64,000 nucleotides of DNA. Origin: an uncultured beta proteobacterium. GTDB lineage: Bacteria > Pseudomonadota > Gammaproteobacteria > Burkholderiales > SG8-39. Location of the stretch: the NCBI GenBank assembly GCA_903859155.1, contig CAIOLO010000116.1, forward strand, positions 124 to 64,123, written 5' to 3'. This document shows, piece by piece, positions 1 through 64,000 of this stretch (positions are counted from its first letter, which is position 1; every line of letters begins with the position of its first letter). The notes beneath the pieces are model-generated. The model did not search any database, was not told where the DNA came from, and worked only from the letters and a program-made list of their open reading frames with translations. Position numbers and translations under genes: made by a program.

Positions 1-184
1 CCGGCTACAAGAAAACCGCAACAGACGGGCGAGACGACAGAGACGCAAGCCGCTGCGAAAAGGGTACCGGTCTGCGCCGGGCAGATGGTTGCGTCGGGTC
101 AAGTCTGCCGGCGATATCTCCGGGGTCCCGGGCGTGGCAATGGTGGGGCAAGGCAATTCCGCGACAACAAGATTTCGCAGATAC

Positions 185-1390
185 TCACTGCCCGGGACGC
201 AACTGCGCCGCGCCGCGCCCCGACGCCGCCACGGCCACAAGCGCGATCGCGCTGAAAATCCCGCCAGCCAGAAAAGTGAAGGAGGAGCCCAACTGATCCC
301 AAAGCAGCCCGGCGAGCGCGCTTGCGAGCAGCATGGCGATGCCGCTCGTCAGGTTGAAAAATCCATAGGCGGTGCCGCGCAGATCGACGGGGGCCGCATC
401 GGCCACCATGGTGGCGAGCAAGCCCTGCGTTACGCCCAGGTGCAGGCCCCACAGCGAAATGCCGGCCCAGATCCAGGCCCAATGACTGCTGTGGGCCAGC
501 ACGGTATCCGCGGCAATCAGAAGGAGCAGGCCCAGTGCCAGCAGCGTGCCGTGGCTGATGCGGTCGGAGAGCCTGCCAAAGGGATAGGCGGACACGGCGT
601 AGACGAGGTTCATGCCGATCAGGACCAGCGGGGCAAACGCGATGGGGAGTCCGCCCTCGAGCGCCCGCAGCACCAGAAAGGCTTCGCTGAATCTGGCCAG
701 CGTGAATATCGCGCCGATGACGACCACCCACCAGTAAGCCGCACCCAGGCGCCGCAGATTTTCGCGGCGGATGGGGTTGGTGCGAATGGCGATGGATTTG
801 CGCGCCGGTTCCTGAACGCCGACGACAAGCAGTGCCACCGCAAGAAAAGCCGGAATCACTGCGACCCGGAATACTGCCTGAAAATCGTTGGACCAGGCGA
901 TCATCAGGCCGATGGCCAGCAGCGGACCAAGAAACGCGCCCACTGTATCCAGTGACTGCCGCAAGCCGAAGGCGGCACCGCGCACTTCGGGCGGCGCGAT
1001 ATCGGCAACCAGCGCGTCGCGCGGCGCTCCCCGTATGCCTTTGCCCACCCGGTCCAGAAGGCGCGCGGTGACCACCAGGCCCACCCCGGTGGCTGCCGCG
1101 AACAGCGGCTTGGACAGCGCTCCCAGCCCGTAGCCCAGCACGGCCAGGGATTTGCGCCTGCCCCAGTAGTCGCTGAGCACGCCGGAGAAAACCTTGACGA
1201 TCAGGGCGGTGGCCTCGGCCGCACCTTCAATCAGACCCACCGTAAGCGCGCTAGCGCCCAGCGCGCTCACCATGAAGACCGGCAGCAGGCTGTGGATGAG
1301 CTCGGATGAGACATCCATGAGCAGGCTGACAAAGCCGAGCGCCCAGATTGCGCGCGGGATTTTGCCGACCTTATCTGCGGGCGTGCGCAT
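185..1390 (-). CDS. MFS transporter
   Basis: 401 aa with about 12 hydrophobic segments and the MFS loop motif GVLSDYWGRRK, repeated as GRLSDRISH. Confidence 0.9.
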   Translation of the reverse strand: MRTPADKVGKIPRAIWALGFVSLLMDVSSELIHSLLPVFMVSALGASALTVGLIEGAAEATALIVKVFSGVLSDYWGRRKSLAVLGYGLGALSKPLFAAATGVGLVVTARLLDRVGKGIRGAPRDALVADIAPPEVRGAAFGLRQSLDTVGAFLGPLLAIGLMIAWSNDFQAVFRVAVIPAFLAVALLVVGVQEPARKSIAIRTNPIRRENLRRLGAAYWWVVVIGAIFTLARFSEAFLVLRALEGGLPIAFAPLVLIGMNLVYAVSAYPFGRLSDRISHGTLLALGLLLLIAADTVLAHSSHWAWIWAGISLWGLHLGVTQGLLATMVADAAPVDLRGTAYGFFNLTSGIAMLLASALAGLLWDQLGSSFTFLAGGIFSAIALVAVAASGRGAAQLRPGQ

Positions 1391-1405
1391 TCAGCCGTGC
1401 GCTGC

Positions 1406-1723
1406 TCACCGGCCGCCGATCGCGTGCAGTCGCGAACGCAGGGTTTCGATTTCCTCCATCAACTGCAGCGCCAATGCCGCGCCCGCGAGGTTGACTCCGA
1501 GATCCTGCTGCAGGCGCAGCGCAACACGCGCGCGGCGAATATTGCGGCCATCGAAGCGCCAATCGTCCGGCGACGAGCCCGCGGCTTCCAGCACGCCTTC
1601 TTCGACCAGTTCAATAATTATTTCCGTGTGCGCCGAACAGGCGCGGCACAGGTCCGCCAAGGTGAGCTCGGACTGCTCCTCGAGAATGCAGATGGCCAGA
1701 TGTTGCGAAGCGCTGTTTTTCAT
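1406..1723 (-). CDS. cbpM: Chaperone modulator CbpM (MerR-like)
   Basis: 105 aa containing ELVEEGVL...RLQQDLGVNLAGAALALQL; directly downstream of cbpA. Confidence 0.9.
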   Translation of the reverse strand: MKNSASQHLAICILEEQSELTLADLCRACSAHTEIIIELVEEGVLEAAGSSPDDWRFDGRNIRRARVALRLQQDLGVNLAGAALALQLMEEIETLRSRLHAIGGR

Positions 1724-1727
1724 ATTC

Positions 1728-2675
1728 CTACACTCCCATTTCGGCGCGCGGATCGAAAGGCAGATCCTCGGCCATTTTCCGGTACGCGGCCGCCGCGGCC
1801 TCGTTGTTTGCGGGGGGCAGAGCGATCTGCAGCACCACGTACAGATCGCCCGCAGGATTGCCCGGCAGACCGCGGCCCTTGAGTCGCAGCTTGGTCCCGG
1901 CCCGGGACTTGGGCGGAATCTTGAGGTCCACCGACCCTTCGGGTGTCGGTGCCTTGACGCTGGCGCCCAATACCGCCTCCCAGGGCGCTACCGGGAGGTC
2001 CAGGTACAGGTCACGCCCGTCTGCGCGGTACAGACGGTGCGGGTGAAATTCCACTTGGAGATACAGGTCGCCTTGCTTGCCCTGCCCGATGCCCGGCCCT
2101 CCCTGGCCGGAGAGGCGGATGTGCTGCCCGGCGCGTATTCCTTTGGGAATGGCCACGCTGAGCACGCGCTCCCGGGTCACGATGTGACCTTGCGCATCGA
2201 GTTGCGGCACTTTCAGCGTGATGGTGCGCGTCGGACCGGTGTAGGAATCTTCCAGGTCGATTACCACCTTTGCGTGGTGGTCTTCACCCTGCATGTCGAA
2301 ATTGCCGCGGCCCGCCTGTCGCGGACCGGGGCCGGCACGGCCAAACAGGGTCTCGAAAAAATCACTGTGATCGCTTGCGCCGTCGCCGGGGGCGCCGCTG
2401 CCGCGAAATTCGAAGCCGTCATCCCAGCCGGGCGGCGGTTTGAACTCCTGGCCGCCGGTCCAGTTGGCGCCGAGCTGGTCATAGGCGGCGCGCTTCTCGG
2501 GTTCTTTCAGAACCTCGTAGGCTTCGCCGACTTCCTTGAAGCGTGCTTCGGCATCGGGTTCTTTGCTGACGTCAGGATGGAATTTGCGCGCAAGTTTGCG
2601 ATAGGCGCGCTTGACCTCATCCTGGGTGGCGTCGCGCTTGACGCCCATGACCTTGTAGTAATCCTTGAACTCCAT
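1728..2675 (-). CDS. cbpA: DnaJ-class curved DNA-binding chaperone CbpA
   Basis: MEFKDYY start, J-domain HPD motif, no zinc finger, DnaJ C-terminal domain. Confidence 0.92.
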   Translation of the reverse strand: MEFKDYYKVMGVKRDATQDEVKRAYRKLARKFHPDVSKEPDAEARFKEVGEAYEVLKEPEKRAAYDQLGANWTGGQEFKPPPGWDDGFEFRGSGAPGDGASDHSDFFETLFGRAGPGPRQAGRGNFDMQGEDHHAKVVIDLEDSYTGPTRTITLKVPQLDAQGHIVTRERVLSVAIPKGIRAGQHIRLSGQGGPGIGQGKQGDLYLQVEFHPHRLYRADGRDLYLDLPVAPWEAVLGASVKAPTPEGSVDLKIPPKSRAGTKLRLKGRGLPGNPAGDLYVVLQIALPPANNEAAAAAYRKMAEDLPFDPRAEMGV

Positions 2676-2705
2676 ATCGGGCCTTTGTTTTACGCTTCGC
2701 CGGTT

Positions 2706-3083
2706 TCAGCGGATCAGGGACACGGTGGCAATGCCGGCCATGGTCAGCGCAAGCGAGCCCAGCACGTGCAGCGAGACAACGCCGAATGCCCAGACCATCT
2801 GACCGCGCTGCATGAGAGCGACTACTTCGGCCGAGAAAGTGGAGAAGGTTGTCAGGCCGCCGAGAAAGCCGGTGATGACGAAAAGACGCCATTCCGGCGG
2901 CAGCGATGGATTGCTGCCGAAGTATTCGATGGCCAAGCCGATGAGGTACCCGCCAATGAGGTTTGCGGCGAGCGTTCCGAGGGGCAGCGTGGGGATGATG
3001 TGATTGAACCTGGCGCCCAATGCCCAGCGCAATACCGCGCCCGTGGACGCGCCGACGCTGATTGCCAAAATCGAATGCAACAT
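2706..3083 (-). CDS. crcB: Fluoride efflux channel CrcB/Fluc
   Basis: 125 aa, 4 TM, GTLAAN and GFLGGLTTFSTF motifs. Confidence 0.95.
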   Translation of the reverse strand: MLHSILAISVGASTGAVLRWALGARFNHIIPTLPLGTLAANLIGGYLIGLAIEYFGSNPSLPPEWRLFVITGFLGGLTTFSTFSAEVVALMQRGQMVWAFGVVSLHVLGSLALTMAGIATVSLIR

Positions 3084-3114
3084 GCGTCCAGTCCTTTCCC
3101 GGCCCCTCGCTGTG

Positions 3115-4080
3115 TCAATCTTCCGCGGTGAATCCCGAGGCCTTGACCACCGGCGCCCAGCGCTCGTAATCGCGCTTCACCAGCGCGCCCAGTTGCGCGG
3201 GCGAGAGCTCGAGGATTTCGAGGTCGAGGCCGCGCATGCGCTCGCGTATCGAGGGCGTGCGCATCGCCTGGATGACTATGCCGTTCATGCGGCCTATCAG
3301 TTCGGCGGGCGTGCCTGCCGGCGCAAGAATGGCAAACCAGCTATCCATATTGAGGGGCGTGTATCCCTGTTCGGCGAAGGTGGGCGCATCGGGCGCGGCC
3401 AAGGCGCGCTGCGAACCGGACACACCGATCAGGCGCAGTTTGCCCGACTTGTACTGAGTGACCATGGTGCCCAGGGGATTGACCGTCGAAGGGACATGTC
3501 CGGCGACCACATCGCTGACCGAGGGGCCGGAACCCTTGTAGGGAACAGCCTGTATTTTCAGTCCGAGTTCCTGACCGATCATCAGCGCAAAAAAGTGCAT
3601 CGATCCGCCGGCGCCCGGGACCGCTACGCTGGCCTGCTCGGGGTTGGCCTTGATCCAGTCGGCGAATTCGCGCATATTTTTTGCGGGAACGCCGTTGCCG
3701 ACCGCAAGCGCCAGCGCAGTCAGGCCGGTATGAGCCACCGGTGCGAAATCCGCGACCGGGTCATACGGCGGCTTCTTTGTCACCAGCGGGCGAACCACTA
3801 GCGACGCATCCGGTGTGAGCAGCAGCGTGTAGCCGTCGGGCGGCGATGCCTTGAGCACTTCGGCGGCCACCTGTCCTGCGGCGCCGGGCCGCGGCTCGAC
3901 CACCACCGGCCTGCCCATGGCCTCGCCCAGTCGCTCGCCGAAAATCCGCGCCAGGATGTCCACATTGCCCCCGGGCGGAAAGCCCACCAGCATGCGCGTG
4001 GGTTTCGCCGCTTGTCCCCAGGCAAGGCTGCCCGAGAGCGCGAGCAGGGCAATCGAAACGCATCTGATCATCGGGCTCAT
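3115..4080 (-). CDS. Bug/TctC tripartite tricarboxylate transporter substrate-binding protein
   Basis: Signal peptide, GFPPGGNVDILAR, PDGYTLL, VPYKGSGP; start placed at ATG 4080 after a GGAG RBS. Confidence 0.9.
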   Translation of the reverse strand: MSPMIRCVSIALLALSGSLAWGQAAKPTRMLVGFPPGGNVDILARIFGERLGEAMGRPVVVEPRPGAAGQVAAEVLKASPPDGYTLLLTPDASLVVRPLVTKKPPYDPVADFAPVAHTGLTALALAVGNGVPAKNMREFADWIKANPEQASVAVPGAGGSMHFFALMIGQELGLKIQAVPYKGSGPSVSDVVAGHVPSTVNPLGTMVTQYKSGKLRLIGVSGSQRALAAPDAPTFAEQGYTPLNMDSWFAILAPAGTPAELIGRMNGIVIQAMRTPSIRERMRGLDLEILELSPAQLGALVKRDYERWAPVVKASGFTAED

Positions 4081-4243
4081 TCTGTTCTCCTGTTTTGCGA
4101 GGATGCAAGCATAGCGGCTTCCAATCGATCCCATCCTAATGATCAACGCCTTTTTTGCAAACCACCCGATCAGCGTTTTTCTCCGTTTTCCTCTGACTCG
4201 GGGGAGCTACGAGGGGGCGCAGGCCCCCTTGTTCAAAAAATCC

Positions 4244-5458
4244 CTAACCTTTCACGCACACCAGTTGCTTGAGCGTGTGAACGACCTGGCACAGATCGGA
4301 CTGATTGTGCATCACGGCGTCGATATCCTTGTAGGCGCCCGGAATTTCGTCGATGACACCGGCGTCCTTGCGGCAATCGACGCCGCGTGTCTGTGCCTCC
4401 AGGTCGGCGCGGGTGTAGCGCTTTTTTGCTTCGGTGCGGCTCATGCGGCGTCCGGCCCCGTGCGCGCAGGAACAGAACGAATCGGGATTTCCCAAGCCGC
4501 GCACGATATAGCTTTTCGTGCCCATGCTGCCGGGGATGATGCCCATCTCCCCCGCGCGCGCGCTGATCGCACCCTTGCGGGTTATAAAGAGGTTGCGGCC
4601 CAAATGGGTTTCCCGCGCGACATAATTGTGATGACAGTTTATGGCTTCATCGGTCGCGTGAAACGGGCCGAGGCGCGGCGACAGTTCGCGTTGCAGCGCG
4701 CCCAGGACCAGTCGCATCATTTCGTGGCGATTGAGCAGCGCATATTCCTGCGCCCACTCAACCGCTTCGAGGTAGTCAGCGAAGCCCGTCGAGCCTTCGT
4801 CAAACCAGGCGAGGTCGCGATCGGGCAGGTTGGCCTGATGGCGCAGCATTGCCTTTTTCGCATTTTCGATGAAATAGCGGCCCATGACATTGCCTATGCC
4901 GCGCGAACCCGAGTGCAGCATCACCCAGGCGCGGTTCTCTTCATCCAGGCACAACTCGATGAAATGATTGCCGCCGCCCAGGGTGCCCAATTGGCAGCGC
5001 CAGGTATCCTCGAATCGCTTCTGCATCCTGGTGATGGCCGGGTGCTTTTCGGCGATGTGCTTGAGGCGCCCGCCCAGCCGGTGCGAACCGGTGCCGGCCC
5101 CCGTGTGCCCGCCGGGCGAATGCTGCGAAAATCCCACAGGTACCGCCGCTTCGATGGCGCTGCGCACGCGCTGCAGGCTGTCGGGCAGTTGTCGGGCGTC
5201 CAGCGAAAGGCGCAGCGCGTTCATGCCGCAGCCGATGTCCACGCCGACCGCGGCGGGAATGATGGCTGACAGGGTGGGTATCACCGAGCCGACAGTGGCG
5301 CCTATGCCCTTGTGCACGTCGGGCATCGCCGCGATGTGGCCGTACACGATGGGCAGGTTCGCCACGTTCAGCAGTTGTTGCAGCGCCCCGCCTTCGATCT
5401 CGTCGCTCCACGCCTTGACGGGTACGCGGCCTGCTGCGAGGGTGAGGCGGATCGACAT
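4244..5458 (-). CDS. rtcB: RtcB family RNA ligase
   Basis: MPDVH, GVDIGCGM, GTLGGGNHFIE, HSGSRG, HHNY, IPGSMG and HGAGR motifs; start placed at MSIRL (5458). Confidence 0.92.
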   Translation of the reverse strand: MSIRLTLAAGRVPVKAWSDEIEGGALQQLLNVANLPIVYGHIAAMPDVHKGIGATVGSVIPTLSAIIPAAVGVDIGCGMNALRLSLDARQLPDSLQRVRSAIEAAVPVGFSQHSPGGHTGAGTGSHRLGGRLKHIAEKHPAITRMQKRFEDTWRCQLGTLGGGNHFIELCLDEENRAWVMLHSGSRGIGNVMGRYFIENAKKAMLRHQANLPDRDLAWFDEGSTGFADYLEAVEWAQEYALLNRHEMMRLVLGALQRELSPRLGPFHATDEAINCHHNYVARETHLGRNLFITRKGAISARAGEMGIIPGSMGTKSYIVRGLGNPDSFCSCAHGAGRRMSRTEAKKRYTRADLEAQTRGVDCRKDAGVIDEIPGAYKDIDAVMHNQSDLCQVVHTLKQLVCVKG

Positions 5459-5466
5459 CGCCGGGA

Positions 5467-6540
5467 TCAGCCGTGACGGATCCTGTGCTTGCCTTCGAAA
5501 TGCGGCGCGACCAGTTCCATGAACCTGTGCATCTGCTCCCGCACCATGGCATCGGGCTTGGCGCCGACGTTGAAATAGAGGATGACCTCCTCGATTCCCG
5601 CGGCTTCGACCTTTTTCAAGGTGTCGATGATCTTCTGCGGCGAACCCAGCAATATCGATTTGTCGGACAGGTCCTCTTTTTTCATGTTTTCGAGGGTGTT
5701 CACGATCTTCAGGAAATAATGCATGGTCGGCGGCGCGTGCTCCGGTTTCATGGTGAAGGCCGGCAGCGCGCATTCCCTGAAGTAGCGCATCTGCGCTTCG
5801 CGCCCGTAGTTCTCCTCTTTTTCATTTTCGGCGATATGGATGAAGTAGCTGCACATCGCGCGTCCCGGTTTTTTTCCGGCCGCGACGCTGGCGTTGCGGT
5901 ACGCCTCCACGGCACGGTCCAGCCCGCCGAACATCATGCCCGCGGCGAATGGCGCATAGATGATGTTCAGGCCGCGCCGCGCCGCCATCTCCAGGCTGGT
6001 CATGGAAAACGAGGCGACATAAAAAGGGATGGGCTGCTGAACCGGCTTGGGCGTGATCTCCATGTTTTCGATGTCGAAGAACCTGCCCTTGTGCGACCAC
6101 GCGCCAGGCTCGGTCCAGGCCTTGAGAATGACCTCCATCGACTCTTCCATCATCTCTGCGGAGGTCATGAAGTCGGCGCCGAAAGGCAGATACTCGCGCC
6201 GGTCGTAGCCGCGGCCGCAGGCAAAATCGACGCGTCCTCCCGAGAGCAGGTCGAGCGTGGACCAGGCTTCGGCCACATGCAGCGGGTGGTGCAGGGGCAG
6301 CACCGATACGGCAGGTGCCAGCCGCACATTCTTTGTCAGTGGTGCAATGCTCGCCAGCAGCAGGTCGGGTCGCGAGTTGACACCCAGAGAATCGAAATGG
6401 TGCTCGCCCACCCACACCGAGTGATATCCCAGCTTGTCCGCAAGCACCGCCTGATCGCGAATTTCCAGGATGAAATCGTTGGCGCTGCGGGCATTGTTGG
6501 CGTAGTGGTTGTCGCTGAGGGTGAAATAGCCGAATTCCAT
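5467..6540 (-). CDS. LLM-class flavin-dependent oxidoreductase
   Basis: WVGEHHF, LDLLSGGRVDFACGRG, PKPVQQP luciferase-like motifs. Confidence 0.9.
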   Translation of the reverse strand: MEFGYFTLSDNHYANNARSANDFILEIRDQAVLADKLGYHSVWVGEHHFDSLGVNSRPDLLLASIAPLTKNVRLAPAVSVLPLHHPLHVAEAWSTLDLLSGGRVDFACGRGYDRREYLPFGADFMTSAEMMEESMEVILKAWTEPGAWSHKGRFFDIENMEITPKPVQQPIPFYVASFSMTSLEMAARRGLNIIYAPFAAGMMFGGLDRAVEAYRNASVAAGKKPGRAMCSYFIHIAENEKEENYGREAQMRYFRECALPAFTMKPEHAPPTMHYFLKIVNTLENMKKEDLSDKSILLGSPQKIIDTLKKVEAAGIEEVILYFNVGAKPDAMVREQMHRFMELVAPHFEGKHRIRHG

Positions 6541-6644
6541 TCTAGGTCTCCATAGTTTAGTCGCGGGCGGCGCACAGGTGCCGGATTATCCGCCAGCCTT
6601 TTGCGCCAGCTCCATCGATCTTATACTGGCGGCCGTTTCCTTGA

Positions 6645-6922
6645 ATGGGGAGTGACCTGCTTGGCAGGTTCCTGAGCGCAACGGTATCCTTGGTGCTGCC
6701 TGCCGGTACAGTGGTGCAAAGCTATCCGGCAGGCCGGTGCCTCTCATCGTTCCGCATCAGGTGGGGGGGCTCGGATCTGGTCGCGCGCGGCATCGGCCAG
6801 ATGCGGGCGCAGAAGCTGGGCCCGTCGTTCGTGGTCGAGAATCGCGTTTCGGCGCGTTTTTGATAAACAACCGGCAGCGCTTCGCTGAGGCAGCGAAGCT
6901 GGCGGCGATTAGGATGGATTGA
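6645..6922 (+). pseudogene. Internally deleted, frameshifted Bug/TctC remnant
   Basis: N-terminal pieces (QSYPA, VPLIVPHQVGG, GSDLVARGIGQ...KLGPSFVVENR) spread over two frames and joined directly to a Bug-like C-terminus (FGAFLINNRQRFAEAAKLAAIRMD). Confidence 0.7.
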
Positions 6923-6960
6923 GCGGCTCAGCCCCGCCGGGGCGGAGCATGGCGTTGGGA

Positions 6961-7173
6961 CTACTGAAGCTTGTCGCCGGCTTTTTCCGCAGCGGTTTTT
7001 TTCGAGCTCTTGTTGGTGAGCCAGACAAACGCCACGGCCATGGCGAGGCAGATGACGAAAAATGCGATGATTCCTCCGCTACCGACAGTCTCCATCGGCA
7101 CTTCGCCTTCTTCGGCGAACGCCAGGCTGTATGAGAACAAGGTTGTCAGTACGGCGAGCAATCGAAAAATCAT
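6961..7173 (-). CDS. Small exported/membrane protein (70 aa)
   Basis: GAGGAG RBS, signal peptide ending AFA, one TM helix, Lys-rich tail. Confidence 0.7.
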   Translation of the reverse strand: MIFRLLAVLTTLFSYSLAFAEEGEVPMETVGSGGIIAFFVICLAMAVAFVWLTNKSSKKTAAEKAGDKLQ

Positions 7174-7244
7174 GTTGGTCTCCTCAAGATGGATAAGGCA
7201 GCAGCCATTGTCGGCCTTGCTGGTTGACGGCAGGCTTTCATGAA

Positions 7245-7262
7245 GATTACAAACTCGTAATC
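7245..7262. promoter_or_regulatory. Heavy-metal response regulator (CusR/CopR/CzcR-type) binding palindrome
   Basis: GATTAC-N6-GTAATC between the divergent small gene and the response regulator; resembles ATTAC/ATGAC-N6-GTAAT/GTCAT boxes. Confidence 0.6.
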
Positions 7263-7333
7263 ATTGCGGCAGCCCTAGTACTATTTATTGGTGGACAATT
7301 ACCCTCTTTTCGCCCGGAAAATGGAACGACCGC

Positions 7334-8008
7334 ATGCGTTTGCTTATCGTCGAGGATGAACCCAAGACTGGCGACTACCTGCACAAGGGGTTGTCGGAGA
7401 ACGGTTTTGTGGTTGATCTGGCGCGCAATGGAATCGACGGCCAGCACCTGGCGCTAACCGGCGAGTATGACCTGGTGGTGCTGGATATCGGCCTGCCCGG
7501 GGTCGACGGCTGGCAGATCCTGCAGGCCATTCGTGCCCAAAAGCAGACACCGGTGATGTGTCTGACCGCTCGCGACCGGGTGGATGACCGGGTGAAGGGG
7601 CTGGAGTTGGGCGCCGACGACTACCTCATCAAGCCGTTCGCTTTTTCCGAGTTGCTTGCCCGCATCCGCAGCCTGCTGCGCCGCGGCAAGACGCGCGACC
7701 CCGAGCAGATCCGCATCGGCGATCTCGAGGTCGATCTGCTGCGCCACAAGGTTTTGCGGGCAGGCGCGCGCATCGACCTGACGGGCAAGGAATTCGCATT
7801 GCTGGCATTGCTGGCACGGCGTCAGGGAGAAGTCCTCTCGCGCACCCTGATAGCCGAGCAGGTCTGGGACATGAACTTCGACAGTGACACCAATGTCGTC
7901 GATGTCGCGGTACGACGCCTTCGCGCCAAGATCGACGATCCGTTTCCCGCCAAGCTGGTGCATGCCATCCGCGGCATCGGCTACGTGCTCGAGGAACGCG
8001 TCTTGTGA
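7334..8008 (+). CDS. Heavy-metal response regulator (CusR/CzcR family)
   Basis: REC domain plus OmpR winged helix; signature [33 protein letters not shown]. Confidence 0.93.
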
Positions 8009-9414
8009 CCGCGGCGCGGTCGGATGCGCCCATATCGCTGACCGCGACGCTTGTCGTGCTGTTCGCGGCGGTATCGGTGGCGGTTCTCGCCGTGACCAAC
8101 GCTTTCGTGTTTTTCTTCGTCGAGCAGCAATGGCGCAACAGTGCCCAGCAGGACCTTGAAGTGGGCGGCAACGCGCTGCGGATGCTGGTGGCCTCGAATC
8201 CTGATGCCGGCAGCTTCGCCACCCGCGGCGGCACCATCACCACCGAACTTGGCAAGAATCGCCGTCTTACCTTCTCGGTGAGCACCGGCGCTGGCGTGGT
8301 TCTCCTCAGCACCCTGCCCAAGGGATTTCCCGCGGAAGCGTTTTACCAAGCGGCGGATATTGAACATCCGGTGGATTGGCAATGGGATCAGCGGCATTTC
8401 AGTATCGCGGAAATTACCGGCCACTTTGCAGATACCAGCGTCGCCGGCCTGCGCCTGGCGCTGGACGTCACCGAGCCCCGCGACATTCAGGGCGCCTACA
8501 GCAGGGCACTGGTTCTGATCACGGTTGCCGGCGGTCTCATAGCCGCAGTGCTGGGTCTGGTGGCGGTGCGCCAGGGCCTCGAGCCGCTGCGGCGCATGGC
8601 CACGGCCGCCGGCCAGATTACTGCGAGCCGCCTGGGCGAACGCCTGCGGCCGGAGGACACGCCGGCGGAACTCTCCGAGATGGCGTCGAATTTCAACGGA
8701 ATGCTCGAGCGGCTTGAAGACTCGTTCAGGCGTCTGAACGACTTTTCCTCGGATATCGCGCACGAGTTGCGCACGCCGATCAACAATCTCCAGGGGCAGA
8801 CCCAGGTCGCGCTGTCGCGCGCGCGCTCGAGTGACGATTATCGCTCCGTGCTGGAGTTGAACGCCGAGGAGTTCGAGCGCCTCTCACACATGATCCAGGA
8901 CATGCTGTTTCTTGCGCAGGCCGATAACGCCCAGGCGGCGCTCAACCTCGAAGAGGTGAATCTTGCGGCCGAGTGCGCCAAGATCATCGAGTATTTTGAG
9001 CCGGTCATCGAAGAAGGGCGCCTGTGCGTCGAATTGCGCGGACAGGGCAGCGTGCACGCTGATCGGCTGCTGCTGCAGCGCGCCCTGGCCAATCTGGTGT
9101 CCAACGCGGTGCGAAACAGCCCGCCGGGCGCATTGGTGCAAATCGAGATTGCCGCCCCGAACGCGCAGCAGGTGTCCGTTGACATTGTCAATCCCGGACC
9201 GGGCATCCCCGCAGAGGAGTTGCCGCGTATTTTTGACCGCTTCTACCGAACCCGCGGCGCCAGGGACAGAAAGCTCGAAGGCACCGGCCTCGGACTGGCC
9301 ATCGTGCGCACCATTGCCCGGTTGCACGGCGGCGATGTCGCCGTGCAGAGCAATCCGGAGGTTGAGACGCGGTTTCGGCTGGTTCTGCCGCGCGAAGGCG
9401 CAACGGCGGCTTGA
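8005..9414 (+). CDS. Heavy-metal sensor histidine kinase (CusS/CzcS family)
   Basis: 2 TM, HAMP, H-box [18 protein letters not shown] and GTGLGLAIV; 4-nt overlap with the regulator. Confidence 0.92.
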
Positions 9415-9587
9415 AGCGCCGCCATCGTCGGCACATCGGGCAGCGCGGCGAGCGCCGGCGCCGTGCCTTTGCGCAAGAAGGCCGAGGATTTGCTCTAGAA
9501 TGCCGCGGCGATCATTTTTGATGCACTTTCGATATCAGCCATGGAGCAAGCATCCAGGCGGTCGACGGTCCCAAGGGAATCTGAATC

Positions 9588-10067
9588 GTGTCGGATATCG
9601 AACTGCAGCTGTCGGTTGAGAACCTGCTCGCACGCTATGTTCATGCCATTGATGATGACCGCCTCGAGGATTGGCCGGGTTTTTTCGTCGATCAGGGCAT
9701 CTACAGGATAGTCACCGCCGAAAACCTGGAGCGCGGCTTGCCGCTGCCTGTCATGCTGGCAGAGTCGCGCGCGATGCTGCTCGACCGGGTGAATTCGCTG
9801 CGTCGGGCCAATGCCTGCGAGGCGCAGCGCTACCGGCATTCGGTGACGGCGACGCTCATCGACCGCATCGATTCCGCACGCGTGCGCAGCGTCAGCAATT
9901 TTTTCGTTGTCCGCATCATGCGCACCGGCGAGCCCGCGCTGTTCGCCAGCGGCAGCTACCTCGACCGCATTTTGCTCGACGGCGACAACGGCCAGCCGCA
10001 GTTCGAGGAGCGCGTCGTGGTGCTCGACAGCCGCGCGGTGGATCCCCTGCTGGCGATTCCGATTTAA
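9588..10067 (+). CDS. Aromatic ring-hydroxylating dioxygenase beta subunit
   Basis: YVHAIDDDRLEDWPGFF...YRIVTAEN...ERVVVLDS...LLAIPI, the pattern of anthranilate/salicylate-type small subunits. Confidence 0.85.
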   Translation: MSDIELQLSVENLLARYVHAIDDDRLEDWPGFFVDQGIYRIVTAENLERGLPLPVMLAESRAMLLDRVNSLRRANACEAQRYRHSVTATLIDRIDSARVRSVSNFFVVRIMRTGEPALFASGSYLDRILLDGDNGQPQFEERVVVLDSRAVDPLLAIPI

Positions 10068-10290
10068 GTCCGCAAACCGCCGCAAAGCCGCAAAACGGCA
10101 CAGAACGAATTCCTGATTGTCGGCCACTTCCCCGTTTCGAGAACATATGACAATGCCAAGTTTTGAAGTCGGGGGAAAGATCCGGTGACAGGTGTTTCGC
10201 AGGACAGACACCCCCACGTACGGGTAATATCCCGCCGAATCGGGAAAGCATACCGATTCCATTTTTCGAAAATCCTTACGGAGGCAAGAC

Positions 10291-11112
10291 ATGAAGGCAG
10301 CGAATTTTTCGCGTCGTTCGGTACTTACGCTGGGACTGGCGGCCCTGGCCGCAGGGGTGTTCGCGCAGCAGCCCAAATTCGAACCCAGCGTGGGCCAGCC
10401 GGGGAAGGATGTGGTCTGGGTGCCGACTTCGCAGGTGGTGGTCGACACCATGCTGAACCTGGCCAAAGTCACCGCGCAGGACGTTGTCTATGACCTGGGC
10501 TCCGGAGATGGCCGAACGGTGATCACCGCCGCCAAGCGCGGTGCCCGTGCCAAGGGCATCGAATTCAACCCCGACATGGTGGAATTGTCCAAGCAGAACG
10601 CCGTCAAGGAAGGCGTCACCGCGCGCGCCACCTTCGTCAAGGCAGACCTGTTCGAGACCGATTTCTCCGAGGCGACCGTGATTACCATGTTTTTGTTGCC
10701 CAGCATCAATCTCAAACTGCGGCCGAAGATTCTCGACATGAAACCGGGCACGCGCGTTGCATCCAACTCCTTCACCATGGGTGAGTGGCAGGACGATGAA
10801 ACCGCTACCATGGACGCCAAGGATGGCTGCACCTACTGGTGCGTGGCGCATTTCTGGATCGTTCCGGCCAAGGTGCAGGGCAACTGGCACGTAGGCCAGG
10901 GCGAACTGGCCCTGAAGCAGGAGTTCCAGATGGTTTCCGGGACGCTGACCGCCGACGGTAAATCGGTGCCGGTTGCGGGCCGCCTGCGCGGTGAACAGAT
11001 CACCTTCACCGCCGGTGGCGCGGAATACACCGGCAAGGTCAACGGCAATTCCATGGACGGCACGCGCAAGGTCGGCAACAGCTCGGCTGCTTTCAGCGCC
11101 GCCCGCCGTTAG
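10291..11112 (+). CDS. Class I SAM-dependent methyltransferase with N-terminal signal peptide
   Basis: VWVPT, then motif I DLGSGDGR and GIE; N-terminus SRRSVL followed by a hydrophobic stretch and VFA. Confidence 0.85.
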   Translation: MKAANFSRRSVLTLGLAALAAGVFAQQPKFEPSVGQPGKDVVWVPTSQVVVDTMLNLAKVTAQDVVYDLGSGDGRTVITAAKRGARAKGIEFNPDMVELSKQNAVKEGVTARATFVKADLFETDFSEATVITMFLLPSINLKLRPKILDMKPGTRVASNSFTMGEWQDDETATMDAKDGCTYWCVAHFWIVPAKVQGNWHVGQGELALKQEFQMVSGTLTADGKSVPVAGRLRGEQITFTAGGAEYTGKVNGNSMDGTRKVGNSSAAFSAARR

Positions 11113-11226
11113 AACTGTCCTGGCGCGGGGCGTGTGTGGTGGCGCTCCCAGCCAGGTTTTCATTGACCGGGGAATCGCCGCTTCGCGGCGATTTTCATTT
11201 TCGTCCCTCGTCAGAACCGGAAAACC

Positions 11227-12396
11227 GTGACGCAAACAAGACTCAGCGCCCAGCTTGACGAGCTCGCACGGCGGGATCTCATCCGTTCGCGCCGCATTCT
11301 CGAGGGTCCGCAGGGCCCGCGCGTCGCCATCGGCGGGCGCGATTACCTCGCCTTCTGCAGCAATGACTATCTGGGCCTGGCCAACCACCCGCGCATCAAC
11401 GCGGCGGCCATCGCGGCGGTGCAGCGTTTCGGTGTCGGCGCGGGCGCCTCGCCCATGGTGACCGGGCACAATGCCCTGCACCAGCGCCTGGAGGAAAAAC
11501 TGGCCGCGTTCGCGGGCCTGCCGCGTGCTTTGCTGTTTCCGAGCGGCTACCAGGCCAATATCGGCGCGGTGACTGCGCTGGTCGGGCGCAGCGACGCGGT
11601 ATTTTCCGACAAACTCAATCACGCCTCGCTCATCGACGGCGCGCGCCTGTCGCGCGCCGAGGTGACCCGCTACGCGCATGGCAGCGTGGCGTCGCTGGCG
11701 CGCGCGCTCGCCGCCAGCGACGCCAAGGTCAAACTGGTTGCCACCGACAGTGTTTTCAGCATGGACGGCGACATAGCGCCGCTGCCTGAAATACTCGCGT
11801 TGTGCGAGCGTCACGATGCCTGGCTGCTGGTGGACGATGCGCACGGGTTGGGCGTGCTCGGCGCCGGCGGGCGCGGCGCGCTCGAGCACTTCGGCCTTGC
11901 CTCGCCGCGCATTGTCTATGTCGGCACACTGGGCAAGGCGGCCGGAGTGGCCGGCGCATTCGTCGCCGGCGCGGAAGAAATCGTCGAAACCGTACTGCAG
12001 CGCGCCCGCACCTATATTTTTTCCACCGCGGCGCCGGCAATGCTGGCGGCGGCGGTCGAAGAGAGCCTGGATGTCATGCGCGAGGAAGCATGGCGACGGG
12101 CGCATCTTGCCGAGTTGATCGCGGCGCTCAAAGACGGCCTCGCCGGCAGCGCGGCGCGCCTGGCGCCCTCCTCGACGCCGGTGCAGCCGCTGATCGTCGG
12201 GGCCAACGCCGCGGCGCTGGCGCTGGCGGAATTCCTGCGCGAGCGCGGCATCCTGGTGCCGGCGATTCGCCCGCCGACAGTCCCCGAGGGCACCGCGCGC
12301 CTGCGCATTTCGCTATCGGCGGCCCACAGCATCGATGACGTGCGGCAACTGGTGCAGGCGCTTCGCGCCATGCCCTCGCTGCCGCAGGGCGCTTAG
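11227..12396 (+). CDS. bioF: 8-amino-7-oxononanoate synthase
   Basis: FCSNDYLGLA, DKLNHASLIDG, SMDGD, DDAHG, GTLGKA. Confidence 0.95.
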   Translation: MTQTRLSAQLDELARRDLIRSRRILEGPQGPRVAIGGRDYLAFCSNDYLGLANHPRINAAAIAAVQRFGVGAGASPMVTGHNALHQRLEEKLAAFAGLPRALLFPSGYQANIGAVTALVGRSDAVFSDKLNHASLIDGARLSRAEVTRYAHGSVASLARALAASDAKVKLVATDSVFSMDGDIAPLPEILALCERHDAWLLVDDAHGLGVLGAGGRGALEHFGLASPRIVYVGTLGKAAGVAGAFVAGAEEIVETVLQRARTYIFSTAAPAMLAAAVEESLDVMREEAWRRAHLAELIAALKDGLAGSAARLAPSSTPVQPLIVGANAAALALAEFLRERGILVPAIRPPTVPEGTARLRISLSAAHSIDDVRQLVQALRAMPSLPQGA

Positions 12397-12409
12397 AGCA
12401 CTTCAGGCC

Positions 12410-13087
12410 ATGGCCCGGGGATTCTTTGTTACCGGCACCGACACCGGGGTGGGCAAGACCCTGGCGGCCTGCGCTCTGCTGCAGGCTTTTTCGTTGCGGG
12501 GATATTCGGTAATCGGCATGAAACCGGTGGCTGCCGGCAGCGACGATGGCAGACATGGCGACGTGGATGCGCTGGTCGCGGCAAGTACCGTGAAAGCCGC
12601 TGCCGACCTGGTCAATCCCTACGCTTTCGATCCGCCGATTGCCCCGCATATTGCCGCGCTGCAAGCGGGCGTCGACATCAGCCTGGCGCGCATCGCCACG
12701 GCGTATCGTCAGCTTGCCGCCTGCGCCGATGTGGTGGTGGTGGAGGGCGCCGGAGGATTCATGATCCCGCTCAACGCCGCGCAAACCGGTGCCGACCTGG
12801 CACGGCAGCTGGCACTGCCGGTGGTGCTGGTGGTGGGCATGCGCCTCGGGTGCCTGAGTCACGCGCTGCTCACGCGCCACGCCATCGCCGAGCAGGGTCT
12901 GGTTTGTGCGGGCTGGGTGGCCAACTGCCTGCAGCCGGCCATGCCGGTGCTCGAGGAGAACATCCGGACCTTGTCAGAGCGCCTCGAGGCGCCGCTGCTG
13001 GGCCGCATTCCGCATTACGACCGGCCCGCGGCGGTGACGGCGGCCGCCTGCCTGAATTTCGAGGCAATTGCCGGGAGCGCGCGATGA
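12410..13087 (+). CDS. bioD: Dethiobiotin synthase
   Basis: FVTGTDTGVGKT, MKPVAAG, VEGAGG, LGCLSH. Confidence 0.95.
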   Translation: MARGFFVTGTDTGVGKTLAACALLQAFSLRGYSVIGMKPVAAGSDDGRHGDVDALVAASTVKAAADLVNPYAFDPPIAPHIAALQAGVDISLARIATAYRQLAACADVVVVEGAGGFMIPLNAAQTGADLARQLALPVVLVVGMRLGCLSHALLTRHAIAEQGLVCAGWVANCLQPAMPVLEENIRTLSERLEAPLLGRIPHYDRPAAVTAAACLNFEAIAGSAR

Positions 13088-14388
13088 ACAATCGCGAGAT
13101 GCTGGAACGCAGCCTGCGCGCGGTGTGGCATCCATGCACGCAGATGAAACACCACGAGCTGTTGCCGCTGGTGCCGGTGGCGCGGGCCGAAGGGGCCTGG
13201 CTCATCGACTTTGAAGGCAACCGCATCCTCGACGCCATCAGCTCCTGGTGGGTGAACCTTCTGGGCCACGGCAATCCGCGCATCAACGCGGCGATTGTGC
13301 GTCAGCTGCAGACACTCGAACACGTCATGCTTGCCGGCTTCACGCACGAGCCGGTGGTGCGCCTCTCGGAACGCCTGGCCGCTCTCGCCCCGGGAAGACT
13401 GGGCCACTGTTTCTACGGTTCGGACGGCGCTTCGGCCATCGAGATCGCCCTGAAGATGAGTTTTCACGCCTGGCGCAACGCGGGTCGCGAGGCGAAAACC
13501 GGCTTCATCGCACTGGAGAACAGCTATCACGGCGAAACCCTGGGAGCGCTTTCGGTGACCGATGTGCCGCTGTTTCGCGACACCTATGCGCCGCTGCTGC
13601 GCAACTGCGCGCGCGTCCCCTCCCCTGATGCGCGCCTTGCCGAGCCCGGCGAGTCGGCGCGGGATTTTGCATTGCGCTGCGCGCGCGCGCTCGAGTCGCA
13701 CCTCGAAGCACACGCGCACCAGACCGCCGCACTGATTGTCGAACCCCTGGTGCAATGTGCCGGCGGCATGGCAATGCACGACGCGGAGTACCTGCGCCGC
13801 GCGCGTGAACTGTGCAGCCGCTTCGAGGTGCACCTCATTGCCGATGAGATTGCCGTGGGCTTCGGGCGCACCGGCACGCTGTTTGCCTGCGAGCAGGCCG
13901 GCATTGCGCCGGACTTCCTCTGCCTGTCCAAAGGCCTCTCGGGCGGTTACCTGCCCTTGTCGGTGGTGATGACCAGCGACAGCGTCTATGCGGCCTTCTA
14001 CGACGACAGCCTGGCGCGCGGCTTCCTGCATTCGCATTCCTATACCGGCAATGCGCTTGCCTGCAGCGCGGCGCTCGCGGTGCTCGACATCCTGGAAGAA
14101 GACCGCGTGATCGAGCGCAACCGCGCCACCGCGGCGCAGATCAACAAGGCCACGGCGCCATTGCGAGATCATCCGCAGGTCCGGAATTTCCGCAACCAGG
14201 GAATGATCTGGGCATTCGATGCCGCCGATGCGTCGCCGCAATTCGCCCGCGACTTTTTCAACCGGGCCGTCGCCTCCGGCGTGCTGTTGCGGCCGCTGGG
14301 GAACACGGTGTACTGGATGCCGCCTTACGTCCTTGCCGATGCGGAAATCGAATTTCTGGCGCGCTCGCTGGAACAGTTGATGCAATGA
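13084..14388 (+). CDS. bioA: Adenosylmethionine-8-amino-7-oxononanoate aminotransferase
   Basis: WHPCTQM, DAISSWW, YHGET, DEIAVGFGRTG, SKGLSGGY; ATGA overlap with bioD. Confidence 0.95.
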   Translation: MNNREMLERSLRAVWHPCTQMKHHELLPLVPVARAEGAWLIDFEGNRILDAISSWWVNLLGHGNPRINAAIVRQLQTLEHVMLAGFTHEPVVRLSERLAALAPGRLGHCFYGSDGASAIEIALKMSFHAWRNAGREAKTGFIALENSYHGETLGALSVTDVPLFRDTYAPLLRNCARVPSPDARLAEPGESARDFALRCARALESHLEAHAHQTAALIVEPLVQCAGGMAMHDAEYLRRARELCSRFEVHLIADEIAVGFGRTGTLFACEQAGIAPDFLCLSKGLSGGYLPLSVVMTSDSVYAAFYDDSLARGFLHSHSYTGNALACSAALAVLDILEEDRVIERNRATAAQINKATAPLRDHPQVRNFRNQGMIWAFDAADASPQFARDFFNRAVASGVLLRPLGNTVYWMPPYVLADAEIEFLARSLEQLMQ

Positions 14389-14479
14389 TGATGGCGCGCA
14401 GCGAAGATTCTCCGGATTGCCTACTATGGCGGTCGCGTCACCACGGTGACGGCGACCCTTGTTTTTTCGGAGCAGGCAC

Positions 14480-14857
14480 ATGACCACCTTCAGACTCGAG
14501 CACTTGCACGTCAAGACCAGCGATCCGGCTAAGACCGCGCGCTTCTACATGGAAACCCTGGGCGCGACGCTGATCGAGGCAAGCCACAACGACACTCGTT
14601 TTCGCGTCAACCTGCACGGGCTGACGCTCAATATCACCGACCATGTCGAGTACCAGAAGCGCCAGCAGAAATACGGCCTCGAACATCTGGCGGTGGAAAC
14701 CGACGACATGGACGGCACGCTGGCAAAATTGAAAAGCCAGGGAGCGATCGTGCTCGAGCAGATGATTTCGCCGATCCCGGCGCACCGCGGCGGGCGGATC
14801 TGTTTCCTGGAGGGGCCCGAGGGAATCCAGCTCGAATTGATCGAAATCATGCCTTGA
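14480..14857 (+). CDS. VOC/glyoxalase family protein
   Basis: EHLHVKTSD, LEHLAVETDD, FLEGPEGIQLELIE. Confidence 0.85.
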   Translation: MTTFRLEHLHVKTSDPAKTARFYMETLGATLIEASHNDTRFRVNLHGLTLNITDHVEYQKRQQKYGLEHLAVETDDMDGTLAKLKSQGAIVLEQMISPIPAHRGGRICFLEGPEGIQLELIEIMP

Positions 14858-14980
14858 AGGACAGAAAGCCGGGAAGCGCCGTTTCCGACTCGATGAAAAT
14901 ATTTCCCGACGGTCATGCGGGTGAGCCCCGGGTAAATGATTTTGTGCCTGAGGTTTCTTCGGCGGTTCCCAAGGGGCGAT

Positions 14981-16588
14981 TCAGGAACTGCAGGAGAGCA
15001 TCGAACACCCGGCTTTTTTCCTCGCCCACTCAGGACGCTTTGCCGCGTAGCGTTCGCGGCCGGGCTGCTCGTCGTAGGGCCGGCGCATGACATCGAGCAG
15101 TTCGTGGATCGGCGCGTCGTCGCCTTGGTGCGCGGCATCGATGGCCTGTTGCGCGAGGTAGTTGCGCAGCACGAATTTTGGATTGACGGCATTCATGCGT
15201 TCGCGCCGAACCGCTGCGGGCTCCTGATCTTCGCGCACCCGCGCTGCGTATTGCGCGAGCCAGCCGGTGAGCGCGGTTTCGTTCCGGTCGCGCAGGTCTT
15301 CGCGGTAAAAACATTCCTGCAGCAGGTCCGCCGAGGGATGGCCGAGGGGCATGTCGGCAAGCGCGCGATAAAAAATCGTCATGTCCATTTCGGCCTCGCG
15401 CATCAGGCGCATGGCCTGTGCGACCAGCGCTTCGTCTTGTTCACGCCAGGATTTGAGCCCGAACTTCGCCGCCGTCATGGCCTGCTGGCTTTCGGTGTAG
15501 ACCGCGACATAACGCTCCAGCGCGGCTTCGAGCGGCGCAGGCGAGGGGAAGAGGTCCAGCAGCGCGCTGCCCAGCCGCGCCAGATTCCACTGCGCGATAT
15601 GCGGCTGCTGGCCGAAGCGGTAACGGCGCTGGCCGGCATCGGTGGTGTTGGGGGTCCAGTCCGGATCGAAGTTGTCGATCCAGCCGTAGGGGCCGTAGTC
15701 GATGGTCAGGCCGAGGATGGACATATTGTCGGTGTTCATCACCCCGTGCACGAAGCCCACGCGCATCCAGTGGGCGACCATTCTGGCGGTGCGCTCGCAC
15801 ACCTCCTCGAACCAGCGGCGGCGGCGCTCGGCCGGGTCACCCGCGAGGTGGGGGAAATCGCGCGCGATGGTAAAGTCCACCAGCCGCTCAAGCAGCGTGT
15901 TGTCCTCGCGCGAGGCGAAGATCTCGAAATTGCCGAAACGGATGAAGGAGGGCGACACGCGGCACACCACCGCACCGGGTTCGTCGGCCGGATTGCCGTC
16001 GTAGAACATGTCGCGCAGCACCGCTTCGCCGGTGCCCACCAGGCACAGTGCGCGTGTGCTCGGTACGCCCAGATGGTGCATGGCCTCGCTGCACAGAAAT
16101 TCGCGGATGGAAGAGCGCAGCACCGCGCGGCCGTCGGCCGAGCGCGAGTAAGGCGTGAGGCCGGCGCCCTTGAGTTGCAGTTCCCAGCGCTCGCCCGCTG
16201 CGTTCACGGTTTCGCCGAGGGTGATGGCGCGTCCGTCGCCCAGTTGCCCCGCCCAGTTGCCGAACTGGTGGCCGCCATAGCACGCGGCGTAGGGCTGCAT
16301 GTCAGGGTGCAGGCTGTTGCCGCCGAAAATCTTGGCGAACTCCGGCGAGGCAATGTCAACCTCCGCAATGCCCAGCAAGGTGGCGACTTCCCTGGCGTGC
16401 GCGATGAGCCGCGGCGCGGCCACCGGAGTGGGCAGCACGCGCGACCAGCAGGCATTGCGTACCTGGCGCGGCTGCACGGTGTCCAGGGGATCGCCGGGCA
16501 GTTCCGCGACAAAGCGGTTGTCAAAGCGCAGGCCGCGCAGCACCCCGGGAGGGGCGCGATCCATGCCTGCGGGGGGTGTATTTTTCAT
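14981..16588 (-). CDS. selO: Protein adenylyltransferase SelO/YdiU (Cys form)
   Basis: [42 protein letters not shown]; C-terminus CSMLSCSS. Confidence 0.95.
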
Positions 16589-16669
16589 CGCGCAATTATG
16601 TCACGCGAGTACGTCCTGCCGTCCTCGGCGTACCAGGCAATGACCACCTGCACGGCACGGTCATTTTCT

Positions 16670-18403
16670 TCAGCCGGGCCTTCTCTCCAGTTCTTCCGTC
16701 CAGTTTCCGGGAAGCCTGATCGCTTTGGAGACGCGCAATCCCTGATGTCCGAACTGCGCGGCGATGAAGCTGCGGTTGCGGTCGGGCGAACCGGTGACCA
16801 CGATGTTGATTTCCCCGGGCCTGCGCACCACCGGCACGCGGCGATCGGGATCGTCACCTTGCGCAAACACCGCGGGCAGCCGGCCCAGGCGCACCGACTC
16901 GTGCAGGTTGAGTCCGAGTTGATGGCGATTGAGGTTGGCATCGGCGTCGCGCGCCGACACCGTGGCGTGTTCGAACAGGTAGCGCCTGACATCGTCCTTG
17001 CTGAAACCGTCACGCGCGATGATGCCCGCTATCAATGGCGTCAGGCCGATCACCGGCGTGACTTCGCCGCCGAAATGCTCCATGGGCACGAACATCTGCC
17101 CGCCCAGTTCGCGGCCGAATTCGTGTGCGATGACGCGCAGGTGTGCTTCGCCGTCGCCCTCGGAGAGGAAGCTGTGGCTGATGCTGTCGGCCGATTGCAC
17201 CGTGACGACGTTCTCGCCGGGGGCGAAGCCGCGATCGACGGAAAAGGGCTGCCACGGGCTGGCATCCTCGGCTTCGGCCACAACGGGATAGTAGTTGCGG
17301 CCGAAGGTGGCCATGTCGGTCTCACCCAAGCGGTAGCCGGCGATATTCACCAGCGCCAGGCGCAGGAAGCGGCTGACGGTGATATTGGCCTGGGTCTGCG
17401 GGCGCAGCACGCCCTGGCCCGAGTTGAAGCCCAGTTGCTTGGCGATCGGACCGTTGAGAATGATCAGGGGCGTCCAGCCCACGGTGCTGCCCACCTGCTG
17501 CACGCCGAAGCGCTCATCGGTAATCGCTTCGATGAGCGCAATCAGCACCGGCAGGTATTCGGGCCGGCAGCCGGCCATCACGCCGTTGACGGCGATTTTC
17601 CATATGGTGGCGGCGAGCCGGCGCGGCGCGAGGATGCCGATGACTTCGTCGCGGCGGCGGTCGGTGAGGCGCAGCATTGCTTCGACCTTGGCCACGGTGG
17701 GCGGAACGATGGGCAGCCCGTCGCCCCACACATTGGCGCGGAAATGTTCGTTCACTTCGTCGAGGTCGCCCTTGAGCACGATGCTCTCGGGCCGGCCGCT
17801 GGCCGAGCGTCCGGACTCCACCACCGCGCCTTGCGGTGCGCTGGTGAGTGCCGCGATCACCTCCTCGAGTATGCGTCCGGCGTATTCGTGGAGTTCATCG
17901 GGATTGAGCACCGCGATATTGGGCGGCGGACCCTCGACCATGCGGATGTGCGCAAGGCCCTCGGCGCGCGCCACCAGCCGCGTGGAAGTGGCGAAGCCCT
18001 TGCAGACGAAACCCACCGCGGGAATCCCGGCGATCTCCGTCCATGCCGTGGCCCGCGCAACTGCGGGCGCGCAGGTTCCTCAACCCCCGGCGGTGACAAT
18101 CGCCGCGTCGATGCCCTGTTCGCGCGCATATTCCGGCAGCGACAGATCGGGATAGTCGCCCCATTTGGCGTTGCGCCCCGGCATCAGCTTCACGCATTCG
18201 AGGCCCGGATAACGCTTGGCGATCCAGTCGGCGAGCGCCTCGAGCAGGATGTCGCCGTTGGTGAACACCGTCCAGATCAGGCCGATCTTCTTGCCTTGGA
18301 GGCGGGCAAGCGGCGGCGCGGAAGGAATCTTCTCCTTGCCCTGGCGCGTGGTGGTTTGCGCTTCGCCCAGGGGGCTGACGACTTCGTACAGGGGTTCGGT
18401 CAT
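16670..18403 (-). CDS. UGSC-family selenoprotein (577 aa, Sec108 in U-G-T-C) fused to a 'DGLPIVPPT' domain
   Basis: ORFs 18080-18403 and 16670-18016 share a frame. Reading TGA 18082-18080 as Sec gives VTAGG-U-GTCAPAVARATAWTEIAGIPAVGFV with no other stop; a hairpin follows the TGA. Confidence 0.85.
18041..18079 (-). promoter_or_regulatory. Putative bacterial SECIS element
   Basis: After UGA: 11 nt, stem GCCCGC/GCGGGC with loop AGUUGC, and lower stem CCUGC/GCAUGG. Confidence 0.75.
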
Positions 18404-18597
18404 GATTTGTCCTCAATCGATGCCGGGTCTTTTAGCACGCTGAGAAGGACCCCGCAATGTCGACGATCGCGCTTGTCGATCGCGCTTGTCGACCGCCCGG
18501 TTATGCCGAAGCCCTTGCAATCTCTGTACCATCGCTCCGTCATTCCGCTCATTGATCCCCACTGACGCCGGAATCCATCGAATTCGGACCGCAAGCG

Positions 18598-18954
18598 ATG
18601 CTGCTGCTATTCCTACTGATTGGTCTGCTCGCACTTGGCCTGCCGCTGATGCTGTTCGGCGACCCGCCGGCACCGCCGCCCCCGCCGGTAATTTCCAAGC
18701 CGGCGATAGTGCAGCCTGTGGCGGTGCCGCCGCCGATGGAAGCCCCGCGAGCTGGGGTCGAGGAAGAAACGCCACTCGACACTGCCGCGGCGCCAGCTGC
18801 GGAAGCCAAGGCAGCGCCCGCCACCACTGCGCCGGCAACAGCAGGTAATGTCGCCGTTTCCGGATTGCCGGAGGGTGCCAAGCTGCCGAACGATGCCGAA
18901 CTCCTCAAGGAACTGCAGCGACTGCTGGACGAACAGGCCAAGGTTGGCAAGTAG
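18598..18954 (+). CDS. Pro/Ala-rich protein with N-terminal membrane anchor
   Basis: Hydrophobic N-terminus, low-complexity linker, helical C-terminus. Confidence 0.55.
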   Translation: MLLLFLLIGLLALGLPLMLFGDPPAPPPPPVISKPAIVQPVAVPPPMEAPRAGVEEETPLDTAAAPAAEAKAAPATTAPATAGNVAVSGLPEGAKLPNDAELLKELQRLLDEQAKVGK

Positions 18955-19097
18955 AAAATTTTACCGGCAAAGGGAGCGTGGAGCTGGAAGCGCCAGAGCA
19001 AAGGGTGCGCGATGAAATCTATTGGCGGCTGGGGTTTCAGGAGGATTTGAAAGTTGCGCCAACCGGCGTGGTACGCAATATTTTGCATATTCGCCAT

Positions 19098-19122
19098 AAC
19101 ATGGCTAATATTTAGCCATGTT
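19098..19122. promoter_or_regulatory. Perfect palindrome overlapping the ATPase start codon (putative operator)
   Basis: AACATGGCTAA-TAT-TTAGCCATGTT (11-bp arms); the ATG at 19118 lies in the right arm. Confidence 0.6.
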
Positions 19123-20779
19123 TCGGCGATTTGTTATAAAAAGGCTTCAGGCCGCTCTGGCGGATACCAGGGTGGTGCTCCTCAATGGCGCCAGACAGAC
19201 AGGAAAAAGCACGCTAGTTCAAAAGCTTGCAACAGATCGTAATGGCCAGTACCTGACGCTGGATGACCCGGCTACCGCCGGGCTGGCGCGTTCCGATCCG
19301 TCCGCATTGGTCCGTGGGGCCGGCGCATTCATGGTGATCGACGAAGTGCAGCATGCACCCGAATTGTTTCCGGCGATCAAACGGATGGTGGACGCGGATG
19401 GTCGCCCCGGGCGCTTTCTACTGACGGGCTCCGCCAATGTGTACCTGCTGCCCCGTTTATCGGAGTCGCTGGCGGGGCGTATGGAAATCCTGCCGCTGCA
19501 TCCGTTGTCACAGGGGGAACTGGCCGGCGACGAGGTCAATCTGGTTGACGCGCTGTTTGATGGCGCGACGTGGCGGACGGGACCGTTGTCGCACGCGGGT
19601 TTGCCGGCAATGGATCGCGTTGGCGTCTGCGAGCGCGTGATCGCGGGGGGATTTCCCGAGGCTGTGGCACGCACGGCGGGCGAGCGGCGCGATGCCTGGT
19701 TTCGCAGCTACATCACCAGCCTGCTGCATCGGGATGTGCGCGACCTGGCGCATATCGATGGTTTGACCGACCTTTCCCGGCTGCTCTCGCTGCTGGCGGC
19801 TCGTTCGGGGGCTTTGATGAACATGTCGGAGGTTTCCCGCACCGCAGGTATTGCGCATTCCACGCTGCGACGCTATTTCGCGTTGCTGGAGGCCACCTTC
19901 GTTTTTCAGCCTCTGCCCGCCTGGTCCAACAACCTGGGCAAACGCTTAGTTAAATCACCCAAGATTCATTTGCTCGATTCGGGTCTGGCCGCGCACCTGC
20001 GTGGAGATGGGGAGGCGCTCGCGCTGGCGCAGTCGCCCAATCTGGGGCCGCTGCTGGAGACGTTTGTGGTGCAGGAAGTGCGCAAACTTCTTGCCTGGAG
20101 CCACCATGCGGCCACGCCCTATCACTTTCGCACTGCGACCGGGCAGGAGGTGGACCTGGTGCTCGAGGCGCCGGGCCAGCGCATCGCGGGCATCGAGGTC
20201 AAAGCCGCCTCCAGCGTGAATCAGGGTGATTTCGGCGGCTTGCGCGCTCTGGCTGAATCGGCAGGCGACAAATTTGTCGGCGGCGTGGTGCTTTATCTGG
20301 GTGAGCAATGCCTGCCGTTTGCTGAGAACCTATGGGCCTTGCCGATCTCGGTCCTGTGGGCTTCACTCGGGGATATGCCGATCTTGCGCTCGCCCTTGCC
20401 GGCATACGCCTCGAACGCGACGTCAAAGGCTGCAAATGTTGCTTGGCCACCGCTTGCGCAGAAATTGCGCATCTCCCGGCCCAGGCTTGAGGAGCTGTGC
20501 CGCAAATACGGCATCGCCAGATTGAGTTTGTTCGGCTCGGCGTCGAGAAATCAGTTGAGGCCTGACAGCGACGTGGACTTGATGGTCGATTGGCTGCCTG
20601 ATAGCCCCACTTCGTTATTCGACATGAAAACTATCCAGGACGAATTTGCGGCGGCGTTCGGCGGTCGCAAGGTGGACATTGTCACGCCGGAAATTTTGAG
20701 AGATCCGCTTCGCCGGGATTCCATCGTGCCGGATCTGAAGCTAATCTACGAGAATCGGGCGGACACCGAGAAGATATGA
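19118..20779 (+). CDS. AAA+ ATPase (AAA_14/DUF4143) fused to a C-terminal MNT nucleotidyltransferase
   Basis: Walker A GARQTGKS, Walker B IDEVQ, LLTGS, LAGR, KSPKIHLLDSG, EVDLV...IEVKA; then FGSASRNQLRPDSDVD (GSx10DxD) and RKVDIV. Confidence 0.85.
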   Translation: MFRRFVIKRLQAALADTRVVLLNGARQTGKSTLVQKLATDRNGQYLTLDDPATAGLARSDPSALVRGAGAFMVIDEVQHAPELFPAIKRMVDADGRPGRFLLTGSANVYLLPRLSESLAGRMEILPLHPLSQGELAGDEVNLVDALFDGATWRTGPLSHAGLPAMDRVGVCERVIAGGFPEAVARTAGERRDAWFRSYITSLLHRDVRDLAHIDGLTDLSRLLSLLAARSGALMNMSEVSRTAGIAHSTLRRYFALLEATFVFQPLPAWSNNLGKRLVKSPKIHLLDSGLAAHLRGDGEALALAQSPNLGPLLETFVVQEVRKLLAWSHHAATPYHFRTATGQEVDLVLEAPGQRIAGIEVKAASSVNQGDFGGLRALAESAGDKFVGGVVLYLGEQCLPFAENLWALPISVLWASLGDMPILRSPLPAYASNATSKAANVAWPPLAQKLRISRPRLEELCRKYGIARLSLFGSASRNQLRPDSDVDLMVDWLPDSPTSLFDMKTIQDEFAAAFGGRKVDIVTPEILRDPLRRDSIVPDLKLIYENRADTEKI

Positions 20780-21312
20780 AAAACGGGAAGTCCAATATAA
20801 AGAACTTGCGCTGCATAGTCATCGCCGGTCCGAACGGATCGGGGAAGACCACATTTGCGCGGGAATTCCTGCCGAAAGAGGCGGAGGTGGTGCATTTTGT
20901 CAACGCGGACCTTATCGCGGGTGGACTTTCGCCTTTGAACCCACAGAATGCGGCCGTTGCCGCCGGCAAGATTCTTTTGAAAGAGTTGGATCGTCTGGCC
21001 GCAGGGAAAGAAAGTTTTGCATTTGAGAGCACCTTGAGTGGATTGGGATACGCGTCGCGATTGAAAAGATATCGGGCAGCGGGTTTCAGGATCGAATTTG
21101 TTTACCTGAAGCTTGATTCGACCCATTTGGCGCTGCGGCGAATTGCCGGTCGGGTGAGGCAGGGTGGCCACAACGTTCCCAAGGAAGATGTATTGCGGCG
21201 ATTTGAACGCAGTTGGAGCAATTTTCTGCGGATTTATCGGCCAATCGCCGATCGTTGGTCCGTGTATGATAATTCCGAATCCATACCTCATTTAATCGAG
21301 CGCGGCCCATGA
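20776..21312 (+). CDS. Zeta-toxin-like P-loop ATPase/kinase
   Basis: IAGPNGSGKTT, FVNADLIA, FAFESTLSG, RVRQGGHNVP, VYDNS; ATGA overlap. Confidence 0.85.
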   Translation: MKNGKSNIKNLRCIVIAGPNGSGKTTFAREFLPKEAEVVHFVNADLIAGGLSPLNPQNAAVAAGKILLKELDRLAAGKESFAFESTLSGLGYASRLKRYRAAGFRIEFVYLKLDSTHLALRRIAGRVRQGGHNVPKEDVLRRFERSWSNFLRIYRPIADRWSVYDNSESIPHLIERGP

Positions 21313-21467
21313 ATCAGAAGATCAAAAAAGTCAAGTTGGACGAGTTTTCGAAAGGGGTTGGCCGGGCGTTGCGCAGGGCTGCCCTGCGCGCCAGGGAAGT
21401 GGCGCGCATGCATGGCACCCCAATTTATGTGAGCAGGAACGGGAAGGTAGTTGCATTGAAACCGTAG
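21309..21467 (+). CDS. Small basic protein (52 aa), probable partner of the zeta-like protein
   Basis: MNQKIKKVKLDEFSKGVGRALRRAALRAREVARMHGTPIYVSRNGKVVALKP; ATGA overlap; below the ORF-track cutoff. Confidence 0.75.
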   Translation: MNQKIKKVKLDEFSKGVGRALRRAALRAREVARMHGTPIYVSRNGKVVALKP

Positions 21468-21657
21468 TGCGGGCGACATCGCGCTGCGGGTGCGGCGCGT
21501 CTCTGCCTGCGTGATGCGCTGGGTGAACCAGTAGAGGTTGCGCGAATATCGAATTACAGAACGGCGATTATTATAATTTATTGGTGTAAATGGTTGATGG
21601 ACGCTGCTAATAGACAATGTTGTAACCCATATACAGGATAAATACCTGCCGAGAGAA

Positions 21658-22479
21658 TTACCGGCGCCGGCTCGCGCCGGACTTTTTGGCTGATGCCGCG
21701 GCCTTGGGAGCTGCGGACTTTCTGCTCTTGGTCGCTGCCGTTCTGCCGGATGCAACTGCAACCTTCACCGGCTTCGCGGTTTTCACCCGCGCTTTGGCCC
21801 TGCCCGGTGACACACGCTTCACCGGCGCAGACTCCACATCCATCTCAATGCCGAACACATCGGCGATGTGAGCGTCATCGAGTATTTTGCCGGCAACGGG
21901 GCCTTTGCCTGCTTTAGGCGCGGCAGTTCCGGCTTGGGTAACGAGTTCCTTGGCGTCGACCTTGCGCAATCGGAACAACAATTCCGGCTGCTCATCCAGG
22001 CGCGCGCCGACGCCATAGAGCACCGCGGCGACGTGCTTGCACATCTCGGCCCAGTCCGGGCAACTGCAGGCAAGCTTGATTTCCTGCGGCGCGGGAAACA
22101 GGCCCGTGCCCGGCTTGCAGATGCGTTCCATCACCGCCTTCGACAAACGGCCCTGCAACAGTTCTACTATCGAATCGATCGATGTTGCGCACTCGTCGGC
22201 GATGGCCTGCCATGGTTTGCCGGGTACCGAGCTCACTTTGACGCTGACCTTGTACAGGCTGGACCCGACCACCTGCGCAAGCACTTCGCCCGCGTCGATT
22301 TTCAGATCGATTACCGAGCCATTGCGCAGGTAAGTGCGGCCGCGCGGCAGGCGGTTGGAGTAATCGCTGTATTGCTCCAGGTTTTGGCACCAGGCGCGGC
22401 CCCAGAACGTTTTCGCAATGGCGCCGGAAGAGGCGCTCACCGGCGAGAGGGCGGCAAGGGCACCCGCGGTGAGATCCAT
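21658..22479 (-). CDS. SWIM zinc-finger protein
   Basis: TFWGRAWC...NRLPRGRTYLRNGSV; CSCPDWAEMCKH (CxC...CxH); Lys/Ala-rich tail. Confidence 0.85.
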   Translation of the reverse strand: MDLTAGALAALSPVSASSGAIAKTFWGRAWCQNLEQYSDYSNRLPRGRTYLRNGSVIDLKIDAGEVLAQVVGSSLYKVSVKVSSVPGKPWQAIADECATSIDSIVELLQGRLSKAVMERICKPGTGLFPAPQEIKLACSCPDWAEMCKHVAAVLYGVGARLDEQPELLFRLRKVDAKELVTQAGTAAPKAGKGPVAGKILDDAHIADVFGIEMDVESAPVKRVSPGRAKARVKTAKPVKVAVASGRTAATKSRKSAAPKAAASAKKSGASRRR

Positions 22480-22582
22480 GCCGGGTACGCTAGCTGGTTA
22501 AAATGTAAAACATTTGTTAAATGAAATGTAGGTGTATCGGAAGGTTAAATAGAATTCGTATTCTTATAATAAGATATTTTGC

Positions 22583-25570
22583 CTACCCGCCTGTGCCGAA
22601 TGCGTGCGCGTACAACAGCCGCAGCGTGAAATCCGCTGTCTTGTCCGCCACCTTCGGAAAGCGTCTCCAGATGGCTGCGGCTTTCTCCTTGTCATCCGCC
22701 ACCAGGTAACCCGTCATGCCGGTGATGATGAGGTAGCGTTGCTGGGCATTGGAGTGCCTGAAGCGCGGCTCGAGCAGCTTCTCCGACAGCGCGGCCATGC
22801 GCGCCGCGTCGCGCTTGGCTACGGCGCGCAACAGGTCCAGCCACGCGGTCTGTGATTCACTGAGCCGCAGAGCGCACGGCGGCGCTGCGATGCGCTCCCA
22901 CATGGCCGTGGCATCGGCGGCGGGCAGGAGCGGGGTCATGGTGCGCGCCAGTTGCAGCAGGGAATGAAACCACAGGTCGATGCGCTCGGCGTCGCGGCAG
23001 TCGCCCGCCTGCAGCTTGGCGATCTCGAGATCCTTCTGCAGGCTGCTCGGGATGTCCTGCGGGCGGGGGCCGTTTCTGCCGAGGATGAAGTCGTGCGCGT
23101 AGCGGGCGTTGCGCATGGTTTCAATTTTTTCGAAGAAATCGCCGCCTGCATAGGAGGGCGGCGCAGCCCAGTCGGCGGCGCGGCCCTCGAGCATGGCGAT
23201 CACCGGCAGGTCGGTGCCGCCCAGTTCGGTGACCTCGCCTGCGTATTTCTGCAGATAGCGGAACTTCGCCGCGTTGAGGTCTAGGTAGGGCGCGTAATCG
23301 GAATTGACGGGCACCGCGAAGCTGGCGAAAAACGGTTCGAGTACTTTTCTGCCGCCGAGCCGTCGCAACTGCATGTCGCCCAGGGTCTGCACCTGCACGC
23401 GGCGCAGTTCGGCGGCGACGCCGGCGACGCTGCTCATGTCAGACAGCGGCCGCGCCAGCGTCTGCGGGTCGCCGCCGACGATGAGCAGGTCGCCGTTGGT
23501 GGCGGCGTAGACGACGTAGTCGGGAAACTCGCTGCCCAGCGCACCGAGCACCGAGGCGAGCAGGCTGGCATCGATCTCATAGAGCTGGAACCACTGCACC
23601 AGCACCCCGCCAGGCTTCAAGTAGCGCCGCGCGAGCTGGTAGAACTCGCGCGTGAACAGGCTCGACACGCCGCTCACCCAGGGATTGGAGGGCTCCGAGA
23701 CGATGATGTCGTAACGCCGGTTGTGCGTGGAAAAAAAGGTTTTTGCATCGTCGAAATTGATGTGGCTGCGCGGATCGGCAAACGCATTGGAGTTGATCGG
23801 CGCGAACATCTTTGACGCTTTCGCCATCAGCGGTTCTATTTCAATCGTATCCACCGCTTCCAGCGCCGCGTTGGCGAGCAGGGTGTGGGTGGTGAGGCCG
23901 GTGCCGATGCCGATGACCGCGACGTTCTTCGCATCGGGCTTGACCGCCATCGGCAGCGCGGCGGTGAGCACCATGGTGACTTCATCGGAGATTCGATCCA
24001 TGGCCGGATCCATCGCAATGGCGCCGTCGGATTTGCCGTTGGTGCGCAGGCTGCGGCCCTCGGGAAAATCCATCAGGCTCACCGTGGTGGTCTTGCCGTC
24101 CTCGTGCAGGATCAGTTTGGCCTCGCTGCTGCTGTAGACCTCGCCGCGGCGGAACACTCCCGAGGCCATCTTGTAGTTATCCAGCGGGAAGCCGGCCAGC
24201 ACCACGGCGAAGGCGAGCGTGGCGGCGGCGGCCGTCCCGGCGCGCAGTGCGAGCGGGCCGCCCACGCGCCACATCAGGATCAGGCCCAGCATGACATCCA
24301 GCGCGGCGCCCGCCGCGATCAGCCCTTTGAGGCCCAGCAGCGGCATCCCCAGGTGCGCGGCGAAGAAAACGCCGATGATGGATCCGAGCGTGTTCGATGC
24401 ATACACCGCGCCGATGCTTTTCTCGCCGTGGCCGAGGCGCAGCAGGCTGTAGGTGATGAGCGGCAGGGTCATGCCGGCGCAAAAGGTCGCCGGGAACATC
24501 ACCGCCAGCGCGATGCCGTGGCTGGAGGCGAGGAACAGCGCGTGGCCGGAATCGGTTTTCGCCAGTCCCTTGATGACGGCGGCCATGACTTCGAACATCT
24601 GTCCGTAAAGAGGGATGGTGGCCAGCGCAAGCAGTCCCATGGCAACCTGCACCCGGGCGAGGAAACGCATGGGGTCGCCGATGGCATCGATGCGCCGCTT
24701 CACCCACAATCCGCCCAAGGCCAGTCCGAGGATGAAGGCCGAGAGCATCAGCTCGAACGAATGCGTCGAGGCGCCCAGCACCAGGGAGAGCATGCGGATC
24801 CAGCCGATTTCGTAGATGAATGAAGCCGCGCCGGTGAGCAGTGCAATGGCCAGATACAGCGTGTAGGAGGCGCTGCCCGCCGGTGCCCGGGCCTCGACGG
24901 GTGCCGCACTCTCTGCTGCGGGACGGGGCTCGGCGCCGCGCGCCAGTATCCAGACGATGGCGGCCAGCGCCAGGTTCATGGCGCCGGCCAGCCCGATGGT
25001 GCCGGGCAGGCCGAGCTTTTCGATCAGCAGGAAACCGCTGGCGAGCACGCCGATCGCCGCGCCGAAGCTGTTGGTGAAGTACAGCATCGCCAGCGATCCG
25101 CCGGGGGCGAGCGGATAGCGGCGGATGAGGCCCGCGCTCATCAGCGGGAAGGTCATGCCAAGCAATATCGATTGCGGCAGGATCAGGAGCCCGGCCAGCG
25201 TCCACTTGGCGAGCGCTGCTCCCGTCGCGGTTCCCAGGCCGGGCAGCAGCGCGTCATAGGCCCATTGGGTGAGGGTGACGAAGGTCCCGTGGAAGACAAG
25301 CGCCGCAACCCCGATCAGCGCCTCGGTGACGGCGTAGCCCACCAGCAGGTTGGCCCAGCGCGGGCCGAAGCGGCTGCACAGCCAGGCACCGATTGCCATG
25401 CCGCCCATGAACAGCGCCAGCACCAGCGTCTGCGCATAGGCCGCGTGGCCCAGGAACAGTTTGAGATAGTGGCTCCAGATCGACTCGTAGATGAGCCCGG
25501 CAAAGCCGGATGCGGTGAACAGCAGAAAAAATACACCGCGCGGCACGCGGGAACGGAAGGGTTCGTTCAC
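22583..25570 (-). CDS. Fused multi-TM (MFS-like)/spermidine-synthase-like protein
   Basis: 995 aa; repeated SGFAGLIYE / TGAASFIYEIGW TM units, then VIGIGTGLT, IEIEP and DIIVSEPSNPW. Confidence 0.85.
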   Translation of the reverse strand: MNEPFRSRVPRGVFFLLFTASGFAGLIYESIWSHYLKLFLGHAAYAQTLVLALFMGGMAIGAWLCSRFGPRWANLLVGYAVTEALIGVAALVFHGTFVTLTQWAYDALLPGLGTATGAALAKWTLAGLLILPQSILLGMTFPLMSAGLIRRYPLAPGGSLAMLYFTNSFGAAIGVLASGFLLIEKLGLPGTIGLAGAMNLALAAIVWILARGAEPRPAAESAAPVEARAPAGSASYTLYLAIALLTGAASFIYEIGWIRMLSLVLGASTHSFELMLSAFILGLALGGLWVKRRIDAIGDPMRFLARVQVAMGLLALATIPLYGQMFEVMAAVIKGLAKTDSGHALFLASSHGIALAVMFPATFCAGMTLPLITYSLLRLGHGEKSIGAVYASNTLGSIIGVFFAAHLGMPLLGLKGLIAAGAALDVMLGLILMWRVGGPLALRAGTAAAATLAFAVVLAGFPLDNYKMASGVFRRGEVYSSSEAKLILHEDGKTTTVSLMDFPEGRSLRTNGKSDGAIAMDPAMDRISDEVTMVLTAALPMAVKPDAKNVAVIGIGTGLTTHTLLANAALEAVDTIEIEPLMAKASKMFAPINSNAFADPRSHINFDDAKTFFSTHNRRYDIIVSEPSNPWVSGVSSLFTREFYQLARRYLKPGGVLVQWFQLYEIDASLLASVLGALGSEFPDYVVYAATNGDLLIVGGDPQTLARPLSDMSSVAGVAAELRRVQVQTLGDMQLRRLGGRKVLEPFFASFAVPVNSDYAPYLDLNAAKFRYLQKYAGEVTELGGTDLPVIAMLEGRAADWAAPPSYAGGDFFEKIETMRNARYAHDFILGRNGPRPQDIPSSLQKDLEIAKLQAGDCRDAERIDLWFHSLLQLARTMTPLLPAADATAMWERIAAPPCALRLSESQTAWLDLLRAVAKRDAARMAALSEKLLEPRFRHSNAQQRYLIITGMTGYLVADDKEKAAAIWRRFPKVADKTADFTLRLLYAHAFGTGG

Positions 25571-25710
25571 AGTCGATTCTCTCGCAGGTCATGTTTGCCG
25601 ATGGCGCAGCGGCAGCAAAAGGCGTTATCTTACCCGCCACATTTGCACTGCGAATCCCCGGATCGCTGCTTCGGCAAAGGAAATGCTTACGTTTGGAGAT
25701 GGAGCGCATC

Positions 25711-26559
25711 ATGAAATCAGCGGGAGGTTCGCGGCGGTGGATTCCTTTTTGCGTCGTCTGGTCCGCGGCAGGGCTTCTCAGCGCCTGCCAGTCGGTGCAG
25801 ACTACGCAGCCCGGCGTGGTCGGGGTCGAGCGCAAACAGACCATGACCTCGTTGTTGCCTGCGAGCCAGGTCAACGGCGGCGCGGAAAAGGCCTATCAGC
25901 AGGTATTGCAGGACGCGCGCAAGAAAAACCAGTTGAACCGCGATGCCGCGCAGCTTGCCCGGGTGAAACAGGTTGCCGAGCGTTTGATTCCGGCGACCTC
26001 CGCGTTTCGCAACGATGCGCAGGGGTGGAAGTGGGAGGTCAACGTCATTACCTCGGCCGAAGTCAACGCCTGGTGCATGCCCGGGGGAAAGATCGCCTTC
26101 TATACCGGGCTGATCGAAAAGCTCCAGGTCAGCGACGGCGAGATGGCCGCGGTGATGGGGCATGAAATCGCGCATGCGCTGCGGGAGCACGGGCGCGAGC
26201 GTGCCTCGGCGGCGGTGCTGCAGTCCACGGTGCTCAATATCGGCGCGGCGCTGCTGGGTGTCAGCGGATCGGCGGTGGACCTGTCGAGCACCATTCTTGA
26301 TGTCACCTTCAATCTGCCCAACTCGCGTCAGGACGAGACCGAGGCCGACCGCATCGGTATCGAACTGGCCGCGCGTGCCGGATTCGATCCCCATGCCGCG
26401 GTGTCGCTGTGGCAAAAGATGAGTCAGCTGGGCGGTGGTCGCGGCCCGGCGTTTCTGTCCACGCATCCTTCGCCGGACAATCGAATCAAGGATTTGCAGG
26501 TTTATGCGGAGCGCGTCATGCCGCTTTATCAGGCGGCTCAGGCGGCGCGCAAACCCTAG
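25711..26559 (+). CDS. M48 family metallopeptidase (lipoprotein)
   Basis: Lipobox LSAC, NAWCMPGG, HEIAH, EADRIG, STHP. Confidence 0.9.
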   Translation: MKSAGGSRRWIPFCVVWSAAGLLSACQSVQTTQPGVVGVERKQTMTSLLPASQVNGGAEKAYQQVLQDARKKNQLNRDAAQLARVKQVAERLIPATSAFRNDAQGWKWEVNVITSAEVNAWCMPGGKIAFYTGLIEKLQVSDGEMAAVMGHEIAHALREHGRERASAAVLQSTVLNIGAALLGVSGSAVDLSSTILDVTFNLPNSRQDETEADRIGIELAARAGFDPHAAVSLWQKMSQLGGGRGPAFLSTHPSPDNRIKDLQVYAERVMPLYQAAQAARKP

Positions 26560-26644
26560 GCCGGCGCCCTTCGCGCTCAGGTATTGCCGCGAACGCGAGC
26601 TCATGCATCCGTTATAATCAAAGACTTACAGCAGGTTTTCGCCA

Positions 26645-28054
26645 ATGATCCAACAGACACTCTACGACAAACTCTGGGCCAGTCACGCGGTGCGCGCCGA
26701 AGACGACGGCACCACGCTGCTTTATATCGACCGGCACCTGGTGCACGAAGTTACCAGTCCCCAGGCCTATGAAGGCCTGAAGGTCGCCGGCCGCAGGGTG
26801 TGGCGCAAGGATTCCGTGGTGGCCACCGCCGACCACAACACGCCCACGGACCACTGGGAAGAGGGCATCAAGGATCCGATTTCGCGCCTGCAGGTGGAAA
26901 CCCTCGACGCCAATATCAAGGAATACGGCGCCAAGGTTTTTTTTCCGTTTCTGGACAAACGCCAGGGCATCGTGCACGTGATCGGGCCGGAAAACGGCTT
27001 CACTCTGCCGGGCATGACCGTGGTCTGCGGCGATTCGCATACCAGCACGCACGGAGCGTTTGGCTGTCTGGCCTACGGCGTGGGCACCTCCGAGGTCGAG
27101 CACGTGCTCGCCACGCAGACGCTGCTGGCCAAGAAGATGCAGAACATGCTGGTGCTGGTGGAGGGCGATATTCCCCGCGGCGTGACCGGCAAGGACATCG
27201 CCCTGGCGGTGGTGCGCCGCATCGGTACCGCCGGCGGTACCGGTTGTGCGGTGGAATTCGCCGGCAGCGCGATCCGCGCGCTTTCCATGGAAGGCCGCAT
27301 GACGCTTTGCAACATGGCGATCGAGGCGGGCGCGCGCGCCGGTATGGTCGCCGTGGATGACGTGACCATTGATTATTTGAAGGGCCGCCCTGATGCGCCG
27401 ATCGGTGCGACCTGGGACCGCGCCGTGGCGCACTGGCGCACCTTGCAGAGCGACCCTGGGTCGAAATTCGACCGCGTGGTGCAGATCGACGCGAGAGAAT
27501 TGAAACCTCATGTCACCTGGGGAACCTCCCCGGAAATGGTGGTGACCATCGATGACCGCGTGCCCGACCCCGACAAGGAAAAAGATCCGGTGCGTCGCGA
27601 GGGCATGGAGCGTGCGCTGGTGTACATGGGGCTCGAGCCCAATACCGCGATCAGGGATATCCGCATCGACAAGGTGTTCATCGGATCGTGCACCAACTCG
27701 CGCATTGAGGATTTGCGCGCCGCTGCCGGCGTGGTGCGCGGCCGGCGCAAGGCGGCCAACGTCAAGCTCGTCCTGGTGGTGCCCGGTTCCGGGCAGGTAA
27801 AGCTGCAGGCGGAGAAAGAAGGCCTGGATCGCATTTTCAAGGACGCGGGTTTCGAATGGCGCGAGCCGGGCTGCTCCATGTGCCTTGGCATGAACGCCGA
27901 CCGCCTCGAGCCGGGCGAACGCTGCGCGTCGACTTCCAATCGCAATTTCGAAGGACGCCAGGGCACCGGCGGGCGCACGCATCTGGTCAGCCCGGCCATG
28001 GCGGCGGCGGCCGGCGTGGCGGGATATTTTGTCGACGTTCGCGAGCTTCGCTGA
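26645..28054 (+). CDS. leuC: 3-isopropylmalate dehydratase large subunit
   Basis: [37 protein letters not shown]. Confidence 0.97.
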
Positions 28055-28075
28055 GCGGGATCCGGGAAGACAGTC

Positions 28076-28198
28076 ATGAGCAAACTTTTTTCCGGCATTG
28101 TGATTCTGCTGGTTCTGGCCGGTTGCAACACCATGCAGGGTCTGGGCAAGGATGTGAAGGCGGGCGGCGAGGCGCTGGAACGCGCTTCCAAGAAATAA
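28076..28198 (+). CDS. Entericidin A/B family lipoprotein (40 aa)
   Basis: [40 protein letters not shown]: lipobox LAGC and NTxxGxGxD motif. Confidence 0.9.
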
Positions 28199-28226
28199 TC
28201 GGAACCGGGACAGCCAGGAAACAGCC

Positions 28227-28865
28227 ATGCAGAAATTCACCGTACACAAGGGTCTGGTCGCGCCGATGGATCGCGCCAATGTCGACACCGATGCGATCAT
28301 CCCCAAGCAGTTCCTCAAATCGATCCGGCGCATCGGCTTCGGGCAGAACCTGTTCGATGCCTGGCGCTACCTGGATGAGGGCCAGCCGGGGCAGGACTGC
28401 AGCAACCGTCCGATCAATCGTGACTTTGTGTTGAACCAGTCGCGCTACAAGGGCGCCTCGATCCTCATCGCGCGCAAGAACTTCGGCTGCGGCTCCTCGC
28501 GCGAGCACGCTCCCTGGGCGCTGGGCGAATACGGCTTTCGCGCGATTATTGCGCCTTCGTATGGCGATATCTTTTTCAACAACTCGCTAAAGAACGGCCT
28601 GTTGCCCATCACGCTCGACGAGACGAAGGTGGACCGGCTGTTCAGCGAGGCCGCACCGTTTCCCGGCTATGCGCTGGAGATCAACCTCGAGGCGCAGGTG
28701 GTGATCAAGCCCGACGGTGATTCCTATCATTTCGACGTAGAGCCATTCAGCAAGTACTGCCTGCTGAACGGCTTTGACGACATCGGCCTGACGCTGCGCC
28801 ATGCAGCGACCATTCGCGCGTTCGAGGAAAAACGCAAAATCGAGCAGCCCTGGCTGTTCACTTGA
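28227..28865 (+). CDS. leuD: 3-isopropylmalate dehydratase small subunit
   Basis: [24 protein letters not shown]. Confidence 0.97.
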
Positions 28866-28874
28866 TAAAAAAGT

Positions 28875-28918
28875 GAATGGCCGGGGTTCCGAAGCGGACC
28901 CCGGCCATTCTGTTTTTT
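28875..28918 (+). terminator. Intrinsic terminator-like hairpin between leuD and leuB
   Basis: GAATGGCCGGGGT...ACCCCGGCCATTC (13-bp stem) followed by TGTTTTTT and preceded by A6. Confidence 0.7.
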
Positions 28919-28930
28919 GGGATGCGAATC

Positions 28931-29986
28931 ATGAAAATCGCAGTGCTGCCCGGCGACGGGATCGGCAAGGAGATCGTGGCCGAGGCGCTGAAGGTGCTGC
29001 GCGCGCTGGACCTGCGGCTGGAGATGCAGGAGGCCCCGGTCGGCGGAACCGCCTACGAAGCCTGCGGCGAGCCGCTGCCCGGGGCAACGCTTGAGCTGGC
29101 CAAAGCGGCCGACGCCATTCTTTTCGGCGCTGTGGGTGACCCGCGCTTCGACGCCATCCCGCGCGACAAGCGCCCGGAGCAGGCGATTCTCGGGCTGCGC
29201 AAGGAACTGGGCCTGTTCGCCAATCTGCGGCCCGCGGTGGTCTACGCAGAGCTGGCCGATGCGTCCTCGCTGCGGCCGGAAGTGGTGGCAGGCCTGGATA
29301 TCCTCATCCTGCGCGAACTCACCGGCGACATTTATTTCGGGAAGCCGCGCGGCATCCGCAAACTGGAGTCTGGCGAGCGCGAGGGCTTCGATACCATGCG
29401 CTACAGTGAGTCCGAGGTGCGCCGCATTGCGCAGGTGGCCTTCGCCGCGGCCAGAAAGCGCGGCCGCAAGGTGTGCTCGGTGGACAAGGCCAATGTGCTG
29501 GACACCTCGCAACTGTGGCGTGAAGTGGTCACCCAGGTGGGCGGAGAATATCCGGATGTCGAGCTCTCGCACATGTATGTTGACAATGCGGCGATGCAGC
29601 TGGTGCGCAACCCCAAGCAGTTCGATGTCATCGTTACCGGCAACATGTTCGGCGACATTCTTTCGGATGAGGCCTCGATGCTGACCGGATCGATCGGCAT
29701 GCTGCCCTCGGCTTCGATGGACGAGCGCGGCAAGGGCCTGTACGAGCCGATTCATGGTTCGGCGCCGGACATCGCCGGCAAGGGTGTCGCCAATCCCCTT
29801 GCGACGATTCTGTCGGCGGCGATGATGCTGCGTTACAGCCTCGAGCAGGCGGCCGCGGCCGATCGCATCGAGGCGGCGGTAAAGAAGGTGCTGGTGCAGG
29901 GGCTGCGCACGCCTGACATATTTCAGGCGGGAACCCGCAAGGTGGGCACGCGCGAAATGGGCGACGCGGTATTGGCCGCGTTGTAG
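28931..29986 (+). CDS. leuB: 3-isopropylmalate dehydrogenase
   Basis: [32 protein letters not shown]. Confidence 0.97.
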
Positions 29987-30017
29987 CGTTGTAGATTCTC
30001 GATGTAAGGAAAAGCAG

Positions 30018-31139
30018 ATGCAAAAAACAGGCATAGTGGGCTGGCGCGGCATGGTGGGGTCAGTGCTGGTCGGGCGGATGCGCGAGGAGCGCGATTTCGA
30101 CCTCATAGACCCGGTGTTCTTCTCCACCTCCCAGGCCGGCGGCAAGGGGCCGGACATCGGCCGCGCGAGCGCTCCGGTGGGCGATGCGCGATCCATCGAG
30201 GCACTCAAGGGCATGGAGATCATCATTTCCTGCCAGGGCGGGGATTACACCAACGACATCCATCCCAAATTGCGCTCGGCAGGCTGGAACGGCTACTGGA
30301 TAGACGCCGCCTCGGCCTTGCGGATGAACAAGGACGCCGTGATCATTCTTGACCCGGTCAATCGCGATGTGATCGACGCGGCGGTCAAGCGCGGCCTCCG
30401 GGACTACATCGGCGGCAACTGTACCGTGAGCCTCATGTTGCTGGCGCTGCACGGCCTTTTCAAGGCCGATCTGGTGGAGTGGATCACCGCCATGACCTAT
30501 CAGGCGGCCTCCGGTGCCGGTGCCGAGAACATGCGCGAACTGGTTACCCAGATGGGTGCGGTGCACGGCGCGGTGCGTACCGCGCTCGACGATCCGGCGG
30601 TCGGCATACTGGAGATCGATCGCGCGGTCGCGATGACCTTGCGCGACCAGAGTTTTCCGACGAAAAACTTCGGCGGGCCGCTCGCGGGCAGCTTGCTGCC
30701 GTGGATCGACAAGGATCTTGGCAATGGCCAGAGCAAGGAGGAGTGGAAGGGCGGCGCGGAAGGCAACAAGATTCTGGGCCGTGAATCGCGGCCGACGCCG
30801 ATCGACGGGGTTTGTGTGCGCATCGGCGCTATGCGCTGCCACAGCCAGGCATTGACGCTTAAGCTCAAACGCGACCTGCCAATCGCCGAGATCGAAAAGC
30901 TGTTGGCCGGCGCGAACGACTGGGCGAAGGTTATCCCCAACCGGCGCGAGGACACGCTTGCCGAATTGACTCCGGCGCGTGTCACCGGAACACTGCAGGT
31001 GCCGGTGGGACGGTTGCGCAAGCTTGCGCTCGATGCCAGCAACACCCACCTGACGGCATTTACCGTCGGCGATCAGCTGTTATGGGGTGCCGCGGAGCCG
31101 CTGCGTCGCATGTTGCGGATTTTGCTGGGAAAACTCTAA
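30018..31139 (+). CDS. asd: Aspartate-semialdehyde dehydrogenase
   Basis: [35 protein letters not shown]. Confidence 0.97.
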
Positions 31140-31346
31140 TCCGCCGACGATCAGGCCGGTGGCTTGGCTATAAATTGTGAATCCTTGAACGCGGGTGGGG
31201 CGCTGACGCGAACCACCCGGTGTCAAATCAGAATTTGTGCCAAAAAATACCGACTTAACGCAGTTTGCGAAAGAGAAGTTGAGCTTGCCATGCTAACCTC
31301 ATGATGGTATTTTAGTTTCCTTCCCTCCGATTACCTGGGTGGCAGT

Positions 31347-34268
31347 GTGGGTAACACTTTCTTCAGAAAATTTTGCATCGCGATTGTCGGCTTCGCTTTG
31401 CCGTCGTTGGCACTTGCCGCAGGTTTGGGCCGGCTGAATGTTCTATCCGGGCTGGGGCAGCCGCTCAGGGCCGAAATAGAGGTTGTGGCGTTGCAACCGG
31501 GCGAGGCAGACACGTTGGCCGCCATGCTTGCGTCGGTAGACACCTTTCGCCAGGCGAATGTGGAGTACAGCGGGGTCCTGCAGAGCATCAAGTTTTCGAT
31601 CGAACGCAGGCCCAACAACCAATACGTGATCGCGCTCATTTCGAGCCAGCCGATGAACGAGCCTTTCATCGATTTGCTGGTCGAACTTTCATGGTCTGCG
31701 GGGCGTTTGGTGCGCGAATATACGTTCCTGTTGGACCCGCCGGAACTCAAGCCAGCGGTGGCCACGCCGGCACCGCCGGTGGAACTGCCGAGCGTGGCGC
31801 CGCTCGCCCAGGAGGCTCCCAAGCCCGCCCCGGCCCCGGCTCCCGTACCTGAAGTCGTTAGGCCTGCGGTCGCGGCGCCTGCGGTCGCGGCGCCCGCCAT
31901 CGCAGCCAAGCCTGCCGCAAAGCCGGCTGCAAAACCCGCCGCTCAGTATGAGGTGAAGCGCGGCGACACACTGGGCCGGATTGCGTTGCAGAACATGGTG
32001 CCGAACGCCAGCCTTCAGCAGATGCTGGTTGCCATGTATCAGGGCAACCAGGAAGCCTTCGATGGCAAGAACATGAACCGTTTGCGTACCGGACGGATTC
32101 TGAATCTACCCGCTGCAGAGGATGTCGAGGGAATCAAGCAGAACGAAGCGATCCAGTTGGTGAGGAGGCAGTCTGCCGACTACGCCGACTATCAACGCTC
32201 CATCGGCGCTGCGGTGGCGGCAGCACCGGAACGCGCAGAAGGTACACGGCAGGCGGTCGGAAAGATCACCGCGCCGAAGGCTGAAACGCCGGCGGGCAAG
32301 GGACCGGCGACGGATCAATTGCGCCTGTCAAAACCGGATGATGCCAAGGGGACGGGTAAGGGTGCCGCTGCGGCGAAAGCGGATGATCTGGTCGCCAAGG
32401 ATAAAGCCTTGCGCGAAGCGCAAGAGCGCGTCGCATTGCTGGAAAAGAATGTGCTGGACATGCAAAAACTGCTGCAGATGAAGAGCAGCGCGGCCGCGCA
32501 GGCGCAAAAGCAGGCCGAGGCGGCCAAAGCCCCGGCCCCAGCCCCAGCCCCAGCCCCGGCCAAAGCCGACGCCAAGGCGGATAGCAAAGCTGCGCCCAAG
32601 GCTGAAGCCAAGGCTGAAGCCAAGGCTGAAGCCAAGGCCGAAACCAAGGCCGAAACCAAGGCCGACGCCGGCAAGGGTGCGGCACCGGCCGCCAAGGCGG
32701 AACCGGGCAAAGCTGCCGCAGAATCAGCCAAAGCCGCAGCGCCCGCTGCGGATACATCCAAAGCGGCCTCGCCGGAGCCGGTCAAGCCTGCCGCGGATGC
32801 TGCTGCGGCCGACGCGAACAAAGCGGCCGAACCGGCGAAACCTGCTGCGGACGCAGCAACCGCCCCTGATGTGGCCAAAGCTGCACCGAAACCGGCGCCC
32901 AAGGCGGTGGCGCCACCTCCCCCCGAGCCCCCCGGTTTTGTCGATGAACTGCTCGACAATGAATTGGCCATTGGCGGCGCGGGAGGCGTGCTGCTTCTGC
33001 TGGTGGGTTATGCTGCCTACGCATGGCAACGCAAGAAAAAAGCCGCGTCGGCCAACTATGCGGATAACTCCTCAATATCTGCGGCACCGATTGCCGTTGC
33101 CAGCATCGCTTCGAGCGTGTTGGGAGCAGACAGCGCGTCAGCGCCGGGTCAGGGTACCAGCAGCCAGGACCCCGTCGGCAAATCCGACGGGGAGGAAATA
33201 GATCCGATCGCGGAAGCCGATGTCTATATGGCCTATGGACGCGATACGCAGGCCGAGGAAATCCTCAAGGAGGCCCTCGCCAAAGATACCAATCGCACGC
33301 CGGTGTGGGTCAAGCTGCTCGAGATTTACGCCAATCGGAAGGATCTCAAGACTTTCGAGTCCACAGCGCTGGACCTGCAGACCATTACAGGGGGGCAGGG
33401 GGCCGACTGGGAAAAAGCACAGGCGCTGGGCCTGCAATTGGATCCGGGCAACACGCTCTATGGTGGAACAGGCAATGCCGACTTCGGTTCTACGCAAATT
33501 CTTCCTGGTCAGGGTCATGCGGCCGCAGACGTCGCTGAGACTGTCACCGTAGAAGCAGCCAGCCCCGCCGGAGAAGCCCCCGCCGCGACTCTGGATTTCG
33601 ACCTTGATCTGGGCGATGCGCCGGCACAGGAGGGGGCGTCCGCCGCCGTCGAGAGTCTCGACCTCGATCTTGGTGTCGCAGCGCCGGAACCGGTGGCTGG
33701 CGATGCGGCCCCAGATACCGGGAGTTCTACCCTGGATTTTGACCTCGGACTGGATGGGGATAAGCCCGCCGGCGAGGCGCCTGCCAGTGATTTCAGTCCT
33801 CAGGGAACGCTGATAATCGATTCGACGGCGACGACTGAGGCGGAGACGATGTCGGCGCCCGAGGAGAGCGGCGCAACAATCGATTTTGACCTGGGCATGG
33901 ATAGCCCGCCCCCGGCGCCCGAGGCCGAACCGGTGCCGCCTGAGGCGCCTGCCGCCGCGGATGATGGCGGCAGCACCATGGATTTCAACCTCAATCTGGA
34001 TGATCTGCCCGCCGCAGCCCCGGAAGCGCCGGCTGCCGCGGATATCGACCTGTCGGAGATCAGTCTTGACCTGGGTACCGACAACGCGGTGCCATCGGCA
34101 CCGATGGACGCAAAGTGGCAGGAAGTGGCAACCAAACTTGATTTGGCGAAAGCCTATGACGAAATGGGTGACAAAGATGGTGCCCGCGACCTTCTCAACG
34201 AGGTGGTGCTCGAGGGCGATGCCACGCAAAAACAGCAGGCGCAGACCATGCTGGATGCGCTCGGGTAA
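31347..34268 (+). CDS. fimV: FimV/HubP polar landmark protein
   Basis: AGLGRLNVLSGLGQPL, LysM (VKRGDTL), TM, EADVYMAYGR, TKLDLAKAY C-terminal domain; position after asd. Confidence 0.93.
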   Translation: MGNTFFRKFCIAIVGFALPSLALAAGLGRLNVLSGLGQPLRAEIEVVALQPGEADTLAAMLASVDTFRQANVEYSGVLQSIKFSIERRPNNQYVIALISSQPMNEPFIDLLVELSWSAGRLVREYTFLLDPPELKPAVATPAPPVELPSVAPLAQEAPKPAPAPAPVPEVVRPAVAAPAVAAPAIAAKPAAKPAAKPAAQYEVKRGDTLGRIALQNMVPNASLQQMLVAMYQGNQEAFDGKNMNRLRTGRILNLPAAEDVEGIKQNEAIQLVRRQSADYADYQRSIGAAVAAAPERAEGTRQAVGKITAPKAETPAGKGPATDQLRLSKPDDAKGTGKGAAAAKADDLVAKDKALREAQERVALLEKNVLDMQKLLQMKSSAAAQAQKQAEAAKAPAPAPAPAPAKADAKADSKAAPKAEAKAEAKAEAKAETKAETKADAGKGAAPAAKAEPGKAAAESAKAAAPAADTSKAASPEPVKPAADAAAADANKAAEPAKPAADAATAPDVAKAAPKPAPKAVAPPPPEPPGFVDELLDNELAIGGAGGVLLLLVGYAAYAWQRKKKAASANYADNSSISAAPIAVASIASSVLGADSASAPGQGTSSQDPVGKSDGEEIDPIAEADVYMAYGRDTQAEEILKEALAKDTNRTPVWVKLLEIYANRKDLKTFESTALDLQTITGGQGADWEKAQALGLQLDPGNTLYGGTGNADFGSTQILPGQGHAAADVAETVTVEAASPAGEAPAATLDFDLDLGDAPAQEGASAAVESLDLDLGVAAPEPVAGDAAPDTGSSTLDFDLGLDGDKPAGEAPASDFSPQGTLIIDSTATTEAETMSAPEESGATIDFDLGMDSPPPAPEAEPVPPEAPAAADDGGSTMDFNLNLDDLPAAAPEAPAAADIDLSEISLDLGTDNAVPSAPMDAKWQEVATKLDLAKAYDEMGDKDGARDLLNEVVLEGDATQKQQAQTMLDALG
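32598..32665 (+). repeat. 12-bp tandem repeat within fimV (KAEA/KAET units)
   Basis: AAGGCTGAAGCC x3, then AAGGCCGAAACC x2. Confidence 0.8.
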
Positions 34269-34289
34269 ATTGGCGGTTTCGCTGGACAG

Positions 34290-34322
34290 GAAAACGGCGC
34301 CATGGGCGCCGTTTTCTTATTG
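34290..34322. terminator. Probable bidirectional terminator between fimV and the enoyl-CoA hydratase gene
   Basis: GAAAACGGCGCC-ATG-GGCGCCGTTTTC-TTATT. Confidence 0.75.
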
Positions 34323-34360
34323 GAGTATTACCTTTGTGGCATCGCTGCTACCGGGCCCGC

Positions 34361-35098
34361 CTAATGCTTGTCGTGTCTCATCTCGCTCGAGGAGTTGATC
34401 ACCGAGTGCAGATTGCGCGCCAGATCCACCGCAGAGGATATATCCATGGTCAGGGCGTTCCTCACATATTCCTTGACCGCCGGCGTGGCCGCGGCGGGAG
34501 CCTTGAGCATCGCGTCGCAAAGTGTCTTGACGGCGGCATCCAGCTGCGCCTCGGGAACGACTTCGCTGACCATGCCAAAGGTGAGGGCGCGTTCCGCGTC
34601 GACAATCGCGGCCGAATAAATCAGATACATAAGGGCCTTGCGCGGCACACGATCGACCAGGGCGGACATTGCCATGGTCGGCATGATGTTGTGGCCCATT
34701 TCCGGAAACTGGAATTTGGCCGTGTCTGCGGCAATGGTGATGTCGCACAGCGCCGCCAGCGCGCAGCCAAAGCCGATGGCCCGTCCCTGGACTACGCCGA
34801 TAATCGGAATTGTGGAGCGCCGGAACGATCCATAGCATTGAAATACCGGTTCATTGGAGCGACGCAGGTCGAGGGCTTCAGGTTGTGTCGCCGGTTGCGG
34901 CCCCATGCCGGCGCGGCCGATACAGAAATCCTTGCCAGCGCCGCGCAGGACCACGAATTGCGAGGTCGATGCGGCTGCATCGAAAATGCCCGCCAGTTCG
35001 ACGGCCATGTCGTTGGACATGCCGTTGCCGGATTCCGGTCGATTGATGGTCACGCGCAGAATGGCGCCATCCTGCTGGGTCAGAATATCCTTGCTCAT
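34361..35098 (-). CDS. Enoyl-CoA hydratase/isomerase family protein
   Basis: TINRPE, GKDFCIG, AIGFGCALAALCD crotonase motifs. Confidence 0.9.
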   Translation of the reverse strand: MSKDILTQQDGAILRVTINRPESGNGMSNDMAVELAGIFDAAASTSQFVVLRGAGKDFCIGRAGMGPQPATQPEALDLRRSNEPVFQCYGSFRRSTIPIIGVVQGRAIGFGCALAALCDITIAADTAKFQFPEMGHNIMPTMAMSALVDRVPRKALMYLIYSAAIVDAERALTFGMVSEVVPEAQLDAAVKTLCDAMLKAPAAATPAVKEYVRNALTMDISSAVDLARNLHSVINSSSEMRHDKH

Positions 35099-35405
35099 TG
35101 GGCTTCCTTTTGGGTTCTGGGTAATCGCAGCCGGATGCCTGGGTGCAAACGCTCAGGCCGACTCGAGTGTCCGGCCATTTTAGGGAGCACGACTTTTTTG
35201 TCAAGGAATGCCGCACCCGCAGTCTGTGCATTTGCCGCAATCATGTCAGCATGATGCGGACGCGGTGCGCCGACTCAGAGCATTGCAATGACATTCCGGT
35301 GGAATCAGGCGATGATCGCGACCGGCAGGTGTTCCCTGATGGATCCACTACGCGGCCTGCGGGCAGGCTTTGCCGATTGCATGTGAAGGTGAAACGGAAA
35401 TCGCA

Positions 35406-36194
35406 ATGCGCTTCGTGATCGGTGTGAGCTACGATGGACGCGGCTTCGAAGGTTGGCAATCGCAGCCCTCGGGCAGAACCGTTCAGGATCACCTGGAGGC
35501 CGCCCTCAGCCAGATTGCCGCGACGCCGGTGCGCATCACCGGCGCCGGGCGCACCGATACCGGTGTGCATGCGCTGGGACAGGTGGCGCATTTCGATTGT
35601 GACGCCATACGACCTGAGGCGGCATGGGTGCGCGGGGCCAATGCAGTGCTCCCTGATGCCATCGCGGTGCAGTGGGCGATGCCGGTCGGCGCCGAGTTCA
35701 ATGCGCGTTTTTCCGCGGTTGCCCGCCGCTATGTGTACCTCCTGTATGTGCACCCGGTGCGCCCTTCTTTGCTTGCGGGCAAGGTTGGCTGGTATCACGC
35801 GTTGCTGGATATCGAGGCAATGCGCGGCGCGGCGGCAATGCTGGTGGGACGGCATGATTTTTCCGCGTTTCGCTCATCGCAGTGCCAGGCCAGGTCGCCT
35901 GTGCGGACCCTGAAAAGTTTCGACATTCGAGTGCAGGGACCGTACGTCGTCTTCGAAGTCGCGGCCGACGCATTTTTGCATCACATGGTGCGCAATCTTG
36001 TCGGCTGCCTGCTCTATATCGGCAAAGGCGCTCATCCGGCGGCATGGATCGAACAGGTGCTGGCGGGGCGCGATCGCAAACAGGCGGCACCGACCATTGC
36101 ACCCGGAGGCCTGTACCTTGCGGAGGTTTGCTACGCGGATCACTGGAAGCTGCCGGGATTCCCACGTATGATGCCGCAGCTTGAACTCAGCTGA
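35406..36194 (+). CDS. truA: tRNA pseudouridine(38-40) synthase
   Basis: YDGRGFEGWQ, AGRTDTGVHA, FLHHMVR. Confidence 0.97.
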   Translation: MRFVIGVSYDGRGFEGWQSQPSGRTVQDHLEAALSQIAATPVRITGAGRTDTGVHALGQVAHFDCDAIRPEAAWVRGANAVLPDAIAVQWAMPVGAEFNARFSAVARRYVYLLYVHPVRPSLLAGKVGWYHALLDIEAMRGAAAMLVGRHDFSAFRSSQCQARSPVRTLKSFDIRVQGPYVVFEVAADAFLHHMVRNLVGCLLYIGKGAHPAAWIEQVLAGRDRKQAAPTIAPGGLYLAEVCYADHWKLPGFPRMMPQLELS

Positions 36195-36197
36195 ACC

Positions 36198-36830
36198 ATG
36201 CGAACCCGGATCAAGATTTGCGGTATTACGCGCCCGGAAGACGCCCGCGCGGCGGTTGGGCATGGTGCCGACGCCATTGGATTCATTCAATGGCGCAGGA
36301 GTCCACGCTTCATCGAACCCGCGGCGGTCGCGGCCATTGCGCGCGGCCTGCCGCCGCTGGTGACGCCGGTTGCGGTATTCGTTAATCCTTCACGCCGGGA
36401 AGTCGAGGAGTTGCTTGCTGCGGTTCCGAGCGCGACGCTGCAGTTTCATGGCGAAGAGGATGCGCAATTCTGCGCAGCCTTCGGGCGACCCTGGATCAAG
36501 GCCGCCGGGGCGAAACCGGGCAGGGATTTGGTAAAATACTTCGCAGCATTTACCGACGCGTCGGCCTGGTTGGTCGATGCATTTCACGAAGAGCTTTATG
36601 GCGGAACCGGCAGCCGGTTTGACTGGAATCTGGTCCCCGGCAGTCCGGACAGGCCGGTCATACTTTCCGGGGGATTGGGCGCGGCTAACGTCGATGAAGC
36701 CATCAACGCCGTACACCCCTACGCGGTCGATGTTTCCAGCAGCGTGGAAACGGCGAAGGGCATCAAGGACGCCGCGCTGATCGCGGCGTTCATATTGGAG
36801 GTAAGGCGTGCAGATCAACGATCTTCCTAG
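36198..36830 (+). CDS. trpF: Phosphoribosylanthranilate isomerase
   Basis: IKICGIT, QFHG, GGTG, VDVSS. Confidence 0.96.
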
Positions 36831-38019
36831 CGAGTTTCCCGACCAGCACGGGCATTTCGGCAAATACGGCGGCGTGTTCGTGGCCGAAACCCTGGTGCAC
36901 GCGCTGGACGAGTTGAAGGCGGCCTACGAGCATTACCGCAGCGATCCGGAATTCATCGCGGAGTTCAATTACGAACTCAAACACTATGTCGGCCGTCCCA
37001 GTCCGGTGTACCACGCGAAACACTGGTCGGAACGGCTGGGCGGGGCCCAGATCTACCTGAAGCGCGAGGATCTCAACCACACCGGTGCGCACAAGATCAA
37101 CAACACCATTGGCCAGGCGCTGCTTGCCCGGCGCATGGGCAAGCCGCGGGTGATCGCGGAGACAGGGGCCGGCCAGCATGGCGTGGCCACGGCGACGATC
37201 GCCGCGCGCTACGGCATGGAATGCGTGGTCTACATGGGGTCGGAAGATGTCAGACGCCAGGCGGCCAATGTCTATCGCATGAAACTCCTGGGTGCGACGG
37301 TGGTGCCGGTGGAATCCGGTTCAAAGACGCTCAAGGACGCGCTCAACGAAGCCATGCGCGATTGGGTCACCAACATCCACAACACCTTTTACATCATCGG
37401 TACGGTTGCCGGCCCGCACCCGTATCCCATGATGGTGCGGGATTTTCAGACGGTGATCGGGCGCGAGTGTCGCGAGCAGATGCCGGAGATGACGGGGCGC
37501 CAGCCCGACGCGGTGATTGCCTGCGTCGGCGGCGGCTCCAATGCGATCGGGATCTTCCACGCCTACATTCCCGACAAGTCGGTAAAGCTGATTGGCGTGG
37601 AGGCGGGCGGTCACGGCATCGCCAGCGGCAGGCATGCGGCCTCGATCACCGCCGGCAAACCGGGCGTGCTGCATGGCAACCGGACCTATCTCCTGCAGGA
37701 TGCCAACGGCCAGATCATTGAAACGCATTCGATTTCCGCCGGCCTGGATTATCCGGGCGTGGGACCGGAGCATGCATGGCTCAACGACACCGGGCGCGCA
37801 GAGTACGTCGTCATCAACGACGACGAGGCGCTCGCGGCGTTTCACGATTGCTGCCATTTCGAGGGCATCATTCCGGCGCTGGAGTCGGCGCATGCGCTGG
37901 CCTATGCGGCCAAGATAGCGCCCACCCTGCCCAGGGAGAAGATTCTGCTGGTCAACCTTTCCGGCCGCGGCGACAAGGACATGCAAACCGTGGCGGAAGA
38001 ATCAGGGTTGAAGCTTTGA
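36808..38019 (+). CDS. trpB: Tryptophan synthase beta chain
   Basis: [37 protein letters not shown]. Confidence 0.98.
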
Positions 38020-38825
38020 GCAGCCGGATCGCGCTGCATCACGCTGATTTTCTGGAAGGCGTCGACCGGATTGCGGATGGCGCGGTGGACCTGGCGATCG
38101 TCGATCCGCCCTACGGCCTGGGCAAGGACTACGGCAACGACTCGGACTGTATCGCCGCCCATGAGTACCTGGATTTCAGCAAGCGCTGGATCGACGCGCT
38201 GCTCCCCAAACTGGCCGCCGACGGCAGCCTGTACGTGTTCCTCACCTGGCAGCACAGCCCGGAGGTTTTCAGTTACCTGAAGACGCACCTCCACATGATC
38301 AATGAGATCATCTGGGACAGGCGCGTGCCCAGCATGGGCGGCAGCACCCGGAAGTTTTCCTCGGTGCACGACACCATTGGATTTTTTGCGCGATCACGGC
38401 GCTACCACTTCGATATCGACAGCATACGGATCGCCTACGATCCCGAAACGAAAAAAGCGCGCTCGCGCTCGATTTTTGTCGGCAAGAAGTGGCTGGAAAT
38501 CGGCTACAACCCCAAAGACGTCTGGAGCGTGGCGCGCCTGCACCGGCAGGATCCCGAGCGCGTGGACCATCCGACACAGAAGCCGCTCGCGCTCATCGAG
38601 CGCATGGTGCGCGCGAGTTGCCCCTCAGGAGGGTTGGTGCTCGACCCCTTCATGGGCAGCGGCACGACCGCGGTCGCGGCTGCGCGCCTGGGTCGCCGCT
38701 TCGCGGGATTCGAGATCAATCCCGATTATCTGGCCACCGCCAGGCAGAGGCTTGAACCGGCGGTGCCGGGCGCCGATCCGGCGCCGGCCCAAGATGCACA
38801 GGAACTCAAGGAGGCGGCAATCTGA
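38016..38825 (+). CDS. Orphan beta-class amino (N6/N4) DNA methyltransferase
   Basis: [19 protein letters not shown]; TTG start overlaps the trpB stop and its stop overlaps the trpA start. Confidence 0.92.
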
Positions 38826-39637
38826 TGTCCCGTATTTCGCAAACCTTCACGCGTCTCGCGACGAGCGGCCGCAAGGCGCTGATCCCCTATTTCACAGCCG
38901 GAGACCCGGACCCCGCGTTGACCGTACCTCTCATGCATGCTGCGGTGGCGGGCGGTGCCGACATACTTGAACTGGGGGTGCCGTTCTCGGACCCGATGGC
39001 CGACGGTCCGGTCATCCAGCGCGCCATCGAGCGTGCCCTCGCGAAGGGCGTGGGGCTGCCACAGGTGCTGGACATGGTGAGCGAGTTTCGCCAGACCGAC
39101 CGCAATACGCCGGTGGTTCTGATGGGGTATGCAAATCCCATTGAGGCCATGGGGGCCGAAAACTTCGTGCGTGCTGCGCGGACCGCTGAAGTCGACGGCC
39201 TGATCGTCGTCGACTACCCCCCGGAGGAATGCGCGGTGCTGGCTGATCTGTTGCGCGAAAATTCCCTGGACCTGATTTTTCTTATCGCGCCGACCTCGAC
39301 CGATGAGCGTATCGGGCAGATCGCCAGCCTGGCGACGGGCTATGTGTATTACGTTTCGCTGCGCGGCGTGACCGGCGCAGCCAACCTCGATCTGGCAGAG
39401 GTCGAATCCCGTTTGCGCAAGATCAGGTCATGCACCGCACTGCCCATCGGCGTCGGATTCGGCATTCGCGACGGTGCCACGGCGCGCGCCATTGCACAGG
39501 TTGCCGACGCGGTGATCATCGGCAGCCGGGTAATACAGGAAATCGAGGCATCGCCCGGAAACGAGGCGCCGAAGGTGAAAGCGCTGCTGGGTGAGATCCG
39601 CACCGCCATGGACAGCCGCCAGGTAACGAGTCCTTAA
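38825..39637 (+). CDS. trpA: Tryptophan synthase alpha chain
   Basis: [32 protein letters not shown]. Confidence 0.98.
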
Positions 39638-39640
39638 GCA

Positions 39641-40507
39641 ATGAGCTGGCTGCAAAAACTTCTGCCCCCCAAGATCAACCGCGCTGCCGGGCACAAGCGC
39701 ATGGCCGTCCCCGAGGGGCTCTGGTCAAAATGTCCCTCCTGTTCCGGGGTTTTGTATGTCACGGACCTGGAGTCCAATGCCAATGTCTGTCCCAAGTGCG
39801 GCTACCACAACCGGCTCTCCGCCCGCGCCCGACTGGACATGCTGCTCGATGCAGAGGGGCGCTTCGAGATAGGCGCGGAGGTGGTTTCTGTGGACACGCT
39901 CAAGTTCAAGGACAGCAAGCGTTATTCCGACCGCCTCGAGGCTGCAGCGGAAAGCACCGGCGAAACCGATGCCCTGGTGGTGATGCAGGGCGCGATCAAG
40001 ACGGTGCCGGTGGTGGTGGCGGCTTTCGAATTCGAATTCATGGGCGGTTCAATGGGCTCGGTTGTCGGGGAGCGCTTCGTGCGAGGCGTGCATGTCTGCC
40101 TCGAGCAGGACCTGCCGCTGGTGTGTTTCGCCGCATCCGGGGGCGCGCGCATGCAGGAGGGGCTGTTTTCGCTTTTGCAGATGGCGAAAACCACCGCCGC
40201 CCTGACCCGCCTTGCGGCGCGCAAGTTGCCATTCATTTCGGTGCTTACGGATCCGACCATGGGCGGGGTATCGGCCAGTTTTGCAATGATCGGTGATGTG
40301 GTCATCGCCGAACCCAGGGCTTTGATCGGTTTTGCCGGCCCCAGGGTTATCGAGCAGACAGTCAGGGAAAAGCTGCCCGAGGGCTTTCAACGCGCCGAGT
40401 TCCTGCTGGACAAGGGCGCGATCGACATGATCGTCGACCGGCGCCAGTTGCGCGACCGATTGGTTTCGTTGCTGACCCTGCTGATGAAGCAACCTGCCGT
40501 GGCTTGA
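39641..40507 (+). CDS. accD: Acetyl-CoA carboxylase carboxyltransferase beta
   Basis: CPSC...CPKC zinc finger, [30 protein letters not shown]. Confidence 0.97.
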
Positions 40508-40562
40508 TGCCGCGTTTTGATCAACACGCGTTGTACCTGTTTTGCGCAGTCAGGGCTTTTCC

Positions 40563-41828
40563 ATGCCGCCGACAACCCTGAGCGAATGGCTCGACTACGT
40601 CGAGCGCCTGCATGCGAAACCCATAGACATGGGTCTCGAGCGGGTGTCAAGGGTCAGGGACAAGCTGGGCCTGAAATTCGCCGGCCCGGTAATCACGGTG
40701 GGGGGGACCAACGGCAAGGGGTCCACCTGCGCCATGCTCGAGGCCATTCTTCAGGCGGCGGGCTACCGCGTGGGTTTGTATGCCTCGCCGCATCTGCTTC
40801 ACTACAACGAACGCGTCCGGATTGATGGCGTGCCGGTGGCCGATGAACGCCTTGCTACGGCTTTCGCGCGCGCAAACGAGGTGCGTGAGGACATCTCCCT
40901 CACTTATTTCGAATTCGGCACTCTGGCAGCCTGGGAAGTTTTCGCATCTGCGGCGCTTGACGTGCTGGTGCTGGAGGTCGGGCTCGGGGGGCGACTGGAC
41001 GCGGTGAACGCGTTCGACGCCGATTGTGCGGTGGTGACCAGCGTCGGCATTGATCATGTCGATTATCTGGGACCGACGCGCGCGGGTATTGCTTTCGAGA
41101 AGGCCGGGATCTTCCGCGCCGGGCGCGCCGCGATCTGCGGTGATCCGCAGCCCCCGGAGACCCTGCTCGCGCATGCGGCGGCAATCGGTGCGGATCTGCA
41201 GATATTGGGCCGCGACTTCGGTTTCGATGGCGGACGGCAGCAATGGCGTTATTGGGGGCGTCGCGGTGAGCGCGCCGGACTGGCGCCGCCCGCCCTGCGC
41301 GGCGCGCGCCAGCTTGCCAATGCCTCGGCCGCACTCGCCGCCCTGGATGCGCTTCAGCAGCGCATTCCAGTGTCCATGCAGGCGGTGCGCGAGGGTTTGT
41401 CGCGGGTAGAGCTGCCGGGCCGCTTCCAGGTGATGCCGGGATCGCCGTCGGTGGTGCTCGATGTCGCGCACAATCCCCAGGCCGCGGAGGTGCTTGCGCA
41501 AAACCTCGTCGACCAGGGTTTTTTTGCAAACACCCGCGCGGTGATAGGAATGCTCGCCGACAAGGACATGAAAGGCGTGTGCGCAGCGTTGCGGGGCCGC
41601 ATAGACGAATGGCATGCAGCGGGTCTGACTGGCGCGCGCGCCGCAAGCGCAGCGCAGCTTGCCGCTGCCATCGCGGAGTCGGGCGCGGGCGGGAAGGTTT
41701 TTCAGCACGCCTCGCCGCGCGCCGCATACGCTGCGGCGAGGGAGCGCAGCAGTGAAAATGATAGAATCGTGGTGTTCGGATCGTTCCTGACGGTGGCCGA
41801 TATTCTCTCCGTCGGGGTGCGAAATTGA
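40563..41828 (+). CDS. folC: Folylpolyglutamate synthase/dihydrofolate synthase
   Basis: GTNGKGST, EVGLGGRLDA, DVAHNP. Confidence 0.96.
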   Translation: MPPTTLSEWLDYVERLHAKPIDMGLERVSRVRDKLGLKFAGPVITVGGTNGKGSTCAMLEAILQAAGYRVGLYASPHLLHYNERVRIDGVPVADERLATAFARANEVREDISLTYFEFGTLAAWEVFASAALDVLVLEVGLGGRLDAVNAFDADCAVVTSVGIDHVDYLGPTRAGIAFEKAGIFRAGRAAICGDPQPPETLLAHAAAIGADLQILGRDFGFDGGRQQWRYWGRRGERAGLAPPALRGARQLANASAALAALDALQQRIPVSMQAVREGLSRVELPGRFQVMPGSPSVVLDVAHNPQAAEVLAQNLVDQGFFANTRAVIGMLADKDMKGVCAALRGRIDEWHAAGLTGARAASAAQLAAAIAESGAGGKVFQHASPRAAYAAARERSSENDRIVVFGSFLTVADILSVGVRN

Positions 41829-41927
41829 CGGCTCGCAGGTATGGACGGTTCTGCGCAGGCGTCAGGGGAAATCCACACCACGCGGAACGCGCAAGTATGA
41901 AACGGCGTATAAAACGGCGGGCTCAAA

Positions 41928-42644
41928 TTGGCGGATAGTGACGAGGCACTGTTGTTGCGCCGCCGCGCGAGGCGGCGGCTGGTTGGCGCGATCGCGTTGG
42001 TGGTGTTCGCGGTCATCGTGTTGCCGATTGTCTTCGACAAGGAACCCAAGCCGATCAGCCAGGATATCGTGATCCAGATTCCCAGCCAGAATTCGGGAAA
42101 GTTCAATACCAAGGTGGTCCCCGCCACGCCTGATGCCGCCAAAGGCAATGTCGATGCCGAAACGGCGGCGCTATCGCCGCCCGTGAACAGTGTGCCGGTC
42201 GCGGTCCCGGTCCCGGTCGCGGTCGCGGTCCCGGTCCCGGCGGATGCCCCCAAGGAAGTAACTCCCGCTGCCAAGGTGCAGGAGCCGGCGAAGACCGAGG
42301 CAGCAGGCAAGTCTGCGGACAAGAAAGCCCCGGTGACGGCCAAAGACGGCGCCGCTGCGGAGCGGCAGCAAGCCGATGCCGAAGCCTTGCGCGCGCAAAT
42401 GGCATTGCAGGGCGAGTCCTATGTCGTTCCGCTGGGCGCGTTTCTCAATCAGGCCAATGTAAGAACACTTCAGGCGAAGGTCACCGTGGCGGGCTTCAAG
42501 AGTTACAGTGAAATCCAGAAAGTCGCCAAGGGTGAGCAGATTCGGGTGCGCGCAGGCCCGTTTCCAAGTCGCGAAGCGGCCGAACGTGCCCGCGAGCAGC
42601 TTCAGGCCGCCGGCTTGAACGTCGGCACGGTGGTCAAGCTGTGA
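41928..42644 (+). CDS. dedD: SPOR-domain cell division protein DedD
   Basis: RARRRLVGAI TM, low-complexity linker, SPOR domain (RVRAGPF); position between folC and cvpA. Confidence 0.88.
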   Translation: MADSDEALLLRRRARRRLVGAIALVVFAVIVLPIVFDKEPKPISQDIVIQIPSQNSGKFNTKVVPATPDAAKGNVDAETAALSPPVNSVPVAVPVPVAVAVPVPADAPKEVTPAAKVQEPAKTEAAGKSADKKAPVTAKDGAAAERQQADAEALRAQMALQGESYVVPLGAFLNQANVRTLQAKVTVAGFKSYSEIQKVAKGEQIRVRAGPFPSREAAERAREQLQAAGLNVGTVVKL

Positions 42645-42733
42645 GTTTGCATTGAGCGCTGTCCAGTGACCCACCCTGAAAATTCAATCCGCATATTGAC
42701 GAGAGTGCGCTTTTTTCGGGATCGCGACAGCCG

Positions 42734-43222
42734 ATGACCTGGTTCGATTATGCGGTACTCGCCATTCTGGGCTTTTCGCTGTTGGTGGGCGTAATGCGCG
42801 GGTTGATGCGCGAGCTTGTGATGCTGCTCGGTTGGGTAGCCGCCTTTGTTCTGGCGACCCTGTTCTCCGGACGCCTTACGCCGTTGATGCCGGAGAGCCT
42901 GGGGCCGGTACTCGCACCACCGCTCGCCTACCTGGCGATTTTCGTCGCAGTGCTGCTTGCCGCCGGATTCATTGCCTTGTTGCTGACGCTGCTGGCGAAG
43001 TCGGCGGGGATGGGCGCGCTCAACCGCCTTATGGGTTCCGGATTCGGTCTGGTGCGCGGCTTGCTGGTGGTGATGGCGTTGGTGCTGGTCGGTGGTTTGA
43101 CACCGTTGCCGAAGGAGCCGTTCTGGAAAAATGCGGTAAGCTCGGGAGCGTTCGAGACGGCGGTTGTGGCGATGCGGCCCTTGCTCCCGGATGATCTTGG
43201 CAAGCGGATCAAATATCGCTAG
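42734..43222 (+). CDS. cvpA: Colicin V production protein CvpA
   Basis: GVMRGLMRE, NRLMGSGFGLVRG; upstream of purF. Confidence 0.92.
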   Translation: MTWFDYAVLAILGFSLLVGVMRGLMRELVMLLGWVAAFVLATLFSGRLTPLMPESLGPVLAPPLAYLAIFVAVLLAAGFIALLLTLLAKSAGMGALNRLMGSGFGLVRGLLVVMALVLVGGLTPLPKEPFWKNAVSSGAFETAVVAMRPLLPDDLGKRIKYR

Positions 43223-43381
43223 CAGCGGTTTGAAGGCTTGCGTCATGTATTTTGCTGCGTTGCATCCCCGGACAACGCGAAGGAAAACCGGCTCAGGTCC
43301 TGCTGCATTCGTGTTGTGTGAAATGGTCGGCGGTTTGGGGTAATTCAGAGGTTCTTCAGGCAACGTCGGAAGGAAACGGCT

Positions 43382-44899
43382 ATGTGCGGTATTTTGGGCG
43401 TGGTCGCCACCAGCGCGGTCAATCAGCTGCTGTATGACGGACTGCTGCTGCTGCAGCATCGCGGCCAGGATGCCTCGGGTATCGTCACCTCGTCGCGGAA
43501 CGCCTTCCACATGCACAAGGGGCCGGGGCTGGTGCGCGACGTTTTTCGCACGCGCGACATGCGCTCACTGCCGGGCGACATGGGCATCGCCCATTGCCGT
43601 TATCCCACGGCTGGTTCGGCGTTCAGCGCCGATGAGGCGCAGCCGTTTTATGTCAATTCGCCGTTTGGAATCGTCCTCGCGCACAACGGCAACCTGACCA
43701 ACTCCGAGGCGCTCAAGGAGGACATGTTCCGCCAGGACCTGCGCCATATCAATACCAATTCGGATTCCGAGGTGCTGCTGAACGTGCTGGCACATGAACT
43801 CGAACTGGCCGCCAAGGGCCAGAGGCTGGACGCTGAAACCATTTTTCAGGCGGTGAGTAACGTGCACCGCCGCTGCAAGGGGGCCTACGCCGTCGTTGCC
43901 ATGATCTCCGGATACGGGCTGCTTGCGTTTCGAGACCCCTACGGTATCCGTCCGCTGATTTTCGGCAGGTCCGACTCGCCGCAAGGCACCGAATACCTGG
44001 TCGCCTCGGAGGGCGTCACGCTGGCGGCGCTGGGATTTCAGCCGGTGCGCGATGTGGCGCCCGGCGAGGCCGTGTTTGTCGACGAGCGCGGTGGGTTTCA
44101 CAGCCGGCAGTGCGCGCCGAACACGATGTTGTCGCCGTGCATATTCGAGTACGTGTATCTGGCGCGGCCGGATTCGGTCATCGATGGCGCATCGGTGTAC
44201 GAGACGCGGTTGAACATGGGGCGGCATCTTGCCGACAAGGTGCGCAGGGAACTCGCCGGCGTCAGGCTCGACGTGGTGATTCCGGTCCCCGATACCAGCC
44301 GGCCGAGCGCCCTGGAAATGTCCAACGCCCTGGGCGTTCCCTATCGAGAGGGGTTCGTGCGCAATCGTTACATCGGCCGCACCTTCATCATGCCCGGACA
44401 GGCGATACGCCGCAAATCGGTGCGCCAGAAGCTCAACGTCATGGGCATGGAGTTCAAGGGGAAAAACGTGCTGATCGTGGACGATTCCATCGTGCGCGGC
44501 ACCACCAGCCGCGAGATCGTGCAGATGGCGCGTGAAGCTGGCGCAGGACAGGTGTACCTGGCCTCGTGCGCGCCGCCGATCCGCTTCCCCAACGTCTACG
44601 GCATCGACATGCCCACCCGCGAGGAGTTCATCGCCAGCGACCGAAGCGCCGAGGATATCGCCCGGGAAATCGGGGCCGATGCGGTGATCTATCAAGACCT
44701 GGATGCGCTTATCGCTTCGGTGCGCGAGGCCAATCCCGCATTGGAGCGTTTCGACACCTCGTGCTTCAACGGCGAGTACATCACCGGTGATGTGACCGGC
44801 GAATACCTCGCCCTGGTTGAGCGCAATCGCGACGCCAGCCGCCAGCAGACCGAGGAGGAGTCCGACGAGGCCAACCAGCTGGACCTGAATGCGGCGTGA
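43382..44899 (+). CDS. purF: Amidophosphoribosyltransferase
   Basis: MCGI N-terminal Cys, QHRGQD, VDDSIVRGTT, YGIDMP. Confidence 0.98.
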   Translation: MCGILGVVATSAVNQLLYDGLLLLQHRGQDASGIVTSSRNAFHMHKGPGLVRDVFRTRDMRSLPGDMGIAHCRYPTAGSAFSADEAQPFYVNSPFGIVLAHNGNLTNSEALKEDMFRQDLRHINTNSDSEVLLNVLAHELELAAKGQRLDAETIFQAVSNVHRRCKGAYAVVAMISGYGLLAFRDPYGIRPLIFGRSDSPQGTEYLVASEGVTLAALGFQPVRDVAPGEAVFVDERGGFHSRQCAPNTMLSPCIFEYVYLARPDSVIDGASVYETRLNMGRHLADKVRRELAGVRLDVVIPVPDTSRPSALEMSNALGVPYREGFVRNRYIGRTFIMPGQAIRRKSVRQKLNVMGMEFKGKNVLIVDDSIVRGTTSREIVQMAREAGAGQVYLASCAPPIRFPNVYGIDMPTREEFIASDRSAEDIAREIGADAVIYQDLDALIASVREANPALERFDTSCFNGEYITGDVTGEYLALVERNRDASRQQTEEESDEANQLDLNAA

Positions 44900-44950
44900 G
44901 TCGCCCTGCGGCAGGCTTTTTGGCCGCGCGGTTGTAGAAAGGAAAAAATA

Positions 44951-46120
44951 GTGGATGATCAGTACGACCTCGATACCCTTGCAGTGCGCGCCGGGACCAC
45001 TCGCAGCCAGTTTGGCGAGCATTCCGAGGCGCTGTACCTGACTTCGAGCTACGTTTTCGAGAACGCCGCGCAGGCGGCGGCGCGCTTCTCCGGGGCGCAG
45101 GCCGGAAACGTCTATTCGCGCTTCACCAATCCGACCGTGGCCATGTTCCAGGACCGCCTCGCGGCTCTGGAAGGCGCCGAAAGCTGCGTGGCCACGGCTT
45201 CGGGCATGTCTGCGATTCTCGCCGCGGCGATGACCCTGCTCAAGTCGGGCGACCACGTGCTCTGCTCTTCCAGCGTGTTCGGCGCGACCACGCAGCTGTT
45301 TACCAATATTCTGGGCAAGTTCGGCGTGCAGACCGATTACGTTGACAAGCCCGAGGCCGCCGCGTGGCAGGCTGCCGTGCGACCCAGCACGCGCCTGTTG
45401 TTCATCGAAACGCCCTCCAATCCGCTGACCGAAGTGTTCGACATCGCCGCGCTGGCGGCAGTGGCGAAAAAAGCCGGCGCCATGCTGGCCGTGGACAACT
45501 GCTTTTGCAGCCCGGCATTGCAAAAGCCGATCCAGTTGGGCGCGGACATTGTCATCCACTCGGCGACCAAGTATCTGGACGGCCATGGCAGGGTGCTGGG
45601 CGGCGCGGTACTGGGCCGCAAGGAATTCATGGACGGCGTGACCGGGTTCCTGCGCACTGCCGGCCCGACGCTGTCGGCGTTCAATGCCTGGGTGATCCTG
45701 CGCGGGCTCGATACGCTGCGCATCCGCATGGACGCCCAGTCGGCGAGCGCGTTGGCGCTCGCACAGTGGCTGGAATCGCATCCTCGCGTGGAAAGGGTGT
45801 TTTACCCCGGCCTTGCCTCGCATCCGCAGCATGCGCTGGCCATGCGCCAGCAGCGCTCCGGCGGCGCGATCGTATCTTTCGAGGTCAAAGGCGGGCGCGA
45901 AGCCGCATGGCGGGTGATCGACGCCACGCGCATGATTTCCATCACCGCGAATCTCGGCGATACCAAGAGCACCATCACGCACCCGGGAACCACCACGCAC
46001 GGCCGCATTTCGGAGGAAGCGCGCGCGCGCGCCGGCATCAAACAGGACCTGCTGCGGGTAGCGGTAGGGCTGGAGGCCAATGCCGACATCCAGGCGGACC
46101 TGGCGCGCGGGCTGGCCTGA
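44951..46120 (+). CDS. metZ: O-succinylhomoserine sulfhydrylase
   Basis: [37 protein letters not shown]; after purF. Confidence 0.95.
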   Translation: MDDQYDLDTLAVRAGTTRSQFGEHSEALYLTSSYVFENAAQAAARFSGAQAGNVYSRFTNPTVAMFQDRLAALEGAESCVATASGMSAILAAAMTLLKSGDHVLCSSSVFGATTQLFTNILGKFGVQTDYVDKPEAAAWQAAVRPSTRLLFIETPSNPLTEVFDIAALAAVAKKAGAMLAVDNCFCSPALQKPIQLGADIVIHSATKYLDGHGRVLGGAVLGRKEFMDGVTGFLRTAGPTLSAFNAWVILRGLDTLRIRMDAQSASALALAQWLESHPRVERVFYPGLASHPQHALAMRQQRSGGAIVSFEVKGGREAAWRVIDATRMISITANLGDTKSTITHPGTTTHGRISEEARARAGIKQDLLRVAVGLEANADIQADLARGLA

Positions 46121-46146
46121 AAGCGTTTTTTCGAATGGTTTTTTCG
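45919..46146 (+). repeat. Direct repeat copy 1 (metZ 3' end plus 26 nt)
   Basis: Matches 47279-47506 (offset 1360 bp). Confidence 0.95.
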
Positions 46147-46670
46147 TTGTAATTGGTAAAATATGTTTGTTTGAAGCAAGCAACAGCAGGAGGTTTAAGG
46201 CCATTCCAATCTCTTTACTGGTATGTTATTGAGGATTGGTTTTCGTTTTAGACCGGCTCCGGTTTTCATCTATAAGTCAGTTCAAGTGGCGAAGTCCCGA
46301 TGCGGACACCCGCGCCACTGGTGCAGCAATAACTCTCCCGGCATTGCATTAGCGGGCATGGTTACGAGGGAATCGCTTTTGTCTGAGTGGCGGTTTTCGA
46401 GCCACTCCAGGCGCCCGGCCTGGGGTTGTCGGGTGGCCGCTTTCGCCGGAAACGGCGATTTGGCTTTTTCTCAGAATCCTGGCGACTGACACTGCCTGCT
46501 TGTCCCGCCCTTCAAAGGCCAAAGCAGGGCGTAGCACTTGTGCGCGGGGCAGGGTCTCGACTTCCACGGCAGCTGGTTTTGCCCCTTTTCCTTAAACATT
46601 CTTAACTGTCAAACCACCAGCATCCGGCTAAGCTCATGTGGTCATTAACGTAGTGCTCACGGAGACACAC

Positions 46671-46856
46671 ATGAGAACGCTGCTCGAGCCATTGCACCCG
46701 GGCTTCGATCCAGGGCGAGCCTGTACGGAGGAATGGGAACCGAAGGACTATTACAACCGAAAAAGCCTGCATGACAGCGAAGCCGTCGCACCATTGTGTT
46801 TGCTCGCGTGCGTCTTGATCACATTGGGCGTCACCATCCTTGATTTGATCAAGTAA
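46671..46856 (+). CDS. Small protein with C-terminal TM helix (61 aa)
   Basis: GGAG RBS 6 nt before ATG; C-terminus APLCLLACVLITLGVTILDLIK. Confidence 0.55.
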   Translation: MRTLLEPLHPGFDPGRACTEEWEPKDYYNRKSLHDSEAVAPLCLLACVLITLGVTILDLIK

Positions 46857-46988
46857 CCTGATCAATTGGTGCAATCGCTTCCGCACCTGGCCGAACCGAG
46901 CACCACAAGGAGGCTGCCCGGTTCAGCGTAGCCGGCTTTCAATCGTAGAGTGAGTAGCGCAGCGTTTGGCGGGACTACTGAAGCAATT

Positions 46989-47480
46989 ATGACAAGACTG
47001 GAACTGATCACGCGGCTCGCGGATCACAACCCGCAACTGGACGCCAAGGATGCCGAGTCCGCGGTGAAGATGATTCTCGACGCGATGGCGCAGGCATTGC
47101 TGAATGGAGATCGAATCGAGATCCGCGGCTTTGGCAGCTTTGATCTGAGTTACAGGCGATCGCGAACAGGGCGCAACCCAAAGTCGGGGGAGAAGGTGCA
47201 TGTGCCGCAGAAATACGTGCCACATTTCAAGGCGGGCAAGGAACTGCGGCAACGCGTTCTCGCCGCGGTCGCGGTTGCCGACGCCACGCGCATGATTTCC
47301 ATCACCGCGAATCTCGGCGATACCAAGAGCACCATCACCCACCCGGGAACCACCACGCACGGCCGCATTTCGGAGGAAGCGCGCGCGCGCGCCGGCATCA
47401 AGCAGGACCTGCTGCGGGTCGCGGTGGGGCTGGAAGCCAATGCCGATATTCAAGCCGACCTGGCGCGGGGGCTGGCCTGA
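46989..47480 (+). CDS. ihfB: Integration host factor beta-like protein fused in frame to the MetZ C-terminal 66 aa
   Basis: [32 protein letters not shown], then [14 protein letters not shown]...LARGLA, identical to the MetZ end. Confidence 0.85.
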
Positions 47481-47506
47481 AAGCATTATTTGGAATGGTT
47501 ATTTCG
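47279..47506 (+). repeat. Direct repeat copy 2 (metZ 3' end plus 26 nt)
   Basis: 10 synonymous differences from copy 1 in the coding part; 22/26 identity after the stop. Confidence 0.95.
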
Positions 47507-48023
47507 CCATAAAGAGTGGGTTCCACGCCGGTGTGAGATGCTCTTTTGATCAGAAGATTTCCTTTCTGCAGGCCAGCATGTGCTTCGTTGAGCCGGTGGT
47601 GGGCGCTGAACGAATAGATCATCTGCCCGAATTATTTGGCGAAGACCACTCTTGACCTCAACCGTCATCGCTCTCAGCAAATCTTAACAGACGCAGGATG
47701 AGAACGATGCGAAAGTGAGCGCGTCAACTCACCAATCCGGTTTCAACTTTGAGCTTCATGTCGATGATTGGGAAGGTGTTCAAATAGGTACGCGTTACCC
47801 GACGATATTCCTCTTGCGAGCTGCCGCACCGTGCCCGGTGGCCGGATTTCGCGGATGAGGACCGCTCGCGAGCGGATCGCCACGGCGTTTGCTGCACCGG
47901 GTATGGTGACGGCATTTGTTCAAATTGTATCGACGAAGTCGTCGATAGACGGACATTCCCGGCTAATATATATACAAAACCGATATATTTAACAGGTGTT
48001 TTTTGCACTGCTCCAATGCGTGC

Positions 48024-48752
48024 TCATGCGCTCGGCCAGGCAACGGCTCGGATGCCATTGGGGTCGACGAGCAGATAGCTGCCGCTGTCGTACCAGTCTG
48101 CCAATACCCAGCGTTCGCAGTGCCTGTCATCCACCGTGAGTTCATGTCGCGCCGGTCGGTGTGTGTGGCCATGGATCAGCCGCGAGCAGCCATAGCGGTG
48201 AAACAGATCGGCCACCGCCAATTCATTGACATCCATTATCGCCAGGGGCTTGACGCGTTTTTCGGCTTCGCTGCGCGCACGCAAGGTTTCGATCTCGCGC
48301 TTGCGCTCGCTAAGGGGGCGCGCCAGGAAGGCGGCGCTCCAATCCGCCGATCGCACCCTGGCGCGAAATTCCTGATAGGCGGCATCGTCGGTGCACAGGG
48401 CATCGCCGTGGCTCAGTATCACGCCCCCATCGGGGAGATCAACCTGAATGGGGTCGTCGAGCAGCTGCAAGCTGCAAGCGGCGGCGAATTCTTTGCCCAC
48501 CAGGAAATCCCGATTTCCGCGCACGAACGACACACGCGTGCCGCCGCTGGCGCAGGCGGCGAGTGCCTTGGCGATGCCATGGTTGAACGGGTCGGCCAGG
48601 TCGTCATCGCCGGGCCAGTATTCGAACAAGTCGCCCAGGATGTAGAGCGCTTCCGCCTGCCGTGCCGGACCGAGGAGAAAATCCAGGAAAAGGCGGAGGA
48701 TTTCCGGTCTTCCGGGCGACAGATGCAGGTCCGAGATGAAAAGCTGCGCCAC
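48024..48752 (-). CDS. lpxH: UDP-2,3-diacylglucosamine hydrolase
   Basis: ISDLHL, LGDLFE, GNRDFL, HGD, IHGHTHRP; downstream of ppiB. Confidence 0.95.
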   Translation of the reverse strand: MAQLFISDLHLSPGRPEILRLFLDFLLGPARQAEALYILGDLFEYWPGDDDLADPFNHGIAKALAACASGGTRVSFVRGNRDFLVGKEFAAACSLQLLDDPIQVDLPDGGVILSHGDALCTDDAAYQEFRARVRSADWSAAFLARPLSERKREIETLRARSEAEKRVKPLAIMDVNELAVADLFHRYGCSRLIHGHTHRPARHELTVDDRHCERWVLADWYDSGSYLLVDPNGIRAVAWPSA

Positions 48753-48813
48753 CTGGATTGTCAGGCCTCGGAAATTACGCGCCCCGCGCAGGCATCAGCC
48801 CGGGGGCGCCGCT

Positions 48814-49305
48814 TCAAACGACTTCTGCCCGCTCGATCAGAATATCTTCCAGCGGGACATCGCCGTGAGGCCCTTTTTTGCCGGTCTTCACGGACTTGAT
48901 GCTGTCGACGACGTCCTGCCCCGCGACAACCTGCCCGAACACGCAGTATCCCCATCCCTGCGGGGTAGGCGCGCTGTGGTTGAGAAAATCGTTGTCGCCG
49001 ACGTTGATGAAAAACTGCGCGGTCGCCGAGTGCGGGTCCGAGGTGCGCGCCATGGCCACCGAATATTTGACATTCTTCAGGCCGTTGTCGGCCTCGTTCT
49101 GGATTTCCGCACCGGTGGGCTTTTGTTTCATGCCCGGTTCGAATCCCCCGCCCTGGATCATGAAGCCGTCGATGACGCGGTGGAAAACGGTGTTGTTGAA
49201 ATGCCCGTCGTTGACGTTCTTGAGGAAATTTTCCGCGGTATTGGGCGCCTTCGCGGCATTCAGTTCAATGTCGATGATGCCAAGGCTGGTATGCAGGCGT
49301 ATCAC
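48814..49305 (-). CDS. ppiB: Cyclophilin peptidyl-prolyl isomerase (cytoplasmic)
   Basis: [32 protein letters not shown]. Confidence 0.95.
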
Positions 49306-49886
49306 TATTTTTTCTCCTGATTGGTGGTCGCGACAGCGACCGATTCGATGAGGATGGGTTCCACCGGGACGTCGCTGTGCTGCCCTGACCGCCCGGTGCG
49401 CGCCGCGGCAATGGCCATCACGACATCCATGCCCTGGACAACCCTGCCGAACACCGCGTAACCAAAACCCTGGGTGGTCGGTTCGCGATAATTCAGGAAG
49501 TCGTTACCCTTGAGGTTTATGAAGAATTGCGCCGAGGCGGAGTGCGGCGCCGAGGTGCGTGCCATGGCGAGCGTTCCCAGGTCATTCCTCAGGCCGTTTG
49601 CCGCCTCGTTCTCTATCGGCCCGCGGGTACCCTTCTTTTCCTGCATGTCGCGCTCGAAGCCGCCGCCCTGGATCATGAAACTACTGATGACACGGTGAAA
49701 AATGGTGCCGTTGTAGAAGCCGCTTTTTGCGTATTGGAGGAAATTCGCCACCGTCTTCGGTGCCTTGTCCTGATACAGTTCGATCGTGATCAGGCCGCGG
49801 CTGGTCTTCATCTCGACACGGGGGTTTTGCGCGAGCGCGTTGCCGGCCAGGAGCAGCACGGCGAAAAAAAGGGCTGATAACTTCAC
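49305..49886 (-). CDS. ppiA: Cyclophilin peptidyl-prolyl isomerase (periplasmic)
   Basis: Signal peptide plus [15 protein letters not shown]. Confidence 0.9.
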
Positions 49887-49916
49887 AGGTTTCTCCGGTT
49901 CTGTTGCGGCCGGCGT

Positions 49917-51110
49917 TCAGGCCGCGCCTTCATAGGCGATGCGCCAGCGTCCGTTTTCGCGGATCCAGTACTGCATCTTGCGCATCTGGTTATTGATGTT
50001 GTTGGAGCGATAGTCCTGGTCAAAATTGACGACCAGCATGTCTTCCTTGCCCGGATTGCGGAATACGCTGACATTGCCCAGCTTGAGCTTGATCCAGTTC
50101 TTGCCTTCGTTCACCTTTTTCTTGCTGGCGGCCCACGAGGCAAGGTCCTGGTCGGCTGATTTGAACTGCCGGGCGTAGTGTGCGAGGTAGCGGCCGATGT
50201 CGCGGCTCTCCCAATCACCCCGCCAGCGCTCGAGCGTCTCCAGAAACTCCTTGCGCTCGACGGCTATCTGTTCGGGCGACGACCACTCAATATGCTCGCT
50301 GATCAGCACCGCGGTCTTGCCCACCTGCAGGTGGCCGGCAAGGACATCGAGATCGACATTCGCGAGCACCACGCAACCGTCGCTTGCGCGCGGCGCCCGG
50401 CTGTAGGTGTCCGAGGGCGTGCCATGCAGCCAGATGCCGTGGCCATTGCGGCCCATGCGCTTGTCCCATTCGTTGGGGTAGTTGATGGGGTATGCGCCGG
50501 ACCCGTAAAAATCGGTGAGTTTTTTGCGCGGCAGGCTCGAGGTGACATGGTAGACGCCAAGCGGTGTCTTCTGATCGCCTTCGCGCGACTTCTCGGCGCC
50601 GCGCTTGCCGATGCTGATGTAATAGTCGTTCACCAGCTGCGGGCGGCTGCCGGTGTTATGGTAGACGAACAGGCGCGAGCGCCCGGTATCGACGACGACC
50701 GCATATTGCTGGTCAGCCGGCATTTGCAAAAGGTAGCGCGGTATCTGGCCGTCGGCGGGACGGTCACGCAGCGCGCGCAGTCGCGCAATCGCTTCCTCGC
50801 GCAGGTCGACAAATTGGTCTTCCTTCCCGTGGGCGGCGTTGCCTACGGTGGTGAGCGGGCGCACCTTTGCCAGCAGCAGGTCACCGCGGATCATGTGTGC
50901 GACCCGGAAATTGGGCTGCACGCGCAAAAGCTGGTCGATATGTGCCAGCGCCGCATCGAAACGCTGCCTGCTGATTTCGTCCAGCGCCTTGTTCAGCAGG
51001 GGCTCGGTTGCCTCCCTCGCGCGGGGCTGGCTTGCGGCTGTCTTGGCGAAACCGGCATCCGCGACCAGCAGGCTCAACGCAAACAGAAATGCGGCAAAGG
51101 TCCTTTGCAT
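49917..51110 (-). CDS. L,D-transpeptidase family protein with C-terminal NTF2-like domain
   Basis: GDQKTPLGVY, INYPN, GIWLHG...SDGC (His/Cys catalytic motif). Confidence 0.9.
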   Translation of the reverse strand: MQRTFAAFLFALSLLVADAGFAKTAASQPRAREATEPLLNKALDEISRQRFDAALAHIDQLLRVQPNFRVAHMIRGDLLLAKVRPLTTVGNAAHGKEDQFVDLREEAIARLRALRDRPADGQIPRYLLQMPADQQYAVVVDTGRSRLFVYHNTGSRPQLVNDYYISIGKRGAEKSREGDQKTPLGVYHVTSSLPRKKLTDFYGSGAYPINYPNEWDKRMGRNGHGIWLHGTPSDTYSRAPRASDGCVVLANVDLDVLAGHLQVGKTAVLISEHIEWSSPEQIAVERKEFLETLERWRGDWESRDIGRYLAHYARQFKSADQDLASWAASKKKVNEGKNWIKLKLGNVSVFRNPGKEDMLVVNFDQDYRSNNINNQMRKMQYWIRENGRWRIAYEGAA

Positions 51111-52213
51111 CAGCTTCCGGTCCGCTCCTGCTGGATCAGCCACTTGCCGTTGCTGCGAACCAGCACAAGTGTCTTGCTGCTGCTGACCTTCAGCGTGTCG
51201 GAGTGATAGCTCTGGCGGAAGCTCACGGATGCGCTATTGGCGGTAATGCTTACCTTGGGTGACTCCACCAGGACCTCGATGCTTTTCGGGGCGTTTATCC
51301 TGCGCCGCCGTTCGGCTTCCCAGGCTGGGCGGGCTTCGCCATTGGGCGTTTTGAAGTCCTGACCATAAAAGGCAAGGTAGGTGCCGACGTCTTTGGTGGA
51401 CCAGGCTTTCGCCCAAGAATTCACGGTCTTCAACAGATCTTCGCTGCCGGCGTTGTCGCTCTTCGCTTCCGCAGCAGGAACCGCTTTGGGCGCCGTGGCT
51501 TTGACTTCAGGCGCCACCGCGGGCGGTGGCGGCGCGGCCTTGGGAGCAGCCTGCGCGACGACTGCCGGCGGTGCGGGTTTGGGAGCAACCTGCGCGACGA
51601 CTGCTGGCGGTGCGGCTTTGGGCGGCTCTGGCGCGCGCGTGACCGGTTCGGGTGGCCGCGTGCTAGTCACAATGGTTGCCCCCGGCTTGGGTGGCGGCTT
51701 GGTGCCGCTCGAGACCAGATCGCGCATCAGCGCAAGCTTGGTCTGCGCAGTCGTGTTAGCCGAATCCAGTTGGAGCGCCTTGTCATAGGCCTGGCTGGCG
51801 AGTTTGCTGTACACGTCGCCCAGATTTTCATATGCGGTGGCGTAGGCCGGATGGGTGCGGATCGACAGTTCCAGCGACTGACGGGCCTTTTCGTACTGGC
51901 CCTGCGAGGCATACAGTACCGCCAGGTTGTTGTACGGTTCGGGCAGTTCCGGGTAGTCCTTGGTCAGGCTGGTCAGAATTTCGATGGCCTCGGCGGCCTT
52001 GTTCTGCTCGGTCAGAATCAGGCCTTTCAGAAAACGGCCCTGCGCATCCTTGGGTTTGCCCGCCAGGTACTGGTTGATGCGTTCCAGCGCCAGCGCGTGC
52101 TGGCCCGAGCGAAGCAGCTTGCTGATCTCTGGCAGGTCACTGGATTGCGCCGCGCTCAGGGCTGCGAAACATGCCAGCGCGAGCGCCACCAGGCTGCGGG
52201 ATAAACGGGTCAT
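51110..52213 (-). CDS. Exported TPR protein with NTF2-like C-terminal domain
   Basis: PEPYNNLAVLYA and AYENLGDVY TPRs, Pro-rich linker, WAKAWS...WLIQQE. Confidence 0.88.
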   Translation of the reverse strand: MTRLSRSLVALALACFAALSAAQSSDLPEISKLLRSGQHALALERINQYLAGKPKDAQGRFLKGLILTEQNKAAEAIEILTSLTKDYPELPEPYNNLAVLYASQGQYEKARQSLELSIRTHPAYATAYENLGDVYSKLASQAYDKALQLDSANTTAQTKLALMRDLVSSGTKPPPKPGATIVTSTRPPEPVTRAPEPPKAAPPAVVAQVAPKPAPPAVVAQAAPKAAPPPPAVAPEVKATAPKAVPAAEAKSDNAGSEDLLKTVNSWAKAWSTKDVGTYLAFYGQDFKTPNGEARPAWEAERRRRINAPKSIEVLVESPKVSITANSASVSFRQSYHSDTLKVSSSKTLVLVRSNGKWLIQQERTGS

Positions 52214-52346
52214 TGTGGTATGCTTTCCTGGGGTTTTCGGGCTCCCGGTCATTGTAGCAAGAAGGCCGCAAAGTTCACAATAATCAATAGTTTTCGCTGT
52301 ATTTCTGCTCCAAATTCCTGGTTATCCGCACATCTTTCGGCTCCGC

Positions 52347-53738
52347 ATGCTCAAGATCTACAACACGCTTACCCGCAGCAAGACTACCTTCATTCCGATC
52401 GCTCCGCCCAAAGTGGGCTTGTATGTGTGCGGCATGACCGTGTATGACTATTGCCATCTGGGCCATGCGCGCGTGATGGTTGTGTTCGACATCGTGCAGC
52501 GCTGGTTGCGCGCCAGTGGTTACCAACTGACCTATGTGCGCAATATCACCGACATCGATGACAAGATCATCAAGCGCGCCGCCGAGAACGGCGAATCCAT
52601 TGCGGCGCTGACCGGACGGTTCATCCACGCAATGGACGAAGACGCGGCGGCTCTGGGAATCGAAAAGCCGGACGCCGAGCCCCGCGCGACGGATTACATC
52701 GAAGACATGCAGGCGCTGATCGGACGCCTGCAGGCCAATGGGCTGGCCTATGAGGCATCCGGCGGCGATGTGAATTTTTCGGTTCGCAAGTTTCCCGGCT
52801 ATGGTCGACTCTCCGGCAAGTCGCTGGAGGACCTGCGTGCCGGCGAGCGCGTGGAAGTGGATTCCGCCAAGCAGGACCCTCTTGATTTTGTGCTGTGGAA
52901 GCGCGCCAAGGAGGATGAACCGTTCTGGAAATCACCGTGGGGCGCGGGCCGGCCGGGCTGGCACATCGAATGTTCGGCGATGTCCACGCACCTGCTGGGA
53001 GAGCATTTCGATATTCACGGCGGCGGGCAGGATCTGCAATTTCCGCATCATGAAAACGAGATTGCGCAATCCGAGGGGGCGTTGCCTGCCGGTCACCCGC
53101 GGCATTTCGTCAATGTCTGGATGCACAATGGCTTCGTTCGCGTTGACAACGAGAAGATGTCCAAGTCGCTGGGCAATTTCTTTACCGTCCGCGAGGTTCT
53201 GAAGCGCTACGATCCTGAGGTGGTGCGCTTTTTCATCGCGCGCGCGCATTACCGCAGCCCGCTCAATTACTCCGACCAGCACCTGGATGACGCACGCGGC
53301 GCCTTGACACGCCTGTACACCGCGCTCAAGGGCTTCCCCGTCACCGCGACGCCGCCCGACTGGAACAGCCCCCACGCGGCACGCTTTCGCGATTCCTTGG
53401 ACGACGATTTCAATACTCCGGAGGCCATGGCAGCGCTGTTCGACATGGCCGGAGAACTGAACCGGACGCGCTCGCCGGAACTGGCCGCGCAGTTGCGGGC
53501 GCTGGGAGGGTTGCTGGGCCTCCTGGGCCGCGATGGCGACGCGTTTCTCAAAACAGTCGCCGGCAGCACCGATGCCGGAGCACAGACACCTGAGCAGATC
53601 GAAGACCTTATCGCGCAACGCTCCGCCGCAAAGAAAGCGAAGAACTTCGCCGAAGCCGATACCATTCGCAAACAACTCGCCGACGCTGGCGTCATCCTAG
53701 AGGACAGTCCCCAAGGCACCACCTGGCGCCGCGCCTAG
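52347..53738 (+). CDS. cysS: Cysteine--tRNA ligase
   Basis: [32 protein letters not shown]. Confidence 0.98.
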
Positions 53739-53796
53739 TCACTTACGAACCATGTGTTGCCGCAATTGGTGATGAATCAGGGTTTGTATGCGTTCT

Positions 53797-53838
53797 GACT
53801 TTTTGCAAAGTTGCGCTTTTGCAACTATGCAAAAAGTC
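53797..53838. repeat. 18-bp inverted repeat between convergent cysS and dnaJ
   Basis: GACTTTTTGCAAAGTTGC-GCTTTT-GCAACTATGCAAAAAGTC (1 mismatch). Confidence 0.7.
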
Positions 53839-53892
53839 GGGAAAAAGCGGGCGCCATGGCGAAGCATGCTGTTTGGCTCCGGCTATCCCAGC

Positions 53893-55011
53893 TTAGGGCT
53901 CGAAGAACTCCTTCACTTTGTCGAACCACGATTTCGATCGCGGATTGTGGCGCTCGCGGTCCTTCAGGCTGATCGCCTCGAATTCGCGCATGAGTTCCTT
54001 CTGACGGTCGGTCAGGTTGACCGGAGTTTCCACCGCTACATGGCAGTGGAGGTCGCCATGGGTGTGACTGCGCACGCCCTTGATGCCTTTGCCGCGCAGG
54101 CGGAACACCTTGCCTGACTGCGTTTCGGCCGGGATCTTGATGGTGGCGGTGCCATCGAGCGTGGGGATGGCGATGTCGCCGCCCAGCGCGATGGTCGCAA
54201 ACGAGACCGGCATTTCGCAATGCAAATGATCACCTTCGCGTTGAAACACCGCGTGCGGCTTGACCTGGATCTGCACGTATAGATCGCCGGTCGGGCCGCC
54301 GTTGACCCCGGCCTCGCCTTCGCCGGCGAGGCGGATGCGATCCCCCTCGTCCACGCCGGACGGAATCTTGACTGCAAGCGTCTTCTGGTGCTTGACCCGG
54401 CCCGCGCCGTGGCAGGTGCCACAGGGGTCGGAGATGACCTTGCCGGTGCCATGACATTTCGGGCAGGTCTGCTGTATCGAGAAAAACCCCTGCTGCATGC
54501 GTACCTGCCCATGGCCTTTGCAGGTGGGGCAGGTTGCCGGTTTGGTTCCCGGTTTGGCGCCGCTGCCCGAACAGGCTGTGCAGTTCTGCTGCGTGGGAAT
54601 GCGGATCTTGGTTTCCGTGCCGCGCGCGGCCTGTTCCAGTGTGACCTCGAGGTTGTAGCGCAGATCGGCGCCGCGATACACCGAGGAGCGACCACCGCGT
54701 CCCTGGCCGAAAATGTCGCCGAAAATGTCGCCGAAGGCGTCGCCGAAACCGCCCATGCCGGCCGCGCCCGCGCCGGCCGATGGGTCGACGCCGGCATGGC
54801 CGAAGCGGTCATAGGCGGCGCGCTTGTCGGCGTCAGAGAGCATTTCGTAGGCTTCCTTGGCCTCCTTGAACTTGTCCTCGGCGCCCTTGTCCCCCGCATT
54901 GCGGTCGGGATGATGCTTCATGGCAAGACGCCGGTAAGCCTTCTTGATCGACTCTTCATCGGCATCGCGATTGACGCCCAGAACTTCGTAGTAATCGCGT
55001 TTAGTCGCCAT
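53893..55011 (-). CDS. dnaJ: Chaperone DnaJ
   Basis: HPD J-domain, G/F region, four CxxCxGxG repeats. Confidence 0.98.
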
Positions 55012-55122
55012 GGTTCCTCAATAACTCCGCGTTCTTGAAAATCGAACAGCCGGGATCCACGGCGAGCGCAGCTCGTCCCGTGTATCCCGGCTTGTCAAAC
55101 CAGCGCGACTTGCGTGCCGGAT

Positions 55123-57057
55123 TTAAGCTTTCTTGTCTTTGACCTCGGTGAACTCCGCGTCAACCACATCGCCTTCGTCCTTGGCCGGTTGCTTGCCGCC
55201 CGCGGCATCCCCGGCTTCCTTTGCTCCAGCGGCGGCCTGCGCATCGGCGTACATTTTCTCGCCGAGTTTCTGTGCCGACTGCCCCAGTTCCTGCGCCGTG
55301 GCATCGATCTTGTCCTTGTCGTCGCCTTTGAGCGCCTCTTCGGCATCCTTGAGGCTGGACTCGATTTTCGCCTTTTCGTCCGCGCCGATCTTGTCGCCAT
55401 ATTCGCCCAGTGACTTCTTCACGGAGTGGACCAGCGCATCCAGTTGATTGCGTGCGGTGACCAGTTCCACCAGTTTTTTATCCTCGGCCGCATGGACTTC
55501 GGCATCCTTCACCATTTTCTGGATTTCCTCCTCGGACAGGCCGGAGTTCGCCTTGATGGTGATCTTGTTTTCCTTGCCGGTTGCCTTGTCCTTGGCCGAC
55601 ACATGCAGGATGCCGTTTGCGTCGATGTCGAAAGTCACCTCGATCTGCGGCATGCCGCGCGGTGCCGTGGGTATGCCCTCCAGGTTGAACTGGCCCAGGC
55701 TCTTGTTGCCCGCGGCGCGTTCGCGCTCGCCCTGCAGCACGTGGATGGTCACCGCCGACTGGTTGTCGTCGGCGGTTGAAAATACCTGCTGTGCCTTGGT
55801 CGGGATGGTGGTGTTTTTCTGTATGAGCTTGGTCAGCACCCCGCCCAGTGTCTCGATGCCCAATGACAGCGGGGTGACATCGAGCAACAGCACGTCCTTG
55901 ACATCGCCCTTGAGTACCCCGCCCTGGATGGCCGCACCGACAGCCACCGCCTCGTCGGGATTGACGTCCTTGCGCGGTTCCTTGCCGAAGAACTCGCGCA
56001 CCTTGTCCTGCACCTTGGGCATGCGCGTCATGCCGCCCACCAGAATGACGTCGGCAATGTCGGTGAGTTTCACCCCGGCGTCCTTGATGGCCATGCGGCA
56101 GGGTTCGATGGTGCGGGCGATCAACTCTTCGACCAGGCTTTCGAACTTGGCGCGCGTGACCTTTATCGCCAGATGCTTGGGGCCGCTGGCATCGGCCGTG
56201 ACATACGGCAGGTTCACATCGGTCTGCTGCGCGGAGGAAAGTTCGATCTTCGCCTTTTCCGCAGCTTCCTTCAGCCGCTGCAGCGCGAGCACGTCCTTGC
56301 GCAGATCGATGCCCTGTTCGCGCTTGAATTCATCGCACAGGTAGTCGATCAGGCGCTGGTCGAAATCCTCGCCGCCGAGGAAGGTGTCGCCGTTGGTGGA
56401 GAGCACCTCGAACTGGTGTTCGCCCTCGATCGCGGCAATTTCGATGATCGAGACGTCAAAAGTGCCACCGCCCAGGTCGTAGACCGCAATCTTGCGGTCG
56501 CCTTCCTGCTTGTCCATGCCGAAGGCCAGCGCCGCCGCAGTCGGCTCGTTGATGATGCGCTTGACATCCAGGCCGGCAATACGGCCCGCATCCTTGGTTG
56601 CCTGGCGCTGTGAATCATTGAAATACGCGGGAACGGTGATGACAGCTTCTGTGACTTCCTCGCCGAGATAGTCCTCGGCGGTCTTCTTCATCTTGCGCAG
56701 GACCTGCGCCGACACCTCGGGCGGCGCGATTTTCTTGCCGCGGACCTCGACCCAGGCATCGCCGTTGTCGGCCTTGCTGATCCTGAAGGGCATCAGGTCG
56801 ATGTCCTTCTGCACTTCCTTTTCCTCGAAGCGCCGTCCGATCAGCCGTTTCACCGCGTACAGGGTGTTTTGGGGGTTGGTGACGGCCTGGCGCTTGGCCG
56901 AGGCCCCGACCAGCACTTCGCCGTCTTCCTGATAGGCGACGATCGAGGGAGTGGTGCGCGCGCCTTCGGAGTTCTCGATTACTTTGGGCGAGCCGCCTTC
57001 CATAATAGATACGCAGGAGTTGGTCGTCCCGAGGTCAATTCCGATGATCTTGCTCAT
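55123..57057 (-). CDS. dnaK: Chaperone DnaK
   Basis: [25 protein letters not shown]. Confidence 0.99.
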
Positions 57058-57092
57058 GGCGTTTCCTTAAAGTTTCGTGCTGATAGCGGTGG

Positions 57093-57121
57093 ATATTGGG
57101 GCGCAAGGCGTGCGCTTCAAG
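57093..57121 (-). promoter_or_regulatory. Sigma32-type promoter of dnaK
   Basis: CTTGAAG-N13-CCCCAATAT on the minus strand. Confidence 0.75.
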
Positions 57122-57140
57122 CGGAGGGCAATGCGGGACT

Positions 57141-57695
57141 TCAAACTGGTTTGCCTGCGGCCACGGTAACCAGGGCCGGGCGGATCACCCTGTCATGCAG
57201 CAGATAGCCTTTCTGCAGCACGTTGATGACCGTGTTGGGCTCCTTGTCGGAGGGCAGCATCGAGATGGCCTGATGCCGATGCGGGTCGAATTTTTCGCCG
57301 ACCGGATTGATTTCCTTGAGGCGGCTCTTATCGAACACCTGGGCAAGCTGCTTCAAGGTGAGTTCCACGCCGTTTCGCAGTGCTTCCAGCGTGGCGTTTT
57401 CCGTTGCGAGCGCAGCCTCCAGGCTGTCCCTCACCGGAAGCAGTTCGCTGGCCAGGCTTTCCACGGCGAATTTGTGCGCGTTACTGACATCTGTTTGGGC
57501 GCGCTTGCGCACATTCTCGGTTTCAGCCTTGGCGCGAAGCCAGGATTCGTGGTGTTCCCTGGCGCGGGCCTCGGCCTGGGCCAGAAGTTCTTCAGGGTGC
57601 TGCGGGCTCTCCGGCACGGACGCGGTCCCCTCGGGGGCATCGGCGTTCAAAGCAGACGACATGGCAGCGTTATCAGGTTGTATTGGGTCGGACAT
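57141..57695 (-). CDS. grpE: Nucleotide exchange factor GrpE
   Basis: [37 protein letters not shown]. Confidence 0.97.
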
Positions 57696-57728
57696 TTAAA
57701 TTCAGCGCTCCTGGCGACAAGCAACCCA

Positions 57729-57755
57729 AATTGGGGCGGAATTTGCCATTTCAAG
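57729..57755 (-). promoter_or_regulatory. Sigma32-type promoter of grpE
   Basis: CTTGAAA-N12-CCCCAATT on the minus strand. Confidence 0.75.
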
Positions 57756-57914
57756 TCCTGGCAGGCAGCTACGCCCGCGCTTGTCGAAAACGACTTTGCC
57801 CGCCATGGGGCAGGCGTGGCGGGAAAACAGCGCCTGGGTAGCTTATCCGGCCCCGGTGCGGACTCGATTTAGGTAGGACCTAACTGGGGAAATGCCGCAG
57901 CCAGGGGGGCGCGC

Positions 57915-59006
57915 CTACGCCTGCCCTGGCGGGTTTTGCCTGGCGACCCGGATCTTGTAATTCAAAAGGGTCAGCAGCAGCAGCAGTAGCGCCGCTCCGC
58001 CATTGTGAAGCACCGCCATGGCCAGCGGAAAATCCAGAAAAACGGTGAGTACGCCGGTCGCAAACTGCAGCGATATCGCGCCCAGGATCCAGTACCCGGT
58101 TTTTTCCAATCCCCTGATTTTTATGGATTTGAACGCCACCCAGGCAACCATGGCGACTGCTGCAACGGCGAACACACGGTGCGTCCAATGAATTGCGGTG
58201 AGCGCGTTAAGAGGCAGGAATTCGCCGTTGCTGGTCATGCCCAGATCGCGCCACAGCGTAAAGCCATTGGCGAAATCCATGGGCGGAAACAGCGCGCCCT
58301 GGCACAGCAGGACATCCATGCAAACCAGGACGGCGTAATTGGTGCTGACCCACCCGCCGAGCGCGATCTGGATGGCCAGCATCACCGTTGCCAGTGCCGC
58401 CGACAGCTGCAAAGTCGCCGCTGCAGGTGGTACCAGAGGGGGGGCGTTCTGGCGCGAACCGAACCAGGTCAACAGTGCCAGCAATGCCATGCCCAGCAGC
58501 AGATGAATCGTCACGATTGCCGGCTGCAATTTCATGGTGACGGTCCATGCGCCGAAAGCTCCTTGCAGGCAGACAAAGGCGAAAAGAAAGGTTGGGAACA
58601 CGGGTAGAAACTTCGCGTCCCGGCGGCCCGATTGCAGCCATTTGCGCCATGAAGTGAACAGCAAGGAAACAATCAGCACGCCTATGGCCATTGCGACGTA
58701 GCGGTGAATCATTTCGATCCACGCCTTCAGGACCGTGACCGGACCGGCCGGCATCGCGGCCTCGGCGGCGCTGATGTCCGCATGGGCCTGCAGCGGGTCC
58801 GCCTGTCCGTAGCATCCAGGCCAGTCCGGGCATCCGAGGCCGGAATCGGTCAGCCGCGTGAATGCGCCAAACATGATCAGATCAAAGGTGAGGAACAGTG
58901 TCACCCAGATCAGCTTGCGGTATTTGTCGGCGTCGCCGGATACCCAGACGATTGCAAGAGGCAACATGGCCGCCAGCATGCCCAAAGCGGCGAGCTGAAT
59001 CAGCAT
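57915..59006 (-). CDS. ctaA: COX15/CtaA heme A synthase
   Basis: TRLTDSGLGCPDWPGC, EMIHR, conserved His residues in TM helices. Confidence 0.9.
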   Translation of the reverse strand: MLIQLAALGMLAAMLPLAIVWVSGDADKYRKLIWVTLFLTFDLIMFGAFTRLTDSGLGCPDWPGCYGQADPLQAHADISAAEAAMPAGPVTVLKAWIEMIHRYVAMAIGVLIVSLLFTSWRKWLQSGRRDAKFLPVFPTFLFAFVCLQGAFGAWTVTMKLQPAIVTIHLLLGMALLALLTWFGSRQNAPPLVPPAAATLQLSAALATVMLAIQIALGGWVSTNYAVLVCMDVLLCQGALFPPMDFANGFTLWRDLGMTSNGEFLPLNALTAIHWTHRVFAVAAVAMVAWVAFKSIKIRGLEKTGYWILGAISLQFATGVLTVFLDFPLAMAVLHNGGAALLLLLLTLLNYKIRVARQNPPGQA

Positions 59007-59143
59007 GATGTCGGCCCTGCACCTGGCAATTCAGTTGCTCCATAGTCGGGTGAAATTCCGCATGCGTCAGCACCCGGAACCCCGCATATTCGTACAACCG
59101 GCAAGACCTGGATTGATCCAGGGCAAAGGTCGGGGAGGCGGCG

Positions 59144-60229
59144 CTATTTCTTTGCGCCCAGTGCCATGGCGCGCTTTCTGGTCGCATCGGCCGCGTCAGG
59201 CGCTGCCGGTTCCCAGCCCGGTAAATGGCCGGCGCAGATTTCCTGCAGCGCCCGGACCCAGTCTTCACGCGCATTGAGGCAGGGCAGGAGGTGGAACTCC
59301 TTTCCTCCGGCGGCAAGAAAGGTGTGACGGCCTTCGATGCCGATTTCTTCGAGTGTTTCGAGGCAATCCGCAACAAACCCGGGGCAGACGACATCGACGC
59401 GACCGCTTGCCTTGCGACCCCATTCGCGCAGGGTTGCGACGGTGTACGGTTCCAGCCAGCGCGCCGCGCCGAAACGGGACTGAAAGGAAATCTGCCATTC
59501 CTCCGCCGCGAGGCCGAGAGCATCGGCCAGCAGGCGCGCAGTTTTGTGGCACTCGCAATGATAGGGGTCGCCCTTGTCCAGCGTGTACCGCGGCAAGCCA
59601 TGAAAACTCATCAGCAGGCGCGCGGGTCTGCCGTGGCGCTCCCAATGGTCGCTGACCAGGCGGGTGAGGGCGCGGATGTACGCCGGGTGGTCGTGAAAAT
59701 GCCGGATCCAGCGTATTTCGGGAACATTGCGGGTGCGCCGCAGCCAATTTCCGACGGCATCGTAGGCCGCGCCGGTCGTGCTGGCGGCATATTGTGGGTA
59801 CAACGGCACCAGCAGGACGCGCTCGGTCCCGGCAGCGCGCAGTTTGTTCAATACGGATTCGATCGAAGGGTTGCCGTAGCACATTGCATACTCAACCAGT
59901 GAAACCGCACTCCCCGATTCGGGCAGGCGCCGGCGCAGTTCCGCGGCAAGGTGCTCGCTGTGCATACGCAAGGGCGATCCGCCATTGGTCCAGACCGCGG
60001 CATATTTGCGGGCCGAGGCCGCGGGCCGGGTCCACAAGATGATGCCGTTCAATATCAACCACCACAGGGCGCGCGGAATTTCCACGACCCTGGGATCGGA
60101 AAGGAATTGTTTGAGGTAGCGCCGTACCGACCAGAAATCCGGGGCGTCGGGTGTGCCCAGGTTGATCAGCAGGATCGCGGTGCGTGGCAGTGCGCCGTGT
60201 TCGAATTCAGGCTCGGGAAGATACGACAT
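59144..60229 (-). CDS. hemH: Ferrochelatase
   Basis: [40 protein letters not shown]. Confidence 0.97.
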
Positions 60230-60274
60230 GTCAGGTATTGGGTGGCCTCTGGGTGAATACCTGCCGCAGCGGTT

Positions 60275-61294
60275 TTAATGCTGGGACAGTGCGCTGGAGA
60301 GCAGTCTCGCGGTGATATCCACGATCGGAATAATGCGCTCGTAGGCCATGCGGGTGGGGCCGATGACCCCCACCGTGCCAACGACCCGTCCGTCCACTTC
60401 GTAGGGGGCGGTGACCACGCTGCACTCGTCCAGCGGCGCGATGCCGGATTCCCCGCCGATGAATATCTGCACCCCCTGGGCGCGCGTGCTGCTGTCCAGA
60501 ATCTGGATGATCTGCGTTTTACGGTCGAACAGCTCGAATAATTCGCGCAACCGCTTCATGTTGGATGCCAGATCCTGCGAATCGAGCAGGTTCTTCTCTC
60601 CGGAGATGACATATTCCTCGGACGATTCCGTAATCGCCCGGTCACTTGCCTCCATGGCGGTGGTCATTAGCGAGGTCATGTCCTCCCGGTGCTGCTTCAA
60701 TTCGTCCTGCAAACGCCTGCGGATCTGGTCGAAGGTCAAGCCCGCGTAGTTCTGGTTGAGAAAATTCGCGGCCGTGGTCAGGTCCGAAGGCGTGAACGCC
60801 TTGTCGGTCAACAGAATGCGGTTCTGCACGTTGCCATCTGGTGTGACGATGATCAGCAGCACTCTTTTTTCGGACAGGGAAAGGAACTCGATATGGCGGA
60901 AGGCCTGCGATTTGCGCCGCGGGGCGACCACCACCCCGGCAAAGTGAGTCAGTTCCGAGAGCAGTTGCGAGGCCGAACTGATGAGCTTTTGCGGATGTTC
61001 GCGGTGAAAGTTGCCTTCAAGCTGGTCGATTTCGACGCGATCCAGCGGCTTGGTGGTGAGCAGAGTGTCCACGAACAGGCGATACCCGCGCGGCGTCGGA
61101 ACACGCCCTGCCGACGTATGTGGACTGGCTATGAACCCGAGGTCTTCAAGGTCCGCCATCACATTCCTGATGGTTGCCGGCGAAAGGTCCAGTCCGGAGT
61201 AACGCGAGAGCGCGCGCGACCCCACCGGTTCGCCTTCCACGATGTATCGTTCAACCAGCGTTTTGAGAAGAATTTGTGCGCGACGATCAAGCAT
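60275..61294 (-). CDS. hrcA: Heat-inducible transcription repressor
   Basis: [37 protein letters not shown]. Confidence 0.97.
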
Positions 61295-61519
61295 GAAATC
61301 CATTCTACAGAAAAGATCCCTGAACGTTAGGACGGTTGTGTTCGCGGGGCCGCCTTTTGCTGACGGCTCCCTCGCCATGCCCCGCATCGAGGTCGACCCG
61401 TCGGGGACTTTGAGCGGGGCCCCGATTATCGCGACGGTGTCGGATCGCATTCCGGCCATGCAAACTTTGTTGTTTCGGCAAGTTTCTGTTTTAATGACTG
61501 TTCAATCCTGGTTTCGCCC

Positions 61520-62389
61520 ATGCCCTCATTTGATACCGTCGCGCTGATCGGTCGTTACAACGGCCGCAATGGCGCCGAATCCGTCGACGCGCTCGGAGTG
61601 TTCCTGCTGGGGCGCGGATGCCGCGTTCTTCTGGAAAAGGATAGCGCCGTGGCCACCGGCATCGACCGGTTCGAGATCGCCGACTATGCCGAATTGGGCA
61701 AGCGGGCCGATCTTGCGGTGGTTTTGGGCGGAGACGGCAGCATGCTCAACGCCGCGCGCAACCTGGCGCGCTTCAAGGTGCCTTTGATCGGCGTCAATCA
61801 GGGGCGCCTCGGTTTCATGACCGATATCACTGCCGGCAGCATGCTGGAGGCCGTGGCTCAGGTGCTGGAGGGGAAATTCTCGGTTGAAGACCGTACCCTG
61901 CTGGTGGCCGAAGTGGTGCGCGCCGGTGCCAGGACGTTCTCGACCATTGCGCTCAACGACGTGGTCGTGAACAAGGGTGTGGTGGGCCGGTTGATCGAAT
62001 TCCTCGTGCACATCGACGATGAGTTCGTCTACGATCTTCGCGCGGACGGTTTGATAGTGGCCACGCCGACGGGGTCTACCGCCTATGCGCTGTCCTCCAA
62101 CGGGCCGATTCTTCAACCGACGGTTCCCGCCCTGGCGCTGGTGCCAATCTGCCCGCATACCCTGTCGAACCGCCCGATTGCGGTCAGCGACGGCTCGCGC
62201 ATAGAAATTACGCTCAAAAGCGCGGTCGATGCCCTGCTGCATTTTGACGGTCAGCCACAGGTCGGACTGCAGGAAGGTGACAAGGTCATTGTCAGACGCG
62301 CCGACCATCCGATACGGTTTATTCATCCGCCCGGGTACAGCTATTTCGCGATGCTGCGTGAAAAGCTGCACTGGAGCGAGATGTATTGA
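61520..62389 (+). CDS. nadK: NAD kinase
   Basis: GGDGS, GRLGF, ALND, TPTGSTAY. Confidence 0.97.
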   Translation: MPSFDTVALIGRYNGRNGAESVDALGVFLLGRGCRVLLEKDSAVATGIDRFEIADYAELGKRADLAVVLGGDGSMLNAARNLARFKVPLIGVNQGRLGFMTDITAGSMLEAVAQVLEGKFSVEDRTLLVAEVVRAGARTFSTIALNDVVVNKGVVGRLIEFLVHIDDEFVYDLRADGLIVATPTGSTAYALSSNGPILQPTVPALALVPICPHTLSNRPIAVSDGSRIEITLKSAVDALLHFDGQPQVGLQEGDKVIVRRADHPIRFIHPPGYSYFAMLREKLHWSEMY

Positions 62390-62406
62390 TCGGGGCGCGC
62401 ATCAGC

Positions 62407-64000
62407 ATGCTGCGTCACTTGTCGATCCGCAATTTCGCCATTGTCGAGGCGCTGGACCTGGAGTTTGAGCCGGGATTCACCGCTTTGACCGGTGAAACAG
62501 GGGCGGGCAAGTCAATATTGATTGATGCATTGGCCCTGGCATTGGGTGAGAGGGCCGATGCCGCGCAGGTTCGCCCGGGAGCGGAGCGCGCGGAGGTTGC
62601 CGTGGAGTTTTCCCTGGAGCCCCAGTCCGGGCTGAAATCCTGGCTGTCGGAACAGGCGCTCGAGGGCGATGCGGACCGGGTTTTGCTGCGCCGCGTGGTG
62701 GACAACGGAGGGCGTTCGCGCGGCTTCATCAACGGCCATGCAGCGACGCTTGCCCAACTGCGCGAGGCGGGCGAGCAACTCGTGGACATACACGGCCAGA
62801 ATGCGCACCAGTCGCTGTTGCGCGTCGAGGCGCAGCGCCGCTTGCTCGATGAGCATGCGGGACTGGCGGCGCAGACCGCGGCTGTCGGGCAGGCGTACCG
62901 TGAATGGCAGCGATTGGCCAGGGCGCGCAGCGAGCACGAAACCCACGCCGCGGCGCTCAACGCCGAGCGTGAACAACTGGCCTGGCAGGTGGATGAACTG
63001 GCCCGGCTTGCGCCCGGCGAAGGCGAGTGGGATGCCATTGATCTGGAGCACTCGCGGCTTGCGCATGCGGCCAGTCTGCTGCAGGGCACGCGTTCGGTCC
63101 TGGAGCAACTGTCGGAAGCCGATGGCGCGGCAGGTACCGCCATAGCCGCGGCAATTTCGACTCTGCGCGGTCTGCTGGAATACGACAAGTCGTTGCAGGA
63201 TACTGTTGACCTGCTTGACTCAGCTCAGGCCCAGCTTGGCGAGGCCACGCAGACGCTCAGGCGCTATGGCGACAAGGTCGAGCTTGATCCGCAGCGGCTT
63301 GGCGAGGTCGAGCGGCGCATGGAGGCGCTCCATGGCGCGGCACGCCGCCATCGCGTCGCGCCGCAGGAACTGGCCGCGTTTCTGGAGCAAAAGCGCGCAC
63401 GGCTTGCGGAACTGGACATTGCCTCTGATGTCGCCGCGCTGGCGGCTACCGAGAGTGCCGCGCGTTCCGGATATCGCGAACTCGCCCGCAGTTTGAGTGC
63501 GGGGCGCAAAACCGCCGCAGCCAGACTGTCGCGGGAGGTCAGCGCGGCGATGAATGACCTGGCGATGAAGGGGGGGCGCTTCCAGGTGGTTCTGACGCCG
63601 CTTGCAACGGACGGGAGTGCTTATGGCGAAGAGTCGGTGGAATTTGCCGTCAGCGCCAATCCGGGCATGGATCCGCGGGCGTTGGCCCGGGTGGCGTCCG
63701 GGGGCGAACTTTCGCGGATCAGTCTTGCCATCATGGTGATTGCCAGCGCGGCGGCAAAAATTCCGACCATGATTTTCGATGAAGTCGATGCCGGCATAGG
63801 GGGAGCCGTCGCCGAAATCGTGGGGCGCCGCCTGAAAAAACTGGGCGGGGGTCGCCAGGTATTGTGCGTGACCCATCTGCCGCAGGTGGCGGCGCTGGCC
63901 GACCACCAGTGGTCGGTATCAAAAATTGGCAAGAACGCCAGGGACGTGACGGCAGTGAGCAAGGTTGTGGTGCTTGACGACAAGGCGAGGATCGAGGAAA
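62407..64000 (+). CDS. recN: DNA repair protein RecN (runs off the window end)
   Basis: MLRHLSIRNFAIV, TGETGAGKS, IHGQ, SGGELSR, IFDEVDAGIGG, VTHLPQVA; missing from the ORF track because no stop falls inside the window. Confidence 0.95.
   Translation, partial: MLRHLSIRNFAIVEALDLEFEPGFTALTGETGAGKSILIDALALALGERADAAQVRPGAERAEVAVEFSLEPQSGLKSWLSEQALEGDADRVLLRRVVDNGGRSRGFINGHAATLAQLREAGEQLVDIHGQNAHQSLLRVEAQRRLLDEHAGLAAQTAAVGQAYREWQRLARARSEHETHAAALNAEREQLAWQVDELARLAPGEGEWDAIDLEHSRLAHAASLLQGTRSVLEQLSEADGAAGTAIAAAISTLRGLLEYDKSLQDTVDLLDSAQAQLGEATQTLRRYGDKVELDPQRLGEVERRMEALHGAARRHRVAPQELAAFLEQKRARLAELDIASDVAALAATESAARSGYRELARSLSAGRKTAAARLSREVSAAMNDLAMKGGRFQVVLTPLATDGSAYGEESVEFAVSANPGMDPRALARVASGGELSRISLAIMVIASAAAKIPTMIFDEVDAGIGGAVAEIVGRRLKKLGGGRQVLCVTHLPQVAALADHQWSVSKIGKNARDVTAVSKVVVLDDKARIEE

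What the first reader, a model, noticed from the sequence alone, without database searches (positions are those of the whole stretch)
16670..18403. Hidden selenoprotein: an in-frame TGA joins two ORFs into a 577-aa UGTC redox protein
Seen: the 107-aa ORF ends ...IVTAGG-TGA and the same frame continues GGA ACC TGC (G-T-C) without another stop into the 448-aa ORF, giving a UxxC motif. Known: UxxC is the thioredoxin-like selenoprotein signature, and the context (AxxxxxExxGIPAV followed by a DGLPIVPPT domain) matches the functionally uncharacterised UGSC family. Standard gene callers would split the gene or call it a pseudogene. Inference: this betaproteobacterium decodes Sec and uses a fused two-domain Sec oxidoreductase of unknown substrate.
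Basis: partly seen in the sequence, partly recalled or inferred. Interest (0 to 1): 0.85.

Follow-up and report, generated by a model that had tools for sequence, protein, structure and literature searches.

The report
Hidden two-domain UGSC selenoprotein gene
A gene that seems to be cut in two by a stop codon is really one selenium-containing, two-part enzyme, one of eleven related selenoprotein genes in this freshwater bacterium, and it belongs to a widespread family whose job is still unknown.

Summary
On the minus strand, 18403..16670 is one 577-codon frame with a single in-frame TGA (codon 108) reading GG-U-GTC. It is a real Sec codon. All 8 full-length database homologues have Cys there. 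Of 90 two-domain relatives, 74 have TGA, 15 have Cys and 1 has Gly (45, 46). Sec forms carry a hairpin starting 11-13 nt after the UGA, and Cys forms do not. The genome has selA, selB, selD and tRNA-Sec.

The N-terminal part is a UGSC domain (Pfam PF24696). Its Sec module is homologous to the C-terminal Sec module of glycine reductase GrdB (hhalign 96.4%, E 1.4e-9). The C-terminal ~370 aa belong to a very large family with no Pfam, NCBIfam or PDB match (27, 75-77).

In six genomes, 66 of 70 UGSC modules are fused to this domain or lie within 1 kb of it. This genome has 11 UGSC modules, and a relative has 31. Thioredoxin-reductase-like genes are recurrent neighbours.

A UGSC fusion to an unknown domain was noted in 2008. 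The gene is therefore a new member of a known kind, but the context makes the family's function testable.

The parts
16670..18403 (-). Complete selenoprotein gene: 577 codons plus a TGA stop (16670-16672), ATG at 18403
   Evidence: Full-length Cys homologues of 543-594 aa align end to end.
18080..18082 (-). UGA codon 108, read as selenocysteine (U of the UGTC motif)
   Evidence: All 8 full-length database homologues have Cys here. Among 90 relatives it is TGA in 74 and Cys in 15. Independent metagenome contigs show no difference.
18071..18073 (-). Cys111, the C of UxxC and presumed resolving cysteine
   Evidence: At least 90% conserved in 93 N-domains. It aligns with the Cys of the UGTC motif in GrdB.
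18051..18068 (-). SECIS-like hairpin. The stem GCCCGC/GCGGGC starts 12 nt after the UGA and has a 6-nt loop, AGUUGC
   Evidence: Most Sec-form relatives have a hairpin at the same offset, with differing stem sequences, and Cys forms lack it. For this gene alone the hairpin is not significant (p=0.13).
17843..18382 (-). UGSC domain (residues 8-187). Residues ~88-192 form the GrdB/PrdB-like Sec module
   Evidence: Pfam PF24696, 84.6 bits. NF041046, 61-65 bits, below its cut-off of 125. hhalign against GrdB gives 96.4%, E 1.4e-9.
16673..17791 (-). C-terminal domain (residues 205-577) of an unnamed family. Invariant residues are D228, P235, A271, G278, G318, R345, E377 and G538. Motifs are W-x-D-G-L-P-x-x-P-P-T and N-G-V-M-A-G-C
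   Evidence: No Pfam, NCBIfam or PDB match.
17567..17569 (-). Cys279 in the NGVMAGC motif of the C-terminal domain
   Evidence: At least 90% conserved in alignments A2 and A4. It is Ala in four paralogues of this genome and in the FTR-B-fused form P0218.
18410..18414 (-). GAGGA ribosome-binding site, 6 nt upstream of the ATG
   Evidence: Read from the sequence.

Best explanation
The 107-aa and 448-aa ORFs are one gene for a 577-residue cytoplasmic selenoenzyme.

Shown:
- UGA-108 sits at a position where homologues have Cys.
- A SECIS-type hairpin follows it.
- The genome has the Sec machinery.
- The N-terminal UGSC domain contains a ~100-residue module (strand, U-x-x-C, helix, E-x-x-G-I-P, strand, and later a P-x-P turn and helix) that is homologous to the C-terminal Sec module of glycine reductase protein B. 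Sec aligns on Sec.
- UGSC modules in this bacterial order are almost always fused to, or encoded beside, the same unnamed ~370-aa domain.

Inferred:
- The C-terminal domain binds the substrate.
- The selenolate of U108 attacks the substrate, and C111 resolves the adduct into a selenosulfide.
- NAD(P)H re-reduces the selenosulfide through a thioredoxin-reductase-like flavoprotein. That flavoprotein is encoded beside paralogues, not beside this copy, which would use the cell's general system.

The substrate is unknown. The many paralogues per genome suggest a family of reductases with different small-molecule substrates.

My odds: about 0.95 that it is a real selenoprotein, and about 0.45-0.5 for the reductase mechanism as drawn. 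The confidence figure of 0.6 is for the statement as a whole.
For: Sec decoding:
- One internal TGA in a 577-codon frame.
- All 8 full-length homologues have Cys at that position.
- Among 90 relatives in many phyla the codon is TGA in 74, Cys in 15 and Gly in 1.
- Position-specific hairpin score for Sec forms (n=70) is 17.96 native against 7.14 for synonymous recodings, with 38 of 70 at p<=0.05. For Cys forms (n=15) it is 4.87 against 4.61, with 1 of 15 at p<=0.05.
- Stem sequences differ between subfamilies while the offset stays at +11 to +13.
- selB scores 363.7 bits, selA 580.2, selD 428.3 and tRNA-Sec 60.2. All are over their cut-offs, and the tRNA has a UCA anticodon.

Module homology:
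- 54 of 93 N-domains hit PrdB and 27 hit GrdB at E<=0.05. No unrelated family was hit by more than 2.
- hhalign of 93 N-domains against 7 GrdB sequences gives probability 96.4%, E 1.4e-9 over 103 columns.
- The GrdB/PrdB HMM finds the N-domain of a Cys form in a whole-genome search (E 1.5e-4).

Partnership of the two domains:
- All 11 UGSC modules in this genome carry one TGA. 8 are fused and 3 lie beside a C-domain-only gene.
- Across six genomes, 38 modules are fused and 28 lie within 1 kb of a C-domain, so 66 of 70 are linked.
- Split pairs were read directly in L109 and L111.
- One form carries a ferredoxin:thioredoxin-reductase catalytic domain in place of UGSC.

Reductant:
- Thioredoxin-reductase-like genes with the C-A-x-C-D motif occur in 10 of 101 loci. 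All are on the same strand, and 9 are immediately adjacent.
- This genome has only 3 such genes, and 2 of them lie beside paralogues.
Against: - No structure could be predicted, so the fold of both domains and the distance between U108 and the conserved pocket are unknown.
- No substrate is indicated. Neighbour genes are diverse (MmgE/PrpD, SDR, PEP mutase and others).
- This copy has no thioredoxin-reductase-like neighbour. Its neighbour is SelO.
- Its own hairpin is not more unusual than synonymous recodings (p=0.13; whole-region MFE p=0.58; z=0.56).
- The GrdB likeness covers only the ~100-aa Sec module. The C-domain is unrelated to the rest of GrdB (probability 0.6%).
- GrdE/PrdA and GrdA were not found in this genome, which is 98.7% complete. 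The GrdE/PrdA search was validated on 3 of 3 grdB-bearing genomes. So the chemistry need not be Grd-like.
- Cys279 is not universal.
- There is no expression or protein evidence.
Confidence: 0.6

Rival explanations
1. A thioredoxin-like carrier, not an enzyme module. The UGSC domain would only shuttle electrons by thiol/selenol-disulfide exchange to a disulfide on the C-domain (for example one involving Cys279) or to a client protein. This is the view of the first reader and of the 2008 paper.
For: The protein has a UxxC motif. Thioredoxin-reductase-like neighbours would treat it as a thioredoxin-type acceptor. Cys279 is at least 90% conserved among closer relatives. [quoted passage not shown]
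Against: No thioredoxin family was matched by Pfam or NCBIfam. Only 1 of 93 N-domains gave a weak hit to a thioredoxin-type model, while 54 hit PrdB. Cys279 is Ala in 4 of 8 fused paralogues here and in the FTR-B-fused form, which still keep a redox partner. No other C-domain Cys is conserved.
Confidence: 0.25
2. A Grd/Prd-type reductase with a self-made pyruvoyl group. The C-domain would be the analogue of PrdA/GrdE and would cleave itself at Cys279 to create a pyruvoyl cofactor that holds an amine substrate for attack by Sec.
For: The Sec module is homologous to that of GrdB/PrdB. Those enzymes work with proproteins that are cleaved at a Cys (recalled, not from a call). Cys279 follows a Gly in a strongly conserved motif.
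Against: The C-domain shows no likeness to Gly_reductase or any other family. Cys279 is replaced by Ala in several Sec-containing paralogues. Nothing here shows cleavage.
Confidence: 0.08
3. A broken gene or two separate genes. The TGA would be a real stop from a nonsense mutation, an assembly error or a natural split.
For: Gene callers report the 448-aa piece as a protein. No RNA or protein data exist.
Against: The same codon is TGA in 74 of 90 relatives across phyla and Cys in 15. The Pfam domain spans the TGA. The 448-aa ORF would start inside that domain. Three studies' contigs agree on the sequence. All eleven UGSC modules in the genome have exactly one TGA.
Confidence: 0.02
4. An altered genetic code, with TGA read as Trp or Gly throughout the genome.
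For: None beyond the open frame.
Against: The gene itself and the neighbouring SelO gene end at TGA. Homologues have Cys, not Trp or Gly, at the position. A full Sec machinery is present.
Confidence: 0.01

Closest known systems
UGSC family (seleno)protein (Pfam PF24696, NCBIfam NF041046). This is the 'UGSC-containing protein' of Zhang and Gladyshev, one of the most abundant selenoprotein families in ocean and freshwater metagenomes, and its function is unknown
   Same: The N-terminal 187 residues match PF24696 over nearly its whole length. They share the U-G-S/T-C motif, the Sec/Cys alternation and the freshwater habitat.
   Different: Here the module is fused to a ~370-aa domain. It reads UGTC, not UGSC, and scores 61-65 bits against the NF041046 cut-off of 125. 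It is therefore not an equivalog of the ~150-aa stand-alone form.
The UGSC/Unknown_1 fusion reported from the GOS metagenome (PMC2398784, Fig. S1A)
   Same: [quoted passage not shown] The same pattern is seen here.
   Different: The supplementary figure could not be seen, so I cannot show that 'Unknown_1' is this C-domain. [quoted passage not shown] Here the domain has 4317 clusters at 50% identity in many phyla, including gut anaerobes.
Glycine/sarcosine/betaine reductase protein B (GrdB/GrdF/GrdH) and D-proline reductase PrdB
   Same: The Sec module is homologous...DAVI-x-T-x-x-U-G-T-C...E-x-x-G-I-P-V-V...P-H-P-L-G...helix. Sec aligns on Sec and Cys on Cys (54 of 93 N-domains hit PrdB). In those enzymes Sec is the nucleophile that cleaves a C-N bond and a thioredoxin system re-reduces it (recalled).
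   Different: Only about 100 residues match. GrdB has UxxCxxC with the module at its C-terminus after an unrelated 320-aa part. GrdE/PrdA and GrdA were not found in this genome. The full GrdB/PrdB models are far below their cut-offs.
Low-molecular-weight thioredoxin reductase with its thioredoxin-type acceptor (TrxB/TrxA, AhpF/AhpC)
   Same: About 300-aa Pyr_redox_2 proteins with the C-A-x-C-D redox motif are encoded directly beside family members on the same strand.
   Different: The presumed acceptor is a UGSC module, not a thioredoxin. No such gene lies beside the window's copy. Electron transfer is inferred only.

Membership tests
Bacterial selenoprotein (SelB/SECIS-dependent UGA decoding) | An in-frame UGA aligned with Cys in homologues | tested here: met
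   All 8 full-length homologues have Cys. Among 90 relatives the codon is TGA in 74, Cys in 15 and Gly in 1.
Bacterial selenoprotein (SelB/SECIS-dependent UGA decoding) | A stem-loop immediately downstream of the UGA (bacterial SECIS) | tested here: met
   The hairpin starts at +12 with 6 bp and a loop AGUUGC. At family level, Sec forms score 17.96 against 7.14 for recodings and Cys forms 4.87 against 4.61. For this gene alone p=0.13. No Rfam family matched.
Bacterial selenoprotein (SelB/SECIS-dependent UGA decoding) | selA, selB, selD and tRNA-Sec in the genome | tested here: met
   All four score over their curated cut-offs. The UCA anticodon was read. ARAGORN missed the tRNA.
Bacterial selenoprotein (SelB/SECIS-dependent UGA decoding) | Selenium actually incorporated into the protein | not testable with these tools
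   This needs 75Se labelling or mass spectrometry.
UGSC family (PF24696 / NF041046) | A match to the Pfam model above its gathering score | tested here: met
   84.6 bits against 25, residues 8-187 on model positions 2-171 of 172.
UGSC family (PF24696 / NF041046) | A match to the NCBIfam equivalog model above its cut-off (125 bits) | tested here: not met
   61.4 bits for the whole protein and 65 bits for the N-domain. All 93 N-domains hit the model, best E 8.8e-44.
UGSC family (PF24696 / NF041046) | A U/C-G-S-C motif | tested here: met
   The motif here is U-G-T-C. Relatives show UGSC, UGTC, UGGC, UGAC, UGNC and USTC.
GrdB/PrdB selenoprotein B family (TIGR01918 and subfamilies) | A full-length match over the family cut-off | tested here: not met
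   The window N-domain hits PrdB at E 0.0072, 15.8 bits, against a cut-off of 300. Only the Sec module aligns.
GrdB/PrdB selenoprotein B family (TIGR01918 and subfamilies) | A homologous Sec-containing module with Sec in the same column | tested here: met
   hhalign gives 96.4%, E 1.4e-9 over 103 columns.
GrdB/PrdB selenoprotein B family (TIGR01918 and subfamilies) | Partner proteins GrdE/PrdA (pyruvoyl proprotein) and GrdA | tested here: not met
   PF09338 and PF04723 were not found in this genome, which is 98.7% complete. The PF09338 search found GrdE in 3 of 3 grdB genomes. The PF04723 search had no positive control.
Thioredoxin-fold oxidoreductase | Thioredoxin fold or a match to a thioredoxin-type family | tested here: inconclusive
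   No Pfam or NCBIfam thioredoxin match for this protein. 1 of 93 N-domains hit TIGR02187 at E 0.022. The fold could not be predicted.

The most novel reading that the evidence does not exclude
UGSC has been one of the most abundant aquatic selenoprotein families of unknown function since 2005. In this reading it is not a free-standing thioredoxin-like protein. It is the portable GrdB/PrdB-type selenocysteine subunit of a large, undescribed class of reductases. Their substrate-binding part is an unmodelled ~370-aa domain with at least 4317 clusters at 50% identity, and dedicated thioredoxin-reductase-like or FTR-like partners recycle them. In freshwater Burkholderiales the pair has multiplied to 11-31 Sec-containing genes per genome. 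That would place these genomes among the most selenoprotein-rich bacteria and would imply a broad selenium-dependent reductive metabolism outside the classical anaerobes.
Probability: 0.4. Interest if true: 0.75.

Novelty: new member of a known kind. Interest (0 to 1): 0.55.

Why it matters
The gene itself is a correctly spotted but ordinary example of a selenoprotein that automatic annotation cuts in two. 112 of the 120 best database relatives are truncated in the same way.

The context it opens is worth more:
1. UGSC modules are linked almost without exception to one unnamed domain, fused or adjacent in 66 of 70 cases.
2. Their Sec module is homologous to that of glycine and proline reductases.
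3. A thioredoxin-reductase-like gene is a recurrent neighbour.
4. Single genomes hold 11 to 31 Sec-containing copies.

Together these give a concrete, testable model for a selenoprotein family that the reviews I read in passages still list as uncharacterised (PMC13188914, PMC9312934). They also show that selenoprotein counts for such genomes are badly underestimated by standard gene calling.

Tried and rejected
Structure and fold:
- The protein Atlas first could not read the window's sequence or P0143. With the stored homologue P0011 it returned only the protein's own family, and nothing once UGSC clusters were left out.
- PDB sequence and profile searches with A1, A2, A3 and A4 gave nothing significant. 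The best hits were hydantoin racemase at E 0.0074 for the N-domain and PntB dIII at E 0.3 for the C-domain.

RNA evidence:
- The Rfam scan of 16000-19500 found no relevant family.
- The single-sequence fold was not unusual (z 0.56).
- A whole-region MFE test against synonymous recodings was weak. Sec forms had mean z -1.28 with 26 of 74 at p<=0.05. Cys forms had mean z -0.40 with 2 of 15. The window gene gave p 0.58. I replaced this with the position-specific hairpin test.
- No RNA holder was listed for the gene among public runs.

Genomic context:
- TctC (Bug) solute-binding genes are the commonest neighbours, with 53 members in 32 loci. I rejected them as a clue because this genome alone has about 369 such genes.
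- SelO adjacency is seen only in the window and in two same-genus genomes, so I draw no functional inference from it.

Other leads:
- Matches flagged with '2 TGA' were checked for a second Sec in the C-domain. In L134 the second TGA is the terminal stop, and in L133 only one TGA lies in the alignment.
- The C-domain against GrdB shows no relation.
- A hand translation of L123 was in the wrong frame and useless. The stand-alone UGSC gene there was found instead by the PF24696 genome search.
- An early GC-frame gene caller picked antisense ORFs and was corrected. My gene calls in loci remain heuristic.
- Complex prediction was not used, because fusion and adjacency already argue for association.
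- Supplements are closed. Fig. S1A of PMC2398784, which shows the UGSC/Unknown_1 fusion, was not seen, so I cannot say whether Unknown_1 is this domain.

Literature basis: searches. 'UGSC' occurs in 9 papers of the library. I read passages around the word in PMC2398784, PMC13188914, PMC9312934 and PMC1976440. None of those passages links UGSC to GrdB/PrdB or to thioredoxin-reductase neighbours. The papers were not read in full.
Full report
**Observation.** Read through, 18403..16670 gives 577 residues. The single internal TGA is at codon 108 (window 18082..18080), in the context AAIVTAGG-U-GTC-APAVARATAWTEIAGIPAV. The only other TGA is the terminal stop. A GAGGA motif lies 6 nt before the ATG.

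**Is the TGA a Sec codon? Homologues.**
- A word-indexed search found 2411 relatives among 8000 scored candidates.
- Of the 120 best, 112 begin just downstream of the position of the TGA, typically at the first ATG or GTG after it. This is the signature of gene callers stopping at Sec codons.
- The 8 hits that are full length (543-594 aa) all have Cys aligned with residue 108, as GG-C-GTC.
- I then read the DNA of relatives directly. In 83 loci from related genomes and from named public genomes of many phyla, 90 two-domain homologues were found. The codon is TGA in 74, TGC or TGT in 15, and GGC in one.
- Two rows first printed as TGT were a gap offset, which I corrected.
- L028/L035 and L032/L041 look like duplicate sequences.
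- The Cys forms come mostly from gut-type anaerobes (Bacteroidales, Kiritimatiellia, Lentisphaeria, Bacillota) and a few others.

**Is the TGA a Sec codon? Hairpin, machinery and reads.**
- In the window gene a hairpin (GCCCGC, loop AGUUGC, GCGGGC) starts 12 nt after the UGA.
- On its own it is unremarkable in this G+C-rich DNA (z 0.56; p 0.13 against synonymous recodings).
- Across the family the signal is clear. In 70 Sec forms the best hairpin starting 9-15 nt after the codon scores 17.96 against 7.14 for synonymous recodings, with 38 of 70 at p<=0.05. In 15 Cys forms it scores 4.87 against 4.61, with 1 of 15 at p<=0.05, and 9 have no such hairpin at all.
- Stems differ between subfamilies (GCCCGC/GCGGGC, GUCGUGGA/UCCACGAC, CCGGCCGC/GCGGCCGG, CCAUCAGC/GCUGAUGG). 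The offset stays at +11 to +13, and loops mostly contain GU.
- The 11-nt spacing and the GU in the loop recall the E. coli fdhF SECIS. That comparison is from memory, not from a call.
- The genome (98.7% complete) has selB, selA, selD and tRNA-Sec, all over their curated cut-offs. The tRNA has a UCA anticodon, although ARAGORN missed it.
- Contigs of lake-water metagenomes from three studies cover the TGA with no listed difference.
- A pseudogene, a sequencing error and an altered genetic code are therefore excluded for practical purposes.

**The N-terminal domain.**
- Residues 8-187 match Pfam UGSC (84.6 bits, cut-off 25).
- The NCBIfam equivalog model is matched below its cut-off (61-65 bits against 125).
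- When 93 N-domains were scanned one by one, all hit UGSC_fam. The only other families hit by more than two members were the selenoprotein-B reductases: PrdB by 54, GrdB by 27, GrdF by 26, GrdH by 19 and TIGR01918 by 16.
- In a whole-genome search, the TIGR01918 model also picked out the N-domain of a Lachnospiraceae Cys form (E 1.5e-4).
- I fetched seven grdB genes from Clostridia, each with one TGA, and compared profiles. hhalign gave probability 96.4%, E 1.4e-9 over 103 columns, aligning UGSC 84-193 with GrdB 322-426. Sec falls on Sec and Cys on Cys. The E-x-x-G-I-P strand and the later P-x-P turn and helix also align.
- So the UGSC Sec module is homologous to that of GrdB/PrdB.
- The passages I read in the four papers that hold both words do not say this. 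The 2008 paper suggests a thioredoxin-like fold. I could not test the fold.

**The C-terminal domain.**
- Residues ~205-577 have no Pfam or NCBIfam match, even at E 10.
- None of 95 members gave a family shared by more than one member.
- PDB searches were negative.
- The domain is unrelated to the N-terminal part of GrdB.
- Yet an exhaustive HMMER search found 4317 clusters at 50% identity with E<=1e-3, and 762 with E<=1e-30.
- Invariant or nearly invariant residues are the W-x-D-G-L-P-x-x-P-P-T motif, N-G-V-M-A-G-C279, G318-P319, N340, R345, N353, E377 and W384.
- The architectures seen are the fused form (~570 aa), the domain alone (~350 aa), tandem duplicates (~710 aa), and one form with a C-terminal ferredoxin:thioredoxin-reductase catalytic domain carrying the CPC...CHC motifs.
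- Cys279 is Ala in four of the eight fused paralogues of this genome and in the FTR-B form. It therefore cannot be the universal electron acceptor.

**The two parts belong together.**
- A Pfam UGSC search of the window's own genome finds 11 modules, every one with exactly one TGA.
- Eight of these are fused genes, with motifs UGTC x2, UGGC, UGSC x2 and USTC x3. Three are stand-alone genes, each lying beside one of the three C-domain-only genes.
- Five related genomes hold 31, 19, 6, 2 and 1 TGA-bearing modules.
- Over the six genomes, 38 modules are fused and 28 lie within 1 kb of a C-domain hit, which is 66 of 70. Three of the four exceptions sit on contigs with no C-domain hit listed, one of them at the contig's first bases. 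Conversely, 28 of 38 C-domain-only hits have a UGSC gene within 1 kb.
- Split pairs were read directly in L109 and L111.
- In the related genomes, every match that covers the N-domain carries a TGA, and no C-domain-only match does.

**Neighbours.**
- I clustered genes within three positions of the family in 101 loci, using a heuristic gene caller.
- The commonest neighbour is TctC. This genome has about 369 TctC genes, so that is background.
- The next cluster is a ~300-aa Pyr_redox_2 protein, found in 10 loci. It always keeps the C-A-x-C-D redox motif, always lies on the family's strand, and is immediately adjacent in 9 of 10.
- The window's genome has only three such genes, and two of them lie beside paralogues.
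- Other recurrent neighbours are MmgE/PrpD (8 loci), SDR (8), PEP mutase/ICL (4) and others. They give no single pathway.
- The window copy is followed after 81 nt by SelO, with no terminator-like site between them. This pairing recurs only in two genomes of the same genus.

**Mechanism.** Homology of the Sec module to GrdB/PrdB, the near-obligate pairing with the C-domain, the alternative redox partner and the thioredoxin-reductase-like neighbours are shown. The mechanism itself is inferred:
1. The C-domain binds a substrate, probably a small molecule. Conserved Arg, Asp and Glu residues and many paralogues per genome point that way.
2. The selenolate of U108 attacks the substrate.
3. C111 resolves the adduct into a selenosulfide.
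4. A thioredoxin-reductase-type flavoprotein, or FTR in anaerobes, restores the selenolate.

GrdE/PrdA and GrdA were not found in this genome (the GrdE/PrdA search was validated). This is therefore not a glycine or proline reductase. The main rival is a plain thioredoxin-like electron carrier.

**Comparison with what is known, and verdict.**
- UGSC-containing proteins have been listed as selenoproteins of unknown function since the Sargasso and GOS surveys, and they are still listed as uncharacterised in 2022 and 2026 reviews (passages).
- The GOS paper already mentions a fusion of UGSC with a conserved unknown domain, 'Unknown_1', that also occurs alone. Its figure is in a supplement I could not open.
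- Interest is 0.55.

Noticed in passing
window 14981-16588 (-): The gene 81 nt downstream is SelO, a protein adenylyltransferase (PF02696, 424 bits). It ends ...[10 protein letters not shown] followed by a TGA stop, so it is a Cys form and not a selenoprotein. The pairing with the UGSC fusion recurs in two same-genus genomes (L024, L025) but nowhere else among 101 loci.
   Followed up: partly
G000 contigs C19, C157, C108, C9, C10, C34, C134, C129 (loci L115-L123): The genome holds 11 UGSC-type selenoprotein genes, 8 fused and 3 stand-alone, each with one TGA. Relatives G013 and G030 hold 31 and 19. Selenoprotein counts for these genomes would be badly underestimated by ordinary gene calling.
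   Followed up: yes
G000:C9:71133-77916 (L118): One fused paralogue lies in a same-strand run: UGSC fusion, TctC, selA, a TPP-dependent enzyme, then tRNA-Sec. selB is on another contig (C35). ARAGORN did not call the tRNA-Sec that Rfam's model finds at 60.2 bits.
   Followed up: partly
G000 whole genome: There are about 369 TctC (Bug-family) solute-binding genes in 5.26 Mb. This is an extreme expansion, typical of Burkholderiales, and it makes TctC adjacency uninformative.
   Followed up: partly
L124 (G045:C183), about 1700-2490 (+): A different selenoprotein in a Desulfatiglans MAG has ...LLLFPV-U-PGC-...EEQGIPAAN..., with the same U-to-GIP spacing as UGSC and GrdB. It scores 44.4 bits to TIGR01918, below that model's cut-off. 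It looks like another orphan branch of the selenoprotein-B module.
   Followed up: no
L096 and L104 (Streptomyces-type MAGs); L063:5247-6884: Two Sec forms read U-G-T-S and U-G-S-S, with the resolving Cys replaced by Ser. A second copy in a Lachnospiraceae MAG has lost both residues (GGGASG). These variants could work differently or be inactive.
   Followed up: no
L055, L056, L057, L060, L084: In several loci the fused gene is followed by a second, C-domain-only paralogue (motif W-T-D-G-L-P-x-V-A-P-T) and then the thioredoxin-reductase-like gene. This suggests a heteromeric complex.
   Followed up: partly
window 14936-18565 (+): A 1209-aa open frame runs antisense across SelO and the selenoprotein gene. 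Its codon-position G+C (0.79/0.48/0.68) marks it as a spurious shadow ORF. Several other long minus-strand ORFs at 10276-14514 and 25717-28333 are shadows of plus-strand genes.
   Followed up: yes
window 17530-17591: Summed contig depth in lake metagenomes jumps several-fold over the stretch coding for the NGVMAGCRPEY motif, with many loose ends. Contigs of many other family members from other organisms align there, which is a sign of how common the family is in these lakes.
   Followed up: no
window 19118-20779 (+) and 22583-25570 (-): A divergently transcribed gene fuses AAA_14, DUF4143 and a nucleotidyltransferase domain. Further on lies a 995-aa protein with a spermidine-synthase-like domain. 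Neither was studied.
   Followed up: no
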